A DNA stretch of 64,000 bases from assembly GCF_036379515.1 (NCBI RefSeq), contig NZ_DASVGN010000036.1, positions 3,007 to 67,006 of the forward strand, given 5' to 3'. Below are positions 1-64,000 of this stretch, piece after piece; position 1 is the stretch's first letter; every line of letters starts with the position of its first letter. Under the pieces are notes generated by a model, which was not told the DNA's origin, ran no database searches, and saw nothing but the letters and a program-made list of their open reading frames with translations. The position numbers were made by a program, and so were the translations under genes. Source of the stretch: Castellaniella sp. (lineage in GTDB: Bacteria; Pseudomonadota; Gammaproteobacteria; Burkholderiales; Burkholderiaceae_B).

Positions 1-1
1 G

Positions 2-544
2 ATCGACTGCACGCTGCAAACCAAGCTCGTCAGCACCCAGGCGGGATTTCTGACGTGTCTTGCAACACACGATGTGATGAGTGCCAACGGCAAGGTGAAG
101 TTGATCGACGCCGGGACAAAGTTCACCGGCTATCAGTCGGGCGGCATCATCCAGGGTCAGGCCCGGGCCTTCGTCACCTGGAACCGGCTGGAAACGCCTG
201 CAGGCGTCATCGTGAACCTCGGGTCACCTGGCACCGGCCCCCTGGGTGAAGCGGGTCTGGATGGCCACATCGACAACCACTTCTGGGAGCGCTTTGGCAA
301 CGCCATCCTGCTCTCGCTTGTGGGAGACTTTGGCAGTTGGGCGGCCAACCAGGGGCAGTCCGGCAGCAACAACATCCGGTTCGACAACACCCGCGAAGGC
401 GGCCAGGAAGTTGTCGCCAAGATCCTGGAAAAGTCGCTCGACATTCCTCCCACTCTCTACAAGAACCAGGGCACGCGCATCGGCATCATGGTCGCGCGCG
501 ACCTGGACTTTGGCCAAGTCTATGACCTTGAACCCATCCCCTGA
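2..544 (+). CDS. virB10: VirB10/TrbI-family T4SS protein, C-terminal part (5' end lies outside the window)
   Basis: The frame is open from the window edge to TGA 542-544. The C-terminal sequence (...GTKFTGYQSGGIIQGQARAFVTWNRLETPAGVIVNLGSPGTGPLGEAG...RIGIMVARDLDF) looks like the VirB10/TrbI barrel domain. The virB11 start overlaps the 3' end. Confidence 0.8.
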   Translation: MDCTLQTKLVSTQAGFLTCLATHDVMSANGKVKLIDAGTKFTGYQSGGIIQGQARAFVTWNRLETPAGVIVNLGSPGTGPLGEAGLDGHIDNHFWERFGNAILLSLVGDFGSWAANQGQSGSNNIRFDNTREGGQEVVAKILEKSLDIPPTLYKNQGTRIGIMVARDLDFGQVYDLEPIP

Positions 545-1541
545 GCCGCTGCCCTTTGATCGGGCCATCGCGGTGAAAACCCTTTTGCGGCCGCTCGCCC
601 CCCATCTGGCTGATCCTGCCGTTACGGAACTCGCCATCGTGCGAGCGGGCGAACTCTACACTTGCGTGCGCGGAGCCTGGGTGCTGCATGAGTGCGCGGC
701 ACTCACCTACCCGCATCTGGAGGCCCTGGCGACAGCCCTGGCGGCCTACAACCACATGGCCCGTGCGCCGATTCTGTCGGTGCTGCTGCCTGGGGGCGAA
801 CGTGGCCAGATCGTGCAGCCGCCGGCCTGCATCGACGAGACGATGGCCATCAACATCCGCAAGCACACGCAGGTGGCCTTCACGCTCGATGAACTGCAGG
901 CCCAGGGGGCATTCGATGCCGTCGCGGACATCAAGGTGCAACGCGAAGCGGGCGGCCTGTCTGCCACCGACCAACAGCTCATGGCGCTCAAATCCGCAGG
1001 CAATATCCCCGCCTTCCTGCACACCGCTATTCAGGCGCGCAAAAACCTCATCGTCTCCGGGGCCACGGGATCGGGCAAGACGACATTTGCCCGCTCGCTC
1101 ATCGACCGGGTTCCCGTCAACGAACGCCTCATCACCATAGAGGACGTGCATGAGTTGATCCTGCCACGCCACCGAAACCGTATCCACCTCATGTACGGCG
1201 GCACGCGCGGCCGCGTGTCGGCCACTGACAGCCTCGCCGCCTGCATGCGCCTGTCCCCGGACCGGATTTTTCTGGCTGAGCTTCGCGGGCCCGAGACCTG
1301 GGATTATCTGGCGGCGCTCAACACTGGCCACCCAGGGTCGGTGACCACCACACACGCGAACAGCGCGGCCGATACGTTCGACCGCCTGGCTGTGCTCATC
1401 AAACAGTCGCCCACGGGCGGTAACCTGGACCTCGCCACCATCCAGGCGTTCCTGCGCCAGACCGTGGACATCGTGCTGTATTTCGAGCGGTTCCGGCTGA
1501 AGGAACTGTGGTTCGAGCCGCGACGGCACGCACCGCGATAG
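522..1541 (+). CDS. virB11: VirB11-family T4SS ATPase
   Basis: ATG at 522 overlaps the virB10 end. Walker A is GATGSGKTT, followed by ITIEDVHEL and the AELRGPETWDYLAALNTGHPGSVTTTHA motif typical of VirB11/PulE-type traffic ATPases. The ORF-track start at 246 is an upstream extension inside virB10. Confidence 0.9.
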   Translation: MTLNPSPEPLPFDRAIAVKTLLRPLAPHLADPAVTELAIVRAGELYTCVRGAWVLHECAALTYPHLEALATALAAYNHMARAPILSVLLPGGERGQIVQPPACIDETMAINIRKHTQVAFTLDELQAQGAFDAVADIKVQREAGGLSATDQQLMALKSAGNIPAFLHTAIQARKNLIVSGATGSGKTTFARSLIDRVPVNERLITIEDVHELILPRHRNRIHLMYGGTRGRVSATDSLAACMRLSPDRIFLAELRGPETWDYLAALNTGHPGSVTTTHANSAADTFDRLAVLIKQSPTGGNLDLATIQAFLRQTVDIVLYFERFRLKELWFEPRRHAPR

Positions 1542-1619
1542 AACAGAGTTTCGCGCCTACTTCCCATCACCCACGGCCCAGCAGCCTTCCTGCGGGCCAT
1601 CACCCCCCTGTACCCGTGT

Positions 1620-2594
1620 GTGGCGCTGCACACGATCCGGCAGGCCATGCGCGGGCCTGTCTGGAGCATCCCCATGCTGACCCACGCAACCCAACTGATC
1701 AGAACGCCCTCCGCATCCGCCAGACGCCTGGAAGAAGCCATGCGCTTTGCGCACCGCAAGGCGGCCGAGGCCACAGCCCGGTCCCCCGCTGCTGGCCTGG
1801 ACATCCGACCCTTTGTTGTCCCAGGGCTGTCAGTGGCCTCGCGCGCCATCCCGAACCACATCGCCCGTTCGGGGATCTTCGCCCCAATCCGACGCGGGGC
1901 GAGCATCATGCACAAGGAGACCGTGTTCCTTGCAGCACGCAACATCCAGATCAAGGGCAGCGGCGAACAGCTCTCGGAAGACCACGCCGACATCTGGATG
2001 CACGCCATGTACCTGCAAGCCACCTGCCCAGCGGGGCAGCGCCCGGTCGTGAACCGTGCAGATTTCCTGCGCGACATTGGCCGCAATACGAGCGGAGCGA
2101 GCTACCAGTGGCTGCACGACGGGATGAAGGATCTCGCACGCTTCACCCTGTGTATTGAGGCCAGGCGCCCAGACGGGTCGGCCAAATACAGCTTTGGCAT
2201 GCACCCCGCCTGCCGGGTGTTGCCCATGATGGGAGGCTTCGACTACGCCGACGGTATCTATACCCTGGTCATTGACCCGCGCTGGGCACAGATCTTCGGC
2301 AACCGGGAATACGCCCTCATCGACTGGGAGGCCCGCCAGAAACTACGCGGCAACCTCGCACGCAGCCTGCAACGGCTCATCGCAACATCCGTCGACGCCC
2401 AGCAGCGCTACAGCCTGCAATGGCTAAAGGATCGGGCGCGCCATACCGGGCACCTGAGAAACTTTCGGGCCGCGCTCCTGAAAGCACTGGAAGAGCTGGC
2501 TGATCTGAACCTGGTCGCAGACCCCAAAATCGAGATCGAAAAAAGTCGTGAAGTGGCCAGCTGGATCCGCAACGGCGGCCGCACCGCATCGTAA
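1620..2594 (+). CDS. trfA: TrfA-family plasmid replication initiator (start uncertain: GTG 1620, ATG 1647 or ATG 1674)
   Basis: The block SRAIPNHIARSGIFAPIRRG...IKGSGEQLSEDHADIWMHAMYL resembles the conserved TrfA core as I recall it. The gene is directly followed by iterons and DnaA boxes. Confidence 0.7.
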   Translation: MALHTIRQAMRGPVWSIPMLTHATQLIRTPSASARRLEEAMRFAHRKAAEATARSPAAGLDIRPFVVPGLSVASRAIPNHIARSGIFAPIRRGASIMHKETVFLAARNIQIKGSGEQLSEDHADIWMHAMYLQATCPAGQRPVVNRADFLRDIGRNTSGASYQWLHDGMKDLARFTLCIEARRPDGSAKYSFGMHPACRVLPMMGGFDYADGIYTLVIDPRWAQIFGNREYALIDWEARQKLRGNLARSLQRLIATSVDAQQRYSLQWLKDRARHTGHLRNFRAALLKALEELADLNLVADPKIEIEKSREVASWIRNGGRTAS

Positions 2595-2764
2595 TAAGAA
2601 GGCGCCCTAGGGCGCCAATCCGACCCTCGGATTGAGGCCTCAAATCGCCTAAAAACCGGCCTGTGGATAACTCATCCAGGCCATCGTAATAAGAAGGCGG
2701 TGGCGTCGTAATAACAAGGCGCTTTATCGTAATAAGAAGGCGCTTTCGTCGTAATAAGAAGGCG
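2588..2764 (+). repeat. Five direct 17-bp iterons (A/G)TCGTAATAAGAAGGCG
   Basis: Copies at 2588-2604, 2683-2699, 2705-2721 (one mismatch, AAC for AAG), 2726-2742 and 2748-2764. The first copy overlaps the trfA stop codon. Confidence 0.85.
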
Positions 2765-2866
2765 GGCACGATCACTGAAATCTAGCAACCATGCGGGTTT
2801 CGAGTCATCGAAACCACGCTCTACCTTTCTTCTACCTTATCTCTACCAGAAGCTGTCTGTGGATAA
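2588..2866. other. Candidate vegetative origin (oriV): iterons, two DnaA boxes and phased TCTACC repeats
   Basis: TGTGGATAA, the exact reverse complement of the DnaA-box consensus TTATCCACA, occurs at 2662-2670 and 2858-2866. TCTACC occurs three times with 11-bp spacing (2820, 2831, 2842). The region is adjacent to trfA. Confidence 0.7.
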
Positions 2867-3039
2867 GTCTGCCTGCCATCAGGCGTGATCGCCACTCCCC
2901 CAGACCCTCTCAACGCGCCATGCTGCACAGCCGCTTTGGCGGCTGCATCGGTCAGCAACGAAACTACATCGGCCCATTCGGGCTGTACCTCACCCCATCT
3001 GCCATCACTGCCCTCAAGCCATAGGGCAAAGGAGTTCTC

Positions 3040-3510
3040 ATGTCCCAAAATCCGCACGCAAATCTCGACACCCGGATGCTTGCCATCGCCCAACGCGCCG
3101 CCCGCGAAGGGATTGGCGCCCTGAGCCTGGGCGAAGCGCTTACCGCCGCCCTGGTGCTAGATCGCAACGACTGGCTGCAGGAGCGCGGCTACGGCATCGC
3201 CGACGCCCTGGACCGCATCGGCCCGGACTGGGCCGCACGCATCCCGGTCGTCGCCCGGCAGTTCCAGACCGATCTGGCACAGGCCCAGTTGCGATTTTCC
3301 TTTGAAATCCTGCCACGCAAGAGCGAGGGCGAAGGCTACCTGCTCCGCCTGCTCGACCAGGGCCAGGAAGTCGGCTGCGGGCACTTTCCCGCCCGTGGCC
3401 AATCCGTGCGCTTTGCCGACGACCAGTGCGCCTACGACGAAGCCCATGCAGCGGGCCTTGCCTGGCTGGAAGGCAAGCAGGCAGCCGCCCTTCCCGCCCT
3501 GCACCACTGA
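3040..3510 (+). CDS. Hypothetical protein
   Basis: 156-aa ORF with a good RBS (AAAGGAG about 7 nt upstream of ATG 3040). Codon usage matches the backbone. No family recognised. Confidence 0.55.
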   Translation: MSQNPHANLDTRMLAIAQRAAREGIGALSLGEALTAALVLDRNDWLQERGYGIADALDRIGPDWAARIPVVARQFQTDLAQAQLRFSFEILPRKSEGEGYLLRLLDQGQEVGCGHFPARGQSVRFADDQCAYDEAHAAGLAWLEGKQAAALPALHH

Positions 3511-3527
3511 ACCCATCAACATTGCCC

Positions 3528-4007
3528 ATGACCGATACCCCACCCGATACCGACCCCATCGCCCGGTACCGTGCCGTGCTGGAAGCCCTGGATCCGCGTC
3601 TGCGGATTGCCTCCAAATTGCGCGCGGTATTCCCCCTCATCGAAGCCCAGATCGACTCGGGCGTGCCACACGCCGCTGTGCTGGACGACCTGAAGGCTGC
3701 AGGCCTGCCGGTGCAAACCAGCACCTACACCACGACGCTCTACCGCTGGCGCAAGGCAAAGCGGCAGGCAGCCGATGAAACCGACCAACCGCGCGCATCC
3801 GTCGCCGAGCCCAGCGGCTCCCCCACTACCAAACCTTCGTCACCCCCGCTGCCAGCCATCCAGGGGCGCCCGAACGGTATCCAGACGCCCGGAGATCTAC
3901 GCAAGATCCGCGACATGCGCATCGACCTGGACGCCCTGCGCCGCGAAGGCCTGGCGAACCGCGCCAAGACCTCGCAAGACACCAAAACCCAGAACGACAA
4001 GGAATGA
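3528..4007 (+). CDS. Hypothetical protein (occupies the position of stbA upstream of the stbB-like gene)
   Basis: ATG 3528 begins MTDTPPDTDPIARYRAVLEAL... The C-terminal half is Pro/Ser-rich and basic. An stbA-like role is inferred from position only. Confidence 0.45.
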   Translation: MTDTPPDTDPIARYRAVLEALDPRLRIASKLRAVFPLIEAQIDSGVPHAAVLDDLKAAGLPVQTSTYTTTLYRWRKAKRQAADETDQPRASVAEPSGSPTTKPSSPPLPAIQGRPNGIQTPGDLRKIRDMRIDLDALRREGLANRAKTSQDTKTQNDKE

Positions 4008-4011
4008 ACCC

Positions 4012-4719
4012 ATGAAAGTCGCAGTCCTGAACTACACCGGATCGGTCGGCAAGACCGTCGTCGCCTCGCACCTGCTGGCCCCCCGCATGAACGGAGCCCA
4101 GATCTTTGCTGTGGAGTCCACCAACGAAACCGGCGCGGACCTCGGCCTGGCCGTCGATCAGTTGCGCGGTGAACACTTCGGGAGGCTCTTTCGGGAGCTG
4201 CTCACCCGTGACGACGCCATCGTGGACGTGGGGGCCAGCAACATCGAGGATTTTCTGACCCACATGATGCGCTACGAAGGAGCCCACGAGGAAATGAGCT
4301 GCTTCGTGCTGCCCGTCATCAACACCGGCAAGGCCCAGCGCGAAACCATCAAGACCGTGGCCGCCCTGGCCGAGCTGGGTGTGAATCCGGAGCGCGTGCG
4401 CATCCTGTTCAACAGGGTCGAGTCCAGTGTCGAGGATGAATTCCCCTCGATCCTGGCCTATGCCGCGAAGACCGGCGAAGTGCAGGCGAACCCCAAGGCC
4501 GCCGTCTACGAAAACGAAGTCTTCGAGCTGCTGGCCGATCTGCGCACCACGCTCGCCGACGTGCTGGCCGACCAGACAGACTACCGGGCACTCCTGAAAG
4601 CCGCCGACCGCAGCGACCATGCGCGGATTTCTCAGCTGAGTAACCGGCACGCCCTGCGCGCCCTGGCCCAGCCGGTGGACCGGCAGATGAATGCGGCCTT
4701 TGCTGCGCTCTTTGCATGA
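4012..4719 (+). CDS. stbB: StbB-like ParA/MinD-superfamily ATPase (plasmid stability/conjugation)
   Basis: The N-terminus MKVAVLNYTGSVGKTVVASHLL carries a deviant Walker A, as in IncW-type StbB. The ORF-track start at 3775 is an upstream extension. Confidence 0.6.
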   Translation: MKVAVLNYTGSVGKTVVASHLLAPRMNGAQIFAVESTNETGADLGLAVDQLRGEHFGRLFRELLTRDDAIVDVGASNIEDFLTHMMRYEGAHEEMSCFVLPVINTGKAQRETIKTVAALAELGVNPERVRILFNRVESSVEDEFPSILAYAAKTGEVQANPKAAVYENEVFELLADLRTTLADVLADQTDYRALLKAADRSDHARISQLSNRHALRALAQPVDRQMNAAFAALFA

Positions 4720-4729
4720 ACCTCACGTC

Positions 4730-5182
4730 ATGGACACTACGCCACAACCAGCCGCAGGCCTGGCTGCAAGTCCTGCTCGCACGAAGCTGGATCTGCTGTA
4801 CCACGATGTGCTGGGCGAAGTTGCCAGCCTCGTGGATCGGCTCGAAACGGTCAACGCAAGCCTGGAGACCGTCCAACAGCAGATCCAGGTCGTGGCCGAC
4901 ACCCAGCAGGTCCTGCCCCAACAACTGGCCCGGCATCTGGCCACCACCCTGGAAGCCACCGCCAAGCCGATCCACCAGCAGCATCAACAGACCATCCAGG
5001 CCATGCTGGACTCTACCAGCACCCGGCTGGATCACCTGGCCCAGGAGGCGGCCCAGTGGGCCCGCATCACGCACCAGTCGGCCCGGCGCATAGCACTCAT
5101 CGCCGCCGTCATTGGCGGTGCCGCCGGTGTGCTGGGCGGGCTGCTCGCTGGCCTGGCCCTGGGCCAGTGGCTCATCCCCTGA
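4730..5182 (+). CDS. Hypothetical coiled-coil protein with a C-terminal transmembrane anchor
   Basis: ATG 4730. The central region is Gln/Leu-rich and the C-terminus is hydrophobic (IALIAAVIGGAAGVLGGLLAGLALGQWLI). Confidence 0.5.
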   Translation: MDTTPQPAAGLAASPARTKLDLLYHDVLGEVASLVDRLETVNASLETVQQQIQVVADTQQVLPQQLARHLATTLEATAKPIHQQHQQTIQAMLDSTSTRLDHLAQEAAQWARITHQSARRIALIAAVIGGAAGVLGGLLAGLALGQWLIP

Positions 5183-5198
5183 TTGCACGAAGGCCCCC

Positions 5199-6797
5199 AT
5201 GTCTACCCTGATCTCCCCCATCACCCGGCGGCGCATTGCTGCCTTTTCCCTAGCGCTTTTTCCCATTGCGGCCTGGATGACCGCCGCCACCTACGGCAGC
5301 GGCATCGCCTGGCAAGACTGGAATCGCCAGATGGCCTGGCATTTCGTGAAGCTCACCCCTGGCTACCCCTTGCTTTACGGGGCGCTGGGCGTGGGCCTGA
5401 TGCTTGCCCTGGCCTTGATCCTCTTTATCGGCCGCACCGCGAAAACCGAGGGCTTCGAAGGCGCGGCCTACAAGCGTTTCGTGCGCGGCACCCGAATGAC
5501 CACGGCAAAGCACCTGGCAAAGCTCTGCACGGAACCTGGCAAACAGCAGATTGACGTGGCTGGCATCCCCATGCCCACGGCGAACGAAAATCTGCACCTG
5601 CTGGTGAGCGGTGCCACGGGGTCGGGCAAGTCGGTACTGCTGCGCAACATGGCGGCGTCCGTCCTGGCGCGCTCCCGCTGCCATCGATCTCATCTGCCGG
5701 GCCAGACACCTAAGCGAAATGACCGCATGATTGTCATCGACCCCAATGGCGATCTGCTGAGCAAATTCTGGCAACCCGGCGACGTGATCCTCAACCCCTA
5801 CGACGCCAGAACCCAGGGCTGGTCCTTCTTCAACGAAGTGCGTGCCGACTACGACTGGAAACGCCTGGCGCATTCCCTGGTGCCCATGAGCCAGGACAAG
5901 AACGCCGAGGAATGGAATGATTTCGGGCGGTTGCTGCTGCGCGAAACCGCAAAGAAGCTGCACCGGCTGCAAGGAACGGAAGCCAGCATCATGGATCTGT
6001 TCCGCCTCTGCACCATCGAAGACCCGAAGGTCTTGAAACAATTCCTGGATGGCACGCTGGCTGAATCCCTGTTCGTCGGCTCCAGCGAGGCCAGCAAGGC
6101 GCTGTCGTCCGCCCGATTCGTGCTCTCCAACAAGCTGTCGGAACACACCAGCATGAAGCCTGGCACCTTCTCCATCCGTGACTGGATGGACAGGCCGGAC
6201 GGCGGAAACCTGTACATCAACTGGCGCGAAGACATGATGAGTTTCATGCGGCCACTCGTGTCCTCCTGGGCCGATGTCTTCATCACCTCGATTCTGTCCA
6301 TGCCCGAAGGCACCGGCCGGCGCTGGTGGCTGTTCATCGACGAGCTGGCCAGCCTGGAAGCCCTACCGTCATTGGAGGCTGGCCTGACCAAGGGCCGCAA
6401 GAATGGGCTGCGCATCGTCGCAGGCCTGCAGAGCACATCCCAGCTGGAACACCTGTACGGCAGGACGATGGCCACCACCATCCGGGCGAGCTTTCGCAAT
6501 CTGGTCGTGCTGGGTGGATCCCGCACCGATCCGCAGACTGCCCGCGATATGAGCGAAAGCCTTGGCAAACACGAGGTCGAGCGGCCAAAATACAGCGTTA
6601 GCCGCAGCGTCGATCATCGGAATACGTCGGATAACATGGATCGGACGGTGGAGGATGCGGTTACGGCAGCGCAGATTCAAGCGCTGCCGGTGTTGGAAGG
6701 GTATGTGGCTCTGGCGGGGGATTTGCCGGTTGCGAGGGTTAAGGTGCCAATTCAGCAATTTGATGGGAACGCAGCGCCATTCCAGGATGGGAAATGA
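5199..6797 (+). CDS. virD4: Type IV coupling protein (VirD4/TrwB family)
   Basis: Two N-terminal TM segments, Walker A VSGATGSGKS, Walker B-like WWLFIDELASL, and a typical T4CP C-terminus (LPVLEGYVALAGDLPVARVKV). G+C and codon usage drop visibly over the last ~200 nt. Confidence 0.85.
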   Translation: MSTLISPITRRRIAAFSLALFPIAAWMTAATYGSGIAWQDWNRQMAWHFVKLTPGYPLLYGALGVGLMLALALILFIGRTAKTEGFEGAAYKRFVRGTRMTTAKHLAKLCTEPGKQQIDVAGIPMPTANENLHLLVSGATGSGKSVLLRNMAASVLARSRCHRSHLPGQTPKRNDRMIVIDPNGDLLSKFWQPGDVILNPYDARTQGWSFFNEVRADYDWKRLAHSLVPMSQDKNAEEWNDFGRLLLRETAKKLHRLQGTEASIMDLFRLCTIEDPKVLKQFLDGTLAESLFVGSSEASKALSSARFVLSNKLSEHTSMKPGTFSIRDWMDRPDGGNLYINWREDMMSFMRPLVSSWADVFITSILSMPEGTGRRWWLFIDELASLEALPSLEAGLTKGRKNGLRIVAGLQSTSQLEHLYGRTMATTIRASFRNLVVLGGSRTDPQTARDMSESLGKHEVERPKYSVSRSVDHRNTSDNMDRTVEDAVTAAQIQALPVLEGYVALAGDLPVARVKVPIQQFDGNAAPFQDGK

Positions 6798-6982
6798 CTG
6801 CAATCGGCCAGAAGAAGAATTCCCGCTGATTGACCTCGACTCCGGTTTCAGGCTGGTAACGCTCAATGACTGGTATTGGTGATTCCTGCTGTTCGGGCAC
6901 CGAGCCGTGAATGACTCAGATCAGCCTGGTGCGGCTGGTCAAATAGGTATTGTAGCCAGCCTGCGGTTAAGGGCGATGCACA

Positions 6983-7009
6983 ATCATATGCAGCCGTTCA
7001 GCATATGAT
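6983..7009. promoter_or_regulatory. Perfect 9-bp inverted repeat ATCATATGC-N9-GCATATGAT overlapping the first in-frame ATG of the helicase gene
   Basis: Arms at 6983-6991 and 7001-7009, read directly from the sequence. It could be an operator or RNA hairpin, and it casts doubt on ATG 7005 as the true start. Confidence 0.3.
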
Positions 7010-10000
7010 AAAAATAGACATAAAAAAACGTGGAAGGCCATGTATGCGTCAAAAGCTTAAGCTGAGCGTCTCACCAAGATCAGAATTTCTGACAAAATTT
7101 GGTTCGAGCATCAAGCAGGTGAAAGCCGCCGAGAAAAAAAATGGGACTCCTGCCTTACGCCTAGGTATCGATGAAAACGGCACTCAGCTCCTAATCAAGA
7201 CTTGGCCGCACGTGCCGGGCGCAGGTGATACGGACCTGCGTGAAATTTGGCACCATGAAATTCGTCAACTAAACCGTATCTTGGGAACACGTGGCGTGGG
7301 CGACATCATCGCTGAGCTCGAGGAGTCCCATGTTGACGAGCAGGGCTATCACCTGACGATTCGAACGGAACAGCGCCAGCCACTTGAGTCGATCTTAAGA
7401 AAAAACGAGCGGCTGCAGCACGCGACTCGCTTCAGTGTCAACGGTAGGCATCTCCTGTGGGCGAACTTTCTCCGTCTCGCCAAAGGTTTGGATTTACTGC
7501 ATCTGCAAGGTTTGCTGCACCGGAACCTCAATACTTGGTCAGTGCTGACCGCAGACACCAATGAACCCGATTTTCAGCTAACCGGGTTTGAGTGGTCCAT
7601 GCGCATCGTCGGGCTGAACGCATCCGATAAAAGTTACGCACCAGGCACGCAAGGCAGTCACTACTCGTTTTCACGCGATTGGCACGCCTTGGGTGAGCTA
7701 GCAGTCAAACTGTTCGACATCAATCCAGCACGGATAACGAACACCACAATTCCCATCTATGAAGTTGCTGAAAATTTGACGGCGGCAGAGGCACGCCTAA
7801 TTCGACAGTTGCTCCAAATACTGCCGACACAGCAACTCTATGGAAAGGTGGTCATTGCCGCCATCGAGAAAATCATCATGTCCTTGCAGGCCGCGATACA
7901 GCGTGAAGAACTGCTGTACCACCTTGTCGTCCCGGTCGTATCGAACAACACACTCGTGGACGATATCCGGGAAGCATCTGACTACCAGATCGAAGCCGGT
8001 GACGAGAACGCCCAGCTTGAATTTATTGAAAATGATCTTACAAATCCGACAGCCTTATTGCTGTCCGACGACCGACTCGCCATTCGTGGTTCCTTGCTCA
8101 CATACTACCTCCAAGATTTTCGTCGCACACGCGAAAAGATTCCGTCGAATTGGGAGGTCGCTTACTGCGCATCGACCAGCATCACCCGTAACTCCAGCCC
8201 GAACCCCGTCAATGCACGTCCGTTGCTCGCGAATGCTCTTCAGCTGACACCGCTGTCAAAGAGCAAAACGATGTTTCGCGGACGTGCACGCGGTACCTCG
8301 TGGAGGACACTGAGGGCACAACTCAAACCGACCCGTCAGGCGGATGCAAGAGCATCCAACCTCTACAGGGCTTTGGCATTGACGCAGATGCTGGACTATG
8401 CGTTGGCGGCTAGCGATGTGTTTCCAGTCAAATTGGTGGGCAATTCGCGCATCGACAATCACAGTGGGCAGCATCAGATCACGCTGGAGTCGCGACACGA
8501 CGATGAACTAGACAAACTGTCGCAGGCCTTGGAGTTAAAGGATCCACCAGCGACTCGCTTGCGCGAGATGCTTACGAGCGACAAAACAGCAGATGATCGT
8601 AAGACAAACTGGTGGTTAAGTTCAGTGCCAACGATTGGAGACCGGCAAGCTAATCCTAACGAGTGGCAATTTCGGCAGGAAGCCGCCGGGCCGCGCGGCG
8701 AACAGCAGTATCTCTTCATAGGCGAGAATCCTCCACCTGCTGGCCCGGAATTTTTCCTGGTCCCGAGCGATTCCACAGGCCGGGATTCTCAACTCGAACG
8801 ACGCATCAAAAGCCTCGCCGTGCTCGGCGAGCATCGCGAACTCTCACGCATGCTGATCGACCCACGCCGCCGCGTGATCGATAGCAACGAAAGTGTTAAT
8901 GTAGATGATGGCTTTTCGGAGCTGGACGCTTCCAAGCAAGTCGCACTCAGAAAGATCGTCGGGACCCTCCCACTTTTCATGCTGCAAGGCCCTCCCGGCG
9001 TCGGAAAGACGCGCCTAGTACGTGAGCTGGTGCGTCAACGCCTTGAAGTGGATCAGACGACACGCATGTTGCTAACTGCGCAAAGCCATCACGCAGTCGA
9101 TCACCTGTTGCACGAGGTCGTGGGTGCCTTGAGCCAGGAGGTCAGCGAGGACGCGGTGGTCATTCGCTGCACGACCCCCGACAGGATGGACACGCACAAC
9201 AGGTTCGATGTCTCCAATCAGACCAAGAATTTGTTGGCCGGATTGCGTACTAGCGCACTCTGCCGTGATGCGTCTGAAGCCCTGCAAAACAAAGTTCATT
9301 CATTGTGTGCGACGTTCGAACTGGAGGGCACGGAGGGCACCCAACAGGCAGCACCGAATGCCAAGCGTGCGCTGGAAAGTTTGATGCTGCAGTCGGCCAA
9401 CCTGCTTTTTGCCACCGCCAACTCTGGCGATATCCAGGGACTAATCGAAGATCGAAGTCAATTCGATTGGACAATCGTGGAGGAGGCCGGCAAAGCTACC
9501 GGAATGGAGTTAATTGCCCCAATGCTTCTATCGCCACGTAGGTTGATGATCGGGGATCACCGGCAATTACCCCCATTTGGCGAAGAACGAACGCTTTCTC
9601 TGCTTGAACGCCCCACCGCCGTTAAAAAAGCGTTAGAGATGATCGACCCGATAGTTGGCCGTGCCTTGCGCGGCAGCATTGTGGATGAGGTATTCAACGA
9701 CCTGCGTGTTCAAGATGATCAGTTTGATCAGAATGAATTCGTAAAACTTTGCCAAGATGCGGGAAATCTCTTTTCATTGTTCAGTTCGAGCATCCAGCAG
9801 GAATACAGTCGACTGGAAAGGAATCCAAAAAGCAGGCCAATTGCTGCCGCTTTGACACACCAGCATCGCATGCACCCGGCGATCGCAGCAGTGGTTTCGC
9901 ATGCCTTTTATGAGGATAAGCTTCTCACCGATCCACAGGCAGCGGAGCGATTCACCCAGCAACCGAGTCTGCTTGCATGGGAAGAGAGTGCGAAGTTGCC

Positions 10001-10595
10001 CGATCAGCCGATAATATGGGTCGACGTGCCCTGGGTGCAAAAAACAAAACTAATGAAGAACGGAGAATCATTTCCCCGATTTACAAACCAACTGGAGTTA
10101 CAAGCTTGTCGAAGAATTATTGAAGCAGCCCGTACAAGCACTTTTAATATGCCGACGATGGCCGTATTGTCACCCTACAGTCGCCAAGTGCGCGGGCTGG
10201 CGGAAAGCCTGGGAGAAGGTACGGCCCACTCTGAACTGTCGAAATTTCGGCTACCGCCTGGCCACAAGGCCTATTGCAATACTGTGGACTCGTTCCAGGG
10301 CAGCGAAGCCGACCTCGTGGTGATATCGCTAGTACGAAACAACGGCTATGGTGCCGTGCGCGCTGCGCTGGGGTTTTTAGCGGACGAACGTCGCATGAAC
10401 GTATTATTGAGTCGCGCGCGTTATCGCATGATAATTGTCGGAAGCCTCGATTTTCTTCGAGGGATCAGTTCCAATCCGCAAGATCGCAAGGAAGACATTG
10501 GCTTCATCAATAGGATTCTCGAGTTCTTTGACGACAAAAACCCCAATGAATTTGTTACCGTTGTACCTGTCGATCAACTGGGAGTGACGCCATGA
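7005..10595 (+). CDS. Kinase-like (degenerate) N-terminal domain fused to an Upf1-like SF1 helicase; MkoA-like component of a type I Mokosh-like system (alternative start ATG 7044 with GGAAGG RBS)
   Basis: Kinase-like landmarks: LLIK(65)TW, EIRQLNRIL, LLH(172)RNLNTWSVL, TGFE(193-196). SF1 helicase motifs: GPPGVGKT (nt 8988-9011), TAQSHHAVD, IVEEAGKA, LMIGDHRQLPPF, HQHRMHPAI, VDSFQGSEADLVVIS, NVLLSRARYRMIIVG. G+C is lower than the flanks. Confidence 0.85.
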   Translation: MIKIDIKKRGRPCMRQKLKLSVSPRSEFLTKFGSSIKQVKAAEKKNGTPALRLGIDENGTQLLIKTWPHVPGAGDTDLREIWHHEIRQLNRILGTRGVGDIIAELEESHVDEQGYHLTIRTEQRQPLESILRKNERLQHATRFSVNGRHLLWANFLRLAKGLDLLHLQGLLHRNLNTWSVLTADTNEPDFQLTGFEWSMRIVGLNASDKSYAPGTQGSHYSFSRDWHALGELAVKLFDINPARITNTTIPIYEVAENLTAAEARLIRQLLQILPTQQLYGKVVIAAIEKIIMSLQAAIQREELLYHLVVPVVSNNTLVDDIREASDYQIEAGDENAQLEFIENDLTNPTALLLSDDRLAIRGSLLTYYLQDFRRTREKIPSNWEVAYCASTSITRNSSPNPVNARPLLANALQLTPLSKSKTMFRGRARGTSWRTLRAQLKPTRQADARASNLYRALALTQMLDYALAASDVFPVKLVGNSRIDNHSGQHQITLESRHDDELDKLSQALELKDPPATRLREMLTSDKTADDRKTNWWLSSVPTIGDRQANPNEWQFRQEAAGPRGEQQYLFIGENPPPAGPEFFLVPSDSTGRDSQLERRIKSLAVLGEHRELSRMLIDPRRRVIDSNESVNVDDGFSELDASKQVALRKIVGTLPLFMLQGPPGVGKTRLVRELVRQRLEVDQTTRMLLTAQSHHAVDHLLHEVVGALSQEVSEDAVVIRCTTPDRMDTHNRFDVSNQTKNLLAGLRTSALCRDASEALQNKVHSLCATFELEGTEGTQQAAPNAKRALESLMLQSANLLFATANSGDIQGLIEDRSQFDWTIVEEAGKATGMELIAPMLLSPRRLMIGDHRQLPPFGEERTLSLLERPTAVKKALEMIDPIVGRALRGSIVDEVFNDLRVQDDQFDQNEFVKLCQDAGNLFSLFSSSIQQEYSRLERNPKSRPIAAALTHQHRMHPAIAAVVSHAFYEDKLLTDPQAAERFTQQPSLLAWEESAKLPDQPIIWVDVPWVQKTKLMKNGESFPRFTNQLELQACRRIIEAARTSTFNMPTMAVLSPYSRQVRGLAESLGEGTAHSELSKFRLPPGHKAYCNTVDSFQGSEADLVVISLVRNNGYGAVRAALGFLADERRMNVLLSRARYRMIIVGSLDFLRGISSNPQDRKEDIGFINRILEFFDDKNPNEFVTVVPVDQLGVTP

Positions 10596-12361
10596 AAACC
10601 GTGAAAGTATTTCTTCCGGTCCTCAGAGGGCGGATTTCTTTTATTGTGGATCGAGGTCGCCAGTGGAGCGTGGTAGAGCACCTACTTCTGGACGCGCTCA
10701 CGCGTCGCGAATGGTCCACAAGTGCGCTGGCAGAACACGGCAATTTGCCGCGGCGAGTCGTCATTGAAGCACTTGTGCGATTGATGCGTGCGGGGTGGGT
10801 CGAACTCAGCGTGGAAAAAGGCGACGTCAATTTTCGTGCGACCGAAATTGGCAAGGTGGCCGCTACGCACAATGAATTACCGAAGCTATCGGATCTTCAG
10901 AAGCGCCCAACCAACTATATTCTCGACATGGTATGTGGCGAGATTTTTCGCAACAGGGATTTGCTGACGCAATCCAAAGAGGAAATTAAGAAAATACACG
11001 ATCCCGGGAATTGCGTGTGGGTAGAACCGCGTGATTGGCACACCGAGGTGGACGTCAATGAAGCTCTGCAGGTTCTGCTGGACAATGACGAAACTTTCGT
11101 GACCGGACAACCCGGCGGGATCTTTCGACGCTGGATCATGGTGGTAGTCCGCGGAGGTCGAGTCGTATCTGGTTTACCGGAAAATCGCACCCTGGACAAA
11201 CTTCGTGCGGTCGTGCTGCAAGCAGCAGATGACGCAGAGGACGAAAACGCTGTTCATGTGACACCGACGGACGAACATGAACTCGAGCGCATCCAACTGC
11301 CCCAGGCAGCTGTCTGGGACATTGGCTTTAGCCTGAAGGATCTCGTGCTGGGCGGTCCGGCGCATCGCAAGAGCCTGCTGCATATGCTGGAGACTGCTAA
11401 GACGCACCTCTATATACATTCAACATTTATTAGCGCTGAACGAGTATTAAATCTCTTGACACCCATTCAGGATGCGATCAACCGTGGAGTGCATATTCAT
11501 ATCTTCTGGGGACAAAACGAGGAATTTGAAGAGCTCTCCACGACACGCACCGCTATCGGCAATCTTCGCAAACACCCTCAGATTCAGGCGCTGGCTGAGC
11601 ACCTGACGTTTCACCCACATTCAACAGGATCGCATGCCAAATTATTGCTGGCCGATGCCGGAACCAACGGTGAATATATAGCGGTTTTGGGCTCGTGCAA
11701 TTGGCTCACCAGTGGCTTCGAGTCCTATGAGGCGTCTGTGGTTCTGCGCGACCCTAGGATGGTGGACGAAGTCGTGCGCTGCTTTGGGCGCTTGGTTTGT
11801 ATGCATGACGGGTTGTGGTCAGAGCTGGCGGGGGACGTCGTCCGGATCTCAGACAGTTTGAAGAATGCTCCTTTGCCCAGGGTGACTGGACAAGGTAGCA
11901 TCATCTCCGGCGCCCAGCACAACCATCTGGTGCTATGCGCACGCGATGAGGCTCGCCAGTCCATCCTTCTTGCGAGCCACCGGCTTGGTGTGGCGGCAGG
12001 TCCCGGTATTCTCGCGCCGTTGCAGAGCGCGGCTGCTGCAATGCCACAGCTTGCAGTCGAAGTCTACTATTGTAGAAAAACTGCCCCCGTTCGCAAGAAA
12101 GATGAACGGCACCTCACGGAAGCGGCTTTAAGCTCAGGCGTAAGCTTGACGCCGATCCAGTCACCACGGGTTCATGCCAAGATACTGGTTTGGGACGACA
12201 ATAATGCAGTGATTACTTCCTTGAACTGGCTCTCCGCCGATCAGACTCAAAGCTCGAGCCTTTCCGAAATCGGAGTTCATCTAAGGGTCGCGGGCATTGG
12301 CCGGTATATTTCGGAGCATCTGCGGGCCGAGATTCAATTAGCCGAAACCGCTGGGTCCTAG
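10592..12361 (+). CDS. Double-HKD phospholipase-D-family nuclease with a winged-helix-like N-terminus; MkoB-like component
   Basis: The start overlaps the upstream stop (ATGA at 10592-10595). HKD motif 1 is HAKLLLAD...GSCNW (nt 11633-11656). HKD motif 2 is HAKILVWD...TSLNW (nt 12173-12196). Both fit HxK(x)4D. Confidence 0.85.
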   Translation: MKTVKVFLPVLRGRISFIVDRGRQWSVVEHLLLDALTRREWSTSALAEHGNLPRRVVIEALVRLMRAGWVELSVEKGDVNFRATEIGKVAATHNELPKLSDLQKRPTNYILDMVCGEIFRNRDLLTQSKEEIKKIHDPGNCVWVEPRDWHTEVDVNEALQVLLDNDETFVTGQPGGIFRRWIMVVVRGGRVVSGLPENRTLDKLRAVVLQAADDAEDENAVHVTPTDEHELERIQLPQAAVWDIGFSLKDLVLGGPAHRKSLLHMLETAKTHLYIHSTFISAERVLNLLTPIQDAINRGVHIHIFWGQNEEFEELSTTRTAIGNLRKHPQIQALAEHLTFHPHSTGSHAKLLLADAGTNGEYIAVLGSCNWLTSGFESYEASVVLRDPRMVDEVVRCFGRLVCMHDGLWSELAGDVVRISDSLKNAPLPRVTGQGSIISGAQHNHLVLCARDEARQSILLASHRLGVAAGPGILAPLQSAAAAMPQLAVEVYYCRKTAPVRKKDERHLTEAALSSGVSLTPIQSPRVHAKILVWDDNNAVITSLNWLSADQTQSSSLSEIGVHLRVAGIGRYISEHLRAEIQLAETAGS

Positions 12362-12608
12362 CCTGCCGTCCACCTACTGGCTAATGCTAAGCGTGAACCG
12401 GTCTGGCGACTGCGACCGGCCCTAGCGCCGCAAAACCGACGCCTGTGGGTGAAAGTAGAACGGCAACAATGGGTCGAAAACAGCCATCCACAATTCCTGT
12501 GGACAACTCTGTGTAGTCCCGCTTCCCTTCCCTCCCAACAGCCAGCACTAGCGCGCCTTTCGCGCCTGCTGGCTGATTTTTTACCATCCCCCACTTCCCG
12601 GAGCACCC

Positions 12609-15509
12609 ATGATCTCGCATAGCCAGATCTATCGGGCCCGCGCGGCCCTTGCGACCCATTACTATGCCGACCAGGCCGACGACTACTACAGCCGCGATGG
12701 CAGCGCCGCAACCTGGCAGGGCGATGGTGCCCGGCGTCTGGGTGCCGTCGGCGCCATCGATCCCGCCCGGTTCAAAGCCATGCTTCAGGGCGATTTTGGC
12801 TACGGCATTACGGCCAGTCAATCCGTACGCAAGGACGCCAAGGCCCGCGCGGCGCTGGACCTGACCTTCGGCGCTCCCAAAAGCATCACGCTACAGGCAC
12901 TGATAGGTGGCGACGAGCGCCTGATCCAGGCGAACGATGATGCCGTAACCACGGCCCTGACTTACGTTGAGCAGCACCTGGCCATGGGTCGCAGGAAGGA
13001 AAGCGGCAAGTCGCGGGTGGAGCACACGGGCAATCTCATCATCGCCAAGTTTCGCCACGAAACGGCCCGGCCCACCGAGGATGCCGCGCCGGACCCGCAT
13101 CTGCACATCCACGCGCTGCTCATGAACCTGACGCAGCGAGCTGACGGTCAGTGGGTGGCACTCTCGAACGAACAGATCTTCCAGCTGCTGCGGGTGACAG
13201 ACTCCATCTACCAGGCAACGCTAGAGCGCAACGTCCGGGCGCTGGGCTACGCCGTGCGCCACGAGAAGAACCATATTGAGCTTGCCCACATCAGCCGGGA
13301 GCAGATCGAATTCTTCAGCAAGCGCAGCGCGGGCATCACAGCGGAGCTCGCCGCACGCGGCACCAGCCGCGACCAGGCTCCGCACGCACTGCGCCAGGGC
13401 ATCACCCTTGCCCACCGGCAGCAGAAGACTCAAGCCTACAGCCGGGCCGGGCTTCAACAGGAATGGCAGGCATCGGCCCAAGCCATCGGCATGCGGTTTG
13501 ACCAGACGGGCCTGCAGGCGACCATCCAGCCTCAGCAGGACACCAGCAAAGATTCCGATCTGGTCGCCCAGGCATCGCTGGACTGGGCGATCCAGCATTT
13601 GGCCGAGCGTGAATCCGTCATGCCGCTGGCCGATCTGCTGCAAAGCGCCGTGCGCCACGCGGGTGGCCATACGGATGTCACCGCCATCCAGTCGGCCATC
13701 CACGCACGGGTACAGGCGGGGATTCTCATCCAGGAAGCCGCGCACTATCGCAGCACCCAGGACATGAAGGCCGCGCCCATGACCCGCGACGGTTGGGCGA
13801 CTGAGGTCGTGCGCCTGCGCGGGGTCTCGCATGACGCCGCCCTGCAACTGGTTGATCAGGCCATCACCCAAGGACGGCTCTTGATGGAAAGCCCGCGCTA
13901 CGCCACACGCAAGGCCTATGAGGCAGAATCCCGGATCCTGACTGCTGAAGCCAGCGGCCGCAGCACCTGGCAGGCCCCCATCACCAGCACCGTGGCCGAA
14001 TCCGGGCTGGATGAACGCCTGACCCCAGGCCAGCGCGAAGCCGTGATGCTGATTGCCAGCGACACCGACCAGATCGTCGGCATCCAGGGCCTGGCCGGTA
14101 CGGGCAAATCCTTTGCCCTGCAAAACGCCCAGGCCATCCTGCAGCAACAGGGCCACAGCCTGGTAGCGCTCGCCCCCTATGGTGGCATGGTACGGAATCT
14201 GCGCAAGGACGGCGTGCCCGCCAATACCGTGGCCTCGGTTCTGACTGCCCGTGACAAGCGCCCCTTCACCACCCAGCTGGGCCCGCAGACCGTGGTGGTG
14301 ATCGACGAAGCCGGAGTCGTGCCCGTGCGCCAGATGGACAGACTGCTGGCGCTCATCCAGCCCACCGGCGCAAAGGTGGTACTGCTGGGCGACACGGCCC
14401 AGACCAAGGCCATCGAGGCCGGCCGCGCCTTTGCCATGCTGCAGGAACACGGCATGAAGACCGTGCTCATGGGCGACATCCAGCGCCAGCGCTCTGAACG
14501 GCTGCGCCAGGCCGTGCAGTTGGCCGCCCATGGCCATGCCAGCCGCTCCCTGCCCTTGCTGGATCGGGTGCTGACCATTCCAGATCAGTTCGCCGTCGAT
14601 GAACATGGTCAGAAGGCGCGCGACAGCTCGGCCCGGTATGAGGCCATCGCCCAAGCCTATGTGGGGGTGCCCACCGATCAGCAGGCCGCCACCATCGTCG
14701 TGACCGGCACCAATGCCTCGCGCCAGGCGATCAATGCCCGTATCCACGCCCTGCGCGGCCTGGAAGGCAAGGGCCAGCACTGCCAGCTACTGTCCCGCCA
14801 CGACACGACACGGGCCGAACGCAGTGTCGCCCGGTATTACACCGTGGGCGACATCGTCGTGCCGGAACGCGATTACCAGTGCGGCCTGAAGCGCGGCGAA
14901 ATGTACCGGGTGACCAGCATCCCCCGTCATGACCGCATCACGGTGCAGGCGGTGGACTCCAGCACGTTGAAGCCTGAACTCATTGAAATCATCCCTCGGA
15001 CCATGGGCAAGCTCTCGGTCTACCACCTGAACGAATCCGAGCTGTCCATGGGCGACCAGGTACGCATCACGCGCAACGATGCCCAGCATGACCTGGTTAA
15101 CGGCCAACTGGCGAAGGTCGTCGCCATCGAGGCCGCCACCGTCACCATCGAGACAGGCGATCGCCACATCACCCTGCCTACCGACCGACCACTACATCTG
15201 GACTATGCGTACACCACCACGGCACACAGCGCTCAGGGTCTGACCTGCGACCGCGTGCTGTACAACGCGGAAAGTTTCAGCCGCACCACGGCCCAGGATA
15301 CCTACTACGTCAGCATCTCGCGCGAGCGGCATAAGGTCATGGTGTTCACGGATGATGCCGACAAGCTGCCCGAACGGGTGGACCGACTGGGGTTCAAGGG
15401 GCTGGCGCATGACCTGGCCCAGGCGCACGTCGAAAGCCCTGCTCCACACCTGCACCGACCTGATGTGACACTGGAACGGGAGGCAGAATCCTCAATGGAG
15501 ATCAGCTGA
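12609..15509 (+). CDS. trwC: MOBF-family relaxase/helicase (TrwC/TraI-like)
   Basis: The N-terminus (HYYADQADDYYSRDGSAATWQGDGARRLG) and the His triad (HETARPTEDAAPDPHLHIH) are typical of TrwC relaxases. The RecD-like helicase part has Walker A GLAGTGKSF. Length is 966 aa. GGAG RBS upstream. Confidence 0.9.
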   Translation: MISHSQIYRARAALATHYYADQADDYYSRDGSAATWQGDGARRLGAVGAIDPARFKAMLQGDFGYGITASQSVRKDAKARAALDLTFGAPKSITLQALIGGDERLIQANDDAVTTALTYVEQHLAMGRRKESGKSRVEHTGNLIIAKFRHETARPTEDAAPDPHLHIHALLMNLTQRADGQWVALSNEQIFQLLRVTDSIYQATLERNVRALGYAVRHEKNHIELAHISREQIEFFSKRSAGITAELAARGTSRDQAPHALRQGITLAHRQQKTQAYSRAGLQQEWQASAQAIGMRFDQTGLQATIQPQQDTSKDSDLVAQASLDWAIQHLAERESVMPLADLLQSAVRHAGGHTDVTAIQSAIHARVQAGILIQEAAHYRSTQDMKAAPMTRDGWATEVVRLRGVSHDAALQLVDQAITQGRLLMESPRYATRKAYEAESRILTAEASGRSTWQAPITSTVAESGLDERLTPGQREAVMLIASDTDQIVGIQGLAGTGKSFALQNAQAILQQQGHSLVALAPYGGMVRNLRKDGVPANTVASVLTARDKRPFTTQLGPQTVVVIDEAGVVPVRQMDRLLALIQPTGAKVVLLGDTAQTKAIEAGRAFAMLQEHGMKTVLMGDIQRQRSERLRQAVQLAAHGHASRSLPLLDRVLTIPDQFAVDEHGQKARDSSARYEAIAQAYVGVPTDQQAATIVVTGTNASRQAINARIHALRGLEGKGQHCQLLSRHDTTRAERSVARYYTVGDIVVPERDYQCGLKRGEMYRVTSIPRHDRITVQAVDSSTLKPELIEIIPRTMGKLSVYHLNESELSMGDQVRITRNDAQHDLVNGQLAKVVAIEAATVTIETGDRHITLPTDRPLHLDYAYTTTAHSAQGLTCDRVLYNAESFSRTTAQDTYYVSISRERHKVMVFTDDADKLPERVDRLGFKGLAHDLAQAHVESPAPHLHRPDVTLEREAESSMEIS

Positions 15510-15850
15510 CGCCATTCCGCAGCAAAACCGTCTGCCGGACGCCCGCCGGGTGTCCCCAAACTGCATCCGTCTTGTCGCTGATTTGCCCGGCAACTGTCAC
15601 CATATCGTCTTGTCTCCGTATGCTGCCCGTATCCACAGCGTACCCAGCATGTCCCCAAGGTGAAATTTCCTGTCCTGGTCTGAATGTCTACGCGCCATTC
15701 GGCCACAGTCGTGGCCGCCATTCCTCCCGTCGGATCAATGGCTTGCGCCATTCCAGTGCCCTATCTGTCCTACATTACCAGAACCAGCCCGTTCCGGGCA
15801 AGCCATTGATCCGCAACGCCTTTCCTCACCCCGCCAGGGGTGCGTCATGT
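15510..15850 (+). other. Candidate oriT region (low confidence)
   Basis: Non-coding DNA directly 3' of the relaxase gene. GCCATTC occurs at least four times. A perfect 15-bp inverted repeat GGATCAATGGCTTGC has arms at 15732-15746 and 15798-15812. CGTCTTGTC occurs twice (15569, 15606), and the second copy, GTCTTGTCT, resembles the IncW-type nic core GTATTGTCT as recalled. Confidence 0.3.
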
Positions 15851-16243
15851 GTGGGACGTTTAAGGCCACAAATGAGCGGCAGTGAATTTGGGGACTGAAC
15901 GGCCCAGCCTGGCCGGAAACCGGGCAGGCGGCGTCACAGCACAGGGCCCCAGGCGAAGCCTGGGAACGAACCAGGCATCAGCACCCGGTAGGCCACAGGA
16001 CAGATCCAGGATGGCCAGCATCAGGCCCACCAGCAGCAGCCCGGAAAACGCAACAAGGCCCGGACAATGCCGGGCCAATGTGCAATGCAGGATCTGGACG
16101 GGATCACCCGGCCAGGATCACGCAGTTTCTCAAAACGAAATATCCGATATTTCCAGCGCTGCAGAGCCGGCCGTCGGGGTAGTGGCCGCAGTTCGGCCGC
16201 TGCACCCCTTCGTCCTACCTACCGCTGCCTTCGCCTCCCTCGC

Positions 16244-16552
16244 CTAGCCGCCAGGCAGGCCCCCACAGCCCATCGGGCAGCAGTCGGGCTCCAAGCCGTG
16301 GCTGCATAGCCCTTGGGACTTCAGCTCCCGGTCCAGCTGGGCCAGGCCGTCTCTATCCAGATACCCGGCATCCTCTGCCATTGAAATGGCCTCGGCCCTG
16401 AATTCGTGCGGTACATCGCCCAGTAAAACCTCTATGTCGAAGCTGAAATTACGCTGAAAAACTTCGTAGGCGCAGCCGCAGCGGGCAATATGGCGGTTGC
16501 TGGCTGCGGTCACCTTGGCACCCCATGCGGCCCCGAACTCGTCTTTCGTCAT
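16244..16552 (-). CDS. Hypothetical small protein with a Cys-rich C-terminus
   Basis: 102-aa ORF, ATG 16552 with AGGAGA about 7 nt upstream. It ends ...CSHGLEPDCCPMGCGG. It is the first gene after the candidate oriT and is preceded by repeat copy A. Confidence 0.55.
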   Translation of the reverse strand: MTKDEFGAAWGAKVTAASNRHIARCGCAYEVFQRNFSFDIEVLLGDVPHEFRAEAISMAEDAGYLDRDGLAQLDRELKSQGLCSHGLEPDCCPMGCGGLPGG

Positions 16553-16584
16553 GACTATCTCCTGAGAATTTGAAGTGGCTTTCC

Positions 16585-16935
16585 TGCTAACCGGATTCGA
16601 AGATTCTTGAGCCGGCTGGTAAAACCGGTGCCCGGGGATTGACCCTGGCTCCCGGTGTTGCCGCCGTCTTTCGTGAGTTCCGTCGCCGTGCCGTCGAGGA
16701 CCATGGAGCGCAGGTGCGGCGCGGGAGCGTGAAATAAATGGGGGGACCCGCTTGCGGGGGGAGGCCGTTTATGCCGCGAAAGCCCGCAGAGCGCCTGCGC
16801 GTAGTGGTACATGTCGGCGTCTTGGGCGGCGGGACTCACGAAAGACGGAGATCCGGCAGCTGCGAGGCTCTATCCCCGGATACCAGCCGCGCGGCGAGCG
16901 CCCCCAGCCGCAGCCAGGCTGCGGCTCAAACTCGG
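16585..16935 (+). repeat. Structured intergenic repeat, copy A (long imperfect hairpin)
   Basis: Shares the blocks CCGGATyCGAAGATTCTTGAGCCGG, GCCGCCGTCTTyCGTGAGTTCCGTCGCCGTGCCG and GCCGCGCGGCGAGCGCCCC with copy B and, more loosely, copy C. The arm 16664-16678 (CCGTCTTTCGTGAGT) is perfectly complementary to 16834-16848. Confidence 0.75.
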
Positions 16936-17040
16936 TGGCCAGCTGGCCTCATAGGATTGGCCGACGGCGCCATCTCCTCTGTCGCATGACATGTGGTGAC
17001 CACAGCCCGGCCAGGCCTACGCGCCTGACCGGGTTCTCTG

Positions 17041-17844
17041 TCAGGCGTCTGCGGCGTCGAGGTGCGCAATAACCTGCTTGGCGGCCCACGTCGCATTTTC
17101 GGTCAGCTGACGCACCCAGGCGCTGCGCATCGGACTCCAGCGAAAGCCGCAACGCTTCAGCACGTCGCGGGTGTCCTTGGCCGGTTTGCCGTCAAACAGG
17201 AACATGGCGCGGTTTTCCTGCGGATCTTCGCGATAGGTGTAGCCGTCTCCTGCCTGCTCGGTCTCGGTGCGCTCAGCCACACGCTGCAACTCCTTGATGC
17301 GGGCCATGATGCGGTGGATGTTGGCGTTGTTGTTCTGCAGCTGGAACGGGACAAAGCCGATGCGGTTCATATAGTCCGGGGTCACGAGTTCGCGGGCGCG
17401 TTCCGCGTAGGTGAGGCCGGAATCCACCAGAGCGGCCACCTGGGCATCGGCCCCAGCCTTGGCATGGCGACGCAAAATGGCGTTGATGGCCTTCATCGTT
17501 TCCTGAATGGCCTGCAGGCCGGCCAGCTTCGCCTGCAGTTTCTCGATGGCAGCTGGGTCGTCGCTGGAAATCCCGCCTTTGCCCACGGCGGCGGCCTTGT
17601 CGGCATAGTGCTCAGCCTTCTTCTGCAACTCGAAGGACTTTTCAAAGCATTGGCTGATTCGTTCCCGGTACCGGCGGTCGGATCGTTCCGAATGATGCCC
17701 CACCAGGATGGGCTGGCCCATGGGGATGGCATCGGCCATGCGGCTGGCCTGGGACGCGACCGCATCAGATTGTGCATGTGCCTGCCCTGCTCGTTCTTCA
17801 TAGCGGGCCTTGCGCGCTGCCTGCTTGGCTTCGTAGGTGTTCAT
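17041..17844 (-). CDS. DUF3560-like protein
   Basis: ATG 17844 with GGAGAA RBS. The sequence MNTYEAKQAARKARYEERA...PILVGHHSERSDRRYRERI...FRWSPMRSAWVRQ matches my recollection of the DUF3560 family common on plasmids and ICEs. The ORF-track start at 18081 runs into repeat B. Confidence 0.7.
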   Translation of the reverse strand: MNTYEAKQAARKARYEERAGQAHAQSDAVASQASRMADAIPMGQPILVGHHSERSDRRYRERISQCFEKSFELQKKAEHYADKAAAVGKGGISSDDPAAIEKLQAKLAGLQAIQETMKAINAILRRHAKAGADAQVAALVDSGLTYAERARELVTPDYMNRIGFVPFQLQNNNANIHRIMARIKELQRVAERTETEQAGDGYTYREDPQENRAMFLFDGKPAKDTRDVLKRCGFRWSPMRSAWVRQLTENATWAAKQVIAHLDAADA

Positions 17845-17879
17845 GGTCTGATTCTCCAAAACAAGGGTTGAACTGCTTT

Positions 17880-18240
17880 TCAGCTGACCGGATCCGAAGA
17901 TTCTTGAGCCGGAACGTAAATCCGCTGTGTGGGGTCTACGCTGGTTTCCCGGTCTTGCCGCCGTCTTCCGTGAGTTCCGTCGCCGTGCCGATCTGGACCA
18001 CGCAGCGCCGAACGGAAAGGGGCAGGCACGCAAGCCGCAGCCCGAAGCCGCAGGTGCAGGGACCGGGTGAGCACCTGGCAAAGCGCACCCCTTGCAGAGA
18101 GAAGCGAAAGTGGTACACGTCGGTGGTTTAGGCGGCGGGAGTCACGCAAGACGAAATAGCGGCCCGATCCAGGCGATGACCCTGCACGGCAGCCGCGCGG
18201 CGAGCGCCCCTAGCCCCGCACCCTGGGGCTCTGACTGGGC
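17880..18240 (+). repeat. Structured intergenic repeat, copy B
   Basis: Same conserved blocks as copy A. The arms 17961-17975 and 18140-18154 are complementary with 3 mismatches. Confidence 0.75.
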
Positions 18241-18445
18241 CATGGCCCGTATTCCAGCAGTGACCTTTGCCAGCGGCACCAGACGACAAGGCCGACTGGG
18301 GCACCCTGACCCGGTCGGCCTTGTTGCTTCATCCGTATCTGGCAAAACCGACTTCTCCCGGCTCCTGCTTCATGATCAGCCGATCATGCTCACATCCCCG
18401 CCTGCAGTCGGGCGGGGCGGATCCCCCGCCCTGCCCTGGTTCCTC

Positions 18446-18976
18446 CTACACTTGCCCGCGTTCGGCCAGCGATGTGGTCTCTGTTGCACTCACCACGATA
18501 TGGTCCAGTATCCGGACATCGATCAGAGCCAGCGCCTGTTTCAGTTGCCGTGTCAGATGCACGTCGGCAGCGCTGGGTTCCGCGATCCCTGATGGATGGT
18601 TATGTGCCATGAAAAGCGCAGCCGCATTCAGGCGGAGTGCCGTTTTGACGATCTCGCGCGGGTAGATGTTCGCCTGGCTCAGCGTCCCCATGGCCTGTTC
18701 GATGTAGCGGATAGGCCGCAGCTGTGCATCCAGGTATAGGAAAGCGGCGCATTCGTGGCCAAGCCCGGCCAGTTTGGACTGAAAAAATGACCTTACCCGC
18801 TGGGGGTTACCCAGTGCATTGTCCATGGAAATCAGGCTAACGGCGGCTTCGCGGCCTGCCGCCAGAATCTGGCTATCCGTGGCAGGCTTGTAGCGTCCGC
18901 TGGGGCTGCGCACATACAAAGGGTGTGCGTCGTTCATGTTGTCATAGCTCAGCGCGGCGGTGCTGTTCGTGTTCAT
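18446..18976 (-). CDS. radC: RadC-like JAB/MPN-domain protein
   Basis: JAMM motif AALFMAHNHPSGIAEPSAADVHLT and C-terminus ...ILDHIVV, typical of RadC-family proteins. Confidence 0.85.
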   Translation of the reverse strand: MNTNSTAALSYDNMNDAHPLYVRSPSGRYKPATDSQILAAGREAAVSLISMDNALGNPQRVRSFFQSKLAGLGHECAAFLYLDAQLRPIRYIEQAMGTLSQANIYPREIVKTALRLNAAALFMAHNHPSGIAEPSAADVHLTRQLKQALALIDVRILDHIVVSATETTSLAERGQV

Positions 18977-18999
18977 GAGTGCTTTCTCCTTTCGGGGTT

Positions 19000-19345
19000 A
19001 ACCGGCTACCGGGGCCGAAGATTCCGAGCCTTTCGTAGGTTTTGCGGTGTCCGCAGACCTACCTCTGGCCCGGAGTGCCACCGTTGCCGTGAGTTCGTCG
19101 CCTTGCCGCGCTGGATTACGAAGGGACGACCGGAAAGGGGCGGGCACGCAAGCCGCAGCCCGAAGGAGAACGAAGAGAAACGAAGAGAAACGAAGGGACC
19201 GGGTGAGTACCCGACAACGCGCACCCCTTGCAGAAAGGAGCACAGTGATACAGTCGGCGTTTTGGGCGGCGAGATCAGGGCAATGGCTGCCCGCGCCCGT
19301 GGGAATGGACTGCGGATGCCGGCCGCGCGGCGAGCGCTGCTACCG
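19000..19345 (+). repeat. Structured intergenic repeat, copy C (most diverged; 10-nt tandem expansion in the apical region)
   Basis: Shares the GCCGAAGATTC, GCCGTGAGTTCGTCGCC, GGCACGCAAGCCGCAGCCCGAAG, GCGCACCCCTTGCAG and GCCGCGCGGCGAGCGC blocks with copies A and B. About four tandem copies of CGAAGAGAAA lie at 19161-19200. Confidence 0.7.
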
Positions 19346-19473
19346 GACGAAGGACGGTCCGACTTAATGCGCTGTGATATGTGTCCCGCCGCTCACCTGG
19401 CATCTCCGTAGGAAGGCCAAGCAAGACACGAGCGAGAAAACCGACGACGGCTGACGATGAGAGTAAAGCTGCC

Positions 19474-19698
19474 TTACGTTTGCGCGCAACTACAACTATT
19501 GCGACTCGCCTGTATGGGCGGACAAGGCACATCCCCCCAAGAACAGAACACACAGCAGTCGCCCGGCTTGGGCCGCAGCAACGCCTCGCATTGACTGCAC
19601 CGGTAGAAGAAGAGGCACGCATCGGTAGGCATAGTTTCCTTCTGACGGTGGCCGCAACGCGGACAGGCAAGGACGGATTCGAGGATCACGTTATTCAT
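19474..19698 (-). CDS. GDCCVxC-domain small metal-binding protein
   Basis: 74 aa with CPRCGH, CSQCE and the GDCCVFCSWG motif. It lies directly downstream of merP. Confidence 0.7.
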   Translation of the reverse strand: MNNVILESVLACPRCGHRQKETMPTDACLFFYRCSQCEALLRPKPGDCCVFCSWGDVPCPPIQASRNSCSCAQT

Positions 19699-19705
19699 GG
19701 TGAGA

Positions 19706-19984
19706 TCACTTCTTCTGCACTGTGGACGGGTAGCCCACGTTGGTCGTGGCAGTAGTCAGCGCCGCGAGTTGCGCCTTGTCCGGGTCGTAGGTGACGGTAG
19801 CGGTTTTCTTCGCATAGTCGACTTTGACAACACTCACCCCCGGCACCTTTTTCAACGCCGCCTTGACCGTGATCGGGCAGGTCTCGCAGGTCATGCGCTG
19901 CACATCAAGTGTTACCGTTTCGGGGGTAGCGGCGAGTGTCGTCGCAGACAGAGCCAAGAGCGCGACCAGCAGCAACTTGCGCAT
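19706..19984 (-). CDS. merP: Periplasmic mercury-binding protein MerP
   Basis: Signal peptide followed by an HMA fold with MTCETCP. Confidence 0.9.
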   Translation of the reverse strand: MRKLLLVALLALSATTLAATPETVTLDVQRMTCETCPITVKAALKKVPGVSVVKVDYAKKTATVTYDPDKAQLAALTTATTNVGYPSTVQKK

Positions 19985-19996
19985 AGGAATCTCCTT

Positions 19997-20344
19997 TCAG
20001 TAGAACAGTGGAGCGAACCACGGAACGGCCAACAGGCCAAGCAGCAACGCGGTGACAAGCCAGAACACTCGCCGCTGCCGCAAGCGCACGTTCGGACTGC
20101 AGCAGGAGGCGCCCGGTGAGCAAACCGCCGGCAGCAGATAGAGTCTGCAAAACGCAAGCGCGAGAAACAGCAGCGTGAGGCCAATGAAGACGGGCCGGTA
20201 CGGCTCCATCGCCGTAAGGTTTCCCACCCAGGCTCCCCCTGCGCCAAGTGCAAGCAGTATGAGCGGGCCCACGCAGCACACCGACGCGCCAACGGCCGCC
20301 AAAGTACCTGCCATCAGAGAACCTCTGCCAGTGAATCGTGCCAT
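19997..20344 (-). CDS. merT: Mercuric ion transporter MerT
   Basis: GRGSLMAGTLAAVGASVCCVGPLILLALG...LEPYRP aligns with canonical MerT, including the CC pair. ATG 20344 has AAGGAA 6 nt upstream; the ORF track starts 5 codons earlier. Confidence 0.9.
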   Translation of the reverse strand: MARFTGRGSLMAGTLAAVGASVCCVGPLILLALGAGGAWVGNLTAMEPYRPVFIGLTLLFLALAFCRLYLLPAVCSPGASCCSPNVRLRQRRVFWLVTALLLGLLAVPWFAPLFY

Positions 20345-20374
20345 GCCATTTCCTTGCACCTATCTGCTCAGGTG

Positions 20375-20410
20375 CTACTCTAAATCCCGTACCGAGGTAC
20401 GAAGTCAAGC
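20375..20410 (-). promoter_or_regulatory. mer operator/promoter (MerR dyad inside a long-spacer promoter)
   Basis: The minus strand reads TTGACT-tcgtacctcggtacgggat-TTAGAG. The dyad TCGTAC-N4-GTACGg sits in a 19-bp spacer, closely resembling Tn21/Tn501 merOP. Confidence 0.7.
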
Positions 20411-20423
20411 GAGGGAGAAACGG

Positions 20424-20912
20424 ATGGCGGCAGCACTGACAATCGGCAAGCTGGCAAAGGCGGCTGAGGTGAACGTGGAGACGATCCGCTACTACCAGCG
20501 GCGTGGCCTGCTGGATGAGCCTCCGAAACCACCCGGTGGCCAGCGACGCTACCCGGCCGAGCAGGTCAAGCGGGTGCGTTTCATCAAGCGCGCACAGGCG
20601 CTGGGGTTCACGCTATCGGAGATTGGCACACTGCTTGCGCTGGACGCAGCCCGCGTTTGCCACGACACGCGCGCACTCGCCGCTCACAAGCTCACGTCGA
20701 TCGAGCAGAAGATGGCGGACCTCGCCGCTATGCGGCGAGTGCTGGACGATCTGGTGCAGCAGTGCGATGCGGGAGGTGGCGGAGCCGAGTGTCCGATTAT
20801 CGACGCGCTGGCGGAAGAATCACAGCCACTGGAAAGAACGCAGGACTCGCAGGCCCTTGTTGACCTTCCCATTGTGAAAAGGTTTAAAGTGACGAGGTTG
20901 GGGTCAAGGTGA
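20424..20912 (+). CDS. merR: Hg(II)-responsive regulator MerR
   Basis: LTIGKLAKAAEVNVETIRYYQRRGLL HTH, with Cys residues in positions matching MerR C82/C117/C126 (VCHD, QQCD...ECP). GAGGGAGA RBS. The C-terminus is about 18 aa longer than canonical MerR. Confidence 0.85.
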   Translation: MAAALTIGKLAKAAEVNVETIRYYQRRGLLDEPPKPPGGQRRYPAEQVKRVRFIKRAQALGFTLSEIGTLLALDAARVCHDTRALAAHKLTSIEQKMADLAAMRRVLDDLVQQCDAGGGGAECPIIDALAEESQPLERTQDSQALVDLPIVKRFKVTRLGSR

Positions 20913-20949
20913 TTTTCTTGCAATAACCCAGCCTCAAAGGGTCACCCAC

Positions 20950-21348
20950 ATGCTCACGAGAACAAGTCATACGAAGCGCCTTCTTATTGCCCTCGCGGCA
21001 ATGCTGAGCCTGCTGTTCGTGCAGCTGGCTTCAGCAGCGTACGGATGTCCGCCGACGTTCACGGGTGACGCTGGGTCAATGCCCAACATGCAGACGGCGT
21101 ACGCAGACTGCACACAGATTGATGCGGCACTGCCAAGTCTGTGCGCAGTGCAGGTGAGTGCCAGCAGCAACGTCCCTCTCGTTCACAAACTCAAGGCCTT
21201 CCCGCACGCCGCAGGCTTGTGGAGCATTGGCCTTCTTGGTGCCCCTTCTGGCGCCTTCGCTGCAACGCCATCCGTTCAGCCTCCCCCCGGCCTGTTCAGG
21301 GCCATTTCGCCGCCGCTGTCTATCCGCGACTGTCGTTTTCTGATCTGA
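20950..21348 (+). CDS. Hypothetical secreted protein
   Basis: 132-aa ORF with a signal-peptide-like N-terminus (LLIALAAMLSLLFVQLASAAYG). No family recognised. Confidence 0.4.
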   Translation: MLTRTSHTKRLLIALAAMLSLLFVQLASAAYGCPPTFTGDAGSMPNMQTAYADCTQIDAALPSLCAVQVSASSNVPLVHKLKAFPHAAGLWSIGLLGAPSGAFAATPSVQPPPGLFRAISPPLSIRDCRFLI

Positions 21349-21529
21349 CAATCCGCCGCAACACCTAATCGGTAAGCGGTCACCCGTAGTCCGTCTCCTG
21401 CTGCGCGCGTGCCAGCCTAATCGGCTGCGCCCGTCCATGCGCGGGCCGCAGCGGGCTGCAATCAGACAACAGACCCCGAGGGCCCGTTTCGGCTGGCGCT
21501 CCCGGATCTCCAGATCACAAGAGGAACAC

Positions 21530-21940
21530 ATGATGAAAACATCTTCGACAACTATCTTCGACACACCCCAACGGGTTGCCTTCGGCAACTGGGCCGCTCG
21601 CCACAAGTTTTGGCTGGGTGCCGCATCCGGCGCATTTGTCGCAGTGGGCCTGACGGCTGGCTGGGACCGGCTGGCAACCCTTGGAGCGCTCTCCACACTT
21701 CTCGCGGTGCTGCCCTGCGCACTCATGATGGGCCTCTGCATGAAGATGATGAAGCACACGGACTCGAACGGCGCATCGTGCTCTGGCACTCAACCAGATC
21801 GGACGGCTGAGCCCGCCAGTCCTGACCAAACTGCCCTCCAGGCACCGCAAATAGAATTCTCACCGGCGCGAGTTTTGGAACAGGACCATGCGCCCATGAA
21901 AGCTCCAACTGCCCTGGCTGAACCCGGAGCGAATCAATGA
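21530..21940 (+). CDS. DUF2933-like small membrane protein
   Basis: ATG 21530 with AGAGGA RBS. The TM segment ends LPCALMMGLCMKMMKH, typical of DUF2933 proteins found in copper clusters. Confidence 0.5.
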   Translation: MMKTSSTTIFDTPQRVAFGNWAARHKFWLGAASGAFVAVGLTAGWDRLATLGALSTLLAVLPCALMMGLCMKMMKHTDSNGASCSGTQPDRTAEPASPDQTALQAPQIEFSPARVLEQDHAPMKAPTALAEPGANQ

Positions 21941-22059
21941 TGGGCAGCAGCGTGACGTGCGGCGGCATGATGGGGTTGATGGGTATCGGCGGGCTACTGG
22001 TGCTCGTCCTCCTCGTCCTTCTGATCGCGGTACTCGTCAAATATCTGTTCAAGAAATAG
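21937..22059 (+). CDS. Unannotated 40-aa Met/Gly-rich single-TM peptide
   Basis: Not in the ORF track because it is under 60 aa. ATGA overlap with the preceding stop. It translates to MMGSSVTCGGMMGLMGIGGLLVLVLLVLLIAVLVKYLFKK. Confidence 0.4.
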   Translation: MMGSSVTCGGMMGLMGIGGLLVLVLLVLLIAVLVKYLFKK

Positions 22060-22133
22060 GCGGGTGCGGACGGCTGCTACGCCCGGCTTCCTCGCACCGT
22101 CTGGTAGCAATAGGCATTGATATAGAGGTCATC

Positions 22134-23837
22134 ATGACAACACATCACTTCATCACCCGCCGCACCTTCCTGGGCTACGCCGGCACGAGCGCTGCAGCGC
22201 TTCTCGCCGGCCTGCCGCAGGTTGAAGCAACTCCTGTCACGAAAGCAGGAGGCGATGCCTTTGAACCCGACGTCGCGCTGGAGTTGACGGCCAGCCCTCA
22301 AAGCGTTGCACTGCGCTCGGGGCCCGCGACGCCCGTGTGGACCTACGAGGCGCAAGTGGTAAAAGGCGACCCGGCAAGCGTGCATGCATCTCCCGGCGGG
22401 TACCTCGGGCCCACCCTGCGCGTGCGACGCGGCCAGAAACTACGCGTCGACTTCGTGAACCACACCAATCAACCCAGCATCGTCAACTGGCACGGGCTGC
22501 ATGTCCCAGCCGATATGATGGGGTTGCCGCGCTACGAGGTGAAGCCAGGCGAGCACTACCGCTACGAATTCGAGGTACTCGACCGCGCAGGTACCTACTG
22601 GTATCACGCGATGGCCGCCGGCCACACACCCGAGCAGGTGTACTTCGGGCTTGCCGGGCTCCTGCTCGTGACGGACGATGAAGAACAGGCTCTGGCGTTG
22701 CCCCGCGACGAATACGACTTGCCGCTCGTCATCCAAGACCGGACTTTTGGAGACAACAACCACCTGCACTACCTGCCTGGCACGGGCCCTGAAGCTGCGC
22801 CCGCGCACGGCTCCCCACCCCAGGCGCCCGGAATGGGGAGCAGCACGATGGGCGGCTCAGGCATGATGGGTGGCATGATGTCGGGCGGCATGAGCGGCAT
22901 GATGACCCGCATGATGGGGTTCTTTGGCGACACCATCCTGGTGAATGGCAAGCCCGATGCCACGCTCAAAGTCGCCACGCACGCCTACCGCCTGCGCGTG
23001 CTCAACGCGTCGAACGCCCGCACCTACAAGCTGGGCTGGGAAGACGGCCGACCGCTTACGGTGATCGCCACCGGTGGCGGCCTGCTTGAACGCCCCGTAC
23101 AGAAAGACTACGTAATGCTCACCCCCGGCCAGCGCATCGAGTTGTGGGCAGACTTCAGCAAAGACGCGGTGGGCACGCAGCTTACGCTCATGAGCCTCGC
23201 CTTCGATGGCATGGCGGGCATGATGGAAAGCACGATGGGCGAGGAGATGATGGGGGGCGGCATGATGGGGAACATGATGAGCCACATGATGAGCGGCTCA
23301 TCCCTGGCCGACGGCGCGCGCTTTGCGATCCTCAAAGTGGCCGTGACACAAAAGGCAGACGAAGTACTCGAGCTGCCGCAGCGCCTTGCCACACTCACGC
23401 GGCTACGGGCCGAAGACGCGGTGAATCGTGATCGCCCCCGGATCTTCCGGGTTACCATGGGCCACATGCGGTGGGGCTTCAATGGCCGCAGCTTCCAGAT
23501 GAACGAGGTCGCGCCCGACGAAATCGTGAAACTCGGCACGACCGAGGTCTGGGAGTTCGTCAACAACATGATGATGGCGCACGCCATTCACCTGCACGGC
23601 CTGCAGTTCCAGGTGCTGGAGCGGCACAATAGCCCGCAGGGTGCGGGCGTGGTCGAGGGCTGTGTCGACGACGGTTGGGAAGACACCGTGCTCCTGATGC
23701 CCAACGAGCGCGTGAGGCTTCTCATGCGTTTTGCAGACTTCACCGGAAGCTATGCCTACCAGTGCCACATGCTGGAGCACGCGGCGATGGGCCTCATGCG
23801 TGATTACGAGGTCCAGCCAGCGCAAACGCCAGCATGA
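22134..23837 (+). CDS. Multicopper oxidase (CueO/CopA-like) with Tat signal and Met-rich inserts
   Basis: Tat signal TRRTFLGYAG. Copper-site motifs WHGLHVP, YWYHAM, HAIHLHG and YQCHMLEHAAMGLM. Met-rich loops are present (GMMGGMMSGGMSGMM). Confidence 0.9.
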   Translation: MTTHHFITRRTFLGYAGTSAAALLAGLPQVEATPVTKAGGDAFEPDVALELTASPQSVALRSGPATPVWTYEAQVVKGDPASVHASPGGYLGPTLRVRRGQKLRVDFVNHTNQPSIVNWHGLHVPADMMGLPRYEVKPGEHYRYEFEVLDRAGTYWYHAMAAGHTPEQVYFGLAGLLLVTDDEEQALALPRDEYDLPLVIQDRTFGDNNHLHYLPGTGPEAAPAHGSPPQAPGMGSSTMGGSGMMGGMMSGGMSGMMTRMMGFFGDTILVNGKPDATLKVATHAYRLRVLNASNARTYKLGWEDGRPLTVIATGGGLLERPVQKDYVMLTPGQRIELWADFSKDAVGTQLTLMSLAFDGMAGMMESTMGEEMMGGGMMGNMMSHMMSGSSLADGARFAILKVAVTQKADEVLELPQRLATLTRLRAEDAVNRDRPRIFRVTMGHMRWGFNGRSFQMNEVAPDEIVKLGTTEVWEFVNNMMMAHAIHLHGLQFQVLERHNSPQGAGVVEGCVDDGWEDTVLLMPNERVRLLMRFADFTGSYAYQCHMLEHAAMGLMRDYEVQPAQTPA

Positions 23838-23846
23838 GGCTCTGAA

Positions 23847-25034
23847 ATGTCTTCCTGGCTTTTCACCCAGATTCTGCTCGCCATAGGCGCAGGGCTCCTC
23901 TTGAATCTGACGCCCTGCGTGCTACCCGCCGTCCCGCTGAAAGTCCGCGCGGTGCTGAACGCCACGGGCGACCACCTGAAGGTCCGCATCGCATCTGCCG
24001 CGCTCTTCACAGCAGGGTCGGTGCTGTTCTTCGCTGCACTGGGCATCGCCACCGCCCTGTTGCAGTGGCAATGGGGAGTGCTGTTTCAATCGCGCGCCCT
24101 GCTGATCGTTCTCGGTACTGTGTTGACGGCGTTTGCTGCGATGAACTTTCTCGGACGCGGCCTACCTGTCCCAAACGCCGTCGCCACTTTACGCGGGGGA
24201 AAATTCCTTGAACCTTTTTTCTCCGGCCTCATTTCAGCGCTACTTTCGACGCCCTGCACGGGTCCCCTCTTGGGCGGCGTCCTGGTATTTGCGCTTGCTC
24301 AGCCAACGGCCAATATCGTCGCCCTCTTCGTGTCGATCGGCCTCGGGCTTGCACTCCCCTATGTCGTGCTGCTCCTTCGCCCCGGCCTTTTGAAGCACCT
24401 GCCGCGTGCGGGAGCCTGGACGGAAGTCATTCGTCAGAGCTTTGGCTGGCTGCTGCTCGCTGCAGCACTTTTTTATCTCCAAAGCGCGATCCCGGCCTCG
24501 TGGGTGGCGCCTCTCTGGGCCGCCTTGTTCGCAGGGGTGCTCGCCTGGGCGGCCTACCGATTCTGGCGTGCGGTAGATCGTGGCTCACGTGCAGTGGCGC
24601 TCTTCGTGAGCGTCATCGCCCTGGCTTCCGCCTACGCCGGGGCAGGCCCCGAGAAGTCCCCCGGCCACATGATCGCCTGGCAACCGCTACGGGCGGCCGA
24701 TGTTTCCGCACTGCCTACGCTCGGGCGCCCCGCCATCGTGGAATTCACGGCGCAGTGGTGCATCAATTGCAAGGTGCTCGAGAAAACCACTTACGAGGAC
24801 AGCACCGTGGTTCAGGCCGTTGCCCGCTCGGGTGTTGTTGCGTTTCAGGCAGACCTGACACACCCCGATCTGGCGCTCGAGCACCTGCTCGCTTCCTATG
24901 GCGGCGTGGGCTTGCCGTTTCTCGCTGTTCTTGACCGCGAGGGGCGCAAAGTGCGGGATTTTTCCGGCTTGTTCACGGGCGCAAGTCTGGTGAAGGCATT
25001 GAAAGCAGTAGGACCTCAGGAGGATCTTGAATGA
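23847..25034 (+). CDS. DsbD/ScsB-family membrane thiol:disulfide reductase with a C-terminal thioredoxin domain
   Basis: LNLTPCVLP and STPCTGP transmembrane Cys motifs. C-terminal Trx-like AQWCINCK. Confidence 0.8.
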   Translation: MSSWLFTQILLAIGAGLLLNLTPCVLPAVPLKVRAVLNATGDHLKVRIASAALFTAGSVLFFAALGIATALLQWQWGVLFQSRALLIVLGTVLTAFAAMNFLGRGLPVPNAVATLRGGKFLEPFFSGLISALLSTPCTGPLLGGVLVFALAQPTANIVALFVSIGLGLALPYVVLLLRPGLLKHLPRAGAWTEVIRQSFGWLLLAAALFYLQSAIPASWVAPLWAALFAGVLAWAAYRFWRAVDRGSRAVALFVSVIALASAYAGAGPEKSPGHMIAWQPLRAADVSALPTLGRPAIVEFTAQWCINCKVLEKTTYEDSTVVQAVARSGVVAFQADLTHPDLALEHLLASYGGVGLPFLAVLDREGRKVRDFSGLFTGASLVKALKAVGPQEDLE

Positions 25035-25549
25035 AAAGCAGCAACAGACGCAGCGTGGCAAACCTGGGCGCAGTCGTCGTCCTTGCAGGAACAGCGATAC
25101 TTTTCGGCTGGCGTCAGTTCTCGGCAACCCATACCGAACCGGCCACAGACAACGCAACGGCAGCCAGCAGCGGCATCATGGACTCGTCGGCACACGTCAC
25201 CGCCTCCGTCGCCCTCAAGGGTCAAGATGGCATCGTCACCCTGCATATCGGCAAGGACTGGCACGTCAACGCCAACCCCGCCTCGCTTGAGAACCTGATC
25301 GCCTCGACGGTCATGATCGAACATAACGGCTCGCAACGTGCGGCGCAGGCAATCTACCCGCCCGGAAAGAGCAGCGGCATCACGATCGATGGCACGGACA
25401 TCCTGGTCTACGAAGACGGTACGGTCATCCCTGTGAAAAACCTGGACAGTACGCCAGGCGACCATATGCTGGTGCGCGTCCAGGCCTGCAACACGCAAGG
25501 CATCTGCCTTGCGCCTGCGATGATTGTCGCCACAGGTAGTCAGATTTAA
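25031..25549 (+). CDS. DsbD N-terminal-domain-like periplasmic protein
   Basis: ATGA overlap with the upstream gene, an N-terminal TM anchor, and ACNTQGICLAP near the C-terminus. Confidence 0.55.
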   Translation: MKSSNRRSVANLGAVVVLAGTAILFGWRQFSATHTEPATDNATAASSGIMDSSAHVTASVALKGQDGIVTLHIGKDWHVNANPASLENLIASTVMIEHNGSQRAAQAIYPPGKSSGITIDGTDILVYEDGTVIPVKNLDSTPGDHMLVRVQACNTQGICLAPAMIVATGSQI

Positions 25550-25584
25550 ATCTTTTATCGCAATCCCCTCTACAGGAGTATTCC

Positions 25585-26019
25585 ATGCGTCACCTCAAAA
25601 CACTGGTTCTCGCACTCGCCCTGGGCTTTCCACTCTCGGCAATGGCTGCCGGCATTCCGGTCAAAATGTACAAAAGCCCCAATTGCGGCTGCTGTGACCG
25701 ATGGGCCCAGCATCTTGAAGCCAACGGCTTTACGGTGGAAACCATCAATACGCCAGCCCTTGCTTCAATCAAGGAGAAGTACCACATACCGACCAACCTG
25801 GCGGGTTGTCACACCGCGCTGGTGGAGGGGTACGTGGTGGAAGGCCTCGTGCCTGCCAAGTACATCAAGCAGATGCTGGCCGAGCATCTTCCCGTCAAAG
25901 GCCTCTCCATACCGGGGATGCCTGTGGGAGCCCCCGGTATGGCGGGCACCGCCGCCGGGCCGCTGAACGTTTACACGCTGGGCGCAGGATCAGCACCCAA
26001 AGTTTTTGCCACCTTTTGA
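25585..26019 (+). CDS. DUF411 (CopG-like) periplasmic metal-binding protein
   Basis: Signal peptide, the CGCC motif (SPNCGCCDRW) and the CHTALVEGYVVEGLVP block. Confidence 0.8.
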   Translation: MRHLKTLVLALALGFPLSAMAAGIPVKMYKSPNCGCCDRWAQHLEANGFTVETINTPALASIKEKYHIPTNLAGCHTALVEGYVVEGLVPAKYIKQMLAEHLPVKGLSIPGMPVGAPGMAGTAAGPLNVYTLGAGSAPKVFATF

Positions 26020-26163
26020 GCCGGTTACCTCACGCGGGTACAGAAGTGCCGGCGCAATCCGCCTATTAGGGTCAGGGCTTATCGTGTTCTCGGGAAAGCC
26101 GAAGAGCAACATACACAAACAAACGAAGTTACCGTGCAATTCGCACAAATCAGTGGAGCCATC

Positions 26164-26592
26164 ATGAACCCAAAAAAATACGTAGCCGTCGCATCACTTG
26201 GTCTCGCGATCGCGTTGGGCACCACGCCATTATCTGCCGTCGCTGCAGACGTCGCAGCCAATGGCGTGGCTGAGGTCTTCAATCACGCGATTACGAATAT
26301 CCCTGGCAAATCCCTGATTGCAGTCGAGGTGAACTATAAGCCTGGCGAAAAATCGCCGGCCCACTGGCATGCAAAATCGGCATTCATCATGGCCTACGTG
26401 ATATCGGGTTCGATCCGCAGCCAGGTCGAAGGCGAACCGGTGCATGTCTATAAAGCGGGCCAGACCTGGTATGAGAACCCAGGGGCGCATCATGTCGTGA
26501 GCGAGAACGCCAGCAAGACCGAACCCGCCAAGATGCTAGCCGTTCTTGTGGCTGATACAAAACACGGTGCTCTGACCACATTCGATAAATGA
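26164..26592 (+). CDS. Secreted cupin-domain protein
   Basis: ATG 26164 with GGAG RBS. Signal peptide, and cupin motifs HWHAKSAFIMAYVISG...YENPGAHH. Confidence 0.7.
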   Translation: MNPKKYVAVASLGLAIALGTTPLSAVAADVAANGVAEVFNHAITNIPGKSLIAVEVNYKPGEKSPAHWHAKSAFIMAYVISGSIRSQVEGEPVHVYKAGQTWYENPGAHHVVSENASKTEPAKMLAVLVADTKHGALTTFDK

Positions 26593-26841
26593 ACGCAGCG
26601 CCATTCGCCAGCGGCTTTCAATCGCGGGCTCCTCGCAGTTTCAAGCTTGACCTCGCCATAAGGTCGAGCTTGAAACTGGGGGCAACGCAAGGAGATCGGC
26701 AATGACCGCGCCAGACCTAACCGCGATGCCCACTCGGCAAGCCGCGCGCATGGTGCACACGACCAGAGCGGCGCGCATTCACACACAGAGCGCAGCGCAC
26801 CCACGAAGACGACTGCCACCGGTTACACCTGCTCCAGGTTC

Positions 26842-26916
26842 GACGCAGCCGCCATGAGCCTGAGCGCTGTCTCCGTCATTGCCAACGCACTCAGGCTGCG
26901 CAGGGCGAAGTCGTAA
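26842..26916 (+). pseudogene. 3'-terminal remnant of a heavy-metal P-type ATPase gene
   Basis: The in-frame translation DAAAMSLSAVSVIANALRLRRAKS* matches the conserved last TM/C-terminus of P1B ATPases. No upstream ATPase body is present. Confidence 0.45.
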
Positions 26917-27001
26917 CCACGTGCTTTGAAAGCAGTTCAGGCTATCAACACCACCGCATCCACCAACGACGTGATTCGATGATTCATAGAGGAATGGCAA
27001 C

Positions 27002-27409
27002 ATGCAAGCAGTGAAAACAGCTGACGGAATCTGGTCCAGATGCTACCGGTGGATAAGCTGGACGATTACGGGGCTTGCCGTGATAGCGTTGGGTTTGATG
27101 TTGCGTGGCGCATTCTTCGCAAAGACGCCATCAGTGGCATTTACTATCGCTTCGCCCGAAGACGGTGTCACGGTCAGCAGCCCGGTACAACTGGCGGTAA
27201 CGCTGAAGGATACAGAGCTTGGCTGGCCTTTTACCGGCCGTGATCATTTGCACATATCGGTCGATGGCGGCCCGGCACAGGCCGTGTACGAGAGTCGCGT
27301 GTTGAGTATTCCGCTTGCGCCAGGCAAGCACGTCATCGGGGTCGATCTTGCTGGTCCCATCCATGCTTCGTTGCTGCCGCCGAAGTATGTTCATTTCACA
27401 GTGCGCTGA
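27002..27409 (+). CDS. Hypothetical membrane-anchored periplasmic protein (DHLHxxVDG motif)
   Basis: 135 aa, an N-terminal TM segment, and the motif GRDHLHISVDGGP. A paralogous motif occurs in the ORF at 33458-33811. Confidence 0.5.
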   Translation: MQAVKTADGIWSRCYRWISWTITGLAVIALGLMLRGAFFAKTPSVAFTIASPEDGVTVSSPVQLAVTLKDTELGWPFTGRDHLHISVDGGPAQAVYESRVLSIPLAPGKHVIGVDLAGPIHASLLPPKYVHFTVR

Positions 27410-28109
27410 GGCCGATATCGTGACCCGCACAACTCTGGCAAGACACAGCCTCGGCGAACGCGTGCTGCATGTGATCAACGCACTGGCGGTCGCCGTGCTC
27501 ATCACTACCGGGCTCGCTTTGGATGATCTTTTGACGGAACGCTTGGGGATGCTGCTCGGCGGCCATCTGCGGGTCAACGCGATACACCAATGGTTGGGGT
27601 TAGCTTTCGTCATTGCATGGGTGTTGCTGCTGTTATCAGGCCGGATTAGCCGCCTATTGCGCGACGTGATGTATTTCCGGCGCGACGAGCTTCGCCGACT
27701 GCTCGCATTTCTGTGCTTTTATTTACGCCCAAGTCATCATCCGGTTCCGTTCCATGACGGCCGGTTCGATCCCGCACAACGCATGATTTTCATCGCCATC
27801 ATCGCCACAACGGTGTTGGCTGGTATCAGCGGGGCGTATCTCTACCTGATGCCGCCATTCGGAAGAGTGCTGCTGGTTTATGCCATCCGTATCCACATTA
27901 TCGCTGTATGGCTGCTGCTTGCTTGCCTGTGCATTCATATTGCGGCAGGCATCGGGCTGCTACGCACCCACCGAGGCATTGCCACCGCAATGTTCGGTAA
28001 TGGTCGGGTGACCATCACCCTGGCACGTACCCTGTGGCCCGGGTGGACTCGGCGCCAAAAAGGTGGGAACTCAGATATTTCGGTAAATCAACGGAGAACG
28101 AAACCATGA
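27387..28109 (+). CDS. Cytochrome b561/Ni-hydrogenase-type cytochrome b family membrane protein (start uncertain: ATG 27387 or GTG 27420)
   Basis: Four predicted TM helices with conserved His residues (LHVINAL, AIHQW, IHIIAVW, IHIAAG). Confidence 0.55.
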   Translation: MFISQCAEADIVTRTTLARHSLGERVLHVINALAVAVLITTGLALDDLLTERLGMLLGGHLRVNAIHQWLGLAFVIAWVLLLLSGRISRLLRDVMYFRRDELRRLLAFLCFYLRPSHHPVPFHDGRFDPAQRMIFIAIIATTVLAGISGAYLYLMPPFGRVLLVYAIRIHIIAVWLLLACLCIHIAAGIGLLRTHRGIATAMFGNGRVTITLARTLWPGWTRRQKGGNSDISVNQRRTKP

Positions 28110-28942
28110 ACCACACCACACAAGCAAAGCGTGCCGAAGCACTGCGCCAAATGCACGACCGCCGCAACATCCTGCTGCTGCCGAACGCCTGGGATGCCGG
28201 CAGCGCACGCTTATTCGCCACACGTGATTTTCGCGCAATCGCAACGACCAGCGGTGGTGTAGCCTGGGCACTCGGTTACGCCGACGGTGAGCAGGCGCCG
28301 CTCGATGAGATCCTGGCGGTAGTGCGGCGCATCATCCGCGCAGTTGATCTCCCGGTGACCGTGGATTTCGAGAGTGGGTACGGCATTACACCCGCCGACG
28401 TAGCAACATCGACCCGCGCCGTCATTGAAGCAGGGGCTGCCGGAATCAACCTTGAAGACGGTACACCCGGGCACGGCCCGCTACGCAAGGTGCAAGACGC
28501 TGCCGCACGTATTCGTGCCGCACGCGACGCGGCGACATCGTCTGGCGTGCCACTAGTGATCAACGCGCGAGTCGACAACTGGATGCATGCAGAAAAAGAT
28601 CCCGCCGCACCGCTCACCGACGCCATCACGCGGGCACGTGCTTACCTGGCCGCTGGTGCGGATTGTGTCTACCCCATTGGACTGAGCGACCCGAAGACGA
28701 TCAAAGCCTTTGTCCAGGCCATCGATGCGCCAGTCAATGTGATGGCGGGAGCGGGCACAGCACCGCTGGCTGAACTCGCCAAACTCGGTGTCGCACGTGT
28801 CAGCACGGCAACCTGGTTTGCGGCACTTGCCTTGGGACAGGTTGATCATGCCGCCCGCGCGGTGCTCGAAACTGGCAGGTTCGATTCCCTGGCGACCGAT
28901 TTCAACTACATGGATGCACAGCGCCTGTTCACGGCTAATTGA
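28106..28942 (+). CDS. Isocitrate lyase/PEP mutase superfamily protein
   Basis: ATG 28106 with ACGGAGA RBS. LLLPNAWDAGSARL...TSGGVAWALGYADGE...VTVDFESGYG is typical of the family. Confidence 0.8.
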   Translation: MNHTTQAKRAEALRQMHDRRNILLLPNAWDAGSARLFATRDFRAIATTSGGVAWALGYADGEQAPLDEILAVVRRIIRAVDLPVTVDFESGYGITPADVATSTRAVIEAGAAGINLEDGTPGHGPLRKVQDAAARIRAARDAATSSGVPLVINARVDNWMHAEKDPAAPLTDAITRARAYLAAGADCVYPIGLSDPKTIKAFVQAIDAPVNVMAGAGTAPLAELAKLGVARVSTATWFAALALGQVDHAARAVLETGRFDSLATDFNYMDAQRLFTAN

Positions 28943-29222
28943 GCGGACCGCCCTTCAGCTCTCTCACAATACCCGGCGGTTGGTGGCAGTGATCGATGTC
29001 GCGCACGTGTTTGCGTGAGTGCCTTCACATTGCACACACAACCGTACGGGCCGAGCAAGGCCGCTGTCGCGACACGACCCTGCGTTGATTCCGCTGCGAG
29101 GAAATGCCCCGCCAGCAACTGGGAGCAAACCGCCGCTGCAATAAGCTTCCAAGACGTCTACTCACCGCTTTCCACCTCAGAGCGCCTTTTGCCGCCAGAG
29201 GTACCCGCAGCAGCGGCGCCCG

Positions 29223-30857
29223 TTAGCGCGAACTTGAGAGGCGAGTCCGCTTGCGGCGCAGGAGCCCGGCTGCTAGGCACAGTGCGATCCAAGTGAGGAC
29301 AGGAGTGTTACGCCAGCGCACGTAGGGCGTGAGGCCCTGGGTACCCTGAACTTCGACGTCCAGGACGCCTCGGCTGCCAGGTTCCAGCGCAGCTTGAATC
29401 TCCCCATGGAGGCCGATGGCAGCCGTGATGCCCGTGTTAGTGGCGCGGATGACCGGGCGGGCGGTTTCCAGCGCCCGCATACGTGCCATCTGAAGGTGCT
29501 GGCGCAGTGCCCAAGTGTTGCCGAACCACGCAAGGTTGCTGAGGTTCAGCAATATGCTGGCCCCCGGGGCTCCATTGACAGCAGGTGCAACGCGGGCGGC
29601 AATCTCTTCACCGAAAGTGTCTTCGTAGCAGATGTTGACCGAAATCACCTGCCCCGCTAACAGGAGTGGTGCCTGGATGAGTGGTCCGCGGTTGAAGTCC
29701 CCCAACGGAATCCGCAGCGCGTGGACAAACCACTGAAGGCCCGGCGGAATGAATTCTCCGAACGGCACCAGATGGCGTTTGTCGTAATGCCACTCCCCCG
29801 GCGAACCTGGCAGCTTCAGGTCATCTGGTCGCAATGCGATGGCGCTGTTTGTGTAGCGCTCGCCCGTGATGGTCCGTGTGTGTAGTGGAACCCCCATAAC
29901 GATTGTGGCTTGTTCGCGCTGCGCCACATTTTGCCATTCCCGCCAGACGGCGGCCGATACCTGGTCCTGGAAGATAGGCATCACGGTTTCAGGCAGAACG
30001 ATCAGGCTCGGGTGGCTGCTCTCACCCTCAGAAGGCAGGGCTGCGAGGTTCAGTCCGCGAGCTAGTATTTGTCCAAATAGCTGTGGATCAAATTTTTCTG
30101 ACTGGGGAGTGGCAGGCTGAACCAGGCGCACTAGCAGCGGAGAACCTTTCGGACGCACCCAGTCGATCTGCGTGCCCAGAACGCCTAGCAGGCCAAAGCC
30201 AAGCGCAAGGACGACAACTGCAGCAGCGCTACGATTGTACGGTGGCGAGTCCTTGGCACGTGCCATCGAAGCCACCGCAGCGGCCGAGAACGCAGCAAGC
30301 CAGGCAAGCCCGTAGACGCCCACGACGGGCGCCCAGGCGGAGAACACGCCCTCGGCGTGGGCATAGCCGATGTTAAGCCACGTAAAACCCGTAAATAGCG
30401 TACCGCGCAGCCACTCAAACAAGGTCCAGGAGGATGCCCAGATCAGCGCGTTTAGTATCTGGCGCGAGGCATGCTGCCGAGTTGTGCGCCAGGCGCTGCA
30501 GAGCCAGGCACTCAAGGCGCAGGCGGCAGCTCCATAAAGCGCCATAGTGGCCGCAAAGACCAGCAGCGCCACGATGGCAAGCGGCAACGCCAAGCCTCCA
30601 TAGGTGTGCATGCTAATAACCAGCCAGTAGACACCGATAGCGAACTGTGCCACACCGAAGATCCAGCCCTGCAAAGCCGCCCGCCAGGGACTCGGGGCGC
30701 TCCAGGTATGGGCGGCCAAGACGGAGAGCGCACCAATTTGGGCGAACGGCAGCACCCAGGCTGGCAGCGGGCCGGGCGCAAAGCATAGCGCCTGCAATGC
30801 ACCGGCGAGCAGAACCCGGATCCAGGACTTTCCTATTTTCTGGCGCTCAGGCGGCAT
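29223..30857 (-). CDS. lnt: Apolipoprotein N-acyltransferase (Lnt/CutE); start uncertain (ATG 30857, or the TTG at 30902 used by the ORF track)
   Basis: Multiple N-terminal TM helices and a CN-hydrolase domain (LIVLPE, NICYEDTFGEE, NLSNLAWFG). Confidence 0.85.
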   Translation of the reverse strand: MPPERQKIGKSWIRVLLAGALQALCFAPGPLPAWVLPFAQIGALSVLAAHTWSAPSPWRAALQGWIFGVAQFAIGVYWLVISMHTYGGLALPLAIVALLVFAATMALYGAAACALSAWLCSAWRTTRQHASRQILNALIWASSWTLFEWLRGTLFTGFTWLNIGYAHAEGVFSAWAPVVGVYGLAWLAAFSAAAVASMARAKDSPPYNRSAAAVVVLALGFGLLGVLGTQIDWVRPKGSPLLVRLVQPATPQSEKFDPQLFGQILARGLNLAALPSEGESSHPSLIVLPETVMPIFQDQVSAAVWREWQNVAQREQATIVMGVPLHTRTITGERYTNSAIALRPDDLKLPGSPGEWHYDKRHLVPFGEFIPPGLQWFVHALRIPLGDFNRGPLIQAPLLLAGQVISVNICYEDTFGEEIAARVAPAVNGAPGASILLNLSNLAWFGNTWALRQHLQMARMRALETARPVIRATNTGITAAIGLHGEIQAALEPGSRGVLDVEVQGTQGLTPYVRWRNTPVLTWIALCLAAGLLRRKRTRLSSSR

Positions 30858-31151
30858 AGTCGTGTCGGCTGCGACGAGAGTTCTTAGCTGAATGTTCCGC
30901 AAGCTGCACTTTCCCGTGGTCGATCATCACCGGGGGGATGCCGTACTTCTGTGCAACCTGCGCAATCGCCATTTTCTCGCGCGTCGCGTGCGTTGCTTCC
31001 CTTACTTGAACTGTGCAACATATCGTTCGCATCTCGGGCGCATGGCCAGCCCCTTCTTTCACTGGGCAGATCCGCCAGGCGTCCAGACGAGCGATGGCAG
31101 CCGTAACCCATGCTATGTTGACGCAACTCCGATGGGAAGCGACTAGGAGGG

Positions 31152-32558
31152 TCAGCACGGCGCTAGCGGAATTAACATTTCAAACGTCGTTGCCTCAGAT
31201 GTCGAACTTGCACCGACATGTCCACCGTGCGCCTCAACAATTGATTTGACGATGGCCAGACCAAGACCCGCACCTTCCCCGCTACGCCGCCGAGAAGCAT
31301 CAGGTCGATAGAACCGGTCGAATATGTGGGCAACATGCTCGGCCGGTATGACCGGTCCTGGATTCTGCACCTGCACACAAGCATCGTGAGCCGTGGCCAG
31401 AAGCGTAACGACGACGCGATGCTTCGCTGGCACATAACGAATTGCATTCGATAAAAGGTTGCTCAACGCCCGACGGATCATCAGCCTGTCTCCGAGTATG
31501 CAGACTTGCTCGCCAGCAATGTCCAAACCCACCTCTCGTTCTTCGGCCCAAGCGCCGAAATAATCGAAGAGAATGCGCACTTCGGCTTGCAGGTCGATCG
31601 TCACCAGCTCAGGCTTGAGCAGATGGTTGTCCGTCTGTGCCAGAAACAGCATGTCACCCACCATCTTCGCCATGCGCTCGTACTCTTCCAGATTGGAATA
31701 CAGGACCTCACGGTACTGCTCGGCGCTACGCGCCTGAGAAAGCGCCACTTCAGTCTGGGTCTTCAGGTTGGTGATCGGTGTGCGCAGTTCATGTGCGATG
31801 TCCCCCGAAAACTCTGACAAGCCGCGAAAGACCTCTTCAAGCCGGTCCAGCATCCCGTTAAAGGAGGTGGCAAGCTCTACCAGCTCTGTGGGGACAGTGT
31901 CCGGTGTCAGCCGTATCTGCAGTTGATCAGACCCAATCTTCCGCATTTCACGGCTGATGCGCCGCAGCGGCGCATGGCCTTGGTACACCGCGAACCAAAT
32001 GGCGAGAATGGCAATCAGACAGGCAATCGTTGTAACGAGGCGCAGGTAGTTGCGCATGCTCTCGAGGTAATGCACATGAAAGTCGACATCGGTGGCCACA
32101 GCGATCGTGAGCCCACCCGATCCGGGCAGCGCACTGGACGCGAAGTGCAGCACAGCACCGCGTAGCGTCAGCCCATCACTTTGCCATAAGCTAACGGTGT
32201 TGATCGTGATCTTGTCAACGGGCGCAACGGTGCGGGCAAACGGTTCGAGGTCGGGACCTGGCGCTGCGTACACCTGGGTGCCGCCATCCCATGCAATGCG
32301 GTATTGAGCGTTATGGTGACCCGAGACGGCATCAGCAAACCGTGCCCTCAGTTTCTCTGGCCCCAAGTTGGGGGGGAGGGTCGAGAGTGTATGTTCTAGC
32401 GCCTGCGCAACCGCCTGGAGCTCGTCGACGTCCTGCTGGACGAAGTGAGCATTGATCGATCGTTCGATGATCCAGCCAAAGGTAAGCAGGATAACTGTGA
32501 TGACGGTTCCAATGTAGACCGTCAGCCGCAATGCCAGGGATGCAGGTCGCCGCCTCAT
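31152..32558 (-). CDS. Heavy-metal sensor histidine kinase (CusS/CopS type)
   Basis: Two TM segments, HAMP domain, H-box FSGDIAHELRTPITNL, and N, G1 and G2 boxes (LSNAIRY, GAGLGLAIVKSIVEAHGG). Confidence 0.9.
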   Translation of the reverse strand: MRRRPASLALRLTVYIGTVITVILLTFGWIIERSINAHFVQQDVDELQAVAQALEHTLSTLPPNLGPEKLRARFADAVSGHHNAQYRIAWDGGTQVYAAPGPDLEPFARTVAPVDKITINTVSLWQSDGLTLRGAVLHFASSALPGSGGLTIAVATDVDFHVHYLESMRNYLRLVTTIACLIAILAIWFAVYQGHAPLRRISREMRKIGSDQLQIRLTPDTVPTELVELATSFNGMLDRLEEVFRGLSEFSGDIAHELRTPITNLKTQTEVALSQARSAEQYREVLYSNLEEYERMAKMVGDMLFLAQTDNHLLKPELVTIDLQAEVRILFDYFGAWAEEREVGLDIAGEQVCILGDRLMIRRALSNLLSNAIRYVPAKHRVVVTLLATAHDACVQVQNPGPVIPAEHVAHIFDRFYRPDASRRRSGEGAGLGLAIVKSIVEAHGGHVGASSTSEATTFEMLIPLAPC

Positions 32559-32561
32559 CAG

Positions 32562-33242
32562 TCAATCCGTCTGATTCACGTCCAGCATATAGCCCATGCC
32601 GCGCACCGTGTGAATAAGTTTGGGCTCGAAGTCGTCATCGATCTTCGCTCGCAGCCGGCGCACTGCCACATCGATGACGTTGGTATCGCTGTCGAAATTC
32701 ATGTCCCACACCTGGGAAGCAATCAACGAACGGGGTAAGACCTCGCCCCGCCGACGCACTAAAAGCTCCAGCAGCGCGAATTCCTTGTTCGTCAGGTTGA
32801 TGCGCACATTTTGGCGTTCAGCCCTGCGTCGGGGGATATCGAGGACGAGATCCGCGACCTGCAAGCGATCCAGGACCAGGACAGCGCTTCGCCGCAGCAA
32901 AGTGCGTACCCGGGCGAGAAGCTCGGAAAACGCGAAGGGCTTCACCAGGTAATCGTCAGCGCCAAGCTCTAGCCCCTTAACTCGATCCTCCACGCTATCC
33001 CGCGCGGTGAGAAAGAGCACCGGCGTGAGAGATTTTGCATCTCGCAGCGCCTGGACAATCCGCCAGCCGTCCACATCTGGCAGCATCACATCCAGGATGA
33101 TGAGATCGTAGGACCCCGTCAGCGCAAAATGATGACCATCCAACCCAGAGCGCACCAGATCCACGACGAATCCCGACTCGGTCAACCCCTGCTTTAGATA
33201 ATCCCCTGTCTTGGTCTCGTCTTCAACCACGAGCAGCTTCAT
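32562..33242 (-). CDS. OmpR-family heavy-metal response regulator (CusR/CopR type)
   Basis: [22 protein letters not shown]...[14 protein letters not shown], plus a winged-helix C-terminus. ATG 33242. Confidence 0.9.
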
Positions 33243-33331
33243 GGGGCAACTCCTCAAAACCACCGGTTTTTGCCGCGACGCGATCCCCCTTGCTGGAGAC
33301 ATCGCCAGCGTGAAACCTTAGCGCAACGCCG

Positions 33332-33369
33332 CTGTCATTCGCATGACAGTTTGATTACAAATTTGTAAT
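33332..33369. promoter_or_regulatory. Two palindromic boxes in the divergent promoter region (candidate CopR/CusR sites)
   Basis: CTGTCAT-TCGC-ATGACAG at 33332-33349 and ATTACAAATTTGTAAT at 33354-33369. Near-identical palindromes recur at 39740-39755 and 50075-50090. Confidence 0.5.
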
Positions 33370-33457
33370 GCCCTGTTCTTACGTCGGTTATGCAAGATAT
33401 GGATACCTGTCGTTTGTAAAATCAGCACGTCAAACCTTGAATAATGGAATCGGTACG

Positions 33458-33811
33458 ATGCCTATTAAAGCCTCAACTTTCCTCGTTGCCCTGTCCTCAT
33501 CAGCCCTGGCGCTGCTGGCCCTGCCCGCTGCCGCCTCCACGGGCACAGCGGTAAGCACCCCACCTGCGGTGACGCTGAGTGCGGGGGGCTCGGATTCGTT
33601 CAGCTACCGAGCATCGCCGGGCCCAGAAGTCGATCATCTGCACGTCTATGTGGATGGCGAACAGGTCGGGCAAACGCGCCAATTGCAGGGACACTTCACC
33701 CTCCAGGGGCTGGACCTTCCGGCGGGCCAGCACACGGTCTGCGTCGACGCAGCCAACCGGGCACACATCCAGACGGGTGCGAAGGCCTGCGTGAATGTGC
33801 ACATCGGGTAG
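33458..33811 (+). CDS. Hypothetical periplasmic protein (DHLHxxVDG motif paralog)
   Basis: Signal peptide (ALLALPAAAS) and the motif VDHLHVYVDGEQ. Confidence 0.5.
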   Translation: MPIKASTFLVALSSSALALLALPAAASTGTAVSTPPAVTLSAGGSDSFSYRASPGPEVDHLHVYVDGEQVGQTRQLQGHFTLQGLDLPAGQHTVCVDAANRAHIQTGAKACVNVHIG

Positions 33812-33816
33812 ACACG

Positions 33817-34221
33817 ATGAACGGGCAAGATCTCTTCTACGCGCTCACCCAAGTGGCGCACAACTTCGGCGCGGTACTTGTTCTTGCCAGCCCCCTCTAC
33901 CCAATCGTTTCCGGACGCCTGTTGCTACGCAACGCCCTATGGTTTGCGCTTGTCGGCTGGTCCGTCCAGATTATAAGCGGCCTGTCATTCGGGCTTGTAA
34001 GTCTGCACTTTTACGGACAGCTTCCCGCTCTCCACGGCGTCGCGATTGTGGCACTCGCCATCAAGGTCATCTCTGCCTTAGGCGCTTGCGCGTTTATCAT
34101 CTTCTCGCTTCGCGAAGGGGCAATTCGTGCAGGTTCGCGCGCGATACTCATCTGGAGGGTGCTGACAGGCCTCGCAATCGTGGCACTTTCGAGCGCCGCG
34201 TTTCTGCGCTGGTACTCTTGA
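33817..34221 (+). CDS. Hypothetical integral membrane protein (about 4 TM)
   Basis: 134-aa hydrophobic ORF 6 nt downstream of the previous gene. Confidence 0.5.
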   Translation: MNGQDLFYALTQVAHNFGAVLVLASPLYPIVSGRLLLRNALWFALVGWSVQIISGLSFGLVSLHFYGQLPALHGVAIVALAIKVISALGACAFIIFSLREGAIRAGSRAILIWRVLTGLAIVALSSAAFLRWYS

Positions 34222-34363
34222 GCGTGAAGACGACCCCCCACTATCTTAGGCAGCAAACTTTGGCTAGGAAAAGGTGGAATTGTGGGCAGGCCGCCTTGCC
34301 ACCCGCGCGAACTCTCCCCCCATCTGTCTGGTCGCCAAAGCGTGGCGGTGAGGCGGATACGCT

Positions 34364-34945
34364 TCATTTCTGGGTGTAGGCGGCCAGTCGTCGTTCTTCT
34401 CGAATGGGGTCTACCGGTTGATTGTCGACCCGCAGCTCATAATGCAGGTGAGGTCCACTGGATATTCCGGTGGAGCCGACATAGCCGATAATTTGCCCCT
34501 TTTTGACCTCTACTCCTTTCTTTAGGCCACTTTTAAAGCGGCTCTGGTGAGCATAAACAGTGGAGTATGTATCGCCATGCTTTATATAAATAACTTTCCC
34601 ATATCCGTTTTGGACACCAATAAAAGATATCTTGCCTTGAGCCGTTGCACGGATAGGGGTGCCTTTCGGAGCAGGATAATCAAGACCCTCATGGCCTGCC
34701 CACTCGCCCGAAGAAGGATTAAGCCGGTAACCAAACGCAGAACTGATACGTGTTCGCTCGTCAAGTGGTGTACCAAAGAATATCTTCTGCAGGTTTTCCA
34801 ACCGGGAGGTCGCCTTATGCGAGTGCTGACCAATTATATAAGCAGGGTCGTGAATGATGGAGGTTTGTCTAACCCCCGATGCAACGGCATTGCCTACCAA
34901 GAGACAACTAGCGACAAGGAACAGGTTTTTTAATGTCTTATGCAT
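34364..34945 (-). CDS. M23-family metallopeptidase
   Basis: Signal peptide, plus HEGLDYPAPKGTPIRA and GSTGISSGPHLHYELR motifs. Local G+C is lower. Confidence 0.85.
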   Translation of the reverse strand: MHKTLKNLFLVASCLLVGNAVASGVRQTSIIHDPAYIIGQHSHKATSRLENLQKIFFGTPLDERTRISSAFGYRLNPSSGEWAGHEGLDYPAPKGTPIRATAQGKISFIGVQNGYGKVIYIKHGDTYSTVYAHQSRFKSGLKKGVEVKKGQIIGYVGSTGISSGPHLHYELRVDNQPVDPIREERRLAAYTQK

Positions 34946-35232
34946 GTCACTCCGAGTGGGTGAAACCGTATCTCAGAACCAATATGGCCTTGACTCAAGT
35001 CGGTGTGTACAGACGGCACTGGTTCACACTTCCGAGGCGGGTCTTGACATCGGGAAAGACCAAGAGGGTCGACAAAGCATCTCTGCTTCCCATTTGGTTC
35101 ATTTTTAATCACTCGCGCCGCGATAGAGTAATACCTCGTGTTGTCCACAATGGTTGGACGCGATCCATTGGCACATCAAGGAACCCGCAAGGTCGATTCG
35201 ACTTACGGGTTCTCTCATTTCAGCCACCTTGA

Positions 35233-35550
35233 TCAGGCAGGGAAACCCGGATAATAGGGCAGTTCACCCGTTTGGAGCTCACCTGCTGCTTGTGCTACCC
35301 GCAACTCGGAGAGCACTTGCGCACGAGATTTCGTGCTGCGTGCAGCTTCCATCGGATAGTATGGCTGCTGACCGGCCTGAAGTTCGCCCGCCGCGTCTGC
35401 TACGCGCAACTCGGAGAGTACCTGTGCACGGGTCACGGTGCTGCTGGTGCTTGTTGCGCTGCCCATCGGATAGTATGGCTCTTCGGCATACGCCAAGCCA
35501 GCTGAGGCAAGGCCGAGTGTGAGGGTAGCGAGGGTGATTGCAACTTTCAT
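35233..35550 (-). CDS. DUF4148-like secreted protein (two repeats)
   Basis: Signal peptide, and a duplicated (T/S)RAQVLSELRVA(D/Q)AAGELQ motif. Confidence 0.65.
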   Translation of the reverse strand: MKVAITLATLTLGLASAGLAYAEEPYYPMGSATSTSSTVTRAQVLSELRVADAAGELQAGQQPYYPMEAARSTKSRAQVLSELRVAQAAGELQTGELPYYPGFPA

Positions 35551-35986
35551 GTGGACTTCCTTCATTCCTGGTTGATTAAAACTTAGCAGCAGAGCCGCTT
35601 GATCAACACTTTACCGTTTGGTGGGTTACCCACCGATGACCACACCATTACCTTTTTGTCATGCAATGGTAGCAACCCACTGTTCTCAACAGTGGCCTCA
35701 AACAAGGTGACTGGATGACTACCCAAGCGGCACCAAATCGCCCCAGTGGCAATATTTTCTGACCACCCCAAACACCGGACGCATCAAGATTTTATGAAAG
35801 ACGAATCTGTGCAGAACAATCGGATCTGGGGCCTACCGGCCGAATCGCGACACGCCCGAGAGGCGATCAAGAATGCGAAAGGCAGCATACCCGCTGAGGA
35901 TCCCGCCGTTAATTGAAGGCCCGGTTGTGTCCAGGTTTGCCAAAGTAGGTTGCAGGGTGCAGCGTCAGCGCCCACCCTGCTCACGT

Positions 35987-37348
35987 TCACAGCCCGCCGT
36001 AGGAGTGCAAGCCCGAAAGGAACATATTCACGCCCAGGAAGGCAAAGCTCGTGACCAACAGGCCCGCCAGCGCCCAATAGGCCGCCATCGAGCCGCGCAG
36101 CCCCTTCATGAGCCGCATGTGCAACCAAGCCGCGTAGTTCAGCCAGACAATGAGTGCCCAGGTTTCTTTAGGGTCCCACTGCCAGTAGGTGCCCCAGGCG
36201 TCGGCCGCCCACAGGGCTCCAAGGATGGTAGCCACCGTAAAGAACGCAAAGCCCACGGCAATGGCCCGGTACATGATGTCGTCGAGGACTTCAAGTGACG
36301 GCAGCCGGGCCGCAATCGGGGCCCGCATCGCGAGAATACCGCCTACGATCAGTGCGCCAATGCCAAAGTATCCCATCCAGACGGGAGACAGTTCGGGTGA
36401 GCTGAAAATGAACGGCTCGGCACACAAGGCCGCACCCAGCACAAAGACAGGAAGGACGGGCTTCACGCTGCGCGTCTGGCCATGCGCCTTGATCAAGTAG
36501 GCAAAGCCCGTCATGGCGGCAAGGCTGAAGGTGCCATAGCCGATGAAGTTGGCAGGCACGTGTAATTTCATCCACCAGCTTTTGAGGGCCGGCACCAGTG
36601 GCGCAATCTGGTAGGCGTCGCGGGTAAATGAATACCACAGCAGGAACACGACCAACGAGGTGACCACCAGCATGGCGAATCCGCCCAAGGCGCGGGTGGC
36701 ATAGCGCCGCTCGTAGTACAGATAGAAGAGCGACATAATGAGCGCCAGCAGCACGAAAACCTCGTAGAGATTGCTGACGGGAATATGCCCGATATCAGGC
36801 CCCAGCAGATGGCCTTCGCGCCACCGCACCAGCAGGCCCGTCAGGCCAGCGTACACCGCCCCCCACGTCAGCACCGTACCCAGCCAGGCTGCCGTGTCGC
36901 TGACAAAGCCGATCCAGTAGCAGATCATTGCGATGAAGAACAGCGCACACATCCAGAGAATGGCAGACTGCGACGAAATAAGGTACTTCAGCAGAAAATT
37001 GGTATCGGCCCGAGTAAGGTCGCCCTGCATGAACGAACCGGTGGGGCTGTAGAGCCAGATCGCCAGCAAGGCAGTCAGGCCGCTGGCAATCATGAGTGTG
37101 CGGATGGGTCGCCACAGCCAGCCCAGCCAGCTGAACACCACAACCGCACCCACAAGAATCATTTTCTCGTAGTAACTCATGAAGCTGCCATACTGCGTGA
37201 GCACATAAGCGCCCCCCACCGCAAGCAGCAGGAAGAAACCTATGTCTGTCCAGTCGGGTCGTCCTCGTCGGCCGCGCTTATCGCCGCTGGTATTGACCCC
37301 CAACGCCCACAGCGTCATGGAATCTTGCGTCATGGTGTCAGACGTCAT
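35987..37348 (-). CDS. ccsA: Cytochrome c biogenesis protein CcsA/ResC (System II)
   Basis: Polytopic membrane protein with the Trp-rich heme-handling motif WGTYWQWDPKETWALIVWL. The start is ATG 37348 or ATG 37333, next to the resB stop. Confidence 0.85.
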   Translation of the reverse strand: MTSDTMTQDSMTLWALGVNTSGDKRGRRGRPDWTDIGFFLLLAVGGAYVLTQYGSFMSYYEKMILVGAVVVFSWLGWLWRPIRTLMIASGLTALLAIWLYSPTGSFMQGDLTRADTNFLLKYLISSQSAILWMCALFFIAMICYWIGFVSDTAAWLGTVLTWGAVYAGLTGLLVRWREGHLLGPDIGHIPVSNLYEVFVLLALIMSLFYLYYERRYATRALGGFAMLVVTSLVVFLLWYSFTRDAYQIAPLVPALKSWWMKLHVPANFIGYGTFSLAAMTGFAYLIKAHGQTRSVKPVLPVFVLGAALCAEPFIFSSPELSPVWMGYFGIGALIVGGILAMRAPIAARLPSLEVLDDIMYRAIAVGFAFFTVATILGALWAADAWGTYWQWDPKETWALIVWLNYAAWLHMRLMKGLRGSMAAYWALAGLLVTSFAFLGVNMFLSGLHSYGGL

Positions 37349-39386
37349 GGTCGGAGCCTCCGGCGGACAGGCGACGCAAAGCCTCGCGCAGCCGCTCAAA
37401 TTCGTGATTGAAATCCAGGGTGCGGCGCTGCGTCGTCATCGCAGCCAGCCAGTTGCTGCCACGATTTGAAGGCCGGATCCACACCCATATCCGGCGTTCG
37501 CGAATGTAAAACATCGAAAACACGCCCAAGATCAGCAACAAACAGCCAATGTAGACCGTGGTCTTTCCAGGACTGCGGGCAATCTGGAAGACACTTGCTT
37601 GAACCTGATCAAAGCTCGAGAGCTGCAGCGCCACAGACGCGGGATAGTCTGGAAGCGAAGCCAGCGCCAGCACGGCCGACTGCATCCATTGAGACTCGTG
37701 TTCACCCTGGGCTCCGCCACGCGCCACCGGAGGCTCGTGATTGCGCTCGTGCACCAAGTCACGCAGTTCGACCAGGCTCAACTGGATCATGGGCACCGCA
37801 AAATTGAGGATCTTCTCGCGTTCAGCGGCAGGGGCCGAATTGATGATGCCGTTGAACCCCCCGCGCGAGAACGTGCGCAGAGCACCCCGCGCCGCCTGAT
37901 ACATGAGATTCTGCTGCTGGCCAGGCGCGGCGTTGTGATCAGCAAAGCGACGGGCAGCCTCGTCCCGCAACGCGGGGTCATCCAGGGCAGCGCGCAGCTG
38001 CATGAATTCGGTGAGCCCACCCTGATCGTCGGCCGGGATGCGTAAATAGCGGTACGGCTTCGAGGCGTTGTCCCGCGTGCCCATGAGGAACACCGGAAAG
38101 CCGTTGAGATTGACGGGCAGCATATACTGATCGAAGTCATGCCCCTGACCATCGCGGCCAAGTACACGGTATTGCACGCTGGGGCCTACATTGTGCAGAC
38201 CCTTGTTGGGCGCACGCACTGCACTACCGGTGACGGCGGCGACTTCACGCACCACGCCCTTAGGCTGCGGTAACTTGTTCGCCTCAAGGTTCTCAACATT
38301 GATGACGCGCAAACCGGTGAAGTTCACCGCAAGGCCACTGCCTGGCACCTTGCTGGCCTGTCCCACTGTCCCGTCCACGTTCGTCGGCTGAAACTGAGTG
38401 CCCTGCAGTGGCCAGGCCTTCAGTTGCAGCTTGCTGCCGCCGTCGTCGAAGCTGGACTGATAGACCGTCACGCCATCGTAACGCAGGGGGTCGTTCACCA
38501 GAATCGTGCGATCAAACGACTTGCCACTGGCCAAATCGGTGACCGTGACGTCACTGCGGAAGTCGCTGGGCTGGCCGTTGCTGTAATAATCGATATGGAA
38601 TTTTTTGAGGTGAAGGGTAAACGGCAGCGGCTGCAGCAACACGCCCCGGCCCTCGGTCACAATGCCCATGCTGCTCTGCTGGCCGTCAGGCAGCAGCATG
38701 TTCGCGCGGAAACTGGGGTTGCGCGCCGATAAGCGCCCAGACGGCGGCACATCCGAAATCAGCATATTGCCGACCACGGGCTGCTTGTCGAGTAGCCAAG
38801 TCTGCAGGCGCACGGGCAGCTCGCTATCCATGAGCCCCCCCAACAGAATCACCACGATGGCCGTGTGCGCGAAGATATATCCAAGCCGGTTTGCACTGCC
38901 CTTTTTTGCCGCGACCATTAAGCTATCGCCGTCTTCACGCACACGGTAACGATAACCCTGCGCCCGCAGAAGCCCGCCTACGGTTTCACAGGCCTGCGCA
39001 GGCGCCAAGGCGCTATCCAGCTCGACACGATGATGGAACGCCCGGAGACTGCTGCCACGAACGTATTCCCGGAACGAGCGTGCATCCCGCAACATCTTGG
39101 GCGCATTGCGAAAGATGCACAGCGTCGTGGACACCACCAGAAACGCCATAACGAGCAGAAACCACCGGCTGTTGTAGATCTGCCAGATGGAAAATTCGCT
39201 GAAGACCGCGTACCAGAAGGGACCGAACTGGTCGATGTAGGTATTGGCCGCCTGATTCTGCTGGACGATGGTGCCGATGAGGCTCGCCACGCAGATGAAG
39301 ACCAGCAGACTGATGGCAAAGCGCATTGAGCCCAGCAGTTCCACCACGTCTGCGCCAAGCGCGCGAAAACGGGAAAGTGGCGTCAT
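37338..39386 (-). CDS. resB: Cytochrome c biogenesis protein ResB/Ccs1 (System II)
   Basis: The N-terminus LGSMRFAISLLVFICVASLIGTIVQQNQ is typical of ResB. There is a large periplasmic loop and a C-terminal TM segment. Confidence 0.85.
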   Translation of the reverse strand: MTPLSRFRALGADVVELLGSMRFAISLLVFICVASLIGTIVQQNQAANTYIDQFGPFWYAVFSEFSIWQIYNSRWFLLVMAFLVVSTTLCIFRNAPKMLRDARSFREYVRGSSLRAFHHRVELDSALAPAQACETVGGLLRAQGYRYRVREDGDSLMVAAKKGSANRLGYIFAHTAIVVILLGGLMDSELPVRLQTWLLDKQPVVGNMLISDVPPSGRLSARNPSFRANMLLPDGQQSSMGIVTEGRGVLLQPLPFTLHLKKFHIDYYSNGQPSDFRSDVTVTDLASGKSFDRTILVNDPLRYDGVTVYQSSFDDGGSKLQLKAWPLQGTQFQPTNVDGTVGQASKVPGSGLAVNFTGLRVINVENLEANKLPQPKGVVREVAAVTGSAVRAPNKGLHNVGPSVQYRVLGRDGQGHDFDQYMLPVNLNGFPVFLMGTRDNASKPYRYLRIPADDQGGLTEFMQLRAALDDPALRDEAARRFADHNAAPGQQQNLMYQAARGALRTFSRGGFNGIINSAPAAEREKILNFAVPMIQLSLVELRDLVHERNHEPPVARGGAQGEHESQWMQSAVLALASLPDYPASVALQLSSFDQVQASVFQIARSPGKTTVYIGCLLLILGVFSMFYIRERRIWVWIRPSNRGSNWLAAMTTQRRTLDFNHEFERLREALRRLSAGGSDHDV

Positions 39387-39739
39387 AACATCCTGGTTCT
39401 AAAAAAAAAGAGGTCCACTTGCGCGGGCCCCTTAATAGAATTTTTTAATGATCAACTCTACAGCGAGCCGGCACCCAGTCCCACAAAAATCCTAGGCACC
39501 ACATGGAAATCTAGTACGAACCCACTGTGCAGCCCGCGACAACTGCCAGATCCAAGCCCGTCACGCGGCCCGCAATCGTGTGCACAGTGCTGCTCTTGCG
39601 ATCACCTGCGCGAAGCAGCTCAAGCGGTTTCAAAACGTACCGCTAATTGCCGTCACGATGAAGGACACGAACTTTTACGGCATTGATAATAGTGCAAAGA
39701 AGACCGAATCCGAGGGCGCCTGGCATCAAAACGCCTCAG

Positions 39740-39755
39740 ATTACAAAAATGTAAT
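39740..39755. promoter_or_regulatory. Palindrome ATTACAAAAATGTAAT upstream of copA (candidate cop box)
   Basis: Lies about 130 nt upstream of the copA start and is near-identical to the 33354-33369 palindrome. Confidence 0.45.
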
Positions 39756-39887
39756 TCAGCCGTCATCTAACCGACAACCACCCCTGCGTAAAGTGTGGGA
39801 CGCCGTGCTTGGACAGATTAAATCCAACCGAATAAATCCAGCCGGCGAACAGAGTTACTCGAATAATTCATTACAGGATTCTCTCGC

Positions 39888-41777
39888 GTGAAACGTCCAC
39901 CTACGCTTGCTGTCCCCTTCCCCACTCTGCCTCGCCGCCGCTTTGTCCAGGGACTTGTAGCGGGCGGTGTGCTGCTGGGCCTATCACCTCTCACCCGGGC
40001 AGCCGCGCTGCGCTCGAATGAGACGAGCAGTGGTTCGGCACCGATACTCAAAGGCACCGAATTCAACCTGGAAATCAGCGAGTCGCCGGTGAACTTCACC
40101 GGACGCCCACGCACCGCCACCACAGTCAACGGATCGCTACCGGCGCCCACGCTGCGCTGGCGCGAGGGCGACACAGTGACCATTCGTGTTCGGAACCGCC
40201 TGAAAGAAGCCACATCGATTCATTGGCACGGGATCATTCTGCCTTTTCAAATGGATGGCGTGCCGGGCATCAGCTTTGCGGGGATCCCACCAGGTGCGAC
40301 GTTCACCTACCGGTTCGAGGTGCAGCAAAGCGGCACATACTGGTATCACTCGCACTCGGGCATGCAGGAGGCAACGGGCGTCTATGGCGCAATCATCATT
40401 GACCCCGCTCAAGCCGACCCAATTCGCGCAGATCGCGAGTATGTCGTCCAAATTTCAGATTGGACCGACACAGATCCGATGCGAGTGCTCGCCAATCTCA
40501 AAACTCAGGGCGACTACTACAACTACAACCAACCCACCGCCGTGGACTTCTTTCGTGACGTGTCCCACACGAGCCTGAAGGCGGCGGTGGACAAGCGCAA
40601 GATGTGGAACGAGATGCGCATGAGTCCCACGGACCTGGCCGACTTGTCCGCAAACGTGCTGACCTACCTGATGAACGGCACAACGCCTGCGGGCAACTGG
40701 ACGGGGCTCTTTCGGCCCGGAGAGCGGGTGCGGCTACGCTTTATCAACGGTGCGGCCAACACCTTCTATGATGTGCGCATCCCGGGCCTTGGCCTAACTG
40801 TGGTGCAGGCCGATGGTGTGAACGTGGAGCCGGTGACGGTCGACGAGTTCCGCTTCGGTCCGGGAGAAACCTACGACGTACTGGTGCAGCCCAAGGACGA
40901 CGCGTACACCGTTTTTGCCCAGGCCATGGATCGCACCGGATATGCGCGTGGGACACTTGCCACACACGCCGGCCTCAAAGCACCCGTGCCTGCGCTCGAT
41001 CCTGCGGAATGGCTCACCATGGCCGACATGATGGGTGCGATGGGCGGGGGCATGGCGGGGATGAACCATGGGGCAGCTGGCCAACCTTCCATGAGCGGCA
41101 TGAACCATGACGGTATGGCCGCGATGGGCGGCAATATGGCCGAGATGAATCATGGCAGCATGCCCGGCATGCAGGGCATGAATCACGCAGGTATGGCAGG
41201 TATGGCCGGAATGGCTGGTATGGACCATGGCGCGATGCCTGCGGCAGGTGCAAGCACGCAGGTCCGCCATGCGAAGACCGAATACGGCGCAAGTACCGAC
41301 ATGCACGTGGATATGCCACGTACCAACCTGGACGATCCCGGAATCGGGCTACGCAATAACGGGCGGCGGGTGCTTACACTGTCCGACCTGCACACCGTGG
41401 ACGGTCCGCTGGACCCGCGTGGTGCCGAGCGTGAGGTCGAGCTCCATCTAACCGGGAACATGGAACGCTACGCCTGGTCATTTGACGGCGTGGAGTACGG
41501 AAAATCGACGCCAGTTCACTTCCGTTACGGCGAGCGGGTCAGAGTCATCCTGCACAACGACACCATGATGACGCACCCTATGCACCTGCACGGCATGTGG
41601 AGTGAGCTGGAAGCGCCCGACGGGCAGTTCCAGGCCCGACGCCACACGATTCCCGTACAACCGGCACAGCGCATCAGCTTTTTAGTCACCGCCGACGCGC
41701 TGGGACGCTGGGCATGGCACTGCCATCTGATGCTGCACATGGATGCGGGAATGTTTCGCGAAGTGGTGGTGGCATGA
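39888..41777 (+). CDS. copA: Copper-resistance multicopper oxidase CopA/PcoA
   Basis: Tat signal RRRFVQGLVAGG; motifs HWHGIILP, YWYHSHSG, HPMHLHG and WHCHLMLHMDAGM; Met/Gly/His-rich repeats (MNHG x several). Confidence 0.9.
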   Translation: MKRPPTLAVPFPTLPRRRFVQGLVAGGVLLGLSPLTRAAALRSNETSSGSAPILKGTEFNLEISESPVNFTGRPRTATTVNGSLPAPTLRWREGDTVTIRVRNRLKEATSIHWHGIILPFQMDGVPGISFAGIPPGATFTYRFEVQQSGTYWYHSHSGMQEATGVYGAIIIDPAQADPIRADREYVVQISDWTDTDPMRVLANLKTQGDYYNYNQPTAVDFFRDVSHTSLKAAVDKRKMWNEMRMSPTDLADLSANVLTYLMNGTTPAGNWTGLFRPGERVRLRFINGAANTFYDVRIPGLGLTVVQADGVNVEPVTVDEFRFGPGETYDVLVQPKDDAYTVFAQAMDRTGYARGTLATHAGLKAPVPALDPAEWLTMADMMGAMGGGMAGMNHGAAGQPSMSGMNHDGMAAMGGNMAEMNHGSMPGMQGMNHAGMAGMAGMAGMDHGAMPAAGASTQVRHAKTEYGASTDMHVDMPRTNLDDPGIGLRNNGRRVLTLSDLHTVDGPLDPRGAEREVELHLTGNMERYAWSFDGVEYGKSTPVHFRYGERVRVILHNDTMMTHPMHLHGMWSELEAPDGQFQARRHTIPVQPAQRISFLVTADALGRWAWHCHLMLHMDAGMFREVVVA

Positions 41778-42877
41778 AGAGCACAAACAACCCGTCAGGT
41801 ACCCACGCCATGAGCCACCCATTGAAGAAAAAACTCTTCGCCGCCGCCATCGTCACTGCCGGTGCTATGCCCATGTTTGCCTATGCGCAGGCATCTATGG
41901 ACCACGGTTCGATGGACATGTCCAACATGGACCATGGGGCAGGTACGGCGCAAGCGAAAGATCATGGCGCCACCCAACCATCTCAGAAGCAAACCAGCCC
42001 AGGCAAGGCGATGCCTGCCATGCAGGGCATGACGCACGACACCTCCCCTGCCACTGTGCCAGCATCTGCCCACAATATGGGTGCGATGAGCCAGGGCGGT
42101 GGCGAAATGGATCACGGCGCTATGCAGATGCAAGGTGGTTCGGCGCCACCCGATGCCCGCGATCCCAATGGCTACTCTGACGGTTACGTGCGTAACGCAG
42201 GCAAATATGCGCTGCCGCCTTCGGAGGCACTGGTCATGTCGGACATGCACAACTTCGGCTCAGTCACCTTCGACCGGCTGGAGTATGTCAGAGCCAGAGG
42301 CAACGAGTGGGCGGCCTATGAAGGCGAAGCCTGGTATGGCGGCACCTATAACCGGGCAGCGCTGAAGGCCGAAGGCGAGGTCGCAAGCGGCAAGCTGCGA
42401 GAATCGAAGACGCAACTGCTCTGGCGTCACGCGGTCGCCACCTTCTGGGATACGGAACTAGGGGTTCGCTTTGACCACGGGCAAGGGGAGCCGAACCGGA
42501 AATGGCTGGCGTTTGGCTTCAAGGGGCTTGCGCCCTACTGGTTTGACGTGGACGCCACCGCCTACGTCGGTCCGAGCGGGCGCACCGCACTGTGGCTAAA
42601 GGCCAGCTACGACATCTTGCTAACCCAGAAACTCTACCTTCAGCCGAGTGTGGAAGCCAACGTCTACGGCAAGGACGACGAGCGCAGGGGTATCGGCAGT
42701 GGCGTGAGCGACGGAACAGCGGGCTTGCGCCTGAAATACGAAGTCACGCGCCAGTTCGTTCCTTATGTCGGCGTTGAATGGTCCGGAAAGTTTGGAAAGA
42801 CGGCGGACTATGCAAGGGCGGAAGGCGAGCCCAAGCAGGAAACCCGGTTCGTAGCCGGTTTGAGTTTCCGCTTCTGA
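41774..42877 (+). CDS. copB: Copper-resistance outer-membrane protein CopB/PcoB
   Basis: ATGA overlap with the copA stop. Signal peptide, a Met/His-rich N-terminal region, and a C-terminal beta-barrel ending ...RFVAGLSFRF. Confidence 0.9.
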   Translation: MKSTNNPSGTHAMSHPLKKKLFAAAIVTAGAMPMFAYAQASMDHGSMDMSNMDHGAGTAQAKDHGATQPSQKQTSPGKAMPAMQGMTHDTSPATVPASAHNMGAMSQGGGEMDHGAMQMQGGSAPPDARDPNGYSDGYVRNAGKYALPPSEALVMSDMHNFGSVTFDRLEYVRARGNEWAAYEGEAWYGGTYNRAALKAEGEVASGKLRESKTQLLWRHAVATFWDTELGVRFDHGQGEPNRKWLAFGFKGLAPYWFDVDATAYVGPSGRTALWLKASYDILLTQKLYLQPSVEANVYGKDDERRGIGSGVSDGTAGLRLKYEVTRQFVPYVGVEWSGKFGKTADYARAEGEPKQETRFVAGLSFRF

Positions 42878-42942
42878 TTTTGCGTTTTTACGTAGGCGAG
42901 TTTAACCAGTCGCCTCATCCAACCCACTCCAAGAGAGTATTC

Positions 42943-43455
42943 ATGATGAAAAAGACCTTATCCATCCTCGCCCTGAGCATACTGCCCGCACTTTCGCTGG
43001 CAGCCGGCAGTCACACCGGCGGACATGCAGCGCCAGAACACGGCATGCCGGGCCACGACATGTCCACCATGACTAAAGCAGCCTCGCCCATTGGCCAGCC
43101 TGGCGATTCTGCCAAAGTCACGCGTACGATTGAGCTCACGATGGATGACTCCATGCGGTTTACGCCAAGCGATATTCAGGTCAAGGCTGGCGAGACCGTC
43201 CGCTTCTTTATCAAGAACAAGGGGAAAATTGCCCATGAGATGGTGATCGGTTCCATAGCAGACCTGAAAGCGCACGCAACCCAAATGCAAAAAATGCCAG
43301 GCATGCAGCATGCCGAACCTAATATGATCACCCTTGGCCCGGGCAAGCGCGGCGGTCTGGTGTGGCAGTTCGACCAGGCCGGCACCGTTGACTTCGCCTG
43401 CCTCGCTCCCGGTCACATGGAGGCAGGAATGGTCGGCAAGGTGAAGGTCAGCTAA
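42943..43455 (+). CDS. Cupredoxin-family periplasmic copper protein (CopI-like)
   Basis: Signal peptide, a His/Met-rich linker, and type-1 copper ligand pattern ...HEMV...CLAPGHMEAGM. Confidence 0.75.
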   Translation: MMKKTLSILALSILPALSLAAGSHTGGHAAPEHGMPGHDMSTMTKAASPIGQPGDSAKVTRTIELTMDDSMRFTPSDIQVKAGETVRFFIKNKGKIAHEMVIGSIADLKAHATQMQKMPGMQHAEPNMITLGPGKRGGLVWQFDQAGTVDFACLAPGHMEAGMVGKVKVS

Positions 43456-43469
43456 TTCGCTATACAGAG

Positions 43470-43943
43470 ATGCCAAAGAAAATATTGATCTTTGGGACGA
43501 TCGGCGCCGTCGCAATCGGTGCCGTCGCTGCGCTATACAGCCTGACGCAGCCGTCTGGCCCCATATTCATCGAACCAACCAACCGGGCACTTGTCGTGCA
43601 GGGTAAGGCCATCTACGCGAATAATTGCGCGGCCTGCCACGGTGCATCACTTCAAGGGCAACCCAACTGGCGCGAACGCCTGCCTAACGGCAGGCTACCT
43701 GCGCCACCGCACGACAAGACAGGTCACACCTGGCACCATCCCGACGCGATCTTGACCGACATCGTCAAAAACGGCCTAGTTCCAGGAAGGACAGCACCTC
43801 CAGGATATGAGAGCGATATGCCAGCGTTTGGCAAGTCTCTATCCGATGAGGAGATCACAGCCGTACTCGCGTACATCAAGAGCACCTGGCCTTCCAAGGT
43901 ATTGCAGTTGCAAAAGGAGGTTGACCTGCAGCAAAGAAAATGA
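43470..43943 (+). CDS. Membrane-anchored c-type cytochrome
   Basis: N-terminal TM segment, heme-binding CAACHG, and a distal Met (DMPAFG). Confidence 0.8.
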   Translation: MPKKILIFGTIGAVAIGAVAALYSLTQPSGPIFIEPTNRALVVQGKAIYANNCAACHGASLQGQPNWRERLPNGRLPAPPHDKTGHTWHHPDAILTDIVKNGLVPGRTAPPGYESDMPAFGKSLSDEEITAVLAYIKSTWPSKVLQLQKEVDLQQRK

Positions 43944-44376
43944 ACTGTTTGGCCGCCGTTATCATTTTGATTTTGTATTGTCCAACTGCTAGCCATCCTT
44001 TCATAATTCCACCATCAATATGTGGAAGACGCAGCGGTGTATATCCTATTTCGGGGACTCCAGCATAAGCCGCATTATCCGGTACCATCAAGCTCCCGGA
44101 AACCAGCATAAAACCTCGGAAGTTGTCGAGCGAATGCCGCTTAAGAGTACCGTGAGCTTCTGGATCTTAGTATTGGGCAAAGGTTGAATTCTGATCGAGG
44201 CTGCAGCAGCAAGGCTCAAAAATATTCAGTGCTTATTCCGCATGTCGACTACGACAACCGAGCAGCACCAATGATTGCACTGAAGATGCACAAGACCGGG
44301 TGCTCTGCAAAAACCGAATGGAACCAAGCACCCGCGCCACGGTCAAACCCCGTTCATTCCACACGGAGATTGGCCC

Positions 44377-44637
44377 ATGAAATGCCCAGTATGTCAGGAC
44401 ACGGATCTCGCCATGTCCTCGCGCCAGAACATCGAAATCGACTACTGCCCAAAATGCCGCGGCGTCTGGCTTGATCGCGGTGAGCTCGACAAGCTGATCG
44501 AACGCAGTACCGAAGAAGCTGCCGCCCAGACACGCACGACAGCACCGCAAACACATCCCCGGCAGCACCACGACGATTCGCGCGGATACGACAGCCGACG
44601 CAAACACAAGTCATTCTGGCACGAGATTTTTGACTGA
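44377..44637 (+). CDS. TFIIB-type zinc-ribbon domain protein
   Basis: MKCPVCQ...DYCPKCRGVWLDRGELDKL followed by a basic, His-rich tail. Confidence 0.7.
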   Translation: MKCPVCQDTDLAMSSRQNIEIDYCPKCRGVWLDRGELDKLIERSTEEAAAQTRTTAPQTHPRQHHDDSRGYDSRRKHKSFWHEIFD

Positions 44638-44649
44638 CTCGTTTATAAT

Positions 44650-44828
44650 TGTGCAGCAACAAGGGGAGTAGCTTACTTCCGAGGCGTCGTCAATACGGTC
44701 TCCTGTCTCTGGCAGGAATCCGGCGCCCGGGCAGCGATACGCTGCAAGCCAGGCCTTGCCTGTCAGGGCAAGGCACGTCCACTCTCCGCAACTGGCCTGA
44801 CCCTTGAATGGTCCAGGCCTTTTGTTTT
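44650..44828 (+). ncRNA. yybP-ykoY (Mn2+) riboswitch candidate with terminator-like expression platform
   Basis: The hallmark GGGGAGTAG occurs at 44663-44671. GC-rich helices follow (e.g. GCCTTGCC/GGCAAGGC). A hairpin GGCCTG...CAGGCC plus TTTTGTTTT lies at 44794-44828. The element sits upstream of a TerC gene, a classic context for this riboswitch. Confidence 0.6.
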
Positions 44829-44927
44829 CGTGCCAAAGGCACACACCGGAAGCGGGTTGCACGGCACGAAGCGACAGCCGCGGACCAAGACAAGGTTTTC
44901 CGACCACACCTGCATCCGGAGAAACGA

Positions 44928-45653
44928 ATGCTCGAATTCTTTCAAACGCTCAGTTGGGCCGCCGTCTTCCAGATCATCCTGATCGACATTCTGCTAGGCG
45001 GCGATAACGCGATCGTCATCGCACTGGCCTGTCGCAATCTGCAACCCCGACAACGCCTGCAGGGCATCCTGTGGGGCACGGTCGGCGCCATCGGACTGCG
45101 CGTCGTACTCATTGCCTTTGCGCTGACACTGCTGAGCATCCCATTTCTAAAGGTCGCAGGCGCGCTGCTACTGCTGTGGATCGGCGTGAAATTGCTGCTC
45201 CCGGATCCGGGAGCACACGACAAGGTTGCAGGAGGAGCGTCGATTCTGGCTGCTGTGAAGACCATCCTCGTCGCGGACGTGGTGATGAGTCTAGACAACG
45301 TCATCGCAATCGCTGGCGCCGCGCAGAGTGCGCATGCCGACCACCAGATCGGGCTGGTCGTCTTCGGGCTGCTCGCGAGCGTCCCCATCATCATCTGGGG
45401 CAGCACCCTGGTGCTCAAACTCATCGACCGCTATCCGCCGGTCGTGACCTTCGGAGCCGGGCTACTTGGCTGGATTGCGGGCGGCATGCTGGTGACCGAC
45501 GTCTTTATCGTCAAATACCTGGGCGAACCCACCACAGCAGTGAAGCTCGCGGCGGAAGTCGCAGGCGCGCTGCTTGTTGTCGGCGTCGGTCGCTACCTCG
45601 CAGGTCGGCGTGGAGCATCCAGGAAGGCGGGAGCGGGTTCCGCAGGGACGTAG
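44928..45653 (+). CDS. TerC-family integral membrane protein
   Basis: ATG 44928 with GGAGA RBS. ILIDILLGGDNAIVIALA and VVMSLDNVIAIAGAA are the duplicated TerC signature. Confidence 0.85.
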   Translation: MLEFFQTLSWAAVFQIILIDILLGGDNAIVIALACRNLQPRQRLQGILWGTVGAIGLRVVLIAFALTLLSIPFLKVAGALLLLWIGVKLLLPDPGAHDKVAGGASILAAVKTILVADVVMSLDNVIAIAGAAQSAHADHQIGLVVFGLLASVPIIIWGSTLVLKLIDRYPPVVTFGAGLLGWIAGGMLVTDVFIVKYLGEPTTAVKLAAEVAGALLVVGVGRYLAGRRGASRKAGAGSAGT

Positions 45654-45684
45654 ACGCACGACACAAAACCTGTAGAATCCCGCC

Positions 45685-45855
45685 TTACCGTCATAGGGGA
45701 GTAGCCGCGCTTTCTTCAAAGCGGCTTGCGTCAACATACTTGGCCGACAGGTCATGGCGCAAGCGGTTCTCGAACTTGGCAAGACCTTTGACTACGATGC
45801 TTCCGGTTGGGCCGGAGGGCGTCGCAGTCGAATGTCTGTCATCCGGCCCGGGAAC
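45685..45855 (+). ncRNA. Second yybP-ykoY (Mn2+) riboswitch candidate
   Basis: GGGGAGTAG at 45696-45704, hairpin CCGCGCTTT...AAAGCGG, GCTTGCG...CGCAAGC enclosing TTGGCCGACAGG, and then CTTGGCAAGACC. It lies directly upstream of a GDT1/UPF0016 gene. Confidence 0.6.
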
Positions 45856-45862
45856 CTGTCTC

Positions 45863-46441
45863 ATGGAAGCTCTCCTCGTATCGATCGGCGTAGTGGCCCT
45901 TGCCGAAATCGGCGATAAAACTCAACTTTTGGCCTTCGTGCTTGCGGCGCGCTTCAAAAAGCCGCTGCCCATCATCCTCGGAATTCTCGCTGCCACCCTC
46001 GTCAATCATGGCCTGGCCGGCGCTCTGGGTGCGTGGATCACCACCGCCGTAAACCCCGAGGTCCTGCGCTGGGTGCTGGGATTCTCGTTCATCGGGATGG
46101 CCGTCTGGACGCTGATTCCAGACAAGATGGATGAGGAGGAGACCGCAACGGTCAAAAAATTCGGCGTTTTCGGCGCCACCCTGATTACTTTCTTTCTTGC
46201 GGAAATGGGCGATAAAACACAGATCGCAACGGTGGCCATGGCCGCGCACTTCGGGACCCCGATCCTTGTGGTTCTCGGTACGACGATCGGCATGCTGATC
46301 GCCGACGTGCCCGCTGTCTTCCTGGGCGGGAAGTTCGCCTCGAAGATTCCGATGAAGCTTGTGCACACGGTTGCCGCAATCGTCTTCGCGGTGCTGGGCG
46401 TCGTGACCCTGCTGGGTTCGGGCTCGATACTCAAGTTCTAA
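45863..46441 (+). CDS. GDT1/TMEM165 (UPF0016) family cation (Mn/Ca) transporter
   Basis: Duplicated E-x-G-D-K-T motif (LAEIGDKTQLL and LAEMGDKTQIA). Only the last 192 codons of the 456-aa track ORF are credible. Confidence 0.85.
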   Translation: MEALLVSIGVVALAEIGDKTQLLAFVLAARFKKPLPIILGILAATLVNHGLAGALGAWITTAVNPEVLRWVLGFSFIGMAVWTLIPDKMDEEETATVKKFGVFGATLITFFLAEMGDKTQIATVAMAAHFGTPILVVLGTTIGMLIADVPAVFLGGKFASKIPMKLVHTVAAIVFAVLGVVTLLGSGSILKF

Positions 46442-46522
46442 CGGAACGTCGGCCCGCTAGGACGCGCTGAAAGCAGCTCGCAGCCGCCTGCGACGCGTCC
46501 CGCAGCCCGGCGAAATCCTCCG

Positions 46523-47587
46523 TTACGGATGCCGGTGCCGGTGATGGATATCGGGATAGTGCGGGTGGCTATGCGTGATGGGCGCGTGAGTGTGCTCATG
46601 CGTGTGCGGCTCACGCCCATCCCACGGAAAATCATGCGTGTGCTGATGATGAGCGTCATGCACATGGCGGTGAGTATGGGTGATTGCCTCGTGCGTGTGC
46701 ATGTGCTCATGGCGTTCCGCAAGGTGGAGCCAGACGCCGCCCGCCATGAGGACGAACACCACCCAGAAGACTCCGCCAACCTGCTCGCCAAAAAACAGAA
46801 TGGCGATCGCGGCTCCGATGAAAGGAGCCGTTGAAAAATACGCCCCCGTGCGGGCTGTCCCCAGCCCTCGTAGGGCCAGCACGAACAAGACCAGACTCAC
46901 CCCGTAGCCCAGCAAGCCCACTGTCATGGCTTCGCCCACAGCCACAGTACCGGGAAGCGCAGCACCCAAAGCCAAAGCAATGCCCGTGTTCACGACCCCA
47001 GCCACCATCCCCTTGAGGCCTGCGAGGAACAGGGCATCCGAGGCTGATACCTTGCGGGTGAAGTTATTGTCCAGCGCCCAGCACAAGCAGGCACCAGCGA
47101 TAAAGAGGCTTCCCCTGCTCCAGCCACTGGTGCTCTGCTGCGTATCCGGCCAAGCAAGCAGCACGGCGCCGACCACAATCACGATCATGCCCAGCACAAC
47201 ATTGCGGTCCGTATTTTCCCGAAATACCACCCAGGCAATGACAGCCGTGAGCACGGCTTCGAGGTTAAGGAGCAGTGAGGCTGCGGCCGCCGACGTCGTT
47301 GCAAGGCCCCACATCAGCAAGAGAGGCCCCGATACGCCACCAAGCCCGATAGCAAGGGCAAGCCACCCCCACTCGGATCGCGACAGCGACGGCATACGCC
47401 AGCCACGATCGCGCAGCAGCCGGATCAACCCAAGCCCGATGCCGCTACCAAGATAAAGAAGCCCGGCAAGCAGAACAGGTGAGGTGCCCTTCAGCAGCAC
47501 TTTGGCAAACGGCGTGCTGGCACCAAAGAGCGCAGCCGCGCCCAACGCTGCATAGACCGACGGCGACCAGGAGACACGGGTTTTCAT
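46523..47587 (-). CDS. EamA/DMT-family transporter with an extremely His-rich C-terminal tail
   Basis: ATG 47587. About ten TM helices, then a tail HLAERHEHMHTHEAITHTHRHVHDAHHQHTHDF...HTHEHTHAPITHSHPHYPDIHHRHRHP. Confidence 0.8.
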   Translation of the reverse strand: MKTRVSWSPSVYAALGAAALFGASTPFAKVLLKGTSPVLLAGLLYLGSGIGLGLIRLLRDRGWRMPSLSRSEWGWLALAIGLGGVSGPLLLMWGLATTSAAAASLLLNLEAVLTAVIAWVVFRENTDRNVVLGMIVIVVGAVLLAWPDTQQSTSGWSRGSLFIAGACLCWALDNNFTRKVSASDALFLAGLKGMVAGVVNTGIALALGAALPGTVAVGEAMTVGLLGYGVSLVLFVLALRGLGTARTGAYFSTAPFIGAAIAILFFGEQVGGVFWVVFVLMAGGVWLHLAERHEHMHTHEAITHTHRHVHDAHHQHTHDFPWDGREPHTHEHTHAPITHSHPHYPDIHHRHRHP

Positions 47588-47589
47588 AA

Positions 47590-47632
47590 GATCTATACTA
47601 TACCCCACTATCCTATAGAGCCATCCATCATC
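47590..47632. promoter_or_regulatory. Divergent promoter/operator region with a C-tract element (candidate CsoR/RcnR operator)
   Basis: TATACTATACCCCACTATCCTATAG contains a TA(C/T)-C4-A(C/G)TA-like core resembling RcnR/CsoR-type sites as recalled. Confidence 0.35.
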
Positions 47633-47911
47633 ATGAGCCATACCATCCAGGGAAAAGCCAAGCTGCTTGCCCGTGTGCGCCGCATTCGAGGCCAGGTAGA
47701 GGCCATCGAAAGGGGGCTGGACGCTGAAAAGGAATGTGCAGACATCCTGCATCAGGTGGCGGCGGTACAGGGCGCCACACGGGGCCTGATGACCGAACTC
47801 ATCGAAAGCCATATCAGAGGGCATGTCGCAAGCGCGGAGATTGCCAGCCAAGCCGACCGCGAGCAGGGTGCGAGTGAGCTCATTGATGCCATCCGAACTT
47901 ATTTGAAGTAG
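47633..47911 (+). CDS. CsoR/RcnR/FrmR-family metal-sensing repressor
   Basis: 92 aa. LLARVRRIRGQVEAIERGL...ECADILHQVAAVQGA...LIESHIRGH is the DUF156 fold and includes a conserved Cys and conserved His residues. Confidence 0.85.
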   Translation: MSHTIQGKAKLLARVRRIRGQVEAIERGLDAEKECADILHQVAAVQGATRGLMTELIESHIRGHVASAEIASQADREQGASELIDAIRTYLK

Positions 47912-47922
47912 GACAGGCTCAA

Positions 47923-49896
47923 ATGAACGATTCGTACAAAGTAGCCAGCCAGTCGCATTCAAGGCTTTCTCAGAAAGCGCCGCCTGTCGCTAAAACAGCC
48001 ACCCCTCAGGTGGGCCAACAAACAGCACCTGTAGATGACAATGATGCTCACGCAGAGCACCAAAACCCGCTGAGCTTGCTGGACGCCGCCCGCATTGCCG
48101 TGGTCTCCCTGGCAGCGCTGGCAGCCTGGTTTCATATAGGAGAGACGGCAGCGGGCTTTAGTGTGATCGGTGCCGCGGGTCTCGCAATAGGCGTGTGGCC
48201 GGTACTGAAGGAAGCCTTCGAAGGTCTCTCCTCACGGCGTATGACGATGGAACTCTCCATGGCCATCGCCATTATCGCCGCCGCCGCCATCTCGGAATTC
48301 TTCACGGCGCTCATCATCACGCTGTTCGTACTGGTCGCCGAAGTGCTGGAGAACATGACGGTCGCACGCGGCCGTCTGGCCATTCGGGAGCTCCTCGACT
48401 TCCTGCCACGCACCGTGTCGGTACGCAGCGCTCGCGGTGGTATTGCCGAAATCGAGGTCAAGCAGCTCGCCATAGGTGACGCCATACTGGTGAATCCGGG
48501 TGGACGCATCCCTGTCGATGGCGCGGTCACCGCAGGCCACTCATTCGTTGACCAATCGCGCATCACCGGCGAATCCATGCCGGCAGAAAAGACGATTGGC
48601 AGTCATGTCTTCGCAGGCTCCATCAATCAGTCGGGGGCACTCGAAGTCCAGGCTGAACACATCGGTCGCGATACAAGTTTTGGCAAGATCATCGAGGCTG
48701 TCGAGCAGGCCGAACGCTCACGCGCTCCAGTGCAACGCCTCGCTGACCGGCTCGCTGGCTACCTCGTGTATTTCGCACTGGGTGCCGCCGTACTGACTTA
48801 CTTCGTGACACGCGACATCCGCTCCACAATCGCCGTCGTCATCGTTGCAGGTGCCTGTGGCATTGCAGCTGGTACTCCTCTCGCCGTGCTCGGTGCCATC
48901 GGCCGCGCCGCACGGGCGGGAGCTATCATTAAAGGCGGGCTTTATCTGGAGCAGCTTGGGCAAGTAGACACCGTCGTCGTGGACAAGACCGGCACGTTGA
49001 CCTACGGGGAACCCCAAGTACAGGGACTTCTGCCCGCAGAAGGCGTGGCCACGGTAACACTGCTGGATGCTGCCGCTGCCGCAGAGCTGCGATCCGAACA
49101 CCCTCTGGGCAAGACCATCGTCGCCCACGCCAAAGCGCTCGGGCGCACAATCGCTGAGCCCGACCTCTTCGACTACACCCCAGGCCGCGGCATCAAAGCG
49201 ATGGTTTCAGGAGAACAGGTGCTCGCCGGAAACCTGAACCTTATGCGCGAGCAAGGCGTTTCAGTACCTGGGTCTTCGCTGACGAACGAGGCTACGGCCT
49301 CGCATATCTACGTTGCACGAGCGGGCGGCCTGCTGGGCGTCATCAGCGTTTCTGACCACGTACGAACGGAAGCCCCAGCGGCCATGGCTGCGATCCACGC
49401 ACTGGGCGTGCAGACAGTGCTATTGACGGGCGACACCGAAGCCGTCGCGCAGGACGTCGCTTCGCATCTTGGCATCACAAACGTCAAGGCAAACCTGCTG
49501 CCCGATGATAAGCGCACGATCGTACAGCGCCTCGTCGAATCAGGGCGCGTAGTGGCCATGGTGGGCGACGGGATCAACGATGCACCCGCGCTCATGCAGG
49601 CTCAAGTCGGGATCGCGATGGGCTCCGGTACCGATGTAGCCCGCGAAAGTGCTGATGTCGTGCTTCTTGGCAACGACCTGCTGAAATTTGCTGAAACCCT
49701 GCACATCGCGCGACGCACCCGTCGGATCATCTGGGCCAATTTCGCAGGAACCATCGGAATCGACCTGCTGGGTATCGGCCTCGCAGCCTTTGGATTGCTC
49801 AGCCCACTGCTGGCTGCGTTCATCCACGTCACCTCGGAGATGGTGTTCATCCTTAACTCAGCCCGACTCTTACCGAGCAGAACAGGCCTGCGATAA
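47923..49896 (+). CDS. Heavy-metal-translocating P1B-type ATPase lacking an N-terminal HMA domain
   Basis: TGES, DKTGTLT, GDGINDAP and VLLTGD motifs. The transmembrane metal-motif position reads G-A-C (nt 48850-48858) instead of CPC/SPC. Confidence 0.9.
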   Translation: MNDSYKVASQSHSRLSQKAPPVAKTATPQVGQQTAPVDDNDAHAEHQNPLSLLDAARIAVVSLAALAAWFHIGETAAGFSVIGAAGLAIGVWPVLKEAFEGLSSRRMTMELSMAIAIIAAAAISEFFTALIITLFVLVAEVLENMTVARGRLAIRELLDFLPRTVSVRSARGGIAEIEVKQLAIGDAILVNPGGRIPVDGAVTAGHSFVDQSRITGESMPAEKTIGSHVFAGSINQSGALEVQAEHIGRDTSFGKIIEAVEQAERSRAPVQRLADRLAGYLVYFALGAAVLTYFVTRDIRSTIAVVIVAGACGIAAGTPLAVLGAIGRAARAGAIIKGGLYLEQLGQVDTVVVDKTGTLTYGEPQVQGLLPAEGVATVTLLDAAAAAELRSEHPLGKTIVAHAKALGRTIAEPDLFDYTPGRGIKAMVSGEQVLAGNLNLMREQGVSVPGSSLTNEATASHIYVARAGGLLGVISVSDHVRTEAPAAMAAIHALGVQTVLLTGDTEAVAQDVASHLGITNVKANLLPDDKRTIVQRLVESGRVVAMVGDGINDAPALMQAQVGIAMGSGTDVARESADVVLLGNDLLKFAETLHIARRTRRIIWANFAGTIGIDLLGIGLAAFGLLSPLLAAFIHVTSEMVFILNSARLLPSRTGLR

Positions 49897-50074
49897 CACC
49901 GTGATCTGCCCCCGGCCTTTCACCTGGCAACTCAGATTCCGTGTGCTCCTGCTGATCATCTTGACGGCGAGGAACCACACTAGGCGCTACGCACCTCGAT
50001 GGGAGTGCGGCGCTCACCCTCCCCCCTCCGCAGCCTACGCTGGAACGGGAACCGGCTGTGAAAGCTCCCCTCCC

Positions 50075-50090
50075 ATGACAATTTTGTCAC
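50075..50090. promoter_or_regulatory. Palindrome ATGACAATTTTGTCAC (CusR-box-like)
   Basis: Lies about 110 nt upstream of the yncE-like gene that heads a cluster ending in a CusRS-type pair. Confidence 0.4.
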
Positions 50091-50198
50091 CGAAATGACA
50101 CGCTGTTGACAGAACGCGAGCCCTAGGATGCAAGGCACGACACGCAACAAACCACGTTGAACGCGTCACGCCCTACCATTCTCAGGAGCAAATGAACG

Positions 50199-51203
50199 AT
50201 GACATTGAGCAATCACCACCAGTTCCCACTCGCATGCCCACGCTGGTCCGCGTCTCGCCTCGCCCTGGTCGTCGCACTCTTCGCTGCCGCCCAGTGCGCA
50301 CAGGCGACGGCGCCATCCGACCTTTTCCCACAGCCCGTCTACACCACGGTCACCAAGGCCAACGCCGTTGAGAACATGGGGGCCGCCAAGAATCTTGGCG
50401 ACTTGCCCACTGCTCATTACGACGCCATCTCGGCCGACGGCAAACTGCTGATGGTGAGCAGCAGGGACCAGCCTGAAGCGTATCTGGTGGACGCACAGAG
50501 TGGGAAGAAGCTCGCTACCTACACGATCGGTAAAGTGCCTCAAGGCGTCGCAATCAGCCCCGACGGACGTTGGGGCATGGCGGTGGCAGCCGGTGAAGAC
50601 ACGGTGTCGGTCATCGACCTGAAGACCAGGGAGCTGATCAAAACGATCATGATTGGCAAAACTCCCCATAATGTTCGATTCACCCATGACAGCCAGACCG
50701 CTTACGTCACTCTGCAAGGGGGCGGCGTCGCAGTGGTGGACATGTCATCATTGAAAAAAGTAGACGAAATCCCCGTCCCTGGCGTCAAAGGCCCCCACAA
50801 CCTCGATCTCTCGCCCGATGAAAAAACGCTCTGGGTAAGAGACTTCGTCGGCAAGGTAGCGGCGGTGGACATCGCTTCACGCAAGGTAAAGGCGGTCATC
50901 CCCGTCGGGCTGGGCCATGGTGGCATTGATGTCACACCCGGCGGCAAGTACGTGGTCACCGGAGCAATCGCGGATCACGTCGTCGACGTCATTGATCCCA
51001 AAACTATGAAGATCATCAAGCGTGTCGATGTCGGCCAGGGGCCACACGGTGTTCGAGCCAGTGCAGACGGACGCTGGATATACGCGTCCGTCACCGGCAC
51101 GAATCGCATCGCCGTCATTGACGCCAACACACTGGATGTCGCCGAACAAGTCCCCACTAAAGGTGAAATTCCCTTCTGGCTCTCCGTCGTGGGCAACGAC
51201 TGA
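50199..51203 (+). CDS. YncE/YVTN-family beta-propeller repeat protein (secreted)
   Basis: Signal peptide and repeated ...P.GVA.SPDG.....V......V.VID motifs. Confidence 0.75.
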   Translation: MTLSNHHQFPLACPRWSASRLALVVALFAAAQCAQATAPSDLFPQPVYTTVTKANAVENMGAAKNLGDLPTAHYDAISADGKLLMVSSRDQPEAYLVDAQSGKKLATYTIGKVPQGVAISPDGRWGMAVAAGEDTVSVIDLKTRELIKTIMIGKTPHNVRFTHDSQTAYVTLQGGGVAVVDMSSLKKVDEIPVPGVKGPHNLDLSPDEKTLWVRDFVGKVAAVDIASRKVKAVIPVGLGHGGIDVTPGGKYVVTGAIADHVVDVIDPKTMKIIKRVDVGQGPHGVRASADGRWIYASVTGTNRIAVIDANTLDVAEQVPTKGEIPFWLSVVGND

Positions 51204-51266
51204 GCTCCTCGACTTACTGGGTTGGCGCCTCGCAGCGCCAACCCTCTACTACGGTATGAACACCTC

Positions 51267-51572
51267 ATGAAAAAACCCCACCCACACGTCATCCCACGCC
51301 GCCAAGCCTTACGTCAGCTTACTTTGATGGCAGGCACGGCAGCGGCGCTCCCACTGATGGGACTGCTCAGCTCCCGCTCTGCCGCGGCAGAAACCGCAGA
51401 CAAAGCCAGCAAGACCGCCGTGAAGTATCAGGACCACCCTGACGGCACATCGTTTTGCGCCAACTGCGCCAACTTCATCTCTGGGGCAGTTGCTGGAGCA
51501 CCAGGGACCTGTCTGGTCGTGGTGGGCGAAATCAGCCCTAAAGGATGGTGCCTTGCCTACGCTGCCGGGTGA
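51267..51572 (+). CDS. High-potential iron-sulfur protein (HiPIP) with Tat signal
   Basis: Tat-type signal (PRRQALRQL) and Cys pattern C-x2-C...C...WC (FCANCANF...GTCLVV...KGWCLAY). Confidence 0.7.
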   Translation: MKKPHPHVIPRRQALRQLTLMAGTAAALPLMGLLSSRSAAAETADKASKTAVKYQDHPDGTSFCANCANFISGAVAGAPGTCLVVVGEISPKGWCLAYAAG

Positions 51573-51624
51573 TAGTGGACACCCCGGGTTGCTAAGATAG
51601 GCTCTTCGTGATGAGGCTTTACGC

Positions 51625-52296
51625 ATGACTATTCTCGTCATTGAAGACGATATAAAAACGGGCGACTACCTTCAGAAAGGCTTGTCTGAATCGGGCTACA
51701 GTGTGGATCTGGCTCGTAACGGCATCGATGGCCTGCATCTGGCCCGCGAGCAGCGTTACGAGCTACTGATTCTCGATGTCATGCTGCCTGGAAAAGACGG
51801 CTGGCAGGTCATGGAGGAAATACGGCAGTCATCAGACGTGCCCGTCATTTTTCTCTCCGCCCGAGACCAGGTCCAGGACCGTATCCACGGCCTGCGACTC
51901 GGTGCGGATGACTATCTGGTCAAACCATTTTCCTTCACCGAGTTGATCTTGCGGGTGCATACCTTGCTGCGTCGTGGCGTCACGCATGAACCCACGACAT
52001 TGCGGTTGGCCGACCTGGAGCTGGACCCCATCCGGCGCAAAGTCACACGAAATGGTCTCACCATCCCACTGACGAACAAAGAATTCACGCTCCTGCACCT
52101 GCTCATGCGTCGACAGGGAGAAGCGCTGCCACGCACCGTCATCGCTTCGCAGGTTTGGGACATGAACTTCGACAGCGACACCAACGTCGTGGATGTCGCG
52201 ATCAAGCGCCTGCGTGCAAAAGTCGATACCCCCTTCGAACAGAAATTGATTCACACGGTTCGCAGTATTGGCTACATGCTTGTGGAAGATCCATGA
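51625..52296 (+). CDS. OmpR-family heavy-metal response regulator (CusR type)
   Basis: [22 protein letters not shown]...[13 protein letters not shown]. Clearly paralogous to the regulator at 32562-33242. Confidence 0.9.
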
Positions 52297-53729
52297 AGCG
52301 GCCTGTATTACGATCGCTCACGGCGCGCACCGCTACCCTCTTTGCCATTGTCTCCTGCCTAGTGGTTTCCGCGCTGGGGCTGTATTTGTACACCTCTGCA
52401 AAACAGGCCTTCGAAACTCGTGCGGATTACACGCTCGTTGGTCGCGTGGAGCGCTTTCGCACCCTGCTGCAGGATCTCTACAACGTCCGACAGATGGAAG
52501 AACGCCCCGCTCTTTTCGAGAGCATGCTGGGCAACGAACAGGATGTACGCATCTTCCAGCGTGTGGGAGACAAGCCGTTCATTGATGTGAATCCAGACCA
52601 CATGGCGGTGCCCCCCCTGGCGCCCGTACCGGTAGATCAGAATGTGGGTATCGGGGCACTGCGTATCGAGACACGTGACGACGGTGTCGGTGTGCGCTGG
52701 GTTTCCGCCTTGGCCAAGGTAGGAGGCCAAGCGGGCACGGTCAAAATCACAGCGGCCTATGTCATGACGCAAGAGTCGCAAATGCTTGCGGCCTATCGGC
52801 TGCGCGTCATGGGCGCCATTGTGCTTGCCGCACTGTTGAGTACGCTGCTGGGTTTCCTGCTGCTGAAGCACGGCCTGAGCCCCCTGAAGGTGATGGAACG
52901 GCGCGCCAAACAGGTCTCCCCTACCAGGCTCGCCGTGCGTCTGCCCGAGGAAGGCATGCCCTCGGAGCTGCTCCAACTCGCCCGCTCGTGCAACGCCATG
53001 CTGGATCGCATCCAGTCGGGTTACGAGCACCTGCTGCAATTCTCGGCAGATCTCGCGCACGAAATACGGACCCCCATCAATATCCTGATGGGCCAAACCC
53101 AGGTGGCGCTCGCGCAGACTCGCAGCGCGGTCAATTACGAAACACTGCTCGCATCCAATCTGGAAGAGTTGACCCGCATTGCGCATATCGTGGAGAACAT
53201 TCTCTTCCTGTCCCACGCCGACCGCGATGCCGTCGCACTAGAACGACAACCCATTCCGCTCTTGTCGGAGCTTGAGAAAATCGCAGATTACTTCGAGGGC
53301 TTGGCCGACGAACGGGGCATGTCCTTTACGGTCGAAGCAAGCGGTACAGGCTGCGCGAACGCCGTCATGTGCCGGCGTGCGGTCAACAATCTGGTAATCA
53401 ATGCCATCCGATACGGAATCCCAAGCACCTGTATCCGGCTGACGGCACACCCCAGCTCGCAGGGGTTCATGGTCAGCGTCGAGAACCATTGCACGCCGGT
53501 GGCACAAGCCGAAGCCGAGCGAATGTTCAGGCGCTTCTACCGCGGTGACAGCTCACGCAACCTACCCACTGAATCCAACGGTCTGGGCCTGGCCATCGTC
53601 GCTGCCATTATGGATATCCACGGCGGCCACGCGCGGGTTCAAGCGTACGAAGAAGGTCGTATTCAGTTTATTCTGGAGTTCCCCATCTCATCGCCGTCAA
53701 AAATTTCTCCGTCGGTCGAATATATGTAA
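52293..53729 (+). CDS. Heavy-metal sensor histidine kinase (CusS type)
   Basis: ATGA overlap with the regulator stop. H-box [16 protein letters not shown] and G-boxes [17 protein letters not shown]. Confidence 0.9.
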
Positions 53730-54463
53730 CCCCCCCTTCTACCGCGTTGCTCCTGCGAGCCGACCACCCCCGCTACCGACCTAGAGCGGTCTTAACCCTC
53801 CGGGAACCAATCGCGTCAGCTGCTGTGCAGTTCGAAGGTAAAGCAGCTATCAGCGCGCGCTGCATCGTCGCCACTGCCAGGACAAAATCGTAAACGAAAT
53901 CTGGCAGATCAATCCGAAGCCAGACACAGAAGCCAAATAACCCATGCACCCGCTTCGCAGCAGTGCTAACTGGACCTACGCTGGCGGGCCTGATACTGCG
54001 CCTGAGACAATATGTGCATGCAACCTCTCCACTCATTACAACCTGTGCGCGACATGCAGTTATGCCACTTCCACGCCAATCACAATTGCTACACCGTGAT
54101 GTCGAAAAAGATCTGACCTTGATTCTCGTGGCCGCCGCTTGAAGTTAGTGCGGGTTACGATGTCGTTTCGAGCAAGATCCAGCTGTGCTCACCGTGCCAT
54201 CGTAGACGCGAAAACGACATACCAGCCCTTGGCGAGCCCTTATTCTCGTATTCGATAAGAACGTCACAACCGTACCCATGTACACCGAGAATACTTGGCC
54301 TCCAAAAGTCCTGCAGCTTTAGATGGACGCCAACTTGCAGCAGCAGAAGTAAGCTGGCTCTGCCTATCCCACGGCAACTTTCGGACTGACTCTCGTCCCT
54401 CGAACACAACTGCGTATTTCGCAAATGGCTGGTGGCTCATCTCTGCCAGCATATATATTAATT

Positions 54464-54475
54464 CAACAATTGTTG
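54464..54475. promoter_or_regulatory. Perfect 12-bp palindrome CAACAATTGTTG just upstream of arsR (candidate ArsR operator)
   Basis: Read from the sequence. It lies in an AT-rich stretch (ATATATATTAATT) and a TATCAT -10-like hexamer follows. Confidence 0.35.
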
Positions 54476-54487
54476 TATCATAGAACC

Positions 54488-54826
54488 ATGAACGAAACTC
54501 AGGTCATTTCTGCTCTCAGCGCGCTGGCCCACACCCAGCGTCTACGCACATTCCGCGCTCTGGTTGTCGCTGGCCCCGAGGGTCTAACACCCAGTGTCCT
54601 GGCCGAGCAGCTTGATGTCGCTCGCAACACGCTGTCCTTCCACCTGAAGGAACTGGCCCGCGCGGGGCTGGTCACCATCGAGCAACAGGGCCGCAACCTG
54701 ATCTATCGCGCCGATTTCGCCCAGATGAACGATCTGCTGGGCTACATGACAGAACACTGTTGCCAAGGTAATGCATGTGAAGTCACTGAATCTTCTCCCC
54801 CTTGTCCCTGTACTACATCCTGCTGA
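54488..54826 (+). CDS. arsR: ArsR-family metalloregulator
   Basis: ALAHTQRLRTFRALV...LSFHLKELARAGLV wHTH, and a Cys-rich C-terminus (HCCQGNAC...PPCPC). Confidence 0.85.
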   Translation: MNETQVISALSALAHTQRLRTFRALVVAGPEGLTPSVLAEQLDVARNTLSFHLKELARAGLVTIEQQGRNLIYRADFAQMNDLLGYMTEHCCQGNACEVTESSPPCPCTTSC

Positions 54827-54838
54827 AAGGAGCCTGTC

Positions 54839-55285
54839 ATGAAGCGCTTCCACGTCCACCTGCACGTCGATGACTTGACGCGCAGCATTAGTTTTTACTC
54901 TCAGCTCTTTGCCGCGCAGCCAGCACGCATCGAAAGCGACTACGCCAAATGGATGCTCGAGGACCCTCCTGTCAATTTTGCCATTTCCACGCGCGGCGAT
55001 ACGCCGGGCATCGACCACTTGGGCATCCAGACTGACAATGCCGAAGAATTGGCCTCCCTGAAAGCGCGCGCACATGCTGCCGATATGGCGTTGCTCGACG
55101 AAGGCACCACGACCTGCTGTTATGCGCGCAGTGAGAAGCACTGGGTCACCGACCCACAAGGGATTGCCTGGGAGCACTTCCACACGCTGGGCAACATCCC
55201 TGTGTTCCATGAGGCGACCTCATCTGCGACACCAGCTAGCGCAACAGCTTGCTGTGCAGCAAGCTCCCGTTCCTGCTGCAGTTGA
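54839..55285 (+). CDS. ArsI/CadI-family glyoxalase/VOC protein
   Basis: MKRFHVHLHVDDL...FYSQLF...IDHLGIQ plus the vicinal TCCYA motif characteristic of ArsI/CadI. Confidence 0.7.
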   Translation: MKRFHVHLHVDDLTRSISFYSQLFAAQPARIESDYAKWMLEDPPVNFAISTRGDTPGIDHLGIQTDNAEELASLKARAHAADMALLDEGTTTCCYARSEKHWVTDPQGIAWEHFHTLGNIPVFHEATSSATPASATACCAASSRSCCS

Positions 55286-55296
55286 GAAGACACTCC

Positions 55297-55794
55297 ATGG
55301 CTACAAACGTCCCGTACAACGTGTTGTTCATCTGCACGGGTAATTCCGCCCGATCCATCTTGGCTGAGGGCATCCTGAACGAATTGGGTGAAGGCCACTT
55401 TCACGCATATTCTGCAGGCAGCCAACCCAAGGGCGAAGTGCATCCGCTTGCACTCGCCACCTTGGAGAGGTTGCGCATGAAGGCGACCGGCTATCGCAGC
55501 AAGAGCTGGGACGAATTCGTTGCCCCTGGGGAGCCGGTATTCGACTTCGTTTTTACGGTTTGCGATAACGCCGCCGGCGAGACGTGTCCGTTCTGGCCGG
55601 GTAAGCCAGTCTCGGCGCACTGGGGCGTGCCCGACCCTGCGGTGGCCGAAGGCAGCGAAGAAGAGCGGCTCAAGGCATTCAAAGATGCTGCGCTGGCCTT
55701 GCGTCGGCGTATTGAGCTTTTCCTGTCGCTGTCGATCAAGCAGCTGGATGCTATGTCCTTGCAACGCGAGTTGCGCGACATCGGGAAGAAGTGA
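55297..55794 (+). CDS. arsC: Arsenate reductase, LMW-PTPase (thioredoxin-coupled) type
   Basis: P-loop VLFICTGNSARS and the downstream Cys pair (TVCDNAAGETCP). Confidence 0.85.
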   Translation: MATNVPYNVLFICTGNSARSILAEGILNELGEGHFHAYSAGSQPKGEVHPLALATLERLRMKATGYRSKSWDEFVAPGEPVFDFVFTVCDNAAGETCPFWPGKPVSAHWGVPDPAVAEGSEEERLKAFKDAALALRRRIELFLSLSIKQLDAMSLQRELRDIGKK

Positions 55795-56882
55795 GGATGG
55801 GAATGTCTACACAAGCTACAACAGCCTGCCGCGGGCCAGTTCCTTTCGCTATGAATGCCTTTGAGCGCTACCTGACGTTGTGGGTCTTCCTGTGCATCGT
55901 GCTGGGCGTCGCCATGGGCCAGTTCGCGCCTGATGTGTTCCAGGCAATCGGGCGCTTGGAGATTGCTCAGGTCAATCTTCCAGTCGGTGCCCTGATCTGG
56001 GTGATGATAATTCCCATGCTGCTCAAGGTGGATTTCAGTGCATTGGGCCAAGTCAAGCGGCACTGGCGCGGCATCGGCGTGACACTTTTCATCAATTGGG
56101 CCATCAAGCCGTTCTCCATGGCCTTGTTAGGCTGGCTGTTTATCCGGCATGTCTTTGCTGCGTGGCTGCCTGCCGATCAATTGGATAGCTACATTGCCGG
56201 CCTGATCCTTCTGGCCGCTGCCCCCTGCACCGCAATGGTGTTCGTCTGGAGCCGTCTGGCGGGTGGTGATCCGGCGTTCACGCTGTCGCAGGTGGCCTTG
56301 AACGACACCATCATGGTGTTCGCCTTCGCCCCCATTGTCGGCCTGCTGCTGGGCCTGTCATCCATCTCCGTGCCCTGGGACACGCTGCTGGTGTCGGTCG
56401 GGCTGTACATCGTGATTCCGGTCATCCTTGCCCAGCTCTGGCGCCGCGCCCTACTGGGCAAGGGGCAAACCGCCTTCGAGGCTGCGTTGGCCCGCATCAG
56501 CCCGCTGTCTATGGCGGCGCTACTGCTGACACTGGTGCTGCTGTTCGCGTTCCAGGGCGAGGCCATCCTGCGCCAGCCGCTTGTGATCGCCATGCTGGCC
56601 GTTCCTATCCTGATCCAGGTGCTCTTCAATTCCGGCTTGGCCTATTACCTCAATCGCCGCGCGGGCGAGCAGCATAGCGTTGCCTGCCCCTCGGCCCTGA
56701 TCGGCGCGAGCAACTTTTTCGAGCTGGCCGTGGCGGCTGCCATCAGCCTGTTTGGTTTCCAGTCCGGTGCGGCGCTGGCCACCGTGGTCGGCGTGCTGAT
56801 CGAGGTGCCGGTGATGCTGCTGGTCGTGTGGATCGTCAACCAAAGCAAGGGCTGGTACGAGTCTGGTGCCCGCCGAGGCTGA
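55791..56882 (+). CDS. acr3: ACR3-family arsenite efflux permease (start uncertain)
   Basis: FERYLTLWVFLCIVLGV..., LAAAPCTAMV, and 10-TM character typical of Acr3. Confidence 0.9.
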   Translation: MRMGMSTQATTACRGPVPFAMNAFERYLTLWVFLCIVLGVAMGQFAPDVFQAIGRLEIAQVNLPVGALIWVMIIPMLLKVDFSALGQVKRHWRGIGVTLFINWAIKPFSMALLGWLFIRHVFAAWLPADQLDSYIAGLILLAAAPCTAMVFVWSRLAGGDPAFTLSQVALNDTIMVFAFAPIVGLLLGLSSISVPWDTLLVSVGLYIVIPVILAQLWRRALLGKGQTAFEAALARISPLSMAALLLTLVLLFAFQGEAILRQPLVIAMLAVPILIQVLFNSGLAYYLNRRAGEQHSVACPSALIGASNFFELAVAAAISLFGFQSGAALATVVGVLIEVPVMLLVVWIVNQSKGWYESGARRG

Positions 56883-56885
56883 CTC

Positions 56886-58091
56886 ATGGCGGGGGCACCA
56901 GTCCGGGTCGTTGGTTCGTTAGGTGTTGCTCAGACGCTGGCCTGGGGGTCTTCGTACTACCTGCCAGCCATACTGGCGGTACCCATGGCCCGAGAGCTAG
57001 CCGTAACCACGCCGACGGTGTATGCGGCATTCTCAGGCGCCCTGGTGGCCTCGGCGCTAGTCGGGCCTGTGGCCGGTCATGCGATTGATTGCCGTGGCGG
57101 CCGCATCGTCCTGGTTGGCACCAGTCTCCTGTTCGCTTTGGGCCTTGCCATGCTGGGCCTCGCCCCGGGGCTCTGGATGATGGTTGCCGCCTGGATGGTC
57201 ATTGGCGTAGCGATGGGTTCGGGTTTGTATGAGGCCGCGTTCTCCAGCTTGGTCCGGCTCTATGGCCGCGATGCCCGGAGCGCAATCACCGGCATTACGC
57301 TGATCGCTGGTTTTGCCAGTACGGTGGGATGGCCACTGTCTGCCTGGATGGAGGCCCGATTCGGCTGGCGAGGAGCCTGCTTCGGCTGGGCAACCATCCA
57401 TCTATTGCTTGGGTTGCCGTTGAATGCCTGGCTGCCGCGTGCACCGGTTGCGGCCAAGGCTGACGGGCTACAGGCCGAAGACCAGACACCTGCGGTTTCT
57501 GCCGAGCCTGCAACGCAAATCCACTCGGGGATGGTTACTGTCATCCTGGCTTTTGTCTTTGCTGCGACCTGGTTCGTCAGTACGGCCATTGCCACGCACT
57601 TACCCCGGATGCTGGAATCCACTGGCATGACGCTGGCGGCGGCAGTCGGTATCGGCGCACTGGTCGGCCCGGCGCAGGTGGCCGCCCGGATGCTGGAGTT
57701 TGGCTTTCTGCGCAATGTCCATCCGCTGCTGTCGGCACGCCTGGCTACGCTGGCCCATCCCATCGGCGCAGCGGTCTTGCTGGCCGCAGGGCCTGTGTTG
57801 GCCTCGGTGTTCGCCGTCCTGCATGGTGCGGGTAACGGCATTCTGACTATTGCCAAGGGCACCTTGCCGCTTGCGTTGTTCGGGGCGCAGGGCTATGGCG
57901 CTCGCCAAGGCTGGCTGATGCTACCGGCACGGGTAGCCCAAGCCCTCGCTCCGCTTCTGTTTGGGCTGGCCCTCAATGCGTGGGGAGCAAATGCCCTGTG
58001 GCTGTCTAGCGCCATCAGCATGGCTGCGTTTGGCGCCTTAATGCTGCTGCGAACGTCGCCGACGCCATCGCAGGTCCGGCAATCTAGCTGA
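56886..58091 (+). CDS. MFS transporter embedded in the ars operon
   Basis: 12-TM hydrophobic profile, located between acr3 and arsC. ArsK- or ArsJ-like roles cannot be distinguished by eye. Confidence 0.75.
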   Translation: MAGAPVRVVGSLGVAQTLAWGSSYYLPAILAVPMARELAVTTPTVYAAFSGALVASALVGPVAGHAIDCRGGRIVLVGTSLLFALGLAMLGLAPGLWMMVAAWMVIGVAMGSGLYEAAFSSLVRLYGRDARSAITGITLIAGFASTVGWPLSAWMEARFGWRGACFGWATIHLLLGLPLNAWLPRAPVAAKADGLQAEDQTPAVSAEPATQIHSGMVTVILAFVFAATWFVSTAIATHLPRMLESTGMTLAAAVGIGALVGPAQVAARMLEFGFLRNVHPLLSARLATLAHPIGAAVLLAAGPVLASVFAVLHGAGNGILTIAKGTLPLALFGAQGYGARQGWLMLPARVAQALAPLLFGLALNAWGANALWLSSAISMAAFGALMLLRTSPTPSQVRQSS

Positions 58092-58118
58092 ATTTCGAGT
58101 TTTGTCTCTGGAGGCTTT

Positions 58119-58541
58119 ATGAGTTCCATCACGATTTATCACAACCCCGCTTGCGGCACTTCGCGCAACGTGCTCGCGCTAATCCGAAATTGCGGCGAAG
58201 AGCCCACTGTCATCGAGTACCTGAAGATGCCACCCGACCGCGCTACGCTGACCGCGCTGATCGCAGCGATGGGAGTGCCGGTGCGCTCGGTGCTGCGCGA
58301 GAAGGGCACGCCTTATGCAGAGCTGGGCCTGGACGACCCGAAATGGAGCGACGAGCAATTGATCGATTTCATGCTTCAGCAGCCTATCCTGATGAACCGG
58401 CCTATCGTGGTGACCCCGCTGGGCACGCGCCTGTGCCGCCCTTCGGAAACCGTGCTGGACATCTTGCCGCGGCCGCAGCGCGGGGCATTCAACAAAGAGA
58501 ATGGCGAAGCGGTCGTTGACGCGGAGGGCCGACGTGTCTGA
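58119..58541 (+). CDS. arsC: Arsenate reductase, glutaredoxin-coupled ArsC/Spx type
   Basis: [14 protein letters not shown]...NRPIV signature. Confidence 0.9.
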
Positions 58542-59256
58542 GTCTCGACTGGATCTGCCCAACATTGACACTGCGTTGTTCCAGCAGCCGGATGAGCAGC
58601 AACTGCTGATGCCTGAACGGGCAACGCATGCCCCGCGTTTTTTGTTGCTCTACGGCTCGCTGCGCGAACGCTCGTTCAGCCGCCTGGCCGCCGAGGAGGC
58701 GGCGCGCATTCTGCGAGCACTGGGCGGTGAAACGCGAATGTTTAATCCTTCGGGACTGCCGCTGGTGGACGATGCTCCAGCCGACCACCCCAAGGTTAAG
58801 GAGCTGCGCGAACTGGTGCAATGGTCCGAGGGCATGGTGTGGAGCTCGCCCGAGCGCCACGGCGCCATGACCGGCCTGATGAAAACCCAGATCGACTGGA
58901 TTCCGCTGTCCGTGGGCGCCGTGCGCCCGACCCAGGGCAAGACCCTGGCGATCATGGAGGTCTCAGGCGGTTCGCAATCCTTCAACGCGCTCAACCAGAT
59001 GCGCGTGCTGGGTCGCTGGATGCGCATGCTGACCATCCCCAACCAGTCTTCGGTTGCCAAGGCCTACCAGGAGTTCGATGAAGCTGGTCGCATGAAGCCG
59101 TCCGCCTATTACAACCGCATCGTGGACGTGATGGAAGAACTGATGAAATTCACGCTGCTCACGCGCGACGTGGCGCCGTACCTGGTGGACCGCTACAGCG
59201 AACGCAAGGAAAGCGCCGAGGCTCTGAGCCAACGCATGCAGCAGGCAGCGATCTGA
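58534..59256 (+). CDS. arsH: ArsH (NADPH-dependent FMN reductase family)
   Basis: [18 protein letters not shown]...[24 protein letters not shown] 58534 start gives about 240 aa; ATG 58501 is the alternative. Confidence 0.9.
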
Positions 59257-59438
59257 ACCTTCAAAGGACCAAGTGGCTAAATAAGACGAAGCACTGTCCC
59301 CGCCTAAACGAAGCAGCCTGTCGCACGCCGAGTCTCAATATCGCCACCCTCCCCGAATCACACACAAGACAATTTCTCGTAGTTATATCGAACAGAGTTC
59401 CACACCATACGCAGCGGCTTAGTCACATAACCGAATCG

Positions 59439-59681
59439 TCAGCCCTCGCCCCGCAACTCCGGCCAAATCTTCCACCAGTCATCCGGGCGCAACTGCTTCC
59501 GGGTGACCTCCCCTCCGGTCAGCTCCTCAATCTCGACGCAGCGAATGATCGGCACCGGGCGACTGCCGGCCGCCCAGCCGCTGACGACAGGCACCGGCAC
59601 GCCCAATTTGTTGGCGAGCTTGGTCATCCCGCCCATCACGGCACAGGCTTCACGGACAGGCTGAAAATCGGGCATATGCAT
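59439..59681 (-). CDS. YdaS/Cro-like HTH protein
   Basis: 80 aa. GGMTKLANKLGVPVPVVSGW... resembles the YdaS (DUF1019) HTH. Confidence 0.6.
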   Translation of the reverse strand: MHMPDFQPVREACAVMGGMTKLANKLGVPVPVVSGWAAGSRPVPIIRCVEIEELTGGEVTRKQLRPDDWWKIWPELRGEG

Positions 59682-60041
59682 CTATAACCACGTTAAGTAT
59701 GTGGATACTATAAGATAAATCCGCTATATGGGAATTTCTGGAAACAGTAATTTGTACCGATCCGCGGCCAGAAAGTTCAGTGCTGCCGCCCAAACTTGTA
59801 ACTGCAAGTCAAATACCCCTACAGTCGGCATGAAACAAGCTGAACCAACCTGAACCATGACGTGGCATCCGCCCCGTAGGGCAGGGGCAGATTACAAGAT
59901 CAGCCGACCGCACGCCAGTGGTCACAAGCCCAAACAAATTGCCCTTCATGCGTAGCGCCCACGCATAGGGGGATCAGCTAAGCTCGTTTACACCTCAGTA
60001 GAGCCTTGAATTGATTGTAAAGACAACCAACAAATTTCCTA

Positions 60042-60070
60042 TTGACAAGACTTATGCTGTTGGTAAGAAT
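60042..60070 (+). promoter_or_regulatory. Sigma70-like promoter TTGACA-N17-AAGAAT
   Basis: An exact -35 hexamer at 60042-60047, and a -10-like TAAGAAT at 60064-60070. It lies in a low-G+C non-coding stretch about 470 nt upstream of the alpA-like gene. Confidence 0.4.
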
Positions 60071-60540
60071 CTAGCCATCTGCTCCAAGCAGAATCGCTCT
60101 TTAACAAACCACAAGCGATGAATACTGCGCCCTGCCCGATCACGTGGCACGCGATTGCGCAGCAACCTGTAAGGCATCGGGGTTGAAGCAAAACCGATGA
60201 AATCCGCAATCCGCAGTCAGCCCCTTGCGTGGGGCGTAGATGGCCGCGGACGGCGGGGACTTCCTCGAGCGGAAGCGCCCGGAGCGTTCATCAGAATGCC
60301 CACCATCAGAAATGGCGACGTAATTTCATGACGACGGCAGGAAAGACTGCAGTTTCCAACAACTCGACGAGCCGCAGCGGCGGGAACAGCGTCGGGCACT
60401 GCTGGGAATGGTCAAAGCAAACGGCCCCCATCGCGGAATCTTGGCGGGCCGTTCTCTCAACGACGCAGAACGCGTCGGCTTTGGAAAGCATCTTAAGCCG
60501 TAGTTCGCAGGGTGCTTTCCAAGGTCACACGGAGGAAGTA

Positions 60541-60792
60541 ATGAAGGAACAGGCACTGCCGAACATCTTCGGCTACCCGGCTACCCCACACCAACCCCCA
60601 AAGCATGCCAGCGATGCACTGCTGTACCGCATTCACACAGCAGAGGCCAAACTGGGAGTATCCCGATCCACGATATACCGGCTGGTTAACGATGGCGAGC
60701 TCGTGCTGATCAAGATAGGCAAGCGCTCCAGCGGCATCACCGCATCGAGCCTGCATGCCCTCATCGAACGCAACAAGGCAGTCGCGGGATAA
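60541..60792 (+). CDS. AlpA/excisionase-family HTH protein
   Basis: GGAGGA RBS before ATG 60541. LYRIHTAEAKLGVSRSTIYRLVNDGELVLIKIGKRS is the AlpA/Xis-type HTH. The longer track ORF (from 60229) lacks support. Confidence 0.7.
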   Translation: MKEQALPNIFGYPATPHQPPKHASDALLYRIHTAEAKLGVSRSTIYRLVNDGELVLIKIGKRSSGITASSLHALIERNKAVAG

Positions 60793-60816
60793 ATCAACAC
60801 GTCAGAATCTCATCAG

Positions 60817-60836
60817 GTCGGGAGGGAATCGAACCA
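60817..60836 (-). other. tRNA 3'-end-like fragment (T-loop plus acceptor arm), minus orientation
   Basis: The minus strand reads GGTTCGATTCCCTCCCGACC. No complementary 5' half or anticodon arm is present. Confidence 0.35.
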
Positions 60837-60948
60837 TGGGACGTTTTCGGCCACTTGTGTTGCTTTTTTGCACTTGTACCCTGTCTTGTACCCTGAGGTT
60901 CGCATCTAATATGTGGAAGCGCAGCATTACTGGCCTTACAGCCTACGA

Positions 60949-60971
60949 TTCGATTCCGCCCCGGGCCACCA
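60949..60971 (+). other. tRNA 3'-end-like fragment ending in CCA, plus orientation
   Basis: TTCGATTCCGCCCCGGGCCACCA reads as T-loop, 3' T-stem, 3' acceptor strand, discriminator and CCA. The 5' T-stem and the rest of a tRNA are absent. Confidence 0.4.
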
Positions 60972-61003
60972 TCGTGCTGTTTCAGCACGGTTCAAAACAT
61001 GTG

Positions 61004-61078
61004 CCGTTAAGCATAAAGTTGCCACATGGAAAGCTTATGCTTTATTTCACGTTCGGCCGCATTATGCTTTATCGTCTT
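61004..61078. repeat. Three copies of a TTATGCTT(A/T)A core (one inverted, two direct)
   Basis: Cores lie within 61004-61026 (inverted), 61028-61051 and 61055-61078, preceded by TGT at 61000-61002. They could be transposase-binding sites, a transposon end, or an operator. Confidence 0.3.
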
Positions 61079-61128
61079 TTCGCAGTAGTCTGATGAGTTT
61101 TGCTTCGGAAGCAAAGCCACCAGGACCC

Positions 61129-61158
61129 AAAAAAGCCAGTCAATAGACTGGCTTTTTT
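61129..61158. terminator. Bidirectional Rho-independent terminator
   Basis: AAAAAAGCCAGTC-AATA-GACTGGCTTTTTT, 18 nt beyond the tniQ stop. Confidence 0.7.
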
Positions 61159-61175
61159 CGTTTCAGCGAGTCGCG

Positions 61176-62486
61176 CTACCCAGGCCCCGACCCGGGCTCA
61201 TCACGAATGTCACGCAAGACGTCGAAGAGATGCTTGGCACCAGCCAGGTCTTCACGCGACATCCGCGACTGGAGTTCGCGCAGGTTCAACGCCCGCCCCT
61301 CCCCACGCAGCTTGTCACACATTGCCTGCACTTCCTCCCTGGCACGGGCCCGATTTTCTTCACCACGCAACTTCACATGCTCAGCCCAGCGCGCACCCAC
61401 GATCCGAGCCTCTTTGTTCGCGCGCAAATAAAGATAGCTCGGATCAATCCCAAGCCGCCGAGCTGCCTCAGCCAGGCTCAATGGTTCGGCCCGCTCGGCA
61501 AATGCGAGCAGCTTCTCTCGAACCTTCAGCCAGTCGAACACGCGCGCCGGCTGCTCCCGCCCACGTGACCCGAGTTCCAGATCCAGATTGAGCTGGGTCA
61601 CTTCTTTGGGTGGCACCCAGCCTTCGAGATCGCCCAATGCCAGGCTCACAAGCGGCAACCCCATCTTCGCCGCGATGCGCAGTGCCGCCTCCAGAGTTAT
61701 CGCAGTCTTTCCCTGGATCCAGCAATGCACCGTGGACTTCGCCACCCCGATGCGCGCGCCAAACGCGGCCGCATTACCACCATCCATCCGCGCCACCAAC
61801 TGGGTGATCGCCGCTTGCAAAGGCGCAAGGTGTGCCGGTTGCATGAGCGCGGATTGAACTCGAAGAAGTTTCCCGATCTCACTTGCAATCCACAACGCCT
61901 CAGGGGTTGCCTCAATGGCGGCGGCGCGTTCACCCAGGAATGCACCACAACCCGTGCACCAGCCCGGCACAACGTAAGCTGCGCGATGACGCACATGCTC
62001 GCGCCCACATTCAGAGCAGGCGCAGGAAAGCGGCGTGCCGTGGCGTTCGCAGACGGCCACCACTTTCAGGTCCCACGCCAGCCGGAAGTACGGCAAACGG
62101 CCCTCATCGCGATCCTCCCTGAAGCATTCTGGGCACCACCTCGCCGCTCCCTTGCGAAAGAGGCCGCGCGGGGCAAACACCTCAGCCCACGGCAAAAGTG
62201 TAGTCGCATCCAAGCCCGCAACCCCGGTGAGCGCAGACAAACCGCCCGCCCAAGCGCGAGCCGACGCCCCCACACCGCTCAGGCTGCGGTCTCGCCAGTC
62301 AAAGGCAGCCTCGAAGTCGCTGCCCATGGACCTTGTCACGAGTCCGGCCAACGCGGTGACCGAAGTGCTGTGCGAGACGGCAACACGGCAGAGGTAGCTG
62401 ATGAGGCTCTCCACCTGCGCCGTACCCATTCCCATAGGCGCCACCGCGTGCAGCACAGAACGCGGGTTCTCTACGACCGTCTTCAT
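61176..62486 (-). CDS. tniQ: TniQ-family transposition target-selection protein
   Basis: N-terminal TniQ domain (ESLISYLCRVAVSH...) and a zinc-ribbon-like WCPECF...CERHG...CSECG. The start overlaps the tniB stop. Confidence 0.8.
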   Translation of the reverse strand: MKTVVENPRSVLHAVAPMGMGTAQVESLISYLCRVAVSHSTSVTALAGLVTRSMGSDFEAAFDWRDRSLSGVGASARAWAGGLSALTGVAGLDATTLLPWAEVFAPRGLFRKGAARWCPECFREDRDEGRLPYFRLAWDLKVVAVCERHGTPLSCACSECGREHVRHRAAYVVPGWCTGCGAFLGERAAAIEATPEALWIASEIGKLLRVQSALMQPAHLAPLQAAITQLVARMDGGNAAAFGARIGVAKSTVHCWIQGKTAITLEAALRIAAKMGLPLVSLALGDLEGWVPPKEVTQLNLDLELGSRGREQPARVFDWLKVREKLLAFAERAEPLSLAEAARRLGIDPSYLYLRANKEARIVGARWAEHVKLRGEENRARAREEVQAMCDKLRGEGRALNLRELQSRMSREDLAGAKHLFDVLRDIRDEPGSGPG

Positions 62487-63577
62487 GCCAACCCCCCAAT
62501 CGCACGGGGTTTCCGCACAAGTTTCGGCAGGGTGCGGGTGAGCCCCGGATTGATGGCCGCCTCTCCTGTGTAGGTTTCCTCCAGGATCTGCTGACGCTGC
62601 ACCTCAGCAAGAAGCGAACGATGCAAGGCGTCTGGCAGGAGCGCACCCAGCTCCATGCGCCGCGCCGTGCGCGTGAGCACCGCATTGAGCGTTCCCACGC
62701 AGCCCAACGTATTCTCGTGCAGCGCCTGCGCATAAGGCATGAGCTCCCCGGCCCAAAGGTGGGGAAGTGCTCCTTCGAATGCATACACACAGCCTGCGAA
62801 AGCCCGCACATCCTCCGGCCGATCCTCTCGGTAGCGCCCAAAGTGCAGCACATGGCTGCGCCTGGCCAATTGTGCCGAGAGGGACATCAGTTGGTACAGA
62901 TCGTAAGACCCCACGAGCACCATCTGCATATTGCAACGGTTGGCGAGCGACTTCAGGGTATTGAGCTGAACCTCCAATTTTTTAGGGCTTGTCTGGTGGA
63001 TGATGTGAGCCGCCTCATCCACGACCACGACCCGTGTGCCGCGGGCATCCAGCGCACGCTCGACCGCCGTGCGAAGCGCGGCAAGGCTGCCACTCGCCAT
63101 ACGAGCGGACCTCACCATTCGACCAGACTGAGTGTCAATCCCATACGAGGAAGGTGGCAACACGTCGGCTACATCACCGTCCAACTGATCCAGAATGCGA
63201 CTGTAGAAAAGCCGCCACGAGAACTCGTGCTCACCAGACGATGGTGCCTCGATGTAGATCGCCGGAATTAACCCCGCATCGGCCTGCATTGCGGCCTGCG
63301 CATTGGCCACGATCGTATCGACCATATGGCGCACGAGCGCGCTCTTACCTACCCCTGTAGGGCCGCAAATCTCGATGAGGCTATCCTGACTGCCCCGGTA
63401 GATGAGCGCATCGATCTCGGCCATGATCGTCGCCACGCGCGAGTGCTTGATGCGTAGACTCACCAACGAGGCGGCACCACCGTCCTTGCAAGCTACGTCG
63501 GCTGGTGACTTGTCTTGTGGATGGGTGGAGGTGCCCGCCCCGGGTGCCTCTTTGCAGTGAATTGCTGTATCAGTCAT
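62483..63577 (-). CDS. tniB: TniB AAA+ ATPase (TnsC-like)
   Basis: Walker A GPTGVGKSALV, Walker B VVVVDEAAHI, and the typical TniB N-terminus. Confidence 0.9.
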   Translation of the reverse strand: MTDTAIHCKEAPGAGTSTHPQDKSPADVACKDGGAASLVSLRIKHSRVATIMAEIDALIYRGSQDSLIEICGPTGVGKSALVRHMVDTIVANAQAAMQADAGLIPAIYIEAPSSGEHEFSWRLFYSRILDQLDGDVADVLPPSSYGIDTQSGRMVRSARMASGSLAALRTAVERALDARGTRVVVVDEAAHIIHQTSPKKLEVQLNTLKSLANRCNMQMVLVGSYDLYQLMSLSAQLARRSHVLHFGRYREDRPEDVRAFAGCVYAFEGALPHLWAGELMPYAQALHENTLGCVGTLNAVLTRTARRMELGALLPDALHRSLLAEVQRQQILEETYTGEAAINPGLTRTLPKLVRKPRAIGGLA

Positions 63578-63586
63578 GTCTGAAGC

Positions 63587-64000
63587 TCAGAAGGTATCGA
63601 ATTTAGGAAGGTCCTCCAGCTCGACGCTTGAATGCGCAGGGCGAGAGCCGGTTGTTGTGGTTCTGTCCTCAATCCGTACTCGCGGGCGAGCACCCGATAT
63701 GTCCTTGGAAACAGATGTGGCATTAGCTGGGGCTACTGGTGGGACGTGCGCGGGAGCAACCGGCGCAACACTTGCCAGGCCCAGCGCGTCGTACAGAGAC
63801 TTGTTCTCTTGCTGGCGTGCGTGCTCAGCAGCCATAGCGCCTTCAGGTGTAAAGACTTGGATGAATTCACGCAGGCGCTGAGCGCTTTGCGGATCGTCGG
63901 TCGTCTTGCCGCCACGGCTCGCATACTCCTCAGTCAGTGCCCGGCGCTCGTACTCCGTCATCTGGCCAAGTCCGCCCAACGCGCGGCACGTGGCAGGTAG
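63587..64000 (-). CDS. tniA: TniA/TnsB-like DDE transposase, C-terminal fragment (continues beyond the window)
   Basis: The frame is open to the window edge. The position upstream of tniB-tniQ identifies it. Only the non-catalytic C-terminal tail is visible. Confidence 0.65.
   Translation of the reverse strand, partial: LPATCRALGGLGQMTEYERRALTEEYASRGGKTTDDPQSAQRLREFIQVFTPEGAMAAEHARQQENKSLYDALGLASVAPVAPAHVPPVAPANATSVSKDISGARPRVRIEDRTTTTGSRPAHSSVELEDLPKFDTF

Follow-up and report, generated by a model that had tools for sequence, protein, structure and literature searches.

A probable type I Mokosh anti-phage system as cargo of a Castellaniella ICE

Type I Mokosh is defined by two proteins, one joining a kinase domain to a COG1112 helicase and the other a PLD nuclease (Millman et al., 10.1101/2022.05.11.491447). 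In the E. coli type I homologues, mutation of the helicase ATP site or of the PLD active site abolishes defence (10.1101/2022.05.11.491447). The validated E. coli system has the same two-gene make-up as the locus described here: a gene for a kinase-fold and Upf1-like COG1112 helicase protein, then one for a PLD nuclease.

The window, the whole 64,000-nt stretch of Castellaniella sp. DNA analysed, contains two adjacent forward-strand open reading frames, 7005..10595 (1196 aa) and 10592..12361 (589 aa). The first product matches the PADLOC MkoA profile PDLC03920 with an E-value of 4.3e-259 (residues 41-1181 against profile positions 13-1103 of 1112), and the second matches the MkoB profile PDLC03922 with an E-value of 1.6e-97 (residues 1-580 against 3-602 of 610). 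The preliminary description had proposed type I Mokosh membership and had named the lack of any significant MkoA/MkoB match as evidence against it; the strong end-to-end matches, together with a domain make-up that fits the published definition, uphold the proposal. Its wording of a possible 'divergent relative' overstates the distance, because the match is full-length and typical. The same-strand pair encodes a Upf1-like helicase with an intact ATP site and a PLD protein with intact HKD motifs, and the Ser/Thr-kinase domain expected on the helicase protein is present as a fold, with doubtful kinase activity. The pair is thus most probably an intact type I Mokosh system for anti-phage defence, borne as cargo by a Castellaniella integrative conjugative element (ICE), at a probability of roughly 0.9. 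Membership rests on profile matches, because no direct comparison with the validated E. coli proteins was possible. The locus is a standard copy of an already-described system, one that PADLOC or DefenseFinder would call automatically. Features are listed in Table 1.

Table 1. Features of the mkoA/mkoB locus and its flanks, in window coordinates.
Feature	Position (nt)	Strand	Basis or content
Type IV coupling protein gene (TrwB/TraD type), flanking	5112..6797	+	Pfam TrwB_AAD_bind 2e-90, TraG-D_C 5e-20
Variable cargo slot of the ICE family	6814..12480		Between coupling-protein gene and conserved ~125-nt region upstream of relaxase gene
Transferable two-gene cassette	7002..12378	+	The one stretch in common (90% identity) with a copy whose context is unrelated and chromosomal-looking
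mkoA, 1183 aa (most likely start)	7044..10595	+	PADLOC MkoA match, near full length
MkoA N-terminal protein-kinase-fold domain, residues ~27-300	7083..7904	+	AF2 model, Foldseek, profile alignments
MkoA middle alpha/beta region, residues ~301-447	7905..8345	+	Confident model, conserved
MkoA helix/beta-barrel/helix segment before RecA1, residues ~448-640	8346..8924	+	Model secondary structure
MkoA Upf1-like SF1 helicase core	8925..10454	+	Pfam AAA_11 and AAA_12, PDB profile matches
ATGA stop/start overlap of mkoA and mkoB	10592..10595	+	Sequence
mkoB, 589 aa	10592..12361	+	PADLOC MkoB match, full length
MkoB N-terminal region: beta-hairpin and winged helix (residues ~1-90), beta-rich domain (residues ~91-250)	10592..11341	+	Weak Pfam matches, model
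MkoB PLD domain (two lobes, two HKD motifs)	11342..12358	+	PLDc_2, Foldseek
MkoB HKD1	11633-11656	+	H348/K350/D355, GSCN 367-370
MkoB HKD2	12173-12196	+	H528/K530/D535, S543/N545
Relaxase-helicase gene (TrwC type), flanking	12609..15509	+	Pfam TrwC 2e-71, AAA_30 1e-44

MkoA residue numbers refer to the 1196-aa frame starting at 7005, the start given in the preliminary description. The gene most likely starts at 7044 instead, because the ATG at 7005 lacks a Shine-Dalgarno sequence, an in-frame stop falls within the 13 codons 5' of ATG 7044 in the 90%-identical copy (L002), GGAAGG lies at 7032-7037, 6 nt 5' of that ATG, and the mkoA product in public gene calls is 1183 aa long. A 1183-aa protein 100% identical to MkoA is recorded from a Castellaniella sp. 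MAG. The overlap of the mkoA stop with the mkoB start, reported earlier, is confirmed in the sequence, with GGGAG at 10580-10584 ahead of the mkoB start. The same overlapping junction is seen in the 90%-identical copy, in Agrobacterium and in Pseudomonas mosselii, and spans 17 nt in Rhizobium etli; the overlapping pair is kept from 90% to 27% identity across Betaproteobacteria, Pseudomonas and Rhizobiales plasmids. Relative to the 90%-identical copy, dN/dS is ~0.13-0.14 overall and 0.12-0.16 in each domain, values that indicate purifying selection on both genes.

Kinase-fold domain, middle region and helicase core of MkoA

The AF2 model behind the kinase-fold assignment in MkoA has a pLDDT of 82.5, and Foldseek returned 1369 PDB matches at E<=1e-3, the best 50 of these 1369 being all kinases or the Pan3 pseudokinase. 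Profile alignment matched the domain to 870 PDB kinase chains, the best, aligned at residue level, being GCN2 (2e-10) and PKR (2e-9), and hhalign against PKA agrees with the kinase assignment. [quoted passage not shown] Pfam Pkinase gives no match to MkoA at E<=0.1, and the glycine-rich loop is absent.

The equivalents of the beta3 Lys (K65) and the alphaC Glu (E85) are retained, while HRN stands in place of HRD (N174), S179 in place of the catalytic-loop Asn and GFE in place of DFG (G194), a mapping confirmed by residue-level alignment to PKR. At the HRD Asp position, 51 of 53 close relatives have Asn, and among 118 distant representatives just 4 keep Asp; at the DFG Asp position, Gly stands in all 53 close relatives and in 114 of the 118 distant ones. 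Ser or Ala takes the place of the catalytic-loop Asn in the family, and more than 100 MkoA sequence clusters are without the three canonical catalytic residues. E196, beside G194, is almost invariant, and an alternative T/G-G-F-E-W motif is invariant in the family and under purifying selection. Kinase activity is doubtful, because the catalytic Asp, Asn and Asp have become Asn, Ser and Gly family-wide, and the domain looks like a pseudokinase, or failing that a kinase of non-canonical type. The absence of these residues from the type I Mokosh kinase domain is a point not raised in the literature searched. If the domain is a pseudokinase, control of type I Mokosh would lie with a pseudokinase that senses a ligand or partner, or with an unconventional enzyme activity, and not with phosphorylation.

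Atypical kinases without the canonical catalytic residues exist, and the published description names an STK domain; with K65 and E85 equivalents conserved and a near-invariant E196 that could bind metal, MkoA might be an active Ser/Thr kinase that must phosphorylate MkoB, host or phage proteins for the system to work. The near-complete loss of the HRD and DFG Asp among the 53 close and 118 distant sequences and the Ser or Ala in the catalytic loop, at sites confirmed by the PKR alignment, and the lack of both a glycine-rich loop and a Pkinase match make this unlikely.

In the helicase part, Pfam AAA_11 covers residues 640-858 (2e-27) and AAA_12 residues 938-1147 (1e-40), and PDB profiles match Upf1 (9e-39) and IGHMBP2 (5e-38), as well as Sen1 and DNA2. 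All six motifs listed in the preliminary description (GPPGVGKT, IVEEAGKA, GDHRQLPPF, QHRMHPAI, VDSFQGSEAD and LLSRAR) are found in the translation within the two Pfam matches; Walker A (GPPGVGKT, residues 662-669) and motifs II-VI do not vary among 53 homologues. Ahead of RecA1 the model orders a helix (448-470), strands (473-587) and a second helix (593-626), probably a Upf1-type stalk and 1B barrel; residues 460-1215 of E. coli MkoA were aligned to Upf1 by Millman et al. (10.1101/2022.05.11.491447). The middle region has a block pLDDT mostly of 72-94 in the AF2 model and a dN/dS of 0.16; in the MkoA fold search, kinase matches masked it. Together with the N-terminus of MkoB it had been described as unrecognisable, and both turn out to be conserved throughout their families, MkoA and MkoB, rather than special to this locus, the MkoA middle region still giving no match in Pfam and PDB sequence searches.

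The coupling-protein/relaxase slot

The pair is flanked by a coupling protein gene of the TrwB type and a relaxase gene of the TrwC type, which agrees with its earlier reading as cargo of a conjugative element. The DNA is homologous to 11 related ICEs up to ~6739-6814, depending on the locus, and again from ~12470-12487. The gap in relatives measures 204 bp at the shortest and over 9 kb at the longest, and in the 36 with a measurable gap it is empty in 4 and otherwise filled with unrelated low-GC cargo, including Gabija, Lamassu, DRT3, restriction-modification genes and PADLOC candidate systems. Because relatives hold such known defence genes there, the gap in this Alcaligenaceae ICE family behaves like a defence-cargo hotspot, resembling those already known in other ICE families. 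Several occupants without a match to any known defence family are candidate new systems, and with several such gene sets the slot offers a small, well-delimited place to seek them. The joint proposal that the 'Ser/Thr kinase' of type I MkoA is a conserved pseudokinase and, separately, that this gap is a defence-exchange hotspot with candidate new systems stands at about even odds.

The mkoA/mkoB pair is absent from 49 related ICE loci. Comparison by blastn with L002 and L003 delimits the mobile unit to exactly the two genes, the flanks of the copy being unrelated, and the cassette has a GC content of 0.535 against 0.60 in the rest of the window. The location, inside the transfer region and on the strand of the coupling-protein and relaxase genes, would suit a module serving the ICE itself, by destroying competing plasmids, ICEs or incoming DNA or by addiction, with phage defence secondary. 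No terminator-like site was found between the pair and these two genes and no sigma-70-like promoter just upstream of mkoA, and 38 of the 49 plasmids with MkoA homologues are typed as conjugative. Such a role is nevertheless quite unlikely: the 90%-identical copy L002 sits in a non-conjugative, chromosomal-looking context, cargo of the same slot occurs on either strand and is made of classical anti-phage systems, and the 4 relatives with an empty slot indicate that cargo is not needed for transfer.

MkoB and a proposed mechanism

The AF2 model of MkoB has a pLDDT of 88.7 and a pTM of 0.80. The winged-helix-like N-terminus suggested earlier is supported by weak Pfam matches at residues 28-86 (HTH_27, TrmB and MarR_2, E 0.03-0.05) and by a helix-helix-helix-hairpin order in the model. 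W25, E29, E59, R63, L64, M65 and W69 are invariant in this region, which has a dN/dS of 0.16. Pfam PLDc_2 matches the protein in two stretches (1e-14), and the two intact HxK(x)4D motifs previously noted are present and invariant in 50 homologues. Foldseek matches include the bacterial PLD 7e0m (1e-12), human PLD1/2, PLD3/PLD4 (entries with bound ssDNA) and vaccinia F13.

The nucleic-acid substrate of MkoB is putative, because the best fold matches include phospholipases beside PLD3/PLD4. Phospholipases D and phosphatidylserine synthase being the best Foldseek matches, and many sources calling MkoB homologues 'cardiolipin synthase', the protein could act on membrane phospholipid, not nucleic acid, and cause abortive infection by membrane damage after MkoA senses infection. 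This is improbable given the winged-helix N-terminus, a model with no predicted membrane segment, the equally good fold match of the ssDNA-bound PLD3/PLD4 entries, the links of the PLD domain to DISARM DrmC in PADLOC and to nuclease NucT in NCBIfam, and the dependence of T4-like phage escape on DNA glucosylation.

For the preferred reading, type I Mokosh, the mechanism is our inference, from the substrate and the sequence of events to complex formation and the part played by the kinase fold. MkoA and MkoB would be made together by translational coupling and act as a pair. MkoA would serve as sensor and motor: with ATP as fuel, its Upf1-like SF1 core would load onto single-stranded nucleic acid of phage origin, possibly RNA or DNA replication or transcription intermediates, and travel along it. 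Its kinase-fold domain would probably be a regulatory or ligand-binding module and not a phosphotransferase, because the canonical catalytic residues are missing. MkoB would be the effector, a single-chain PLD nuclease with two HKD motifs and a winged-helix head for nucleic-acid binding, and may cut the target via a covalent phosphohistidine intermediate. To escape a type I Mokosh, T4-like phages require both DNA glucosylation and Alt (10.1101/2025.11.20.689424), which indicates action at the DNA or host-factor level. Formation of a MkoA-MkoB complex is only assumed, because type I Mokosh was not purifiable in others' hands (10.1101/2025.07.10.664194).

A housekeeping RNA-surveillance or lipid-metabolism pair, which the generic public annotations ('AAA domain-containing protein', 'phospholipase D-like') would allow, has a negligible chance, since the pair is low in GC, moves between unrelated contexts, is missing from related ICE loci, occupies a slot elsewhere filled by defence systems and matches defence-specific profiles end to end.

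Comparison with known systems

The locus adds one more typical type I Mokosh, in a Castellaniella ICE, and itself matters little; the non-canonical kinase-fold domain and the coupling-protein/relaxase slot are the more useful side results. Compared with E. coli type I, by profile only, the helicase part spans residues ~448-1196 against 460-1215, and the host (Castellaniella, Alcaligenaceae) and the setting (an ICE transfer-region hotspot) differ. Type II Mokosh (MkoC, E. coli YjhR-like) likewise combines a Upf1-like helicase and a PLD domain, but as a single fused gene without a kinase-fold domain, and the MkoC profile has one PLD region only (991-1124 of 1136), whereas MkoB carries two HKD motifs in one chain. 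Type II was rejected as an identity on the two separate ORFs and the merely partial matches of both proteins to MkoC PDLC03924 (2e-15 and 1e-14).

Gabija GajAB, Hachiman HamAB and DISARM DrmC share the logic of a helicase/ATPase sensor and a nuclease effector and differ in folds and families. The MkoB PLD domain gives weak PADLOC DrmC matches (1e-12); DISARM DrmC was rejected, the NCBIfam DrmC score being 53.7 bits against a cut-off of 133, and Pfam scanning of neighbouring genes, all conjugation genes, found no DISARM-type helicase or methylase domains. The PLuB system helicase (NF040671) was likewise rejected at 125.6 bits against a cut-off of 999, with the RecA2 region alone matched.

Cury et al. 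drew a parallel between Mokosh and the piRNA pair of the helicase MOV10L1 and the nuclease PLD6/Zucchini, eukaryotic proteins with extra domains relative to bacterial Mokosh (10.1101/2022.12.12.520048). That pair also combines a Upf1-family helicase with a PLD-family nuclease acting on single-stranded nucleic acid, and homology with Mokosh is limited to domains. PLD6 is a mitochondria-anchored, single-HKD homodimer that is not known to carry a kinase-fold domain or winged helix. The SF1B helicases Upf1, IGHMBP2, Sen1 and DNA2 have core motifs in common with MkoA, but lack its kinase fold and middle region, and the partner nuclease differs. For the N-terminal domain, the best profile and fold matches are the eIF2-alpha kinases GCN2, PKR and PERK and the pseudokinases MLKL and Pan3. 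These nearest eIF2-alpha kinases are RNA- and stress-sensing. All these relations are distant (12-19% identity), and MkoA is without the HRD Asp, catalytic-loop Asn and DFG Asp of GCN2 and PKR.

Family assignment and organisation of the gene pair

Judged by sequence, the pair adds a typical member to the already-known type I Mokosh family. Type I Mokosh is defined by a protein with Ser/Thr-kinase and COG1112 RNA-helicase domains together with a separate PLD nuclease (10.1101/2022.05.11.491447), and the window pair presents all the sequence-level defining features of such a system. MkoA, the product of gene 1, matches the PADLOC defence-family profile PDLC03920 (E 4.3e-259, with residues 41-1181 aligned to positions 13-1103 of the 1112 in the profile), and MkoB, the product of gene 2, matches PDLC03922 (E 1.6e-97, residues 1-580 against 3-602 of 610). 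The preliminary description had proposed either a type I Mokosh member or a divergent relative; these near end-to-end matches bear out the former and set aside the latter. E. coli names are absent from the clusters of length-matched MkoA representatives, and the assignment stands on the profile matches. Profile matches to type II Mokosh (MkoC), DISARM DrmC, PLuB and the MADS MAD6 kinase were partial or below cut-off, and these candidates were rejected.

Both ORFs, with the ATGA overlap reported earlier, are present in the window sequence, with GC of 0.51-0.55 against 0.59-0.66 in the flanks. Gene 1 is real as an ORF, but its initially described start at 7005 most likely gives way to 7044 (7044..10595), because GGAAGG lies 6 nt upstream of ATG 7044 and no ribosome-binding site was found before ATG 7005, public gene calls give an 1183-aa product, and the 90%-identical copy carries an in-frame stop within 13 codons upstream of M14. 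The overlap, together with GGGAG preceding the mkoB start, would fit translational coupling. A weak promoter scan gave no plus-strand promoter-like site between 6592 and 7044; its total of 7 sites, against a shuffled expectation of 3.7 +/- 1.9, is not clearly above chance and therefore says nothing on the transcription start. The same weak scan gave no terminator-like site from the coupling-protein gene to mkoA or from mkoB to the relaxase gene, and the pair may be transcribed by read-through out of the ICE transfer genes. The cassette and its relative in L002 and L003, the loci with the 90%-identical copy, have only 42 nt in common ahead of the start codon. An Rfam search of 6000-13500 returned no RNA family.

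Positions of the features discussed, by locus
Feature	Locus	Position	Strand	Remark
VirB11-type ATPase gene	window	246-1541		upstream of pair
TrwB-type coupling-protein gene	window	5112-6797		upstream of pair
9-nt inverted repeat	window	6983-7009		perfect, arms 9 nt apart
Gene 1 ORF (mkoA)	window	7005..10595	+	1196 aa
Gene 2 ORF (mkoB)	window	10592..12361	+	589 aa
Degenerate inverted repeat	window	12488-12506		
TrwC relaxase-helicase gene	window	12609-15509		downstream of pair
DUF3560 protein gene	window	17041-18081	-	E 1e-36; downstream of relaxase gene
Metal-resistance cargo	window	21957-25034, 31152-33302, 39888-42877, 47923-49896		
ResB and CcsA-type cytochrome c biogenesis genes	window	35987-39386	-	in cargo region, adjoining copper genes
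SBF, MFS, FMN-reductase, then TniQ and TniB genes	window	55791-59256 and 61176-63577	-	
Slot occupant	L017	6815-9908		no PADLOC match
Slot occupant	L035	6234-9708		no PADLOC match
Slot occupant	L044	1352-3738		no PADLOC match
Slot occupant	L016	8287-9789		no PADLOC match
Slot occupant	L031	7007-9259		no PADLOC match
Slot occupant	L019	3780-5765		no PADLOC match
SLATT_5-domain gene	L055	13373-14086		25 nt downstream of mkoB

Domains of MkoA and MkoB

The N-terminus of MkoA, noted earlier as protein-kinase-like (residues numbered in the 1196-aa frame), keeps that reading for its fold but not for its canonical catalytic residues. An AlphaFold2 model of residues 1-640 with 52 homologues (mean pLDDT 82.5) gave 1369 Foldseek matches in the PDB at E<=1e-3. 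The best 50 of these consist solely of protein kinases (HPK1, BRAF, Mnk, Nek7) and the Pan3 pseudokinase, at target-normalised TM-scores of 0.36-0.67. A profile of the domain alone matched 870 distinct PDB kinase chains, led by GCN2 (2e-10), PKR (1.9e-9) and the MLKL pseudokinase (9e-9). The PKR alignment sets 'LIHRDLKPSNIFL...KIGDFG' against the MkoA profile 'LlHrnldawsvlt...qLtGFE', and an independent hhalign against PKA gave the same residue mapping. In these alignments N174 is the equivalent of the HRD Asp, S179 of the catalytic-loop Asn and G194 of the DFG Asp.

Position 174 is Asn in 51 of 53 close relatives; among 118 distant representatives it is Asn in 68, Ala in 13, Arg in 10 and Asp in only 4. 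Position 194 is Gly and position 196 Glu in all 53 close relatives, each with 114/118 among the distant ones; neither Asp residue is present in the plasmid copies from Rhizobium (35% identity) or Agrobacterium (27%). Because these replacements hold family-wide, the MkoA 'STK' domain is best described, from its alignments, as a pseudokinase or at least a non-canonical kinase. Two landmarks are retained, K65 as the beta3 Lys, placed there by strand order, and E85 as the alphaC Glu. An active kinase step by this domain is an unlikely rival view.

Residues ~301-447 form a confidently modelled alpha/beta region to which no fold was assigned, kinase matches dominating the search. The helix / beta-barrel / helix segment modelled at ~448-640 probably represents the Upf1 stalk and 1B barrel, as suggested by the order of its elements. 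Pfam AAA_11 (residues 640-858, 2e-27) and AAA_12 (938-1147, 1e-40) hold the helicase motifs, and every SF1 motif quoted previously was found in the gene 1 translation. The two RecA domains match Upf1 (9e-39), IGHMBP2, Sen1 and DNA2.

The MkoB model (pLDDT 88.7, pTM 0.80) comprises an N-terminal hairpin and winged helix (~1-90), a beta-rich domain (~91-250) and a two-lobed PLD domain. The model and weak Pfam winged-helix matches at residues 28-86 agree with the winged-helix-like N-terminus first described; no fold was assigned to residues 91-250, PLD matches dominating the search. PLDc_2 matches in two stretches (1e-14), and the two intact HKD motifs recognised at the outset are, with their companion (G/T)SxN motifs, invariant in 50 homologues; one MkoB chain therefore holds both halves of the PLD active site. 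No PDB relative was found by sequence. Foldseek matches include bacterial PLD 7e0m (1e-12), human PLD1/2, PLD3/PLD4 with bound ssDNA and vaccinia F13. MkoB as a membrane phospholipase effector is an unlikely alternative to a nuclease.

The cassette within a conjugative element

The pair lies between TrwB-type coupling-protein and TrwC relaxase genes, confirming the earlier view of cargo on a conjugative element. Forty-nine related loci, with relaxases 74-95% identical, occur in Castellaniella, Pusillimonas, Pollutimonas, Bordetella, Alcaligenes, Achromobacter and other Alcaligenaceae, and because many lie on megabase contigs or complete chromosomes, the elements are integrated conjugative ones. 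When the cassette and 3700-16300 were searched for near-identical DNA in plasmids and complete E. coli genomes, there was no match, and no E. coli homologue came from this search; the element is thus not among the sequenced plasmids.

Window homology to the related ICEs stops at ~6739-6814, depending on the locus, and returns at ~12470-12487, leaving some 125 nt to the start of the relaxase gene. The corresponding slot, measurable in 36 of the 49 loci, is empty (204-208 bp) in four (L018, L022, L041, L046) and elsewhere spans 0.7 to >9 kb at a low GC of 0.41-0.57. Mokosh occurs in 0/49 of these loci, only the window having it in the slot. PADLOC instead identified Gabija in L020 (GajA 3e-213, GajB 1e-249), Lamassu in L049 (LmuA 3e-284, LmuB E=0), DRT type 3 in L028 (Drt3a 4e-94, Drt3b 3e-171), LmuB with PDC-M60 in L032, a C5-methyltransferase with HNH in L024 (similar ORFs in L025), a type II methyltransferase in L027, the candidate systems PDC-S11 in L012, PDC-S06 and PDC-S73 in L023 and PDC-S28 in L039, SIR2 in L013 (same-size ORF in L048) and a CARF protein in L019. 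The remaining occupants have generic defence-like domains (NACHT, NERD + SEC-C, weak HEPN, ResIII) or no match.

Because related loci carry such varied defence systems there, the slot is a defence-cargo hotspot of this Alcaligenaceae ICE family, with Mokosh I its occupant in the window. This location supports a defence role for the pair, and the slot contents across relatives mean that the cassette is dispensable for conjugation. An ICE-competition role is an unlikely rival, and a housekeeping role a very unlikely one.

Some occupants fall in no PADLOC family; those listed in the table, with no Pfam domain or generic ones (weak HEPN, NERD + SEC-C, NACHT, ORC-CDC6-like), are by location candidate undescribed defence genes. 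In empty-site loci (L046, L018) the conserved ~125 nt before the relaxase gene opens with an inverted repeat, TTATCCACA-N5-TGTGGATAA, which is degenerate in the window (ATCCACAATTCCTGTGGAC). In its empty-site form the repeat matches the DnaA-box consensus. It may serve as a relaxase operator or belong to oriT, and in the latter case the defence slot would adjoin the origin of transfer. Elsewhere the element carries metal-resistance genes, namely two multicopper oxidases (CopA-like), CopB, a CusS-type sensor kinase with its response regulator, a DsbD-like protein and a P-type ATPase. Near the window end, TniQ and TniB genes of a Tn5053/Tn7-like transposition module come after a transporter of the SBF (sodium bile acid symporter) family, an MFS transporter and an FMN-reductase (possibly arsenic-related).

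The pair forms a self-contained unit under selection. In L002/L003 the 90% identity is restricted to 7002..12378, the flanks there (TctC, CoA-transferase and GntR genes) being unrelated to the window. Between these copies, mkoA has a dN/dS (Nei-Gojobori) of 0.128 and mkoB one of 0.138; each sub-region falls within 0.12-0.16, the kinase-fold domain and the two unassigned regions among them, so all parts of MkoA and MkoB are under purifying selection. The overlapping junction is kept in L002 (a Betaproteobacterial metagenome contig), L055 (Pseudomonas mosselii), L053 (Rhizobium etli plasmid pRetIE4803b) and L054 (an Agrobacterium pAt plasmid). The L002-shared segment begins at CATATG in both loci, and exactly at its left edge sits the inverted repeat ATCATATGC / GCATATGAT, which may be a recombination junction. 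In L055, whose Mokosh I locus is 42% identical, the SLATT_5 gene, absent from the window, may be an accessory or neighbouring defence gene.

A 100%-identical MkoA (P0001) comes from a Castellaniella sp. metagenome-assembled genome. A word-indexed search (E<=1e-10) found 143 MkoA and 240 MkoB homologues, and in an exhaustive profile search clustered at 50% the best 150 representatives all have E<1e-150 and are mostly full length. MkoA homologues occur on 49 plasmids, 38 of them typed conjugative. A genome-contig search with MkoA alone gave no confirmed relative, and a tblastn search of phage genomes turned up nothing beyond partial matches to the helicase, hence no phage-borne Mokosh I.

Proposed mechanism and comparison with known systems

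MkoA and MkoB would be co-produced, as their overlapping junction suggests. The Upf1-like motor of MkoA would engage phage-derived single-stranded nucleic acid and need ATP binding, its pseudokinase domain may regulate or sense without phosphorylating, given the missing residues, and MkoB would bind this presumed substrate through its winged helix and cleave it by HKD phosphohistidine chemistry. The ATP requirement of the helicase and the PLD active-site requirement are shown in E. coli homologues, in which helicase ATP-site and PLD active-site mutants abolished defence (10.1101/2022.05.11.491447). Escape of T4-like phages from a type I Mokosh depends on DNA glucosylation and on the Alt ADP-ribosyltransferase (10.1101/2025.11.20.689424), which hints at DNA or host factor involvement. 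Purification of type I Mokosh failed in others' hands (10.1101/2025.07.10.664194).

The founding preprint names the STK domain and describes no mutant of it (10.1101/2022.05.11.491447), and a literature search returned no paper mentioning both Mokosh and pseudokinase. To the known type I systems, the present analysis adds a family-wide pseudokinase signature of MkoA, exact cassette boundaries and an ICE defence hotspot, several of whose occupants are unassigned.

Follow-up and report, generated by a model that had tools for sequence, protein, structure and literature searches.

Organisation of the locus

The window analysed here, a 64-kb stretch of Castellaniella DNA, encodes a TrwC-type (MOBF) relaxase-helicase on the plus strand (12609–15509; Pfam TrwC 1.8e-71, AAA_30 1e-44), a TrwB-type coupling protein (5112–6797) and a VirB11-like ATPase (246–1541). 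Mercury and copper resistance cargo is carried on the same element. Beyond the relaxase gene lie three minus-strand genes. These are a Cys-rich 102-aa ORF (16244–16552) for which no Pfam family is matched, a DUF3560 gene (17041–17844; Pfam DUF3560 8e-37) and a RadC-like JAB-domain gene (18446–18976; Pfam RadC 5e-38). The Cys-rich ORF is the first gene past the predicted nick. No consensus double-stranded (ds) promoter facing the three genes was found in the window. Each of them stands behind one copy of a repeat, termed elements A, B and C respectively.

All three co-oriented copies that the sequence-only reading of this DNA had proposed ahead of the minus-strand genes are found again with MAFFT and with a profile HMM. 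Mean column identity in the MAFFT alignment is 72%, and nhmmer with the family HMM places A at 16575–16919 (E 5e-62), B at 17870–18223 (E 1e-79) and C at 18991–19359 (E 2e-75), and no fourth copy reaches significance anywhere in the window. Exactly three instances of the 16-nt block GCCGCGCGGCGAGCGC are present (16886, 18192 and 19322), compared with 0.41 expected from shuffles. The end of each copy lies 41–52 nt from the ATG of its gene; for the Cys-rich ORF, the SD and ATG are found 47 nt past the GAATCTT block of element A.

Element A (plus strand, 16575–16926) has an apex of type II. It consists of a 5' block (about 16592–16614), a hairpin (about 16615–16885) enclosing the type II core (16715–16820; core HMM E 9e-21), a 3' block (16886–16901) and a small 3' hairpin (about 16906–16926). 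Its ssDNA fold reaches -102.6 kcal/mol, and its -10-like heptamer, TACATGT (16808–16814), carries a 1-nt insertion. Elements B (plus strand, 17870–18232) and C (plus strand, 18991–19362) have a type I, ssp2-like apex. In B, the 5' block (about 17885–17911) is followed by the hairpin (about 17912–18191) with the type I core (18004–18127; core HMM E 1.6e-27), the 3' block (18192–18207) and the small hairpin (about 18211–18231). Its motif reads TTGCAG (18092–18097), a 16-nt spacer, TG (18111–18112) and TACACGT (18114–18120), again with a 1-nt insertion. The same parts in C are the 5' block (about 19006–19031), hairpin (about 19032–19321), type I core (19122–19261; core HMM E 2e-27), 3' block (19322–19337) and small hairpin (about 19341–19362). 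Here TTGCAG (19228–19233) is separated by 15 nt from TG (19246–19247) and TACAGT (19249–19254). RNA starts are predicted near 16688 on the minus strand for A, near 17985 for B and near 19103 for C.

Direct reading of the sequence agrees with the arms first proposed for A, in which 16664–16678 is the exact reverse complement of 16834–16848, and with the three mismatches given for the arm pairing of B. In C, 19273–19286 pairs with about 19079–19093 and not with 19090–19103 as had been suggested. The distance between the first and last blocks had been put at 315–330 nt. Measured between the first nucleotides of AAGATTC and of the last block, it is 286, 295 and 304 nt, and the full span is 302–320 nt. 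The 10-nt tandem array described in C is found by TRF at 19169–19195 (2.7 copies), one unit more than in the otherwise near-identical copy of Castellaniella hirudinis.

A family of elements in Burkholderiales

The repeats are members of a family that comprises about 100 distinct elements, most of them on Burkholderiales chromosomes and a few on plasmids. This mostly chromosomal location suggests that the host elements are probably ICEs. The family search began with the 5' half only, leaving the 3' block unsearched, and 74 matches nonetheless also have the 3' block 253–353 nt downstream, most at 280–306 nt; one truncated copy has it at 182 nt. The family profile HMM gives 113 matches. The typical element is an imperfect hairpin of ~270–290 nt with conserved flanking blocks, in which one scaffold stands ahead of different genes with interchangeable apices (type I and type II). 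AAGATTC, TGAGTTCGTCGCC and GCGCGGCGAGCGC are conserved as sequence. A blastn search of PLSDB with the whole region returned mostly the DUF3560 genes of PromA-type plasmids and did not find the elements.

An SD and ATG lie 26–65 nt past the element in nearly all copies. The genes found there most commonly encode RadC (36 of 74), followed by DUF3560 (17, counting the copy in the window), ParB-like (5), DUF932 (3), SSB (2) and DUF6573 (1) proteins, and nearly all copies are upstream of a gene start of leading-region type. Among the matches listed, the copies of each multi-copy locus are co-oriented, and leading regions hold several copies, one per gene or operon.

Selection on the hairpin

As had been proposed, the plus strands of A, B and C each fold into one long hairpin as ssDNA. 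Stability relative to shuffled sequence differs between the copies (z of -4.5 for A, -0.8 for B and 0.05 for C), with a clear excess in A only and none in B or C. Covariation between paired positions, claimed earlier from a comparison of A and C, is upheld in an alignment of 68 sequences and 84 pairs, the pair list being derived from per-sequence self-alignments. In this set 78.8% of cells pair, as opposed to 35–42% when the partners are slid, and compensatory changes are present in 45 of the 84 pairs. The covariation score is 0.221, while slid versions score at most 0.078 and none of 500 shuffles reaches the observed value. RNAalifold on the MAFFT alignment recovers only the core arm helix, as this alignment is not structural. 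The covariation is strong, and the hairpin on the single strand is maintained by selection.

Evidence for which strand folds is weak. The plus strand has the more stable folding energy in 68 of 68 elements, but shuffles of the same composition show most of this difference, which is therefore mostly due to an excess of G over C; GC skew is mildly higher inside the elements than around them. Folding energy was thus set aside as a sign of the folding strand. Isolated mismatches are G:T in 308 cases and A:C in 77, a ratio of 4:1 where composition predicts an estimated 3:1. Within mostly Watson-Crick pairs, G:T (75 cells) and A:C (54 cells) do not differ significantly. A separate G:T count, on the pair list derived from the self-alignments, is biased because G:T was accepted while that list was built.

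A promoter-like motif on the gene-distal arm

The gene-distal arm of the plus strand carries a conserved sigma-70-like site, TTG followed after 15–17 nt by TACAGT. Of 97 unique members, 68 have TACAGT as the hexamer and 92 agree with nAnnnT. TTG is present 15–17 nt upstream of the hexamer in 49 of 77 members and is almost absent elsewhere from 5 to 40 nt. The pairing of the hexamer is uneven. In the alignment, A(-11) faces G in 41 of 68 elements and A in 24 of 68, with only 2 of 68 Watson-Crick paired, and T(-7) has a Watson-Crick partner in 3 of 68; at the remaining four positions pairing is seen in 48–57 of 68. DNA minimum-energy folds likewise leave A(-11) unpaired in 82 of 92 members, with -15 to -12 and -10 to -8 paired in 70–90%, but give T(-7) a Watson-Crick partner in about half of them.

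The three copies differ in how well they fit a sigma-70 -35/-10 arrangement. C matches in full, whereas A and B have the 7-nt variant and A also has no TTG. The 1-nt insertion in the hexamer (TACAtGT in A, TACAcGT in B) is shared by 12 of 68 aligned members and removes the canonical T(-7). Type II elements such as A mostly have no TTG at the -35 position. Within the element, no promoter-like site other than this plus-strand arm motif is conserved; the motif is present in 44 of 68 aligned elements, and the gene-sense strand offers nothing above 14 of 68. Given its position on the plus-strand arm, the motif can drive the genes only when that strand is folded.

Predicted origin and strand of transfer

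Between the relaxase gene and the repeats lies a TrwC-type oriT/nic motif (predicted oriT core, plus strand, 15826–15858), in which the inverted repeat CACCCC-gcca-GGGGTG is followed by CGTCATGTGT/GG. The predicted nick falls between T15852 and G15853 of the plus strand. The layout matches that of the R388 nic site, in which a 5-nt arm and a 4-nt loop are followed by 9 nt, the nick and a purine (PMC4176350). The motif is kept in 20 related loci, always 5' of the repeats and on the same strand, with a compensatory change in the inverted repeat among them.

A nic motif on the plus strand makes this the transferred strand, with higher coordinates entering the recipient first. This would place the repeats in the leading region, with the transferred strand as template of the minus-strand genes. 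With the nick at the predicted position, the elements thus lie on the transferred strand, in the region that enters first and ahead of the genes it templates. On the proposed model, the relaxase gene would be the last to reach the recipient.

Similarity to known single-strand promoters

The class 2 promoter ssp2 (Wen et al. 2025, Fraikin et al. 2026) is reportedly found in IncF and IncI plasmids, upstream of ardB/klcA-type antirestriction genes. For classes 2 and 3, transcription start sites have been mapped on pESBL in recipient cells, F has homologous promoters, and ssp2 on F was tested as a replication roadblock (PMC12672017; bioRxiv 10.64898/2026.01.09.698686). The RNA of Frpo primes DNA synthesis (bioRxiv 10.64898/2026.01.09.698686), and SSB, ParB-like and DUF932 genes lie downstream of Frpo1 and Frpo2 in F (PMC9849209).

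The matches between the present elements and F are short, with E-values of 1e-3 to 1e-6 from small search spaces, and are seen only when the two apex types are modelled separately; at E up to 10 the full-length family HMM matches nothing in the leading region of F, class 1 (Frpo1/2) included. The type I core HMM matches the F T strand at 4522–4659 (L123; E 5e-4), just upstream of an antirestriction gene, at the position reported for class 2/ssp2. It also matches two candidates of Samuel et al., Frpo*3 (E 1.8e-6) and Frpo*1 (E 7e-6). In the corresponding place F has TTGCAT, 15 nt and TAAGAT, and the fold of this hairpin puts A(-11) to G(-9) inside an internal loop. Copies B and C share a remote similarity with ssp2, in the core alone, which is not found for A. 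The elements, like ssp2, are located on the T strand ahead of a leading-region gene, form a long G+C-rich hairpin with A(-11) unpaired, and carry a core of GGAAGCCGCAGCC...GGGACCGGGTGA...GGCGAAGCGnACCCTTGCA, 15–16 nt and TAnnnT on the gene-distal arm. However, only about 90 nt of the core can be aligned (E 5e-4 against F), with arms and flanks unrelated, and the elements are set in a scaffold of their own, which includes conserved blocks on the 5' and 3' sides as well as an additional small hairpin. They differ further in the genes downstream (RadC, DUF3560, ParB-like, DUF932 or SSB rather than ardB) and in their occurrence as putative promoters on mostly chromosomal contigs of Burkholderiales.

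The type II core HMM matches the F T strand at 1997–2063 (L123; E 1.3e-3), about 100 nt upstream of a methylase gene. This position corresponds to that reported for class 3, which lies upstream of M.EcoGIX in pESBL and of the methylase homologue in F, and makes copy A a candidate relative of class 3. The apex of copy A has two blocks, of 12 nt and 14 nt (GACCGTGGAATA and TATGCCGCGAAAGC), that are identical in F, where they likewise flank a variable hairpin in this order. The match is short and the rest of the hairpin differs, as does the setting, since the class-3-like core here shares its scaffold with the ssp2-like core.

The comparison with Frpo made by the sequence-only reading therefore stands in part, with class 2 and, more tentatively, class 3 resembled in sequence and Frpo itself (class 1) unrelated. 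The elements are like Frpo1, Frpo2 and ssi1–3 of ColIb-P9 in forming a ~300-nt T-strand hairpin that starts tens of nt from a gene start, is followed by small G+C-rich hairpins and is repeated ahead of leading genes including ssb, ParB-like and DUF932, with the same proposed mechanism (PMC9849209), but sequence similarity is undetectable. Scanning Frpo1 and Frpo2 for a consensus -35/-10 gave no clean match.

Proposed mode of action

Four observations converge on the suggestion, also made by the earlier reading, of ssDNA promoters or ssi signals: the oriT on the plus strand, the covariation, the plus-strand arm motif and the core matches to F hairpins. As judged from sequence comparison and folding, the repeats probably serve as single-strand DNA promoters in the leading region of a conjugative element of the MOBF/TrwC type. 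Most likely they form a previously undescribed Burkholderiales branch of a known promoter type.

On this model the relaxase would nick the plus strand at about 15852/15853, and the strand would enter the recipient 5' end first, led by 15853 onward. While still single-stranded, each repeat would fold into its ~270–290-nt imperfect hairpin. The gene-distal (3') arm, read from loop to base, would present TTG, a 15–17-nt spacer, often TG, and TACAGT, and the gene-proximal (5') arm would pair with it and act as template. A(-11) would be unpaired opposite G or A and T(-7) mostly not Watson-Crick paired, so that the hairpin may offer a partly pre-opened -10 to the host sigma-70 polymerase. RNA would start in the internal loop just below the -10, and the transcript would pass the base of the hairpin and continue into the Cys-rich ORF, DUF3560 or RadC gene with a leader of about 125–140 nt. 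The nick position, polymerase binding, start site and activity specific to ssDNA are what we infer here. Once the complementary strand is made the motif faces away, leaving no -10 toward the gene, and expression should stop. The hairpins may also prime or slow complementary-strand synthesis, as with Frpo and ssp2.

The promoter model gives no account of the conserved flanking blocks or of the arm sequence TGAGTTCGTCGCC. It is conceivable, although we hold it only tentatively, that the elements constitute a modular system, in which one ~290-nt scaffold takes either an ssp2-like or a class-3-like core and is reused before every early gene in a large group of Burkholderiales ICEs. The ~100 variants would then express a general rule (A(-11) unpaired, T(-7) not Watson-Crick paired, rest of the -10 paired), and the unexplained blocks may be sites for a further single-strand factor, such as one involved in priming, a roadblock or a regulator.

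Alternative explanations

The hairpins could mainly be ssi/sso-like signals that recruit polymerase or primase for complementary-strand priming, or stall synthesis, with expression secondary. This overlaps with the promoter model and draws on the priming by Frpo RNA and the roadblock role of ssp2 (bioRxiv 10.64898/2026.01.09.698686). The stems are long, G+C-rich and stable, and the type II core is weakly like the experimentally defined ssiE of F (E 9e-3). Small sul2 plasmids carry both core types back-to-back on opposite strands beside a MobV relaxase gene, a plausible location for priming signals. The f1/M13 minus-strand origin, ssoA/ssoU of rolling-circle plasmids and the ICEBs1 sso are orientation-specific ssDNA hairpins that mimic promoters and are read by host RNA polymerase. 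The elements would be like them in this description; those origins yield short primers for DNA synthesis, and their position is not one that would serve expression of a downstream gene. Here, the elements are tied to gene starts with an SD at 26–65 nt, and leading regions hold several, one per gene or operon, where one primer site would suffice. Priming or stalling as the main role is accordingly considered unlikely.

Another reading is a structured 5' leader or intergenic RNA of ordinary minus-strand transcripts, in which the hairpin would form in the RNA and control stability, processing or translation. Palindromes fold on either strand, with the minus-sense RNA of the three copies reaching -103 to -131 kcal/mol, pair-type counts do not tell the strands apart, and the conserved block beside the SD could be a translational operator. 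Genes of the radC, antirestriction and ssb type are the known neighbourhood of the radC RNA motif and other Rfam motifs. The elements share this neighbourhood, but no Rfam model fits them. Among 4227 Rfam families nothing lies over the elements at the gathering threshold or at E up to 10, and neither the window nor 16 related loci contain a match, radC-type motifs included. The gene-sense strand also carries no conserved promoter-like site, either ahead of the element or inside it. An RNA leader would leave the asymmetric -10 motif unexplained, as the A and T of the distal arm face non-complementary bases and the mirror hexamer on the gene-sense strand hence lacks both. Nor does it account for cores that resemble the F ssp2 hairpin and the hairpin at the reported class 3 position. 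These points make an RNA leader quite improbable.

Least probable, and very doubtful, is that the elements act as ds modules with an incidental hairpin, whether as operators for an element-encoded repressor, gene-shuffling recombination cassettes or a MITE-like repeat. Long stretches are indeed kept as sequence beyond pairing (AAGATTC, TGAGTTCGTCGCC, GCGCGGCGAGCGC), and one scaffold before different genes with interchangeable apices looks like cassette shuffling. However, compensatory changes maintain pairing across subfamilies, and among the matches listed orientation is single and the leading-region context present throughout, with no unrelated setting seen. An attC-like recombination site was also considered; known attC sites are far shorter than these elements, and no integrase or integron-type core sites were noticed in passing. 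A MITE-like mobile repeat was rejected, as copies are co-oriented among the matches listed and nearly all precede leading-region-type gene starts.

Biological implications

In the first minutes after a plasmid begins to establish itself, single-strand DNA promoters are in control of processes that include anti-defence, SOS suppression and the supply of SSB. Their demonstration has so far, to our knowledge, been confined to E. coli plasmids of the IncF and IncI groups. If the elements described here are such promoters, the mechanism would extend past enterobacterial plasmids to the chromosomal conjugative elements of Burkholderiales, and RadC, DUF3560, DUF932 and DUF6573 genes would be early establishment genes. 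The alignment would also be deep enough to yield rules, including an unpaired A(-11), the spacing of TTG and swappable cores. Such rules would be directly testable and could be used to find ssDNA promoters elsewhere.

Conjugative context and predicted transferred strand

The window holds part of a conjugative element. Genes for a VirB11-like ATPase (246-1541), a TrwB-type coupling protein (5112-6797) and a TrwC relaxase (12609-15509) follow one another in + strand order, then three minus-strand genes, each with a ~350-nt repeat 5' of it, and, from about 19700 onward, mercury and copper resistance cargo. The stretch 7005-12361 (+ strand), flanked by the coupling-protein and relaxase genes, encodes a 1196-aa AAA_11/AAA_12 helicase and a 589-aa PLD nuclease; their genes overlap by 4 nt and resemble a defence or anti-defence pair. 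The leading-region array stops abruptly after element C, with merP and merT then on the minus strand, and the cargo looks to have been inserted straight into the leading region at 19363-19705. Within this metal-resistance cargo a full-length manganese (yybP-ykoY) riboswitch (45684-45857, + strand, 116 bits) overlaps a long ORF (45071-46441), with a P-type ATPase gene (47923-49896) ~2 kb downstream.

A predicted oriT core, CACCCC-gcca-GGGGTG-CGTCATGTGT/GG, lies on the + strand between the relaxase gene and the repeats (15826-15858). Its layout is the same as that of the R388 TrwC nic site, which consists of a 5-nt inverted repeat, a 4-nt loop, 9 nt, the nick and a purine (PMC4176350). Twenty related loci retain the motif, in each case 5' of the elements and on their strand, and one locus has a compensatory change in the inverted repeat. 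Whereas the R388 oriT lies upstream of the transfer operon, the TrwC/R388-type core of the window is downstream of the relaxase gene. The nick is predicted at 15852/15853, which would make the + strand the transferred (T) strand and the template of the three genes, and would place the repeats within the first 3.5 kb to enter. The first annotated gene past this predicted nick (16244-16552, minus strand) encodes a 102-aa Cys-rich protein without a Pfam family, and no homologue of it was found behind any other element in the set.

A family of hairpin-forming elements

The repeats share 72% mean column identity when aligned. A profile HMM has three matches in the window and no more, at 16575-16919 (A), 17870-18223 (B) and 18991-19359 (C). 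The terminal block GCCGCGCGGCGAGCGC is likewise present exactly three times, where 0.41 would be expected. Each element begins on the + strand with a conserved 5' block (GCTGACCGGnnyCsAAGATTCnGAGCC), followed by a hairpin of roughly 270-290 nt, which has a conserved TGAGTTCGTCGCC and its partner in the arms and either of two alternative cores at the apex. A 3' block, GCCGCGCGGCGAGCGCC, comes next, and a small hairpin of variable sequence forms the last part. The sequence-only reading had paired 16664-16678 with 16834-16848 in A and, with three mismatches, 17961-17975 with 18140-18154 in B, exactly as found here; in C the 5' partner is located at about 19079-19093, not 19090-19103, and the distance from first to last block, put at 315-330 nt, spans 302-320 nt. 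The 10-nt tandem array that it described in C was borne out (19169-19195, 2.7 copies of AACGAAGAGA) and sits in the apical loop. A near-identical copy in Castellaniella hirudinis (L099 629-993) has one unit fewer, so the apical loop tolerates length change.

Relatives were sought, in one genome per species, with a pattern covering the 5' half only (AAGATTC, 55-80 nt, TGAGTTC, 0-1 nt, GTCGCC). In 74 of the matches the unsearched 3' block is also present, at a distance of 253-353 nt downstream (280-306 nt in most); in one truncated copy the distance is 182 nt. Over the fetched loci the HMM gave 113 matches, more diverged ones included. The repeats form a real family and not a chance resemblance. 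The main hosts are Alcaligenaceae (Castellaniella, Pusillimonas, Bordetella, Achromobacter, Alcaligenes), Comamonadaceae, Burkholderiaceae and Rhodocyclales, and a few MAGs labelled Gammaproteobacteria also hold members. Among the HMM matches listed, copies are co-oriented in every multi-copy locus. Two copies are on plasmids and the majority lie within large chromosomal contigs; the carriers are therefore probably ICEs. Beside a diverged element in Comamonas testosteroni (L021), two identical tRNA genes ~1 kb away (2606-2899) are possibly an ICE attachment site. An internally deleted member of 253 nt (L059 820-1050), with the SSB gene behind it cut to 68 aa, looks like a decayed copy, and an ALIL (IS3 frameshift) pseudoknot adjoins an Achromobacter copy (L047 1151-1267).

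In nearly every copy a Shine-Dalgarno sequence and ATG, in gene sense, follow 26-65 nt past the GAATCTT block. The genes behind the elements encode RadC (36), DUF3560 (17), ~650-aa ParB-like (5), DUF932 (3), SSB (2) and DUF6573 (1) proteins, in addition to the Cys-rich ORF of the window. SSB, ParB-like and DUF932 genes likewise lie behind Frpo1 and Frpo2 of the F plasmid (PMC9849209).

Covariation of the hairpin was scored on 68 sequences with an 84-pair structure built from per-sequence self-alignments. Pairing is seen in 78.8% of cells versus 35-42% with the partners slid. Compensatory changes occur in 45 of the 84 pairs, and the covariation score of 0.221 (at most 0.078 in the slid versions) was attained by none of 500 shuffles. 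As the structure derives from the scored sequences themselves some bias is expected, but the margin is large nonetheless. By folding energy against shuffles, A alone stands out in the window (z -4.5) and B and C do not, while many relatives fold far more stably than their own shuffles. The strand that folds is discriminated neither by pair types nor by energies after composition control.

A promoter-like motif in the gene-distal arm

The consensus of the family on the gene-distal arm (+ strand, loop-to-base direction) is G-Y-G-R-T-A-C-A-G-T-C-G-G-C-G. Its hexamer is exactly TACAGT in 68 and agrees with nAnnnT in 92 of the 97 unique members. A TTG stands 15-17 nt upstream of it in 49/77, and almost nowhere else across 5-40 nt, and a TG lies directly ahead of it in 36/77. 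Copies A and B have a 1-nt insertion within the hexamer, and A is without the TTG.

Sigma-70 flips A(-11) and T(-7) out of the duplex. In the alignment of 68 sequences A(-11) is opposite G in 41 and A in 24, being Watson-Crick paired in two, and T(-7) is opposite G (35), T (24) or C (3), being so paired in three; the remaining four hexamer positions pair in 48-57. Minimum-energy DNA folds leave A(-11) unpaired in 82/92, with its neighbours paired in 70-90%, and are ambiguous for T(-7). Owing to the mismatches opposite both bases, neither A(-11) nor T(-7) has a counterpart in the mirror hexamer of the gene-sense strand. When the element was scanned with relaxed criteria, the distal-arm site was its only conserved promoter-like motif (44/68), with no site above 14/68 on the gene-sense strand. 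In duplex DNA the motif does not face the gene but points the other way. Once the T strand has folded, the proximal arm would serve as template and transcription would exit through the hairpin base into the gene. This promoter model gives no role to the conserved flanking blocks, the conserved arm sequence or the small 3' hairpin.

Relationship to known ssDNA promoters

The full-length family HMM has no match in the F leading region, so the family is unrelated in sequence to Frpo, the class 1 ssDNA promoter of F. Matches appear when the two apices are modelled separately. The type I core HMM (copies B and C) has a short match on the F T strand, in the intergenic stretch just upstream of the antirestriction gene (E 5e-4), and also matches the Samuel et al. 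candidates Frpo*3 (E 1.8e-6) and Frpo*1 (E 7e-6). The class 2 promoter ssp2 has been reported at this F position (PMC12672017; PMC13478746; bioRxiv 10.64898/2026.01.09.698686). Here F reads GGGACCGGGTGA..GGCGAAGCGTACCCTTGCAT, 15 nt, then TAAGAT, and folds with A(-11) to G(-9) within a 3x3 internal loop of the gene-distal arm, so that geometry and unpaired A(-11) are the same as in the family. The type II core HMM (copy A) has a similarly short match (E 1.3e-3), again on the F T strand, some 100 nt ahead of the methylase gene of the leading region. Two blocks in it are identical, GACCGTGGAATA and TATGCCGCGAAAGC, and the match coincides with the reported position of the class 3 promoter. For both of these classes, 2 and 3, transcription starts in recipients have been located on pESBL by 5' RACE (PMC12672017).

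Elsewhere in the F leading-region stretch (L123), the T strand has a second type-I-like core (722-782, minus strand, E 3.7e-3), and the first gene annotated in that stretch follows ~1 kb later. A weak resemblance to the type II core is seen at ssiE, which has been defined by experiment (13502-13538, minus strand, E 9e-3); either could be a further ssDNA signal in F. An E. coli plasmid with a sul2-strA region (L124) has both core types back-to-back (3407-3468, minus strand, and 3487-3587, plus strand), with a MobV relaxase gene ~300 nt downstream. About 25 more plasmids, from E. coli, Vibrio, Photobacterium, Providencia and Actinobacillus, have the type I core by itself (79% over 71 nt); in L001 (2496-2587) it lies upstream of floR. 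These cores may represent ssDNA promoter or priming modules, so far unrecognised, of a small mobilisable plasmid.

F has homologous class 2 and class 3 promoters, and ssp2 has been tested on F as a replication roadblock (PMC12672017; bioRxiv 10.64898/2026.01.09.698686). Priming or roadblock activity would probably be an additional role of the elements beside transcription, not a competing one. A structured 5'-UTR RNA, the alternative raised by the sequence-only reading, is quite unlikely: it leaves both the asymmetric -10 and the similarity to ssDNA promoters unexplained, and the elements match nothing in Rfam. A duplex operator, recombination cassette or MITE would agree with the sequence conservation and modularity, but is at odds with the covariation and with the strict context and orientation, and is highly improbable.

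In the collection of papers searched, none connects ssDNA promoters with these bacteria. The finding is real. The proposal that the repeats are ssDNA promoters of the leading region holds, with support from the covariation, the oriT strand, the distal-arm motif and the F core matches. On this comparative evidence, the elements are best read as a putative branch, in Burkholderiales, of ssDNA promoter classes 2 and 3, carried on a family-specific scaffold.
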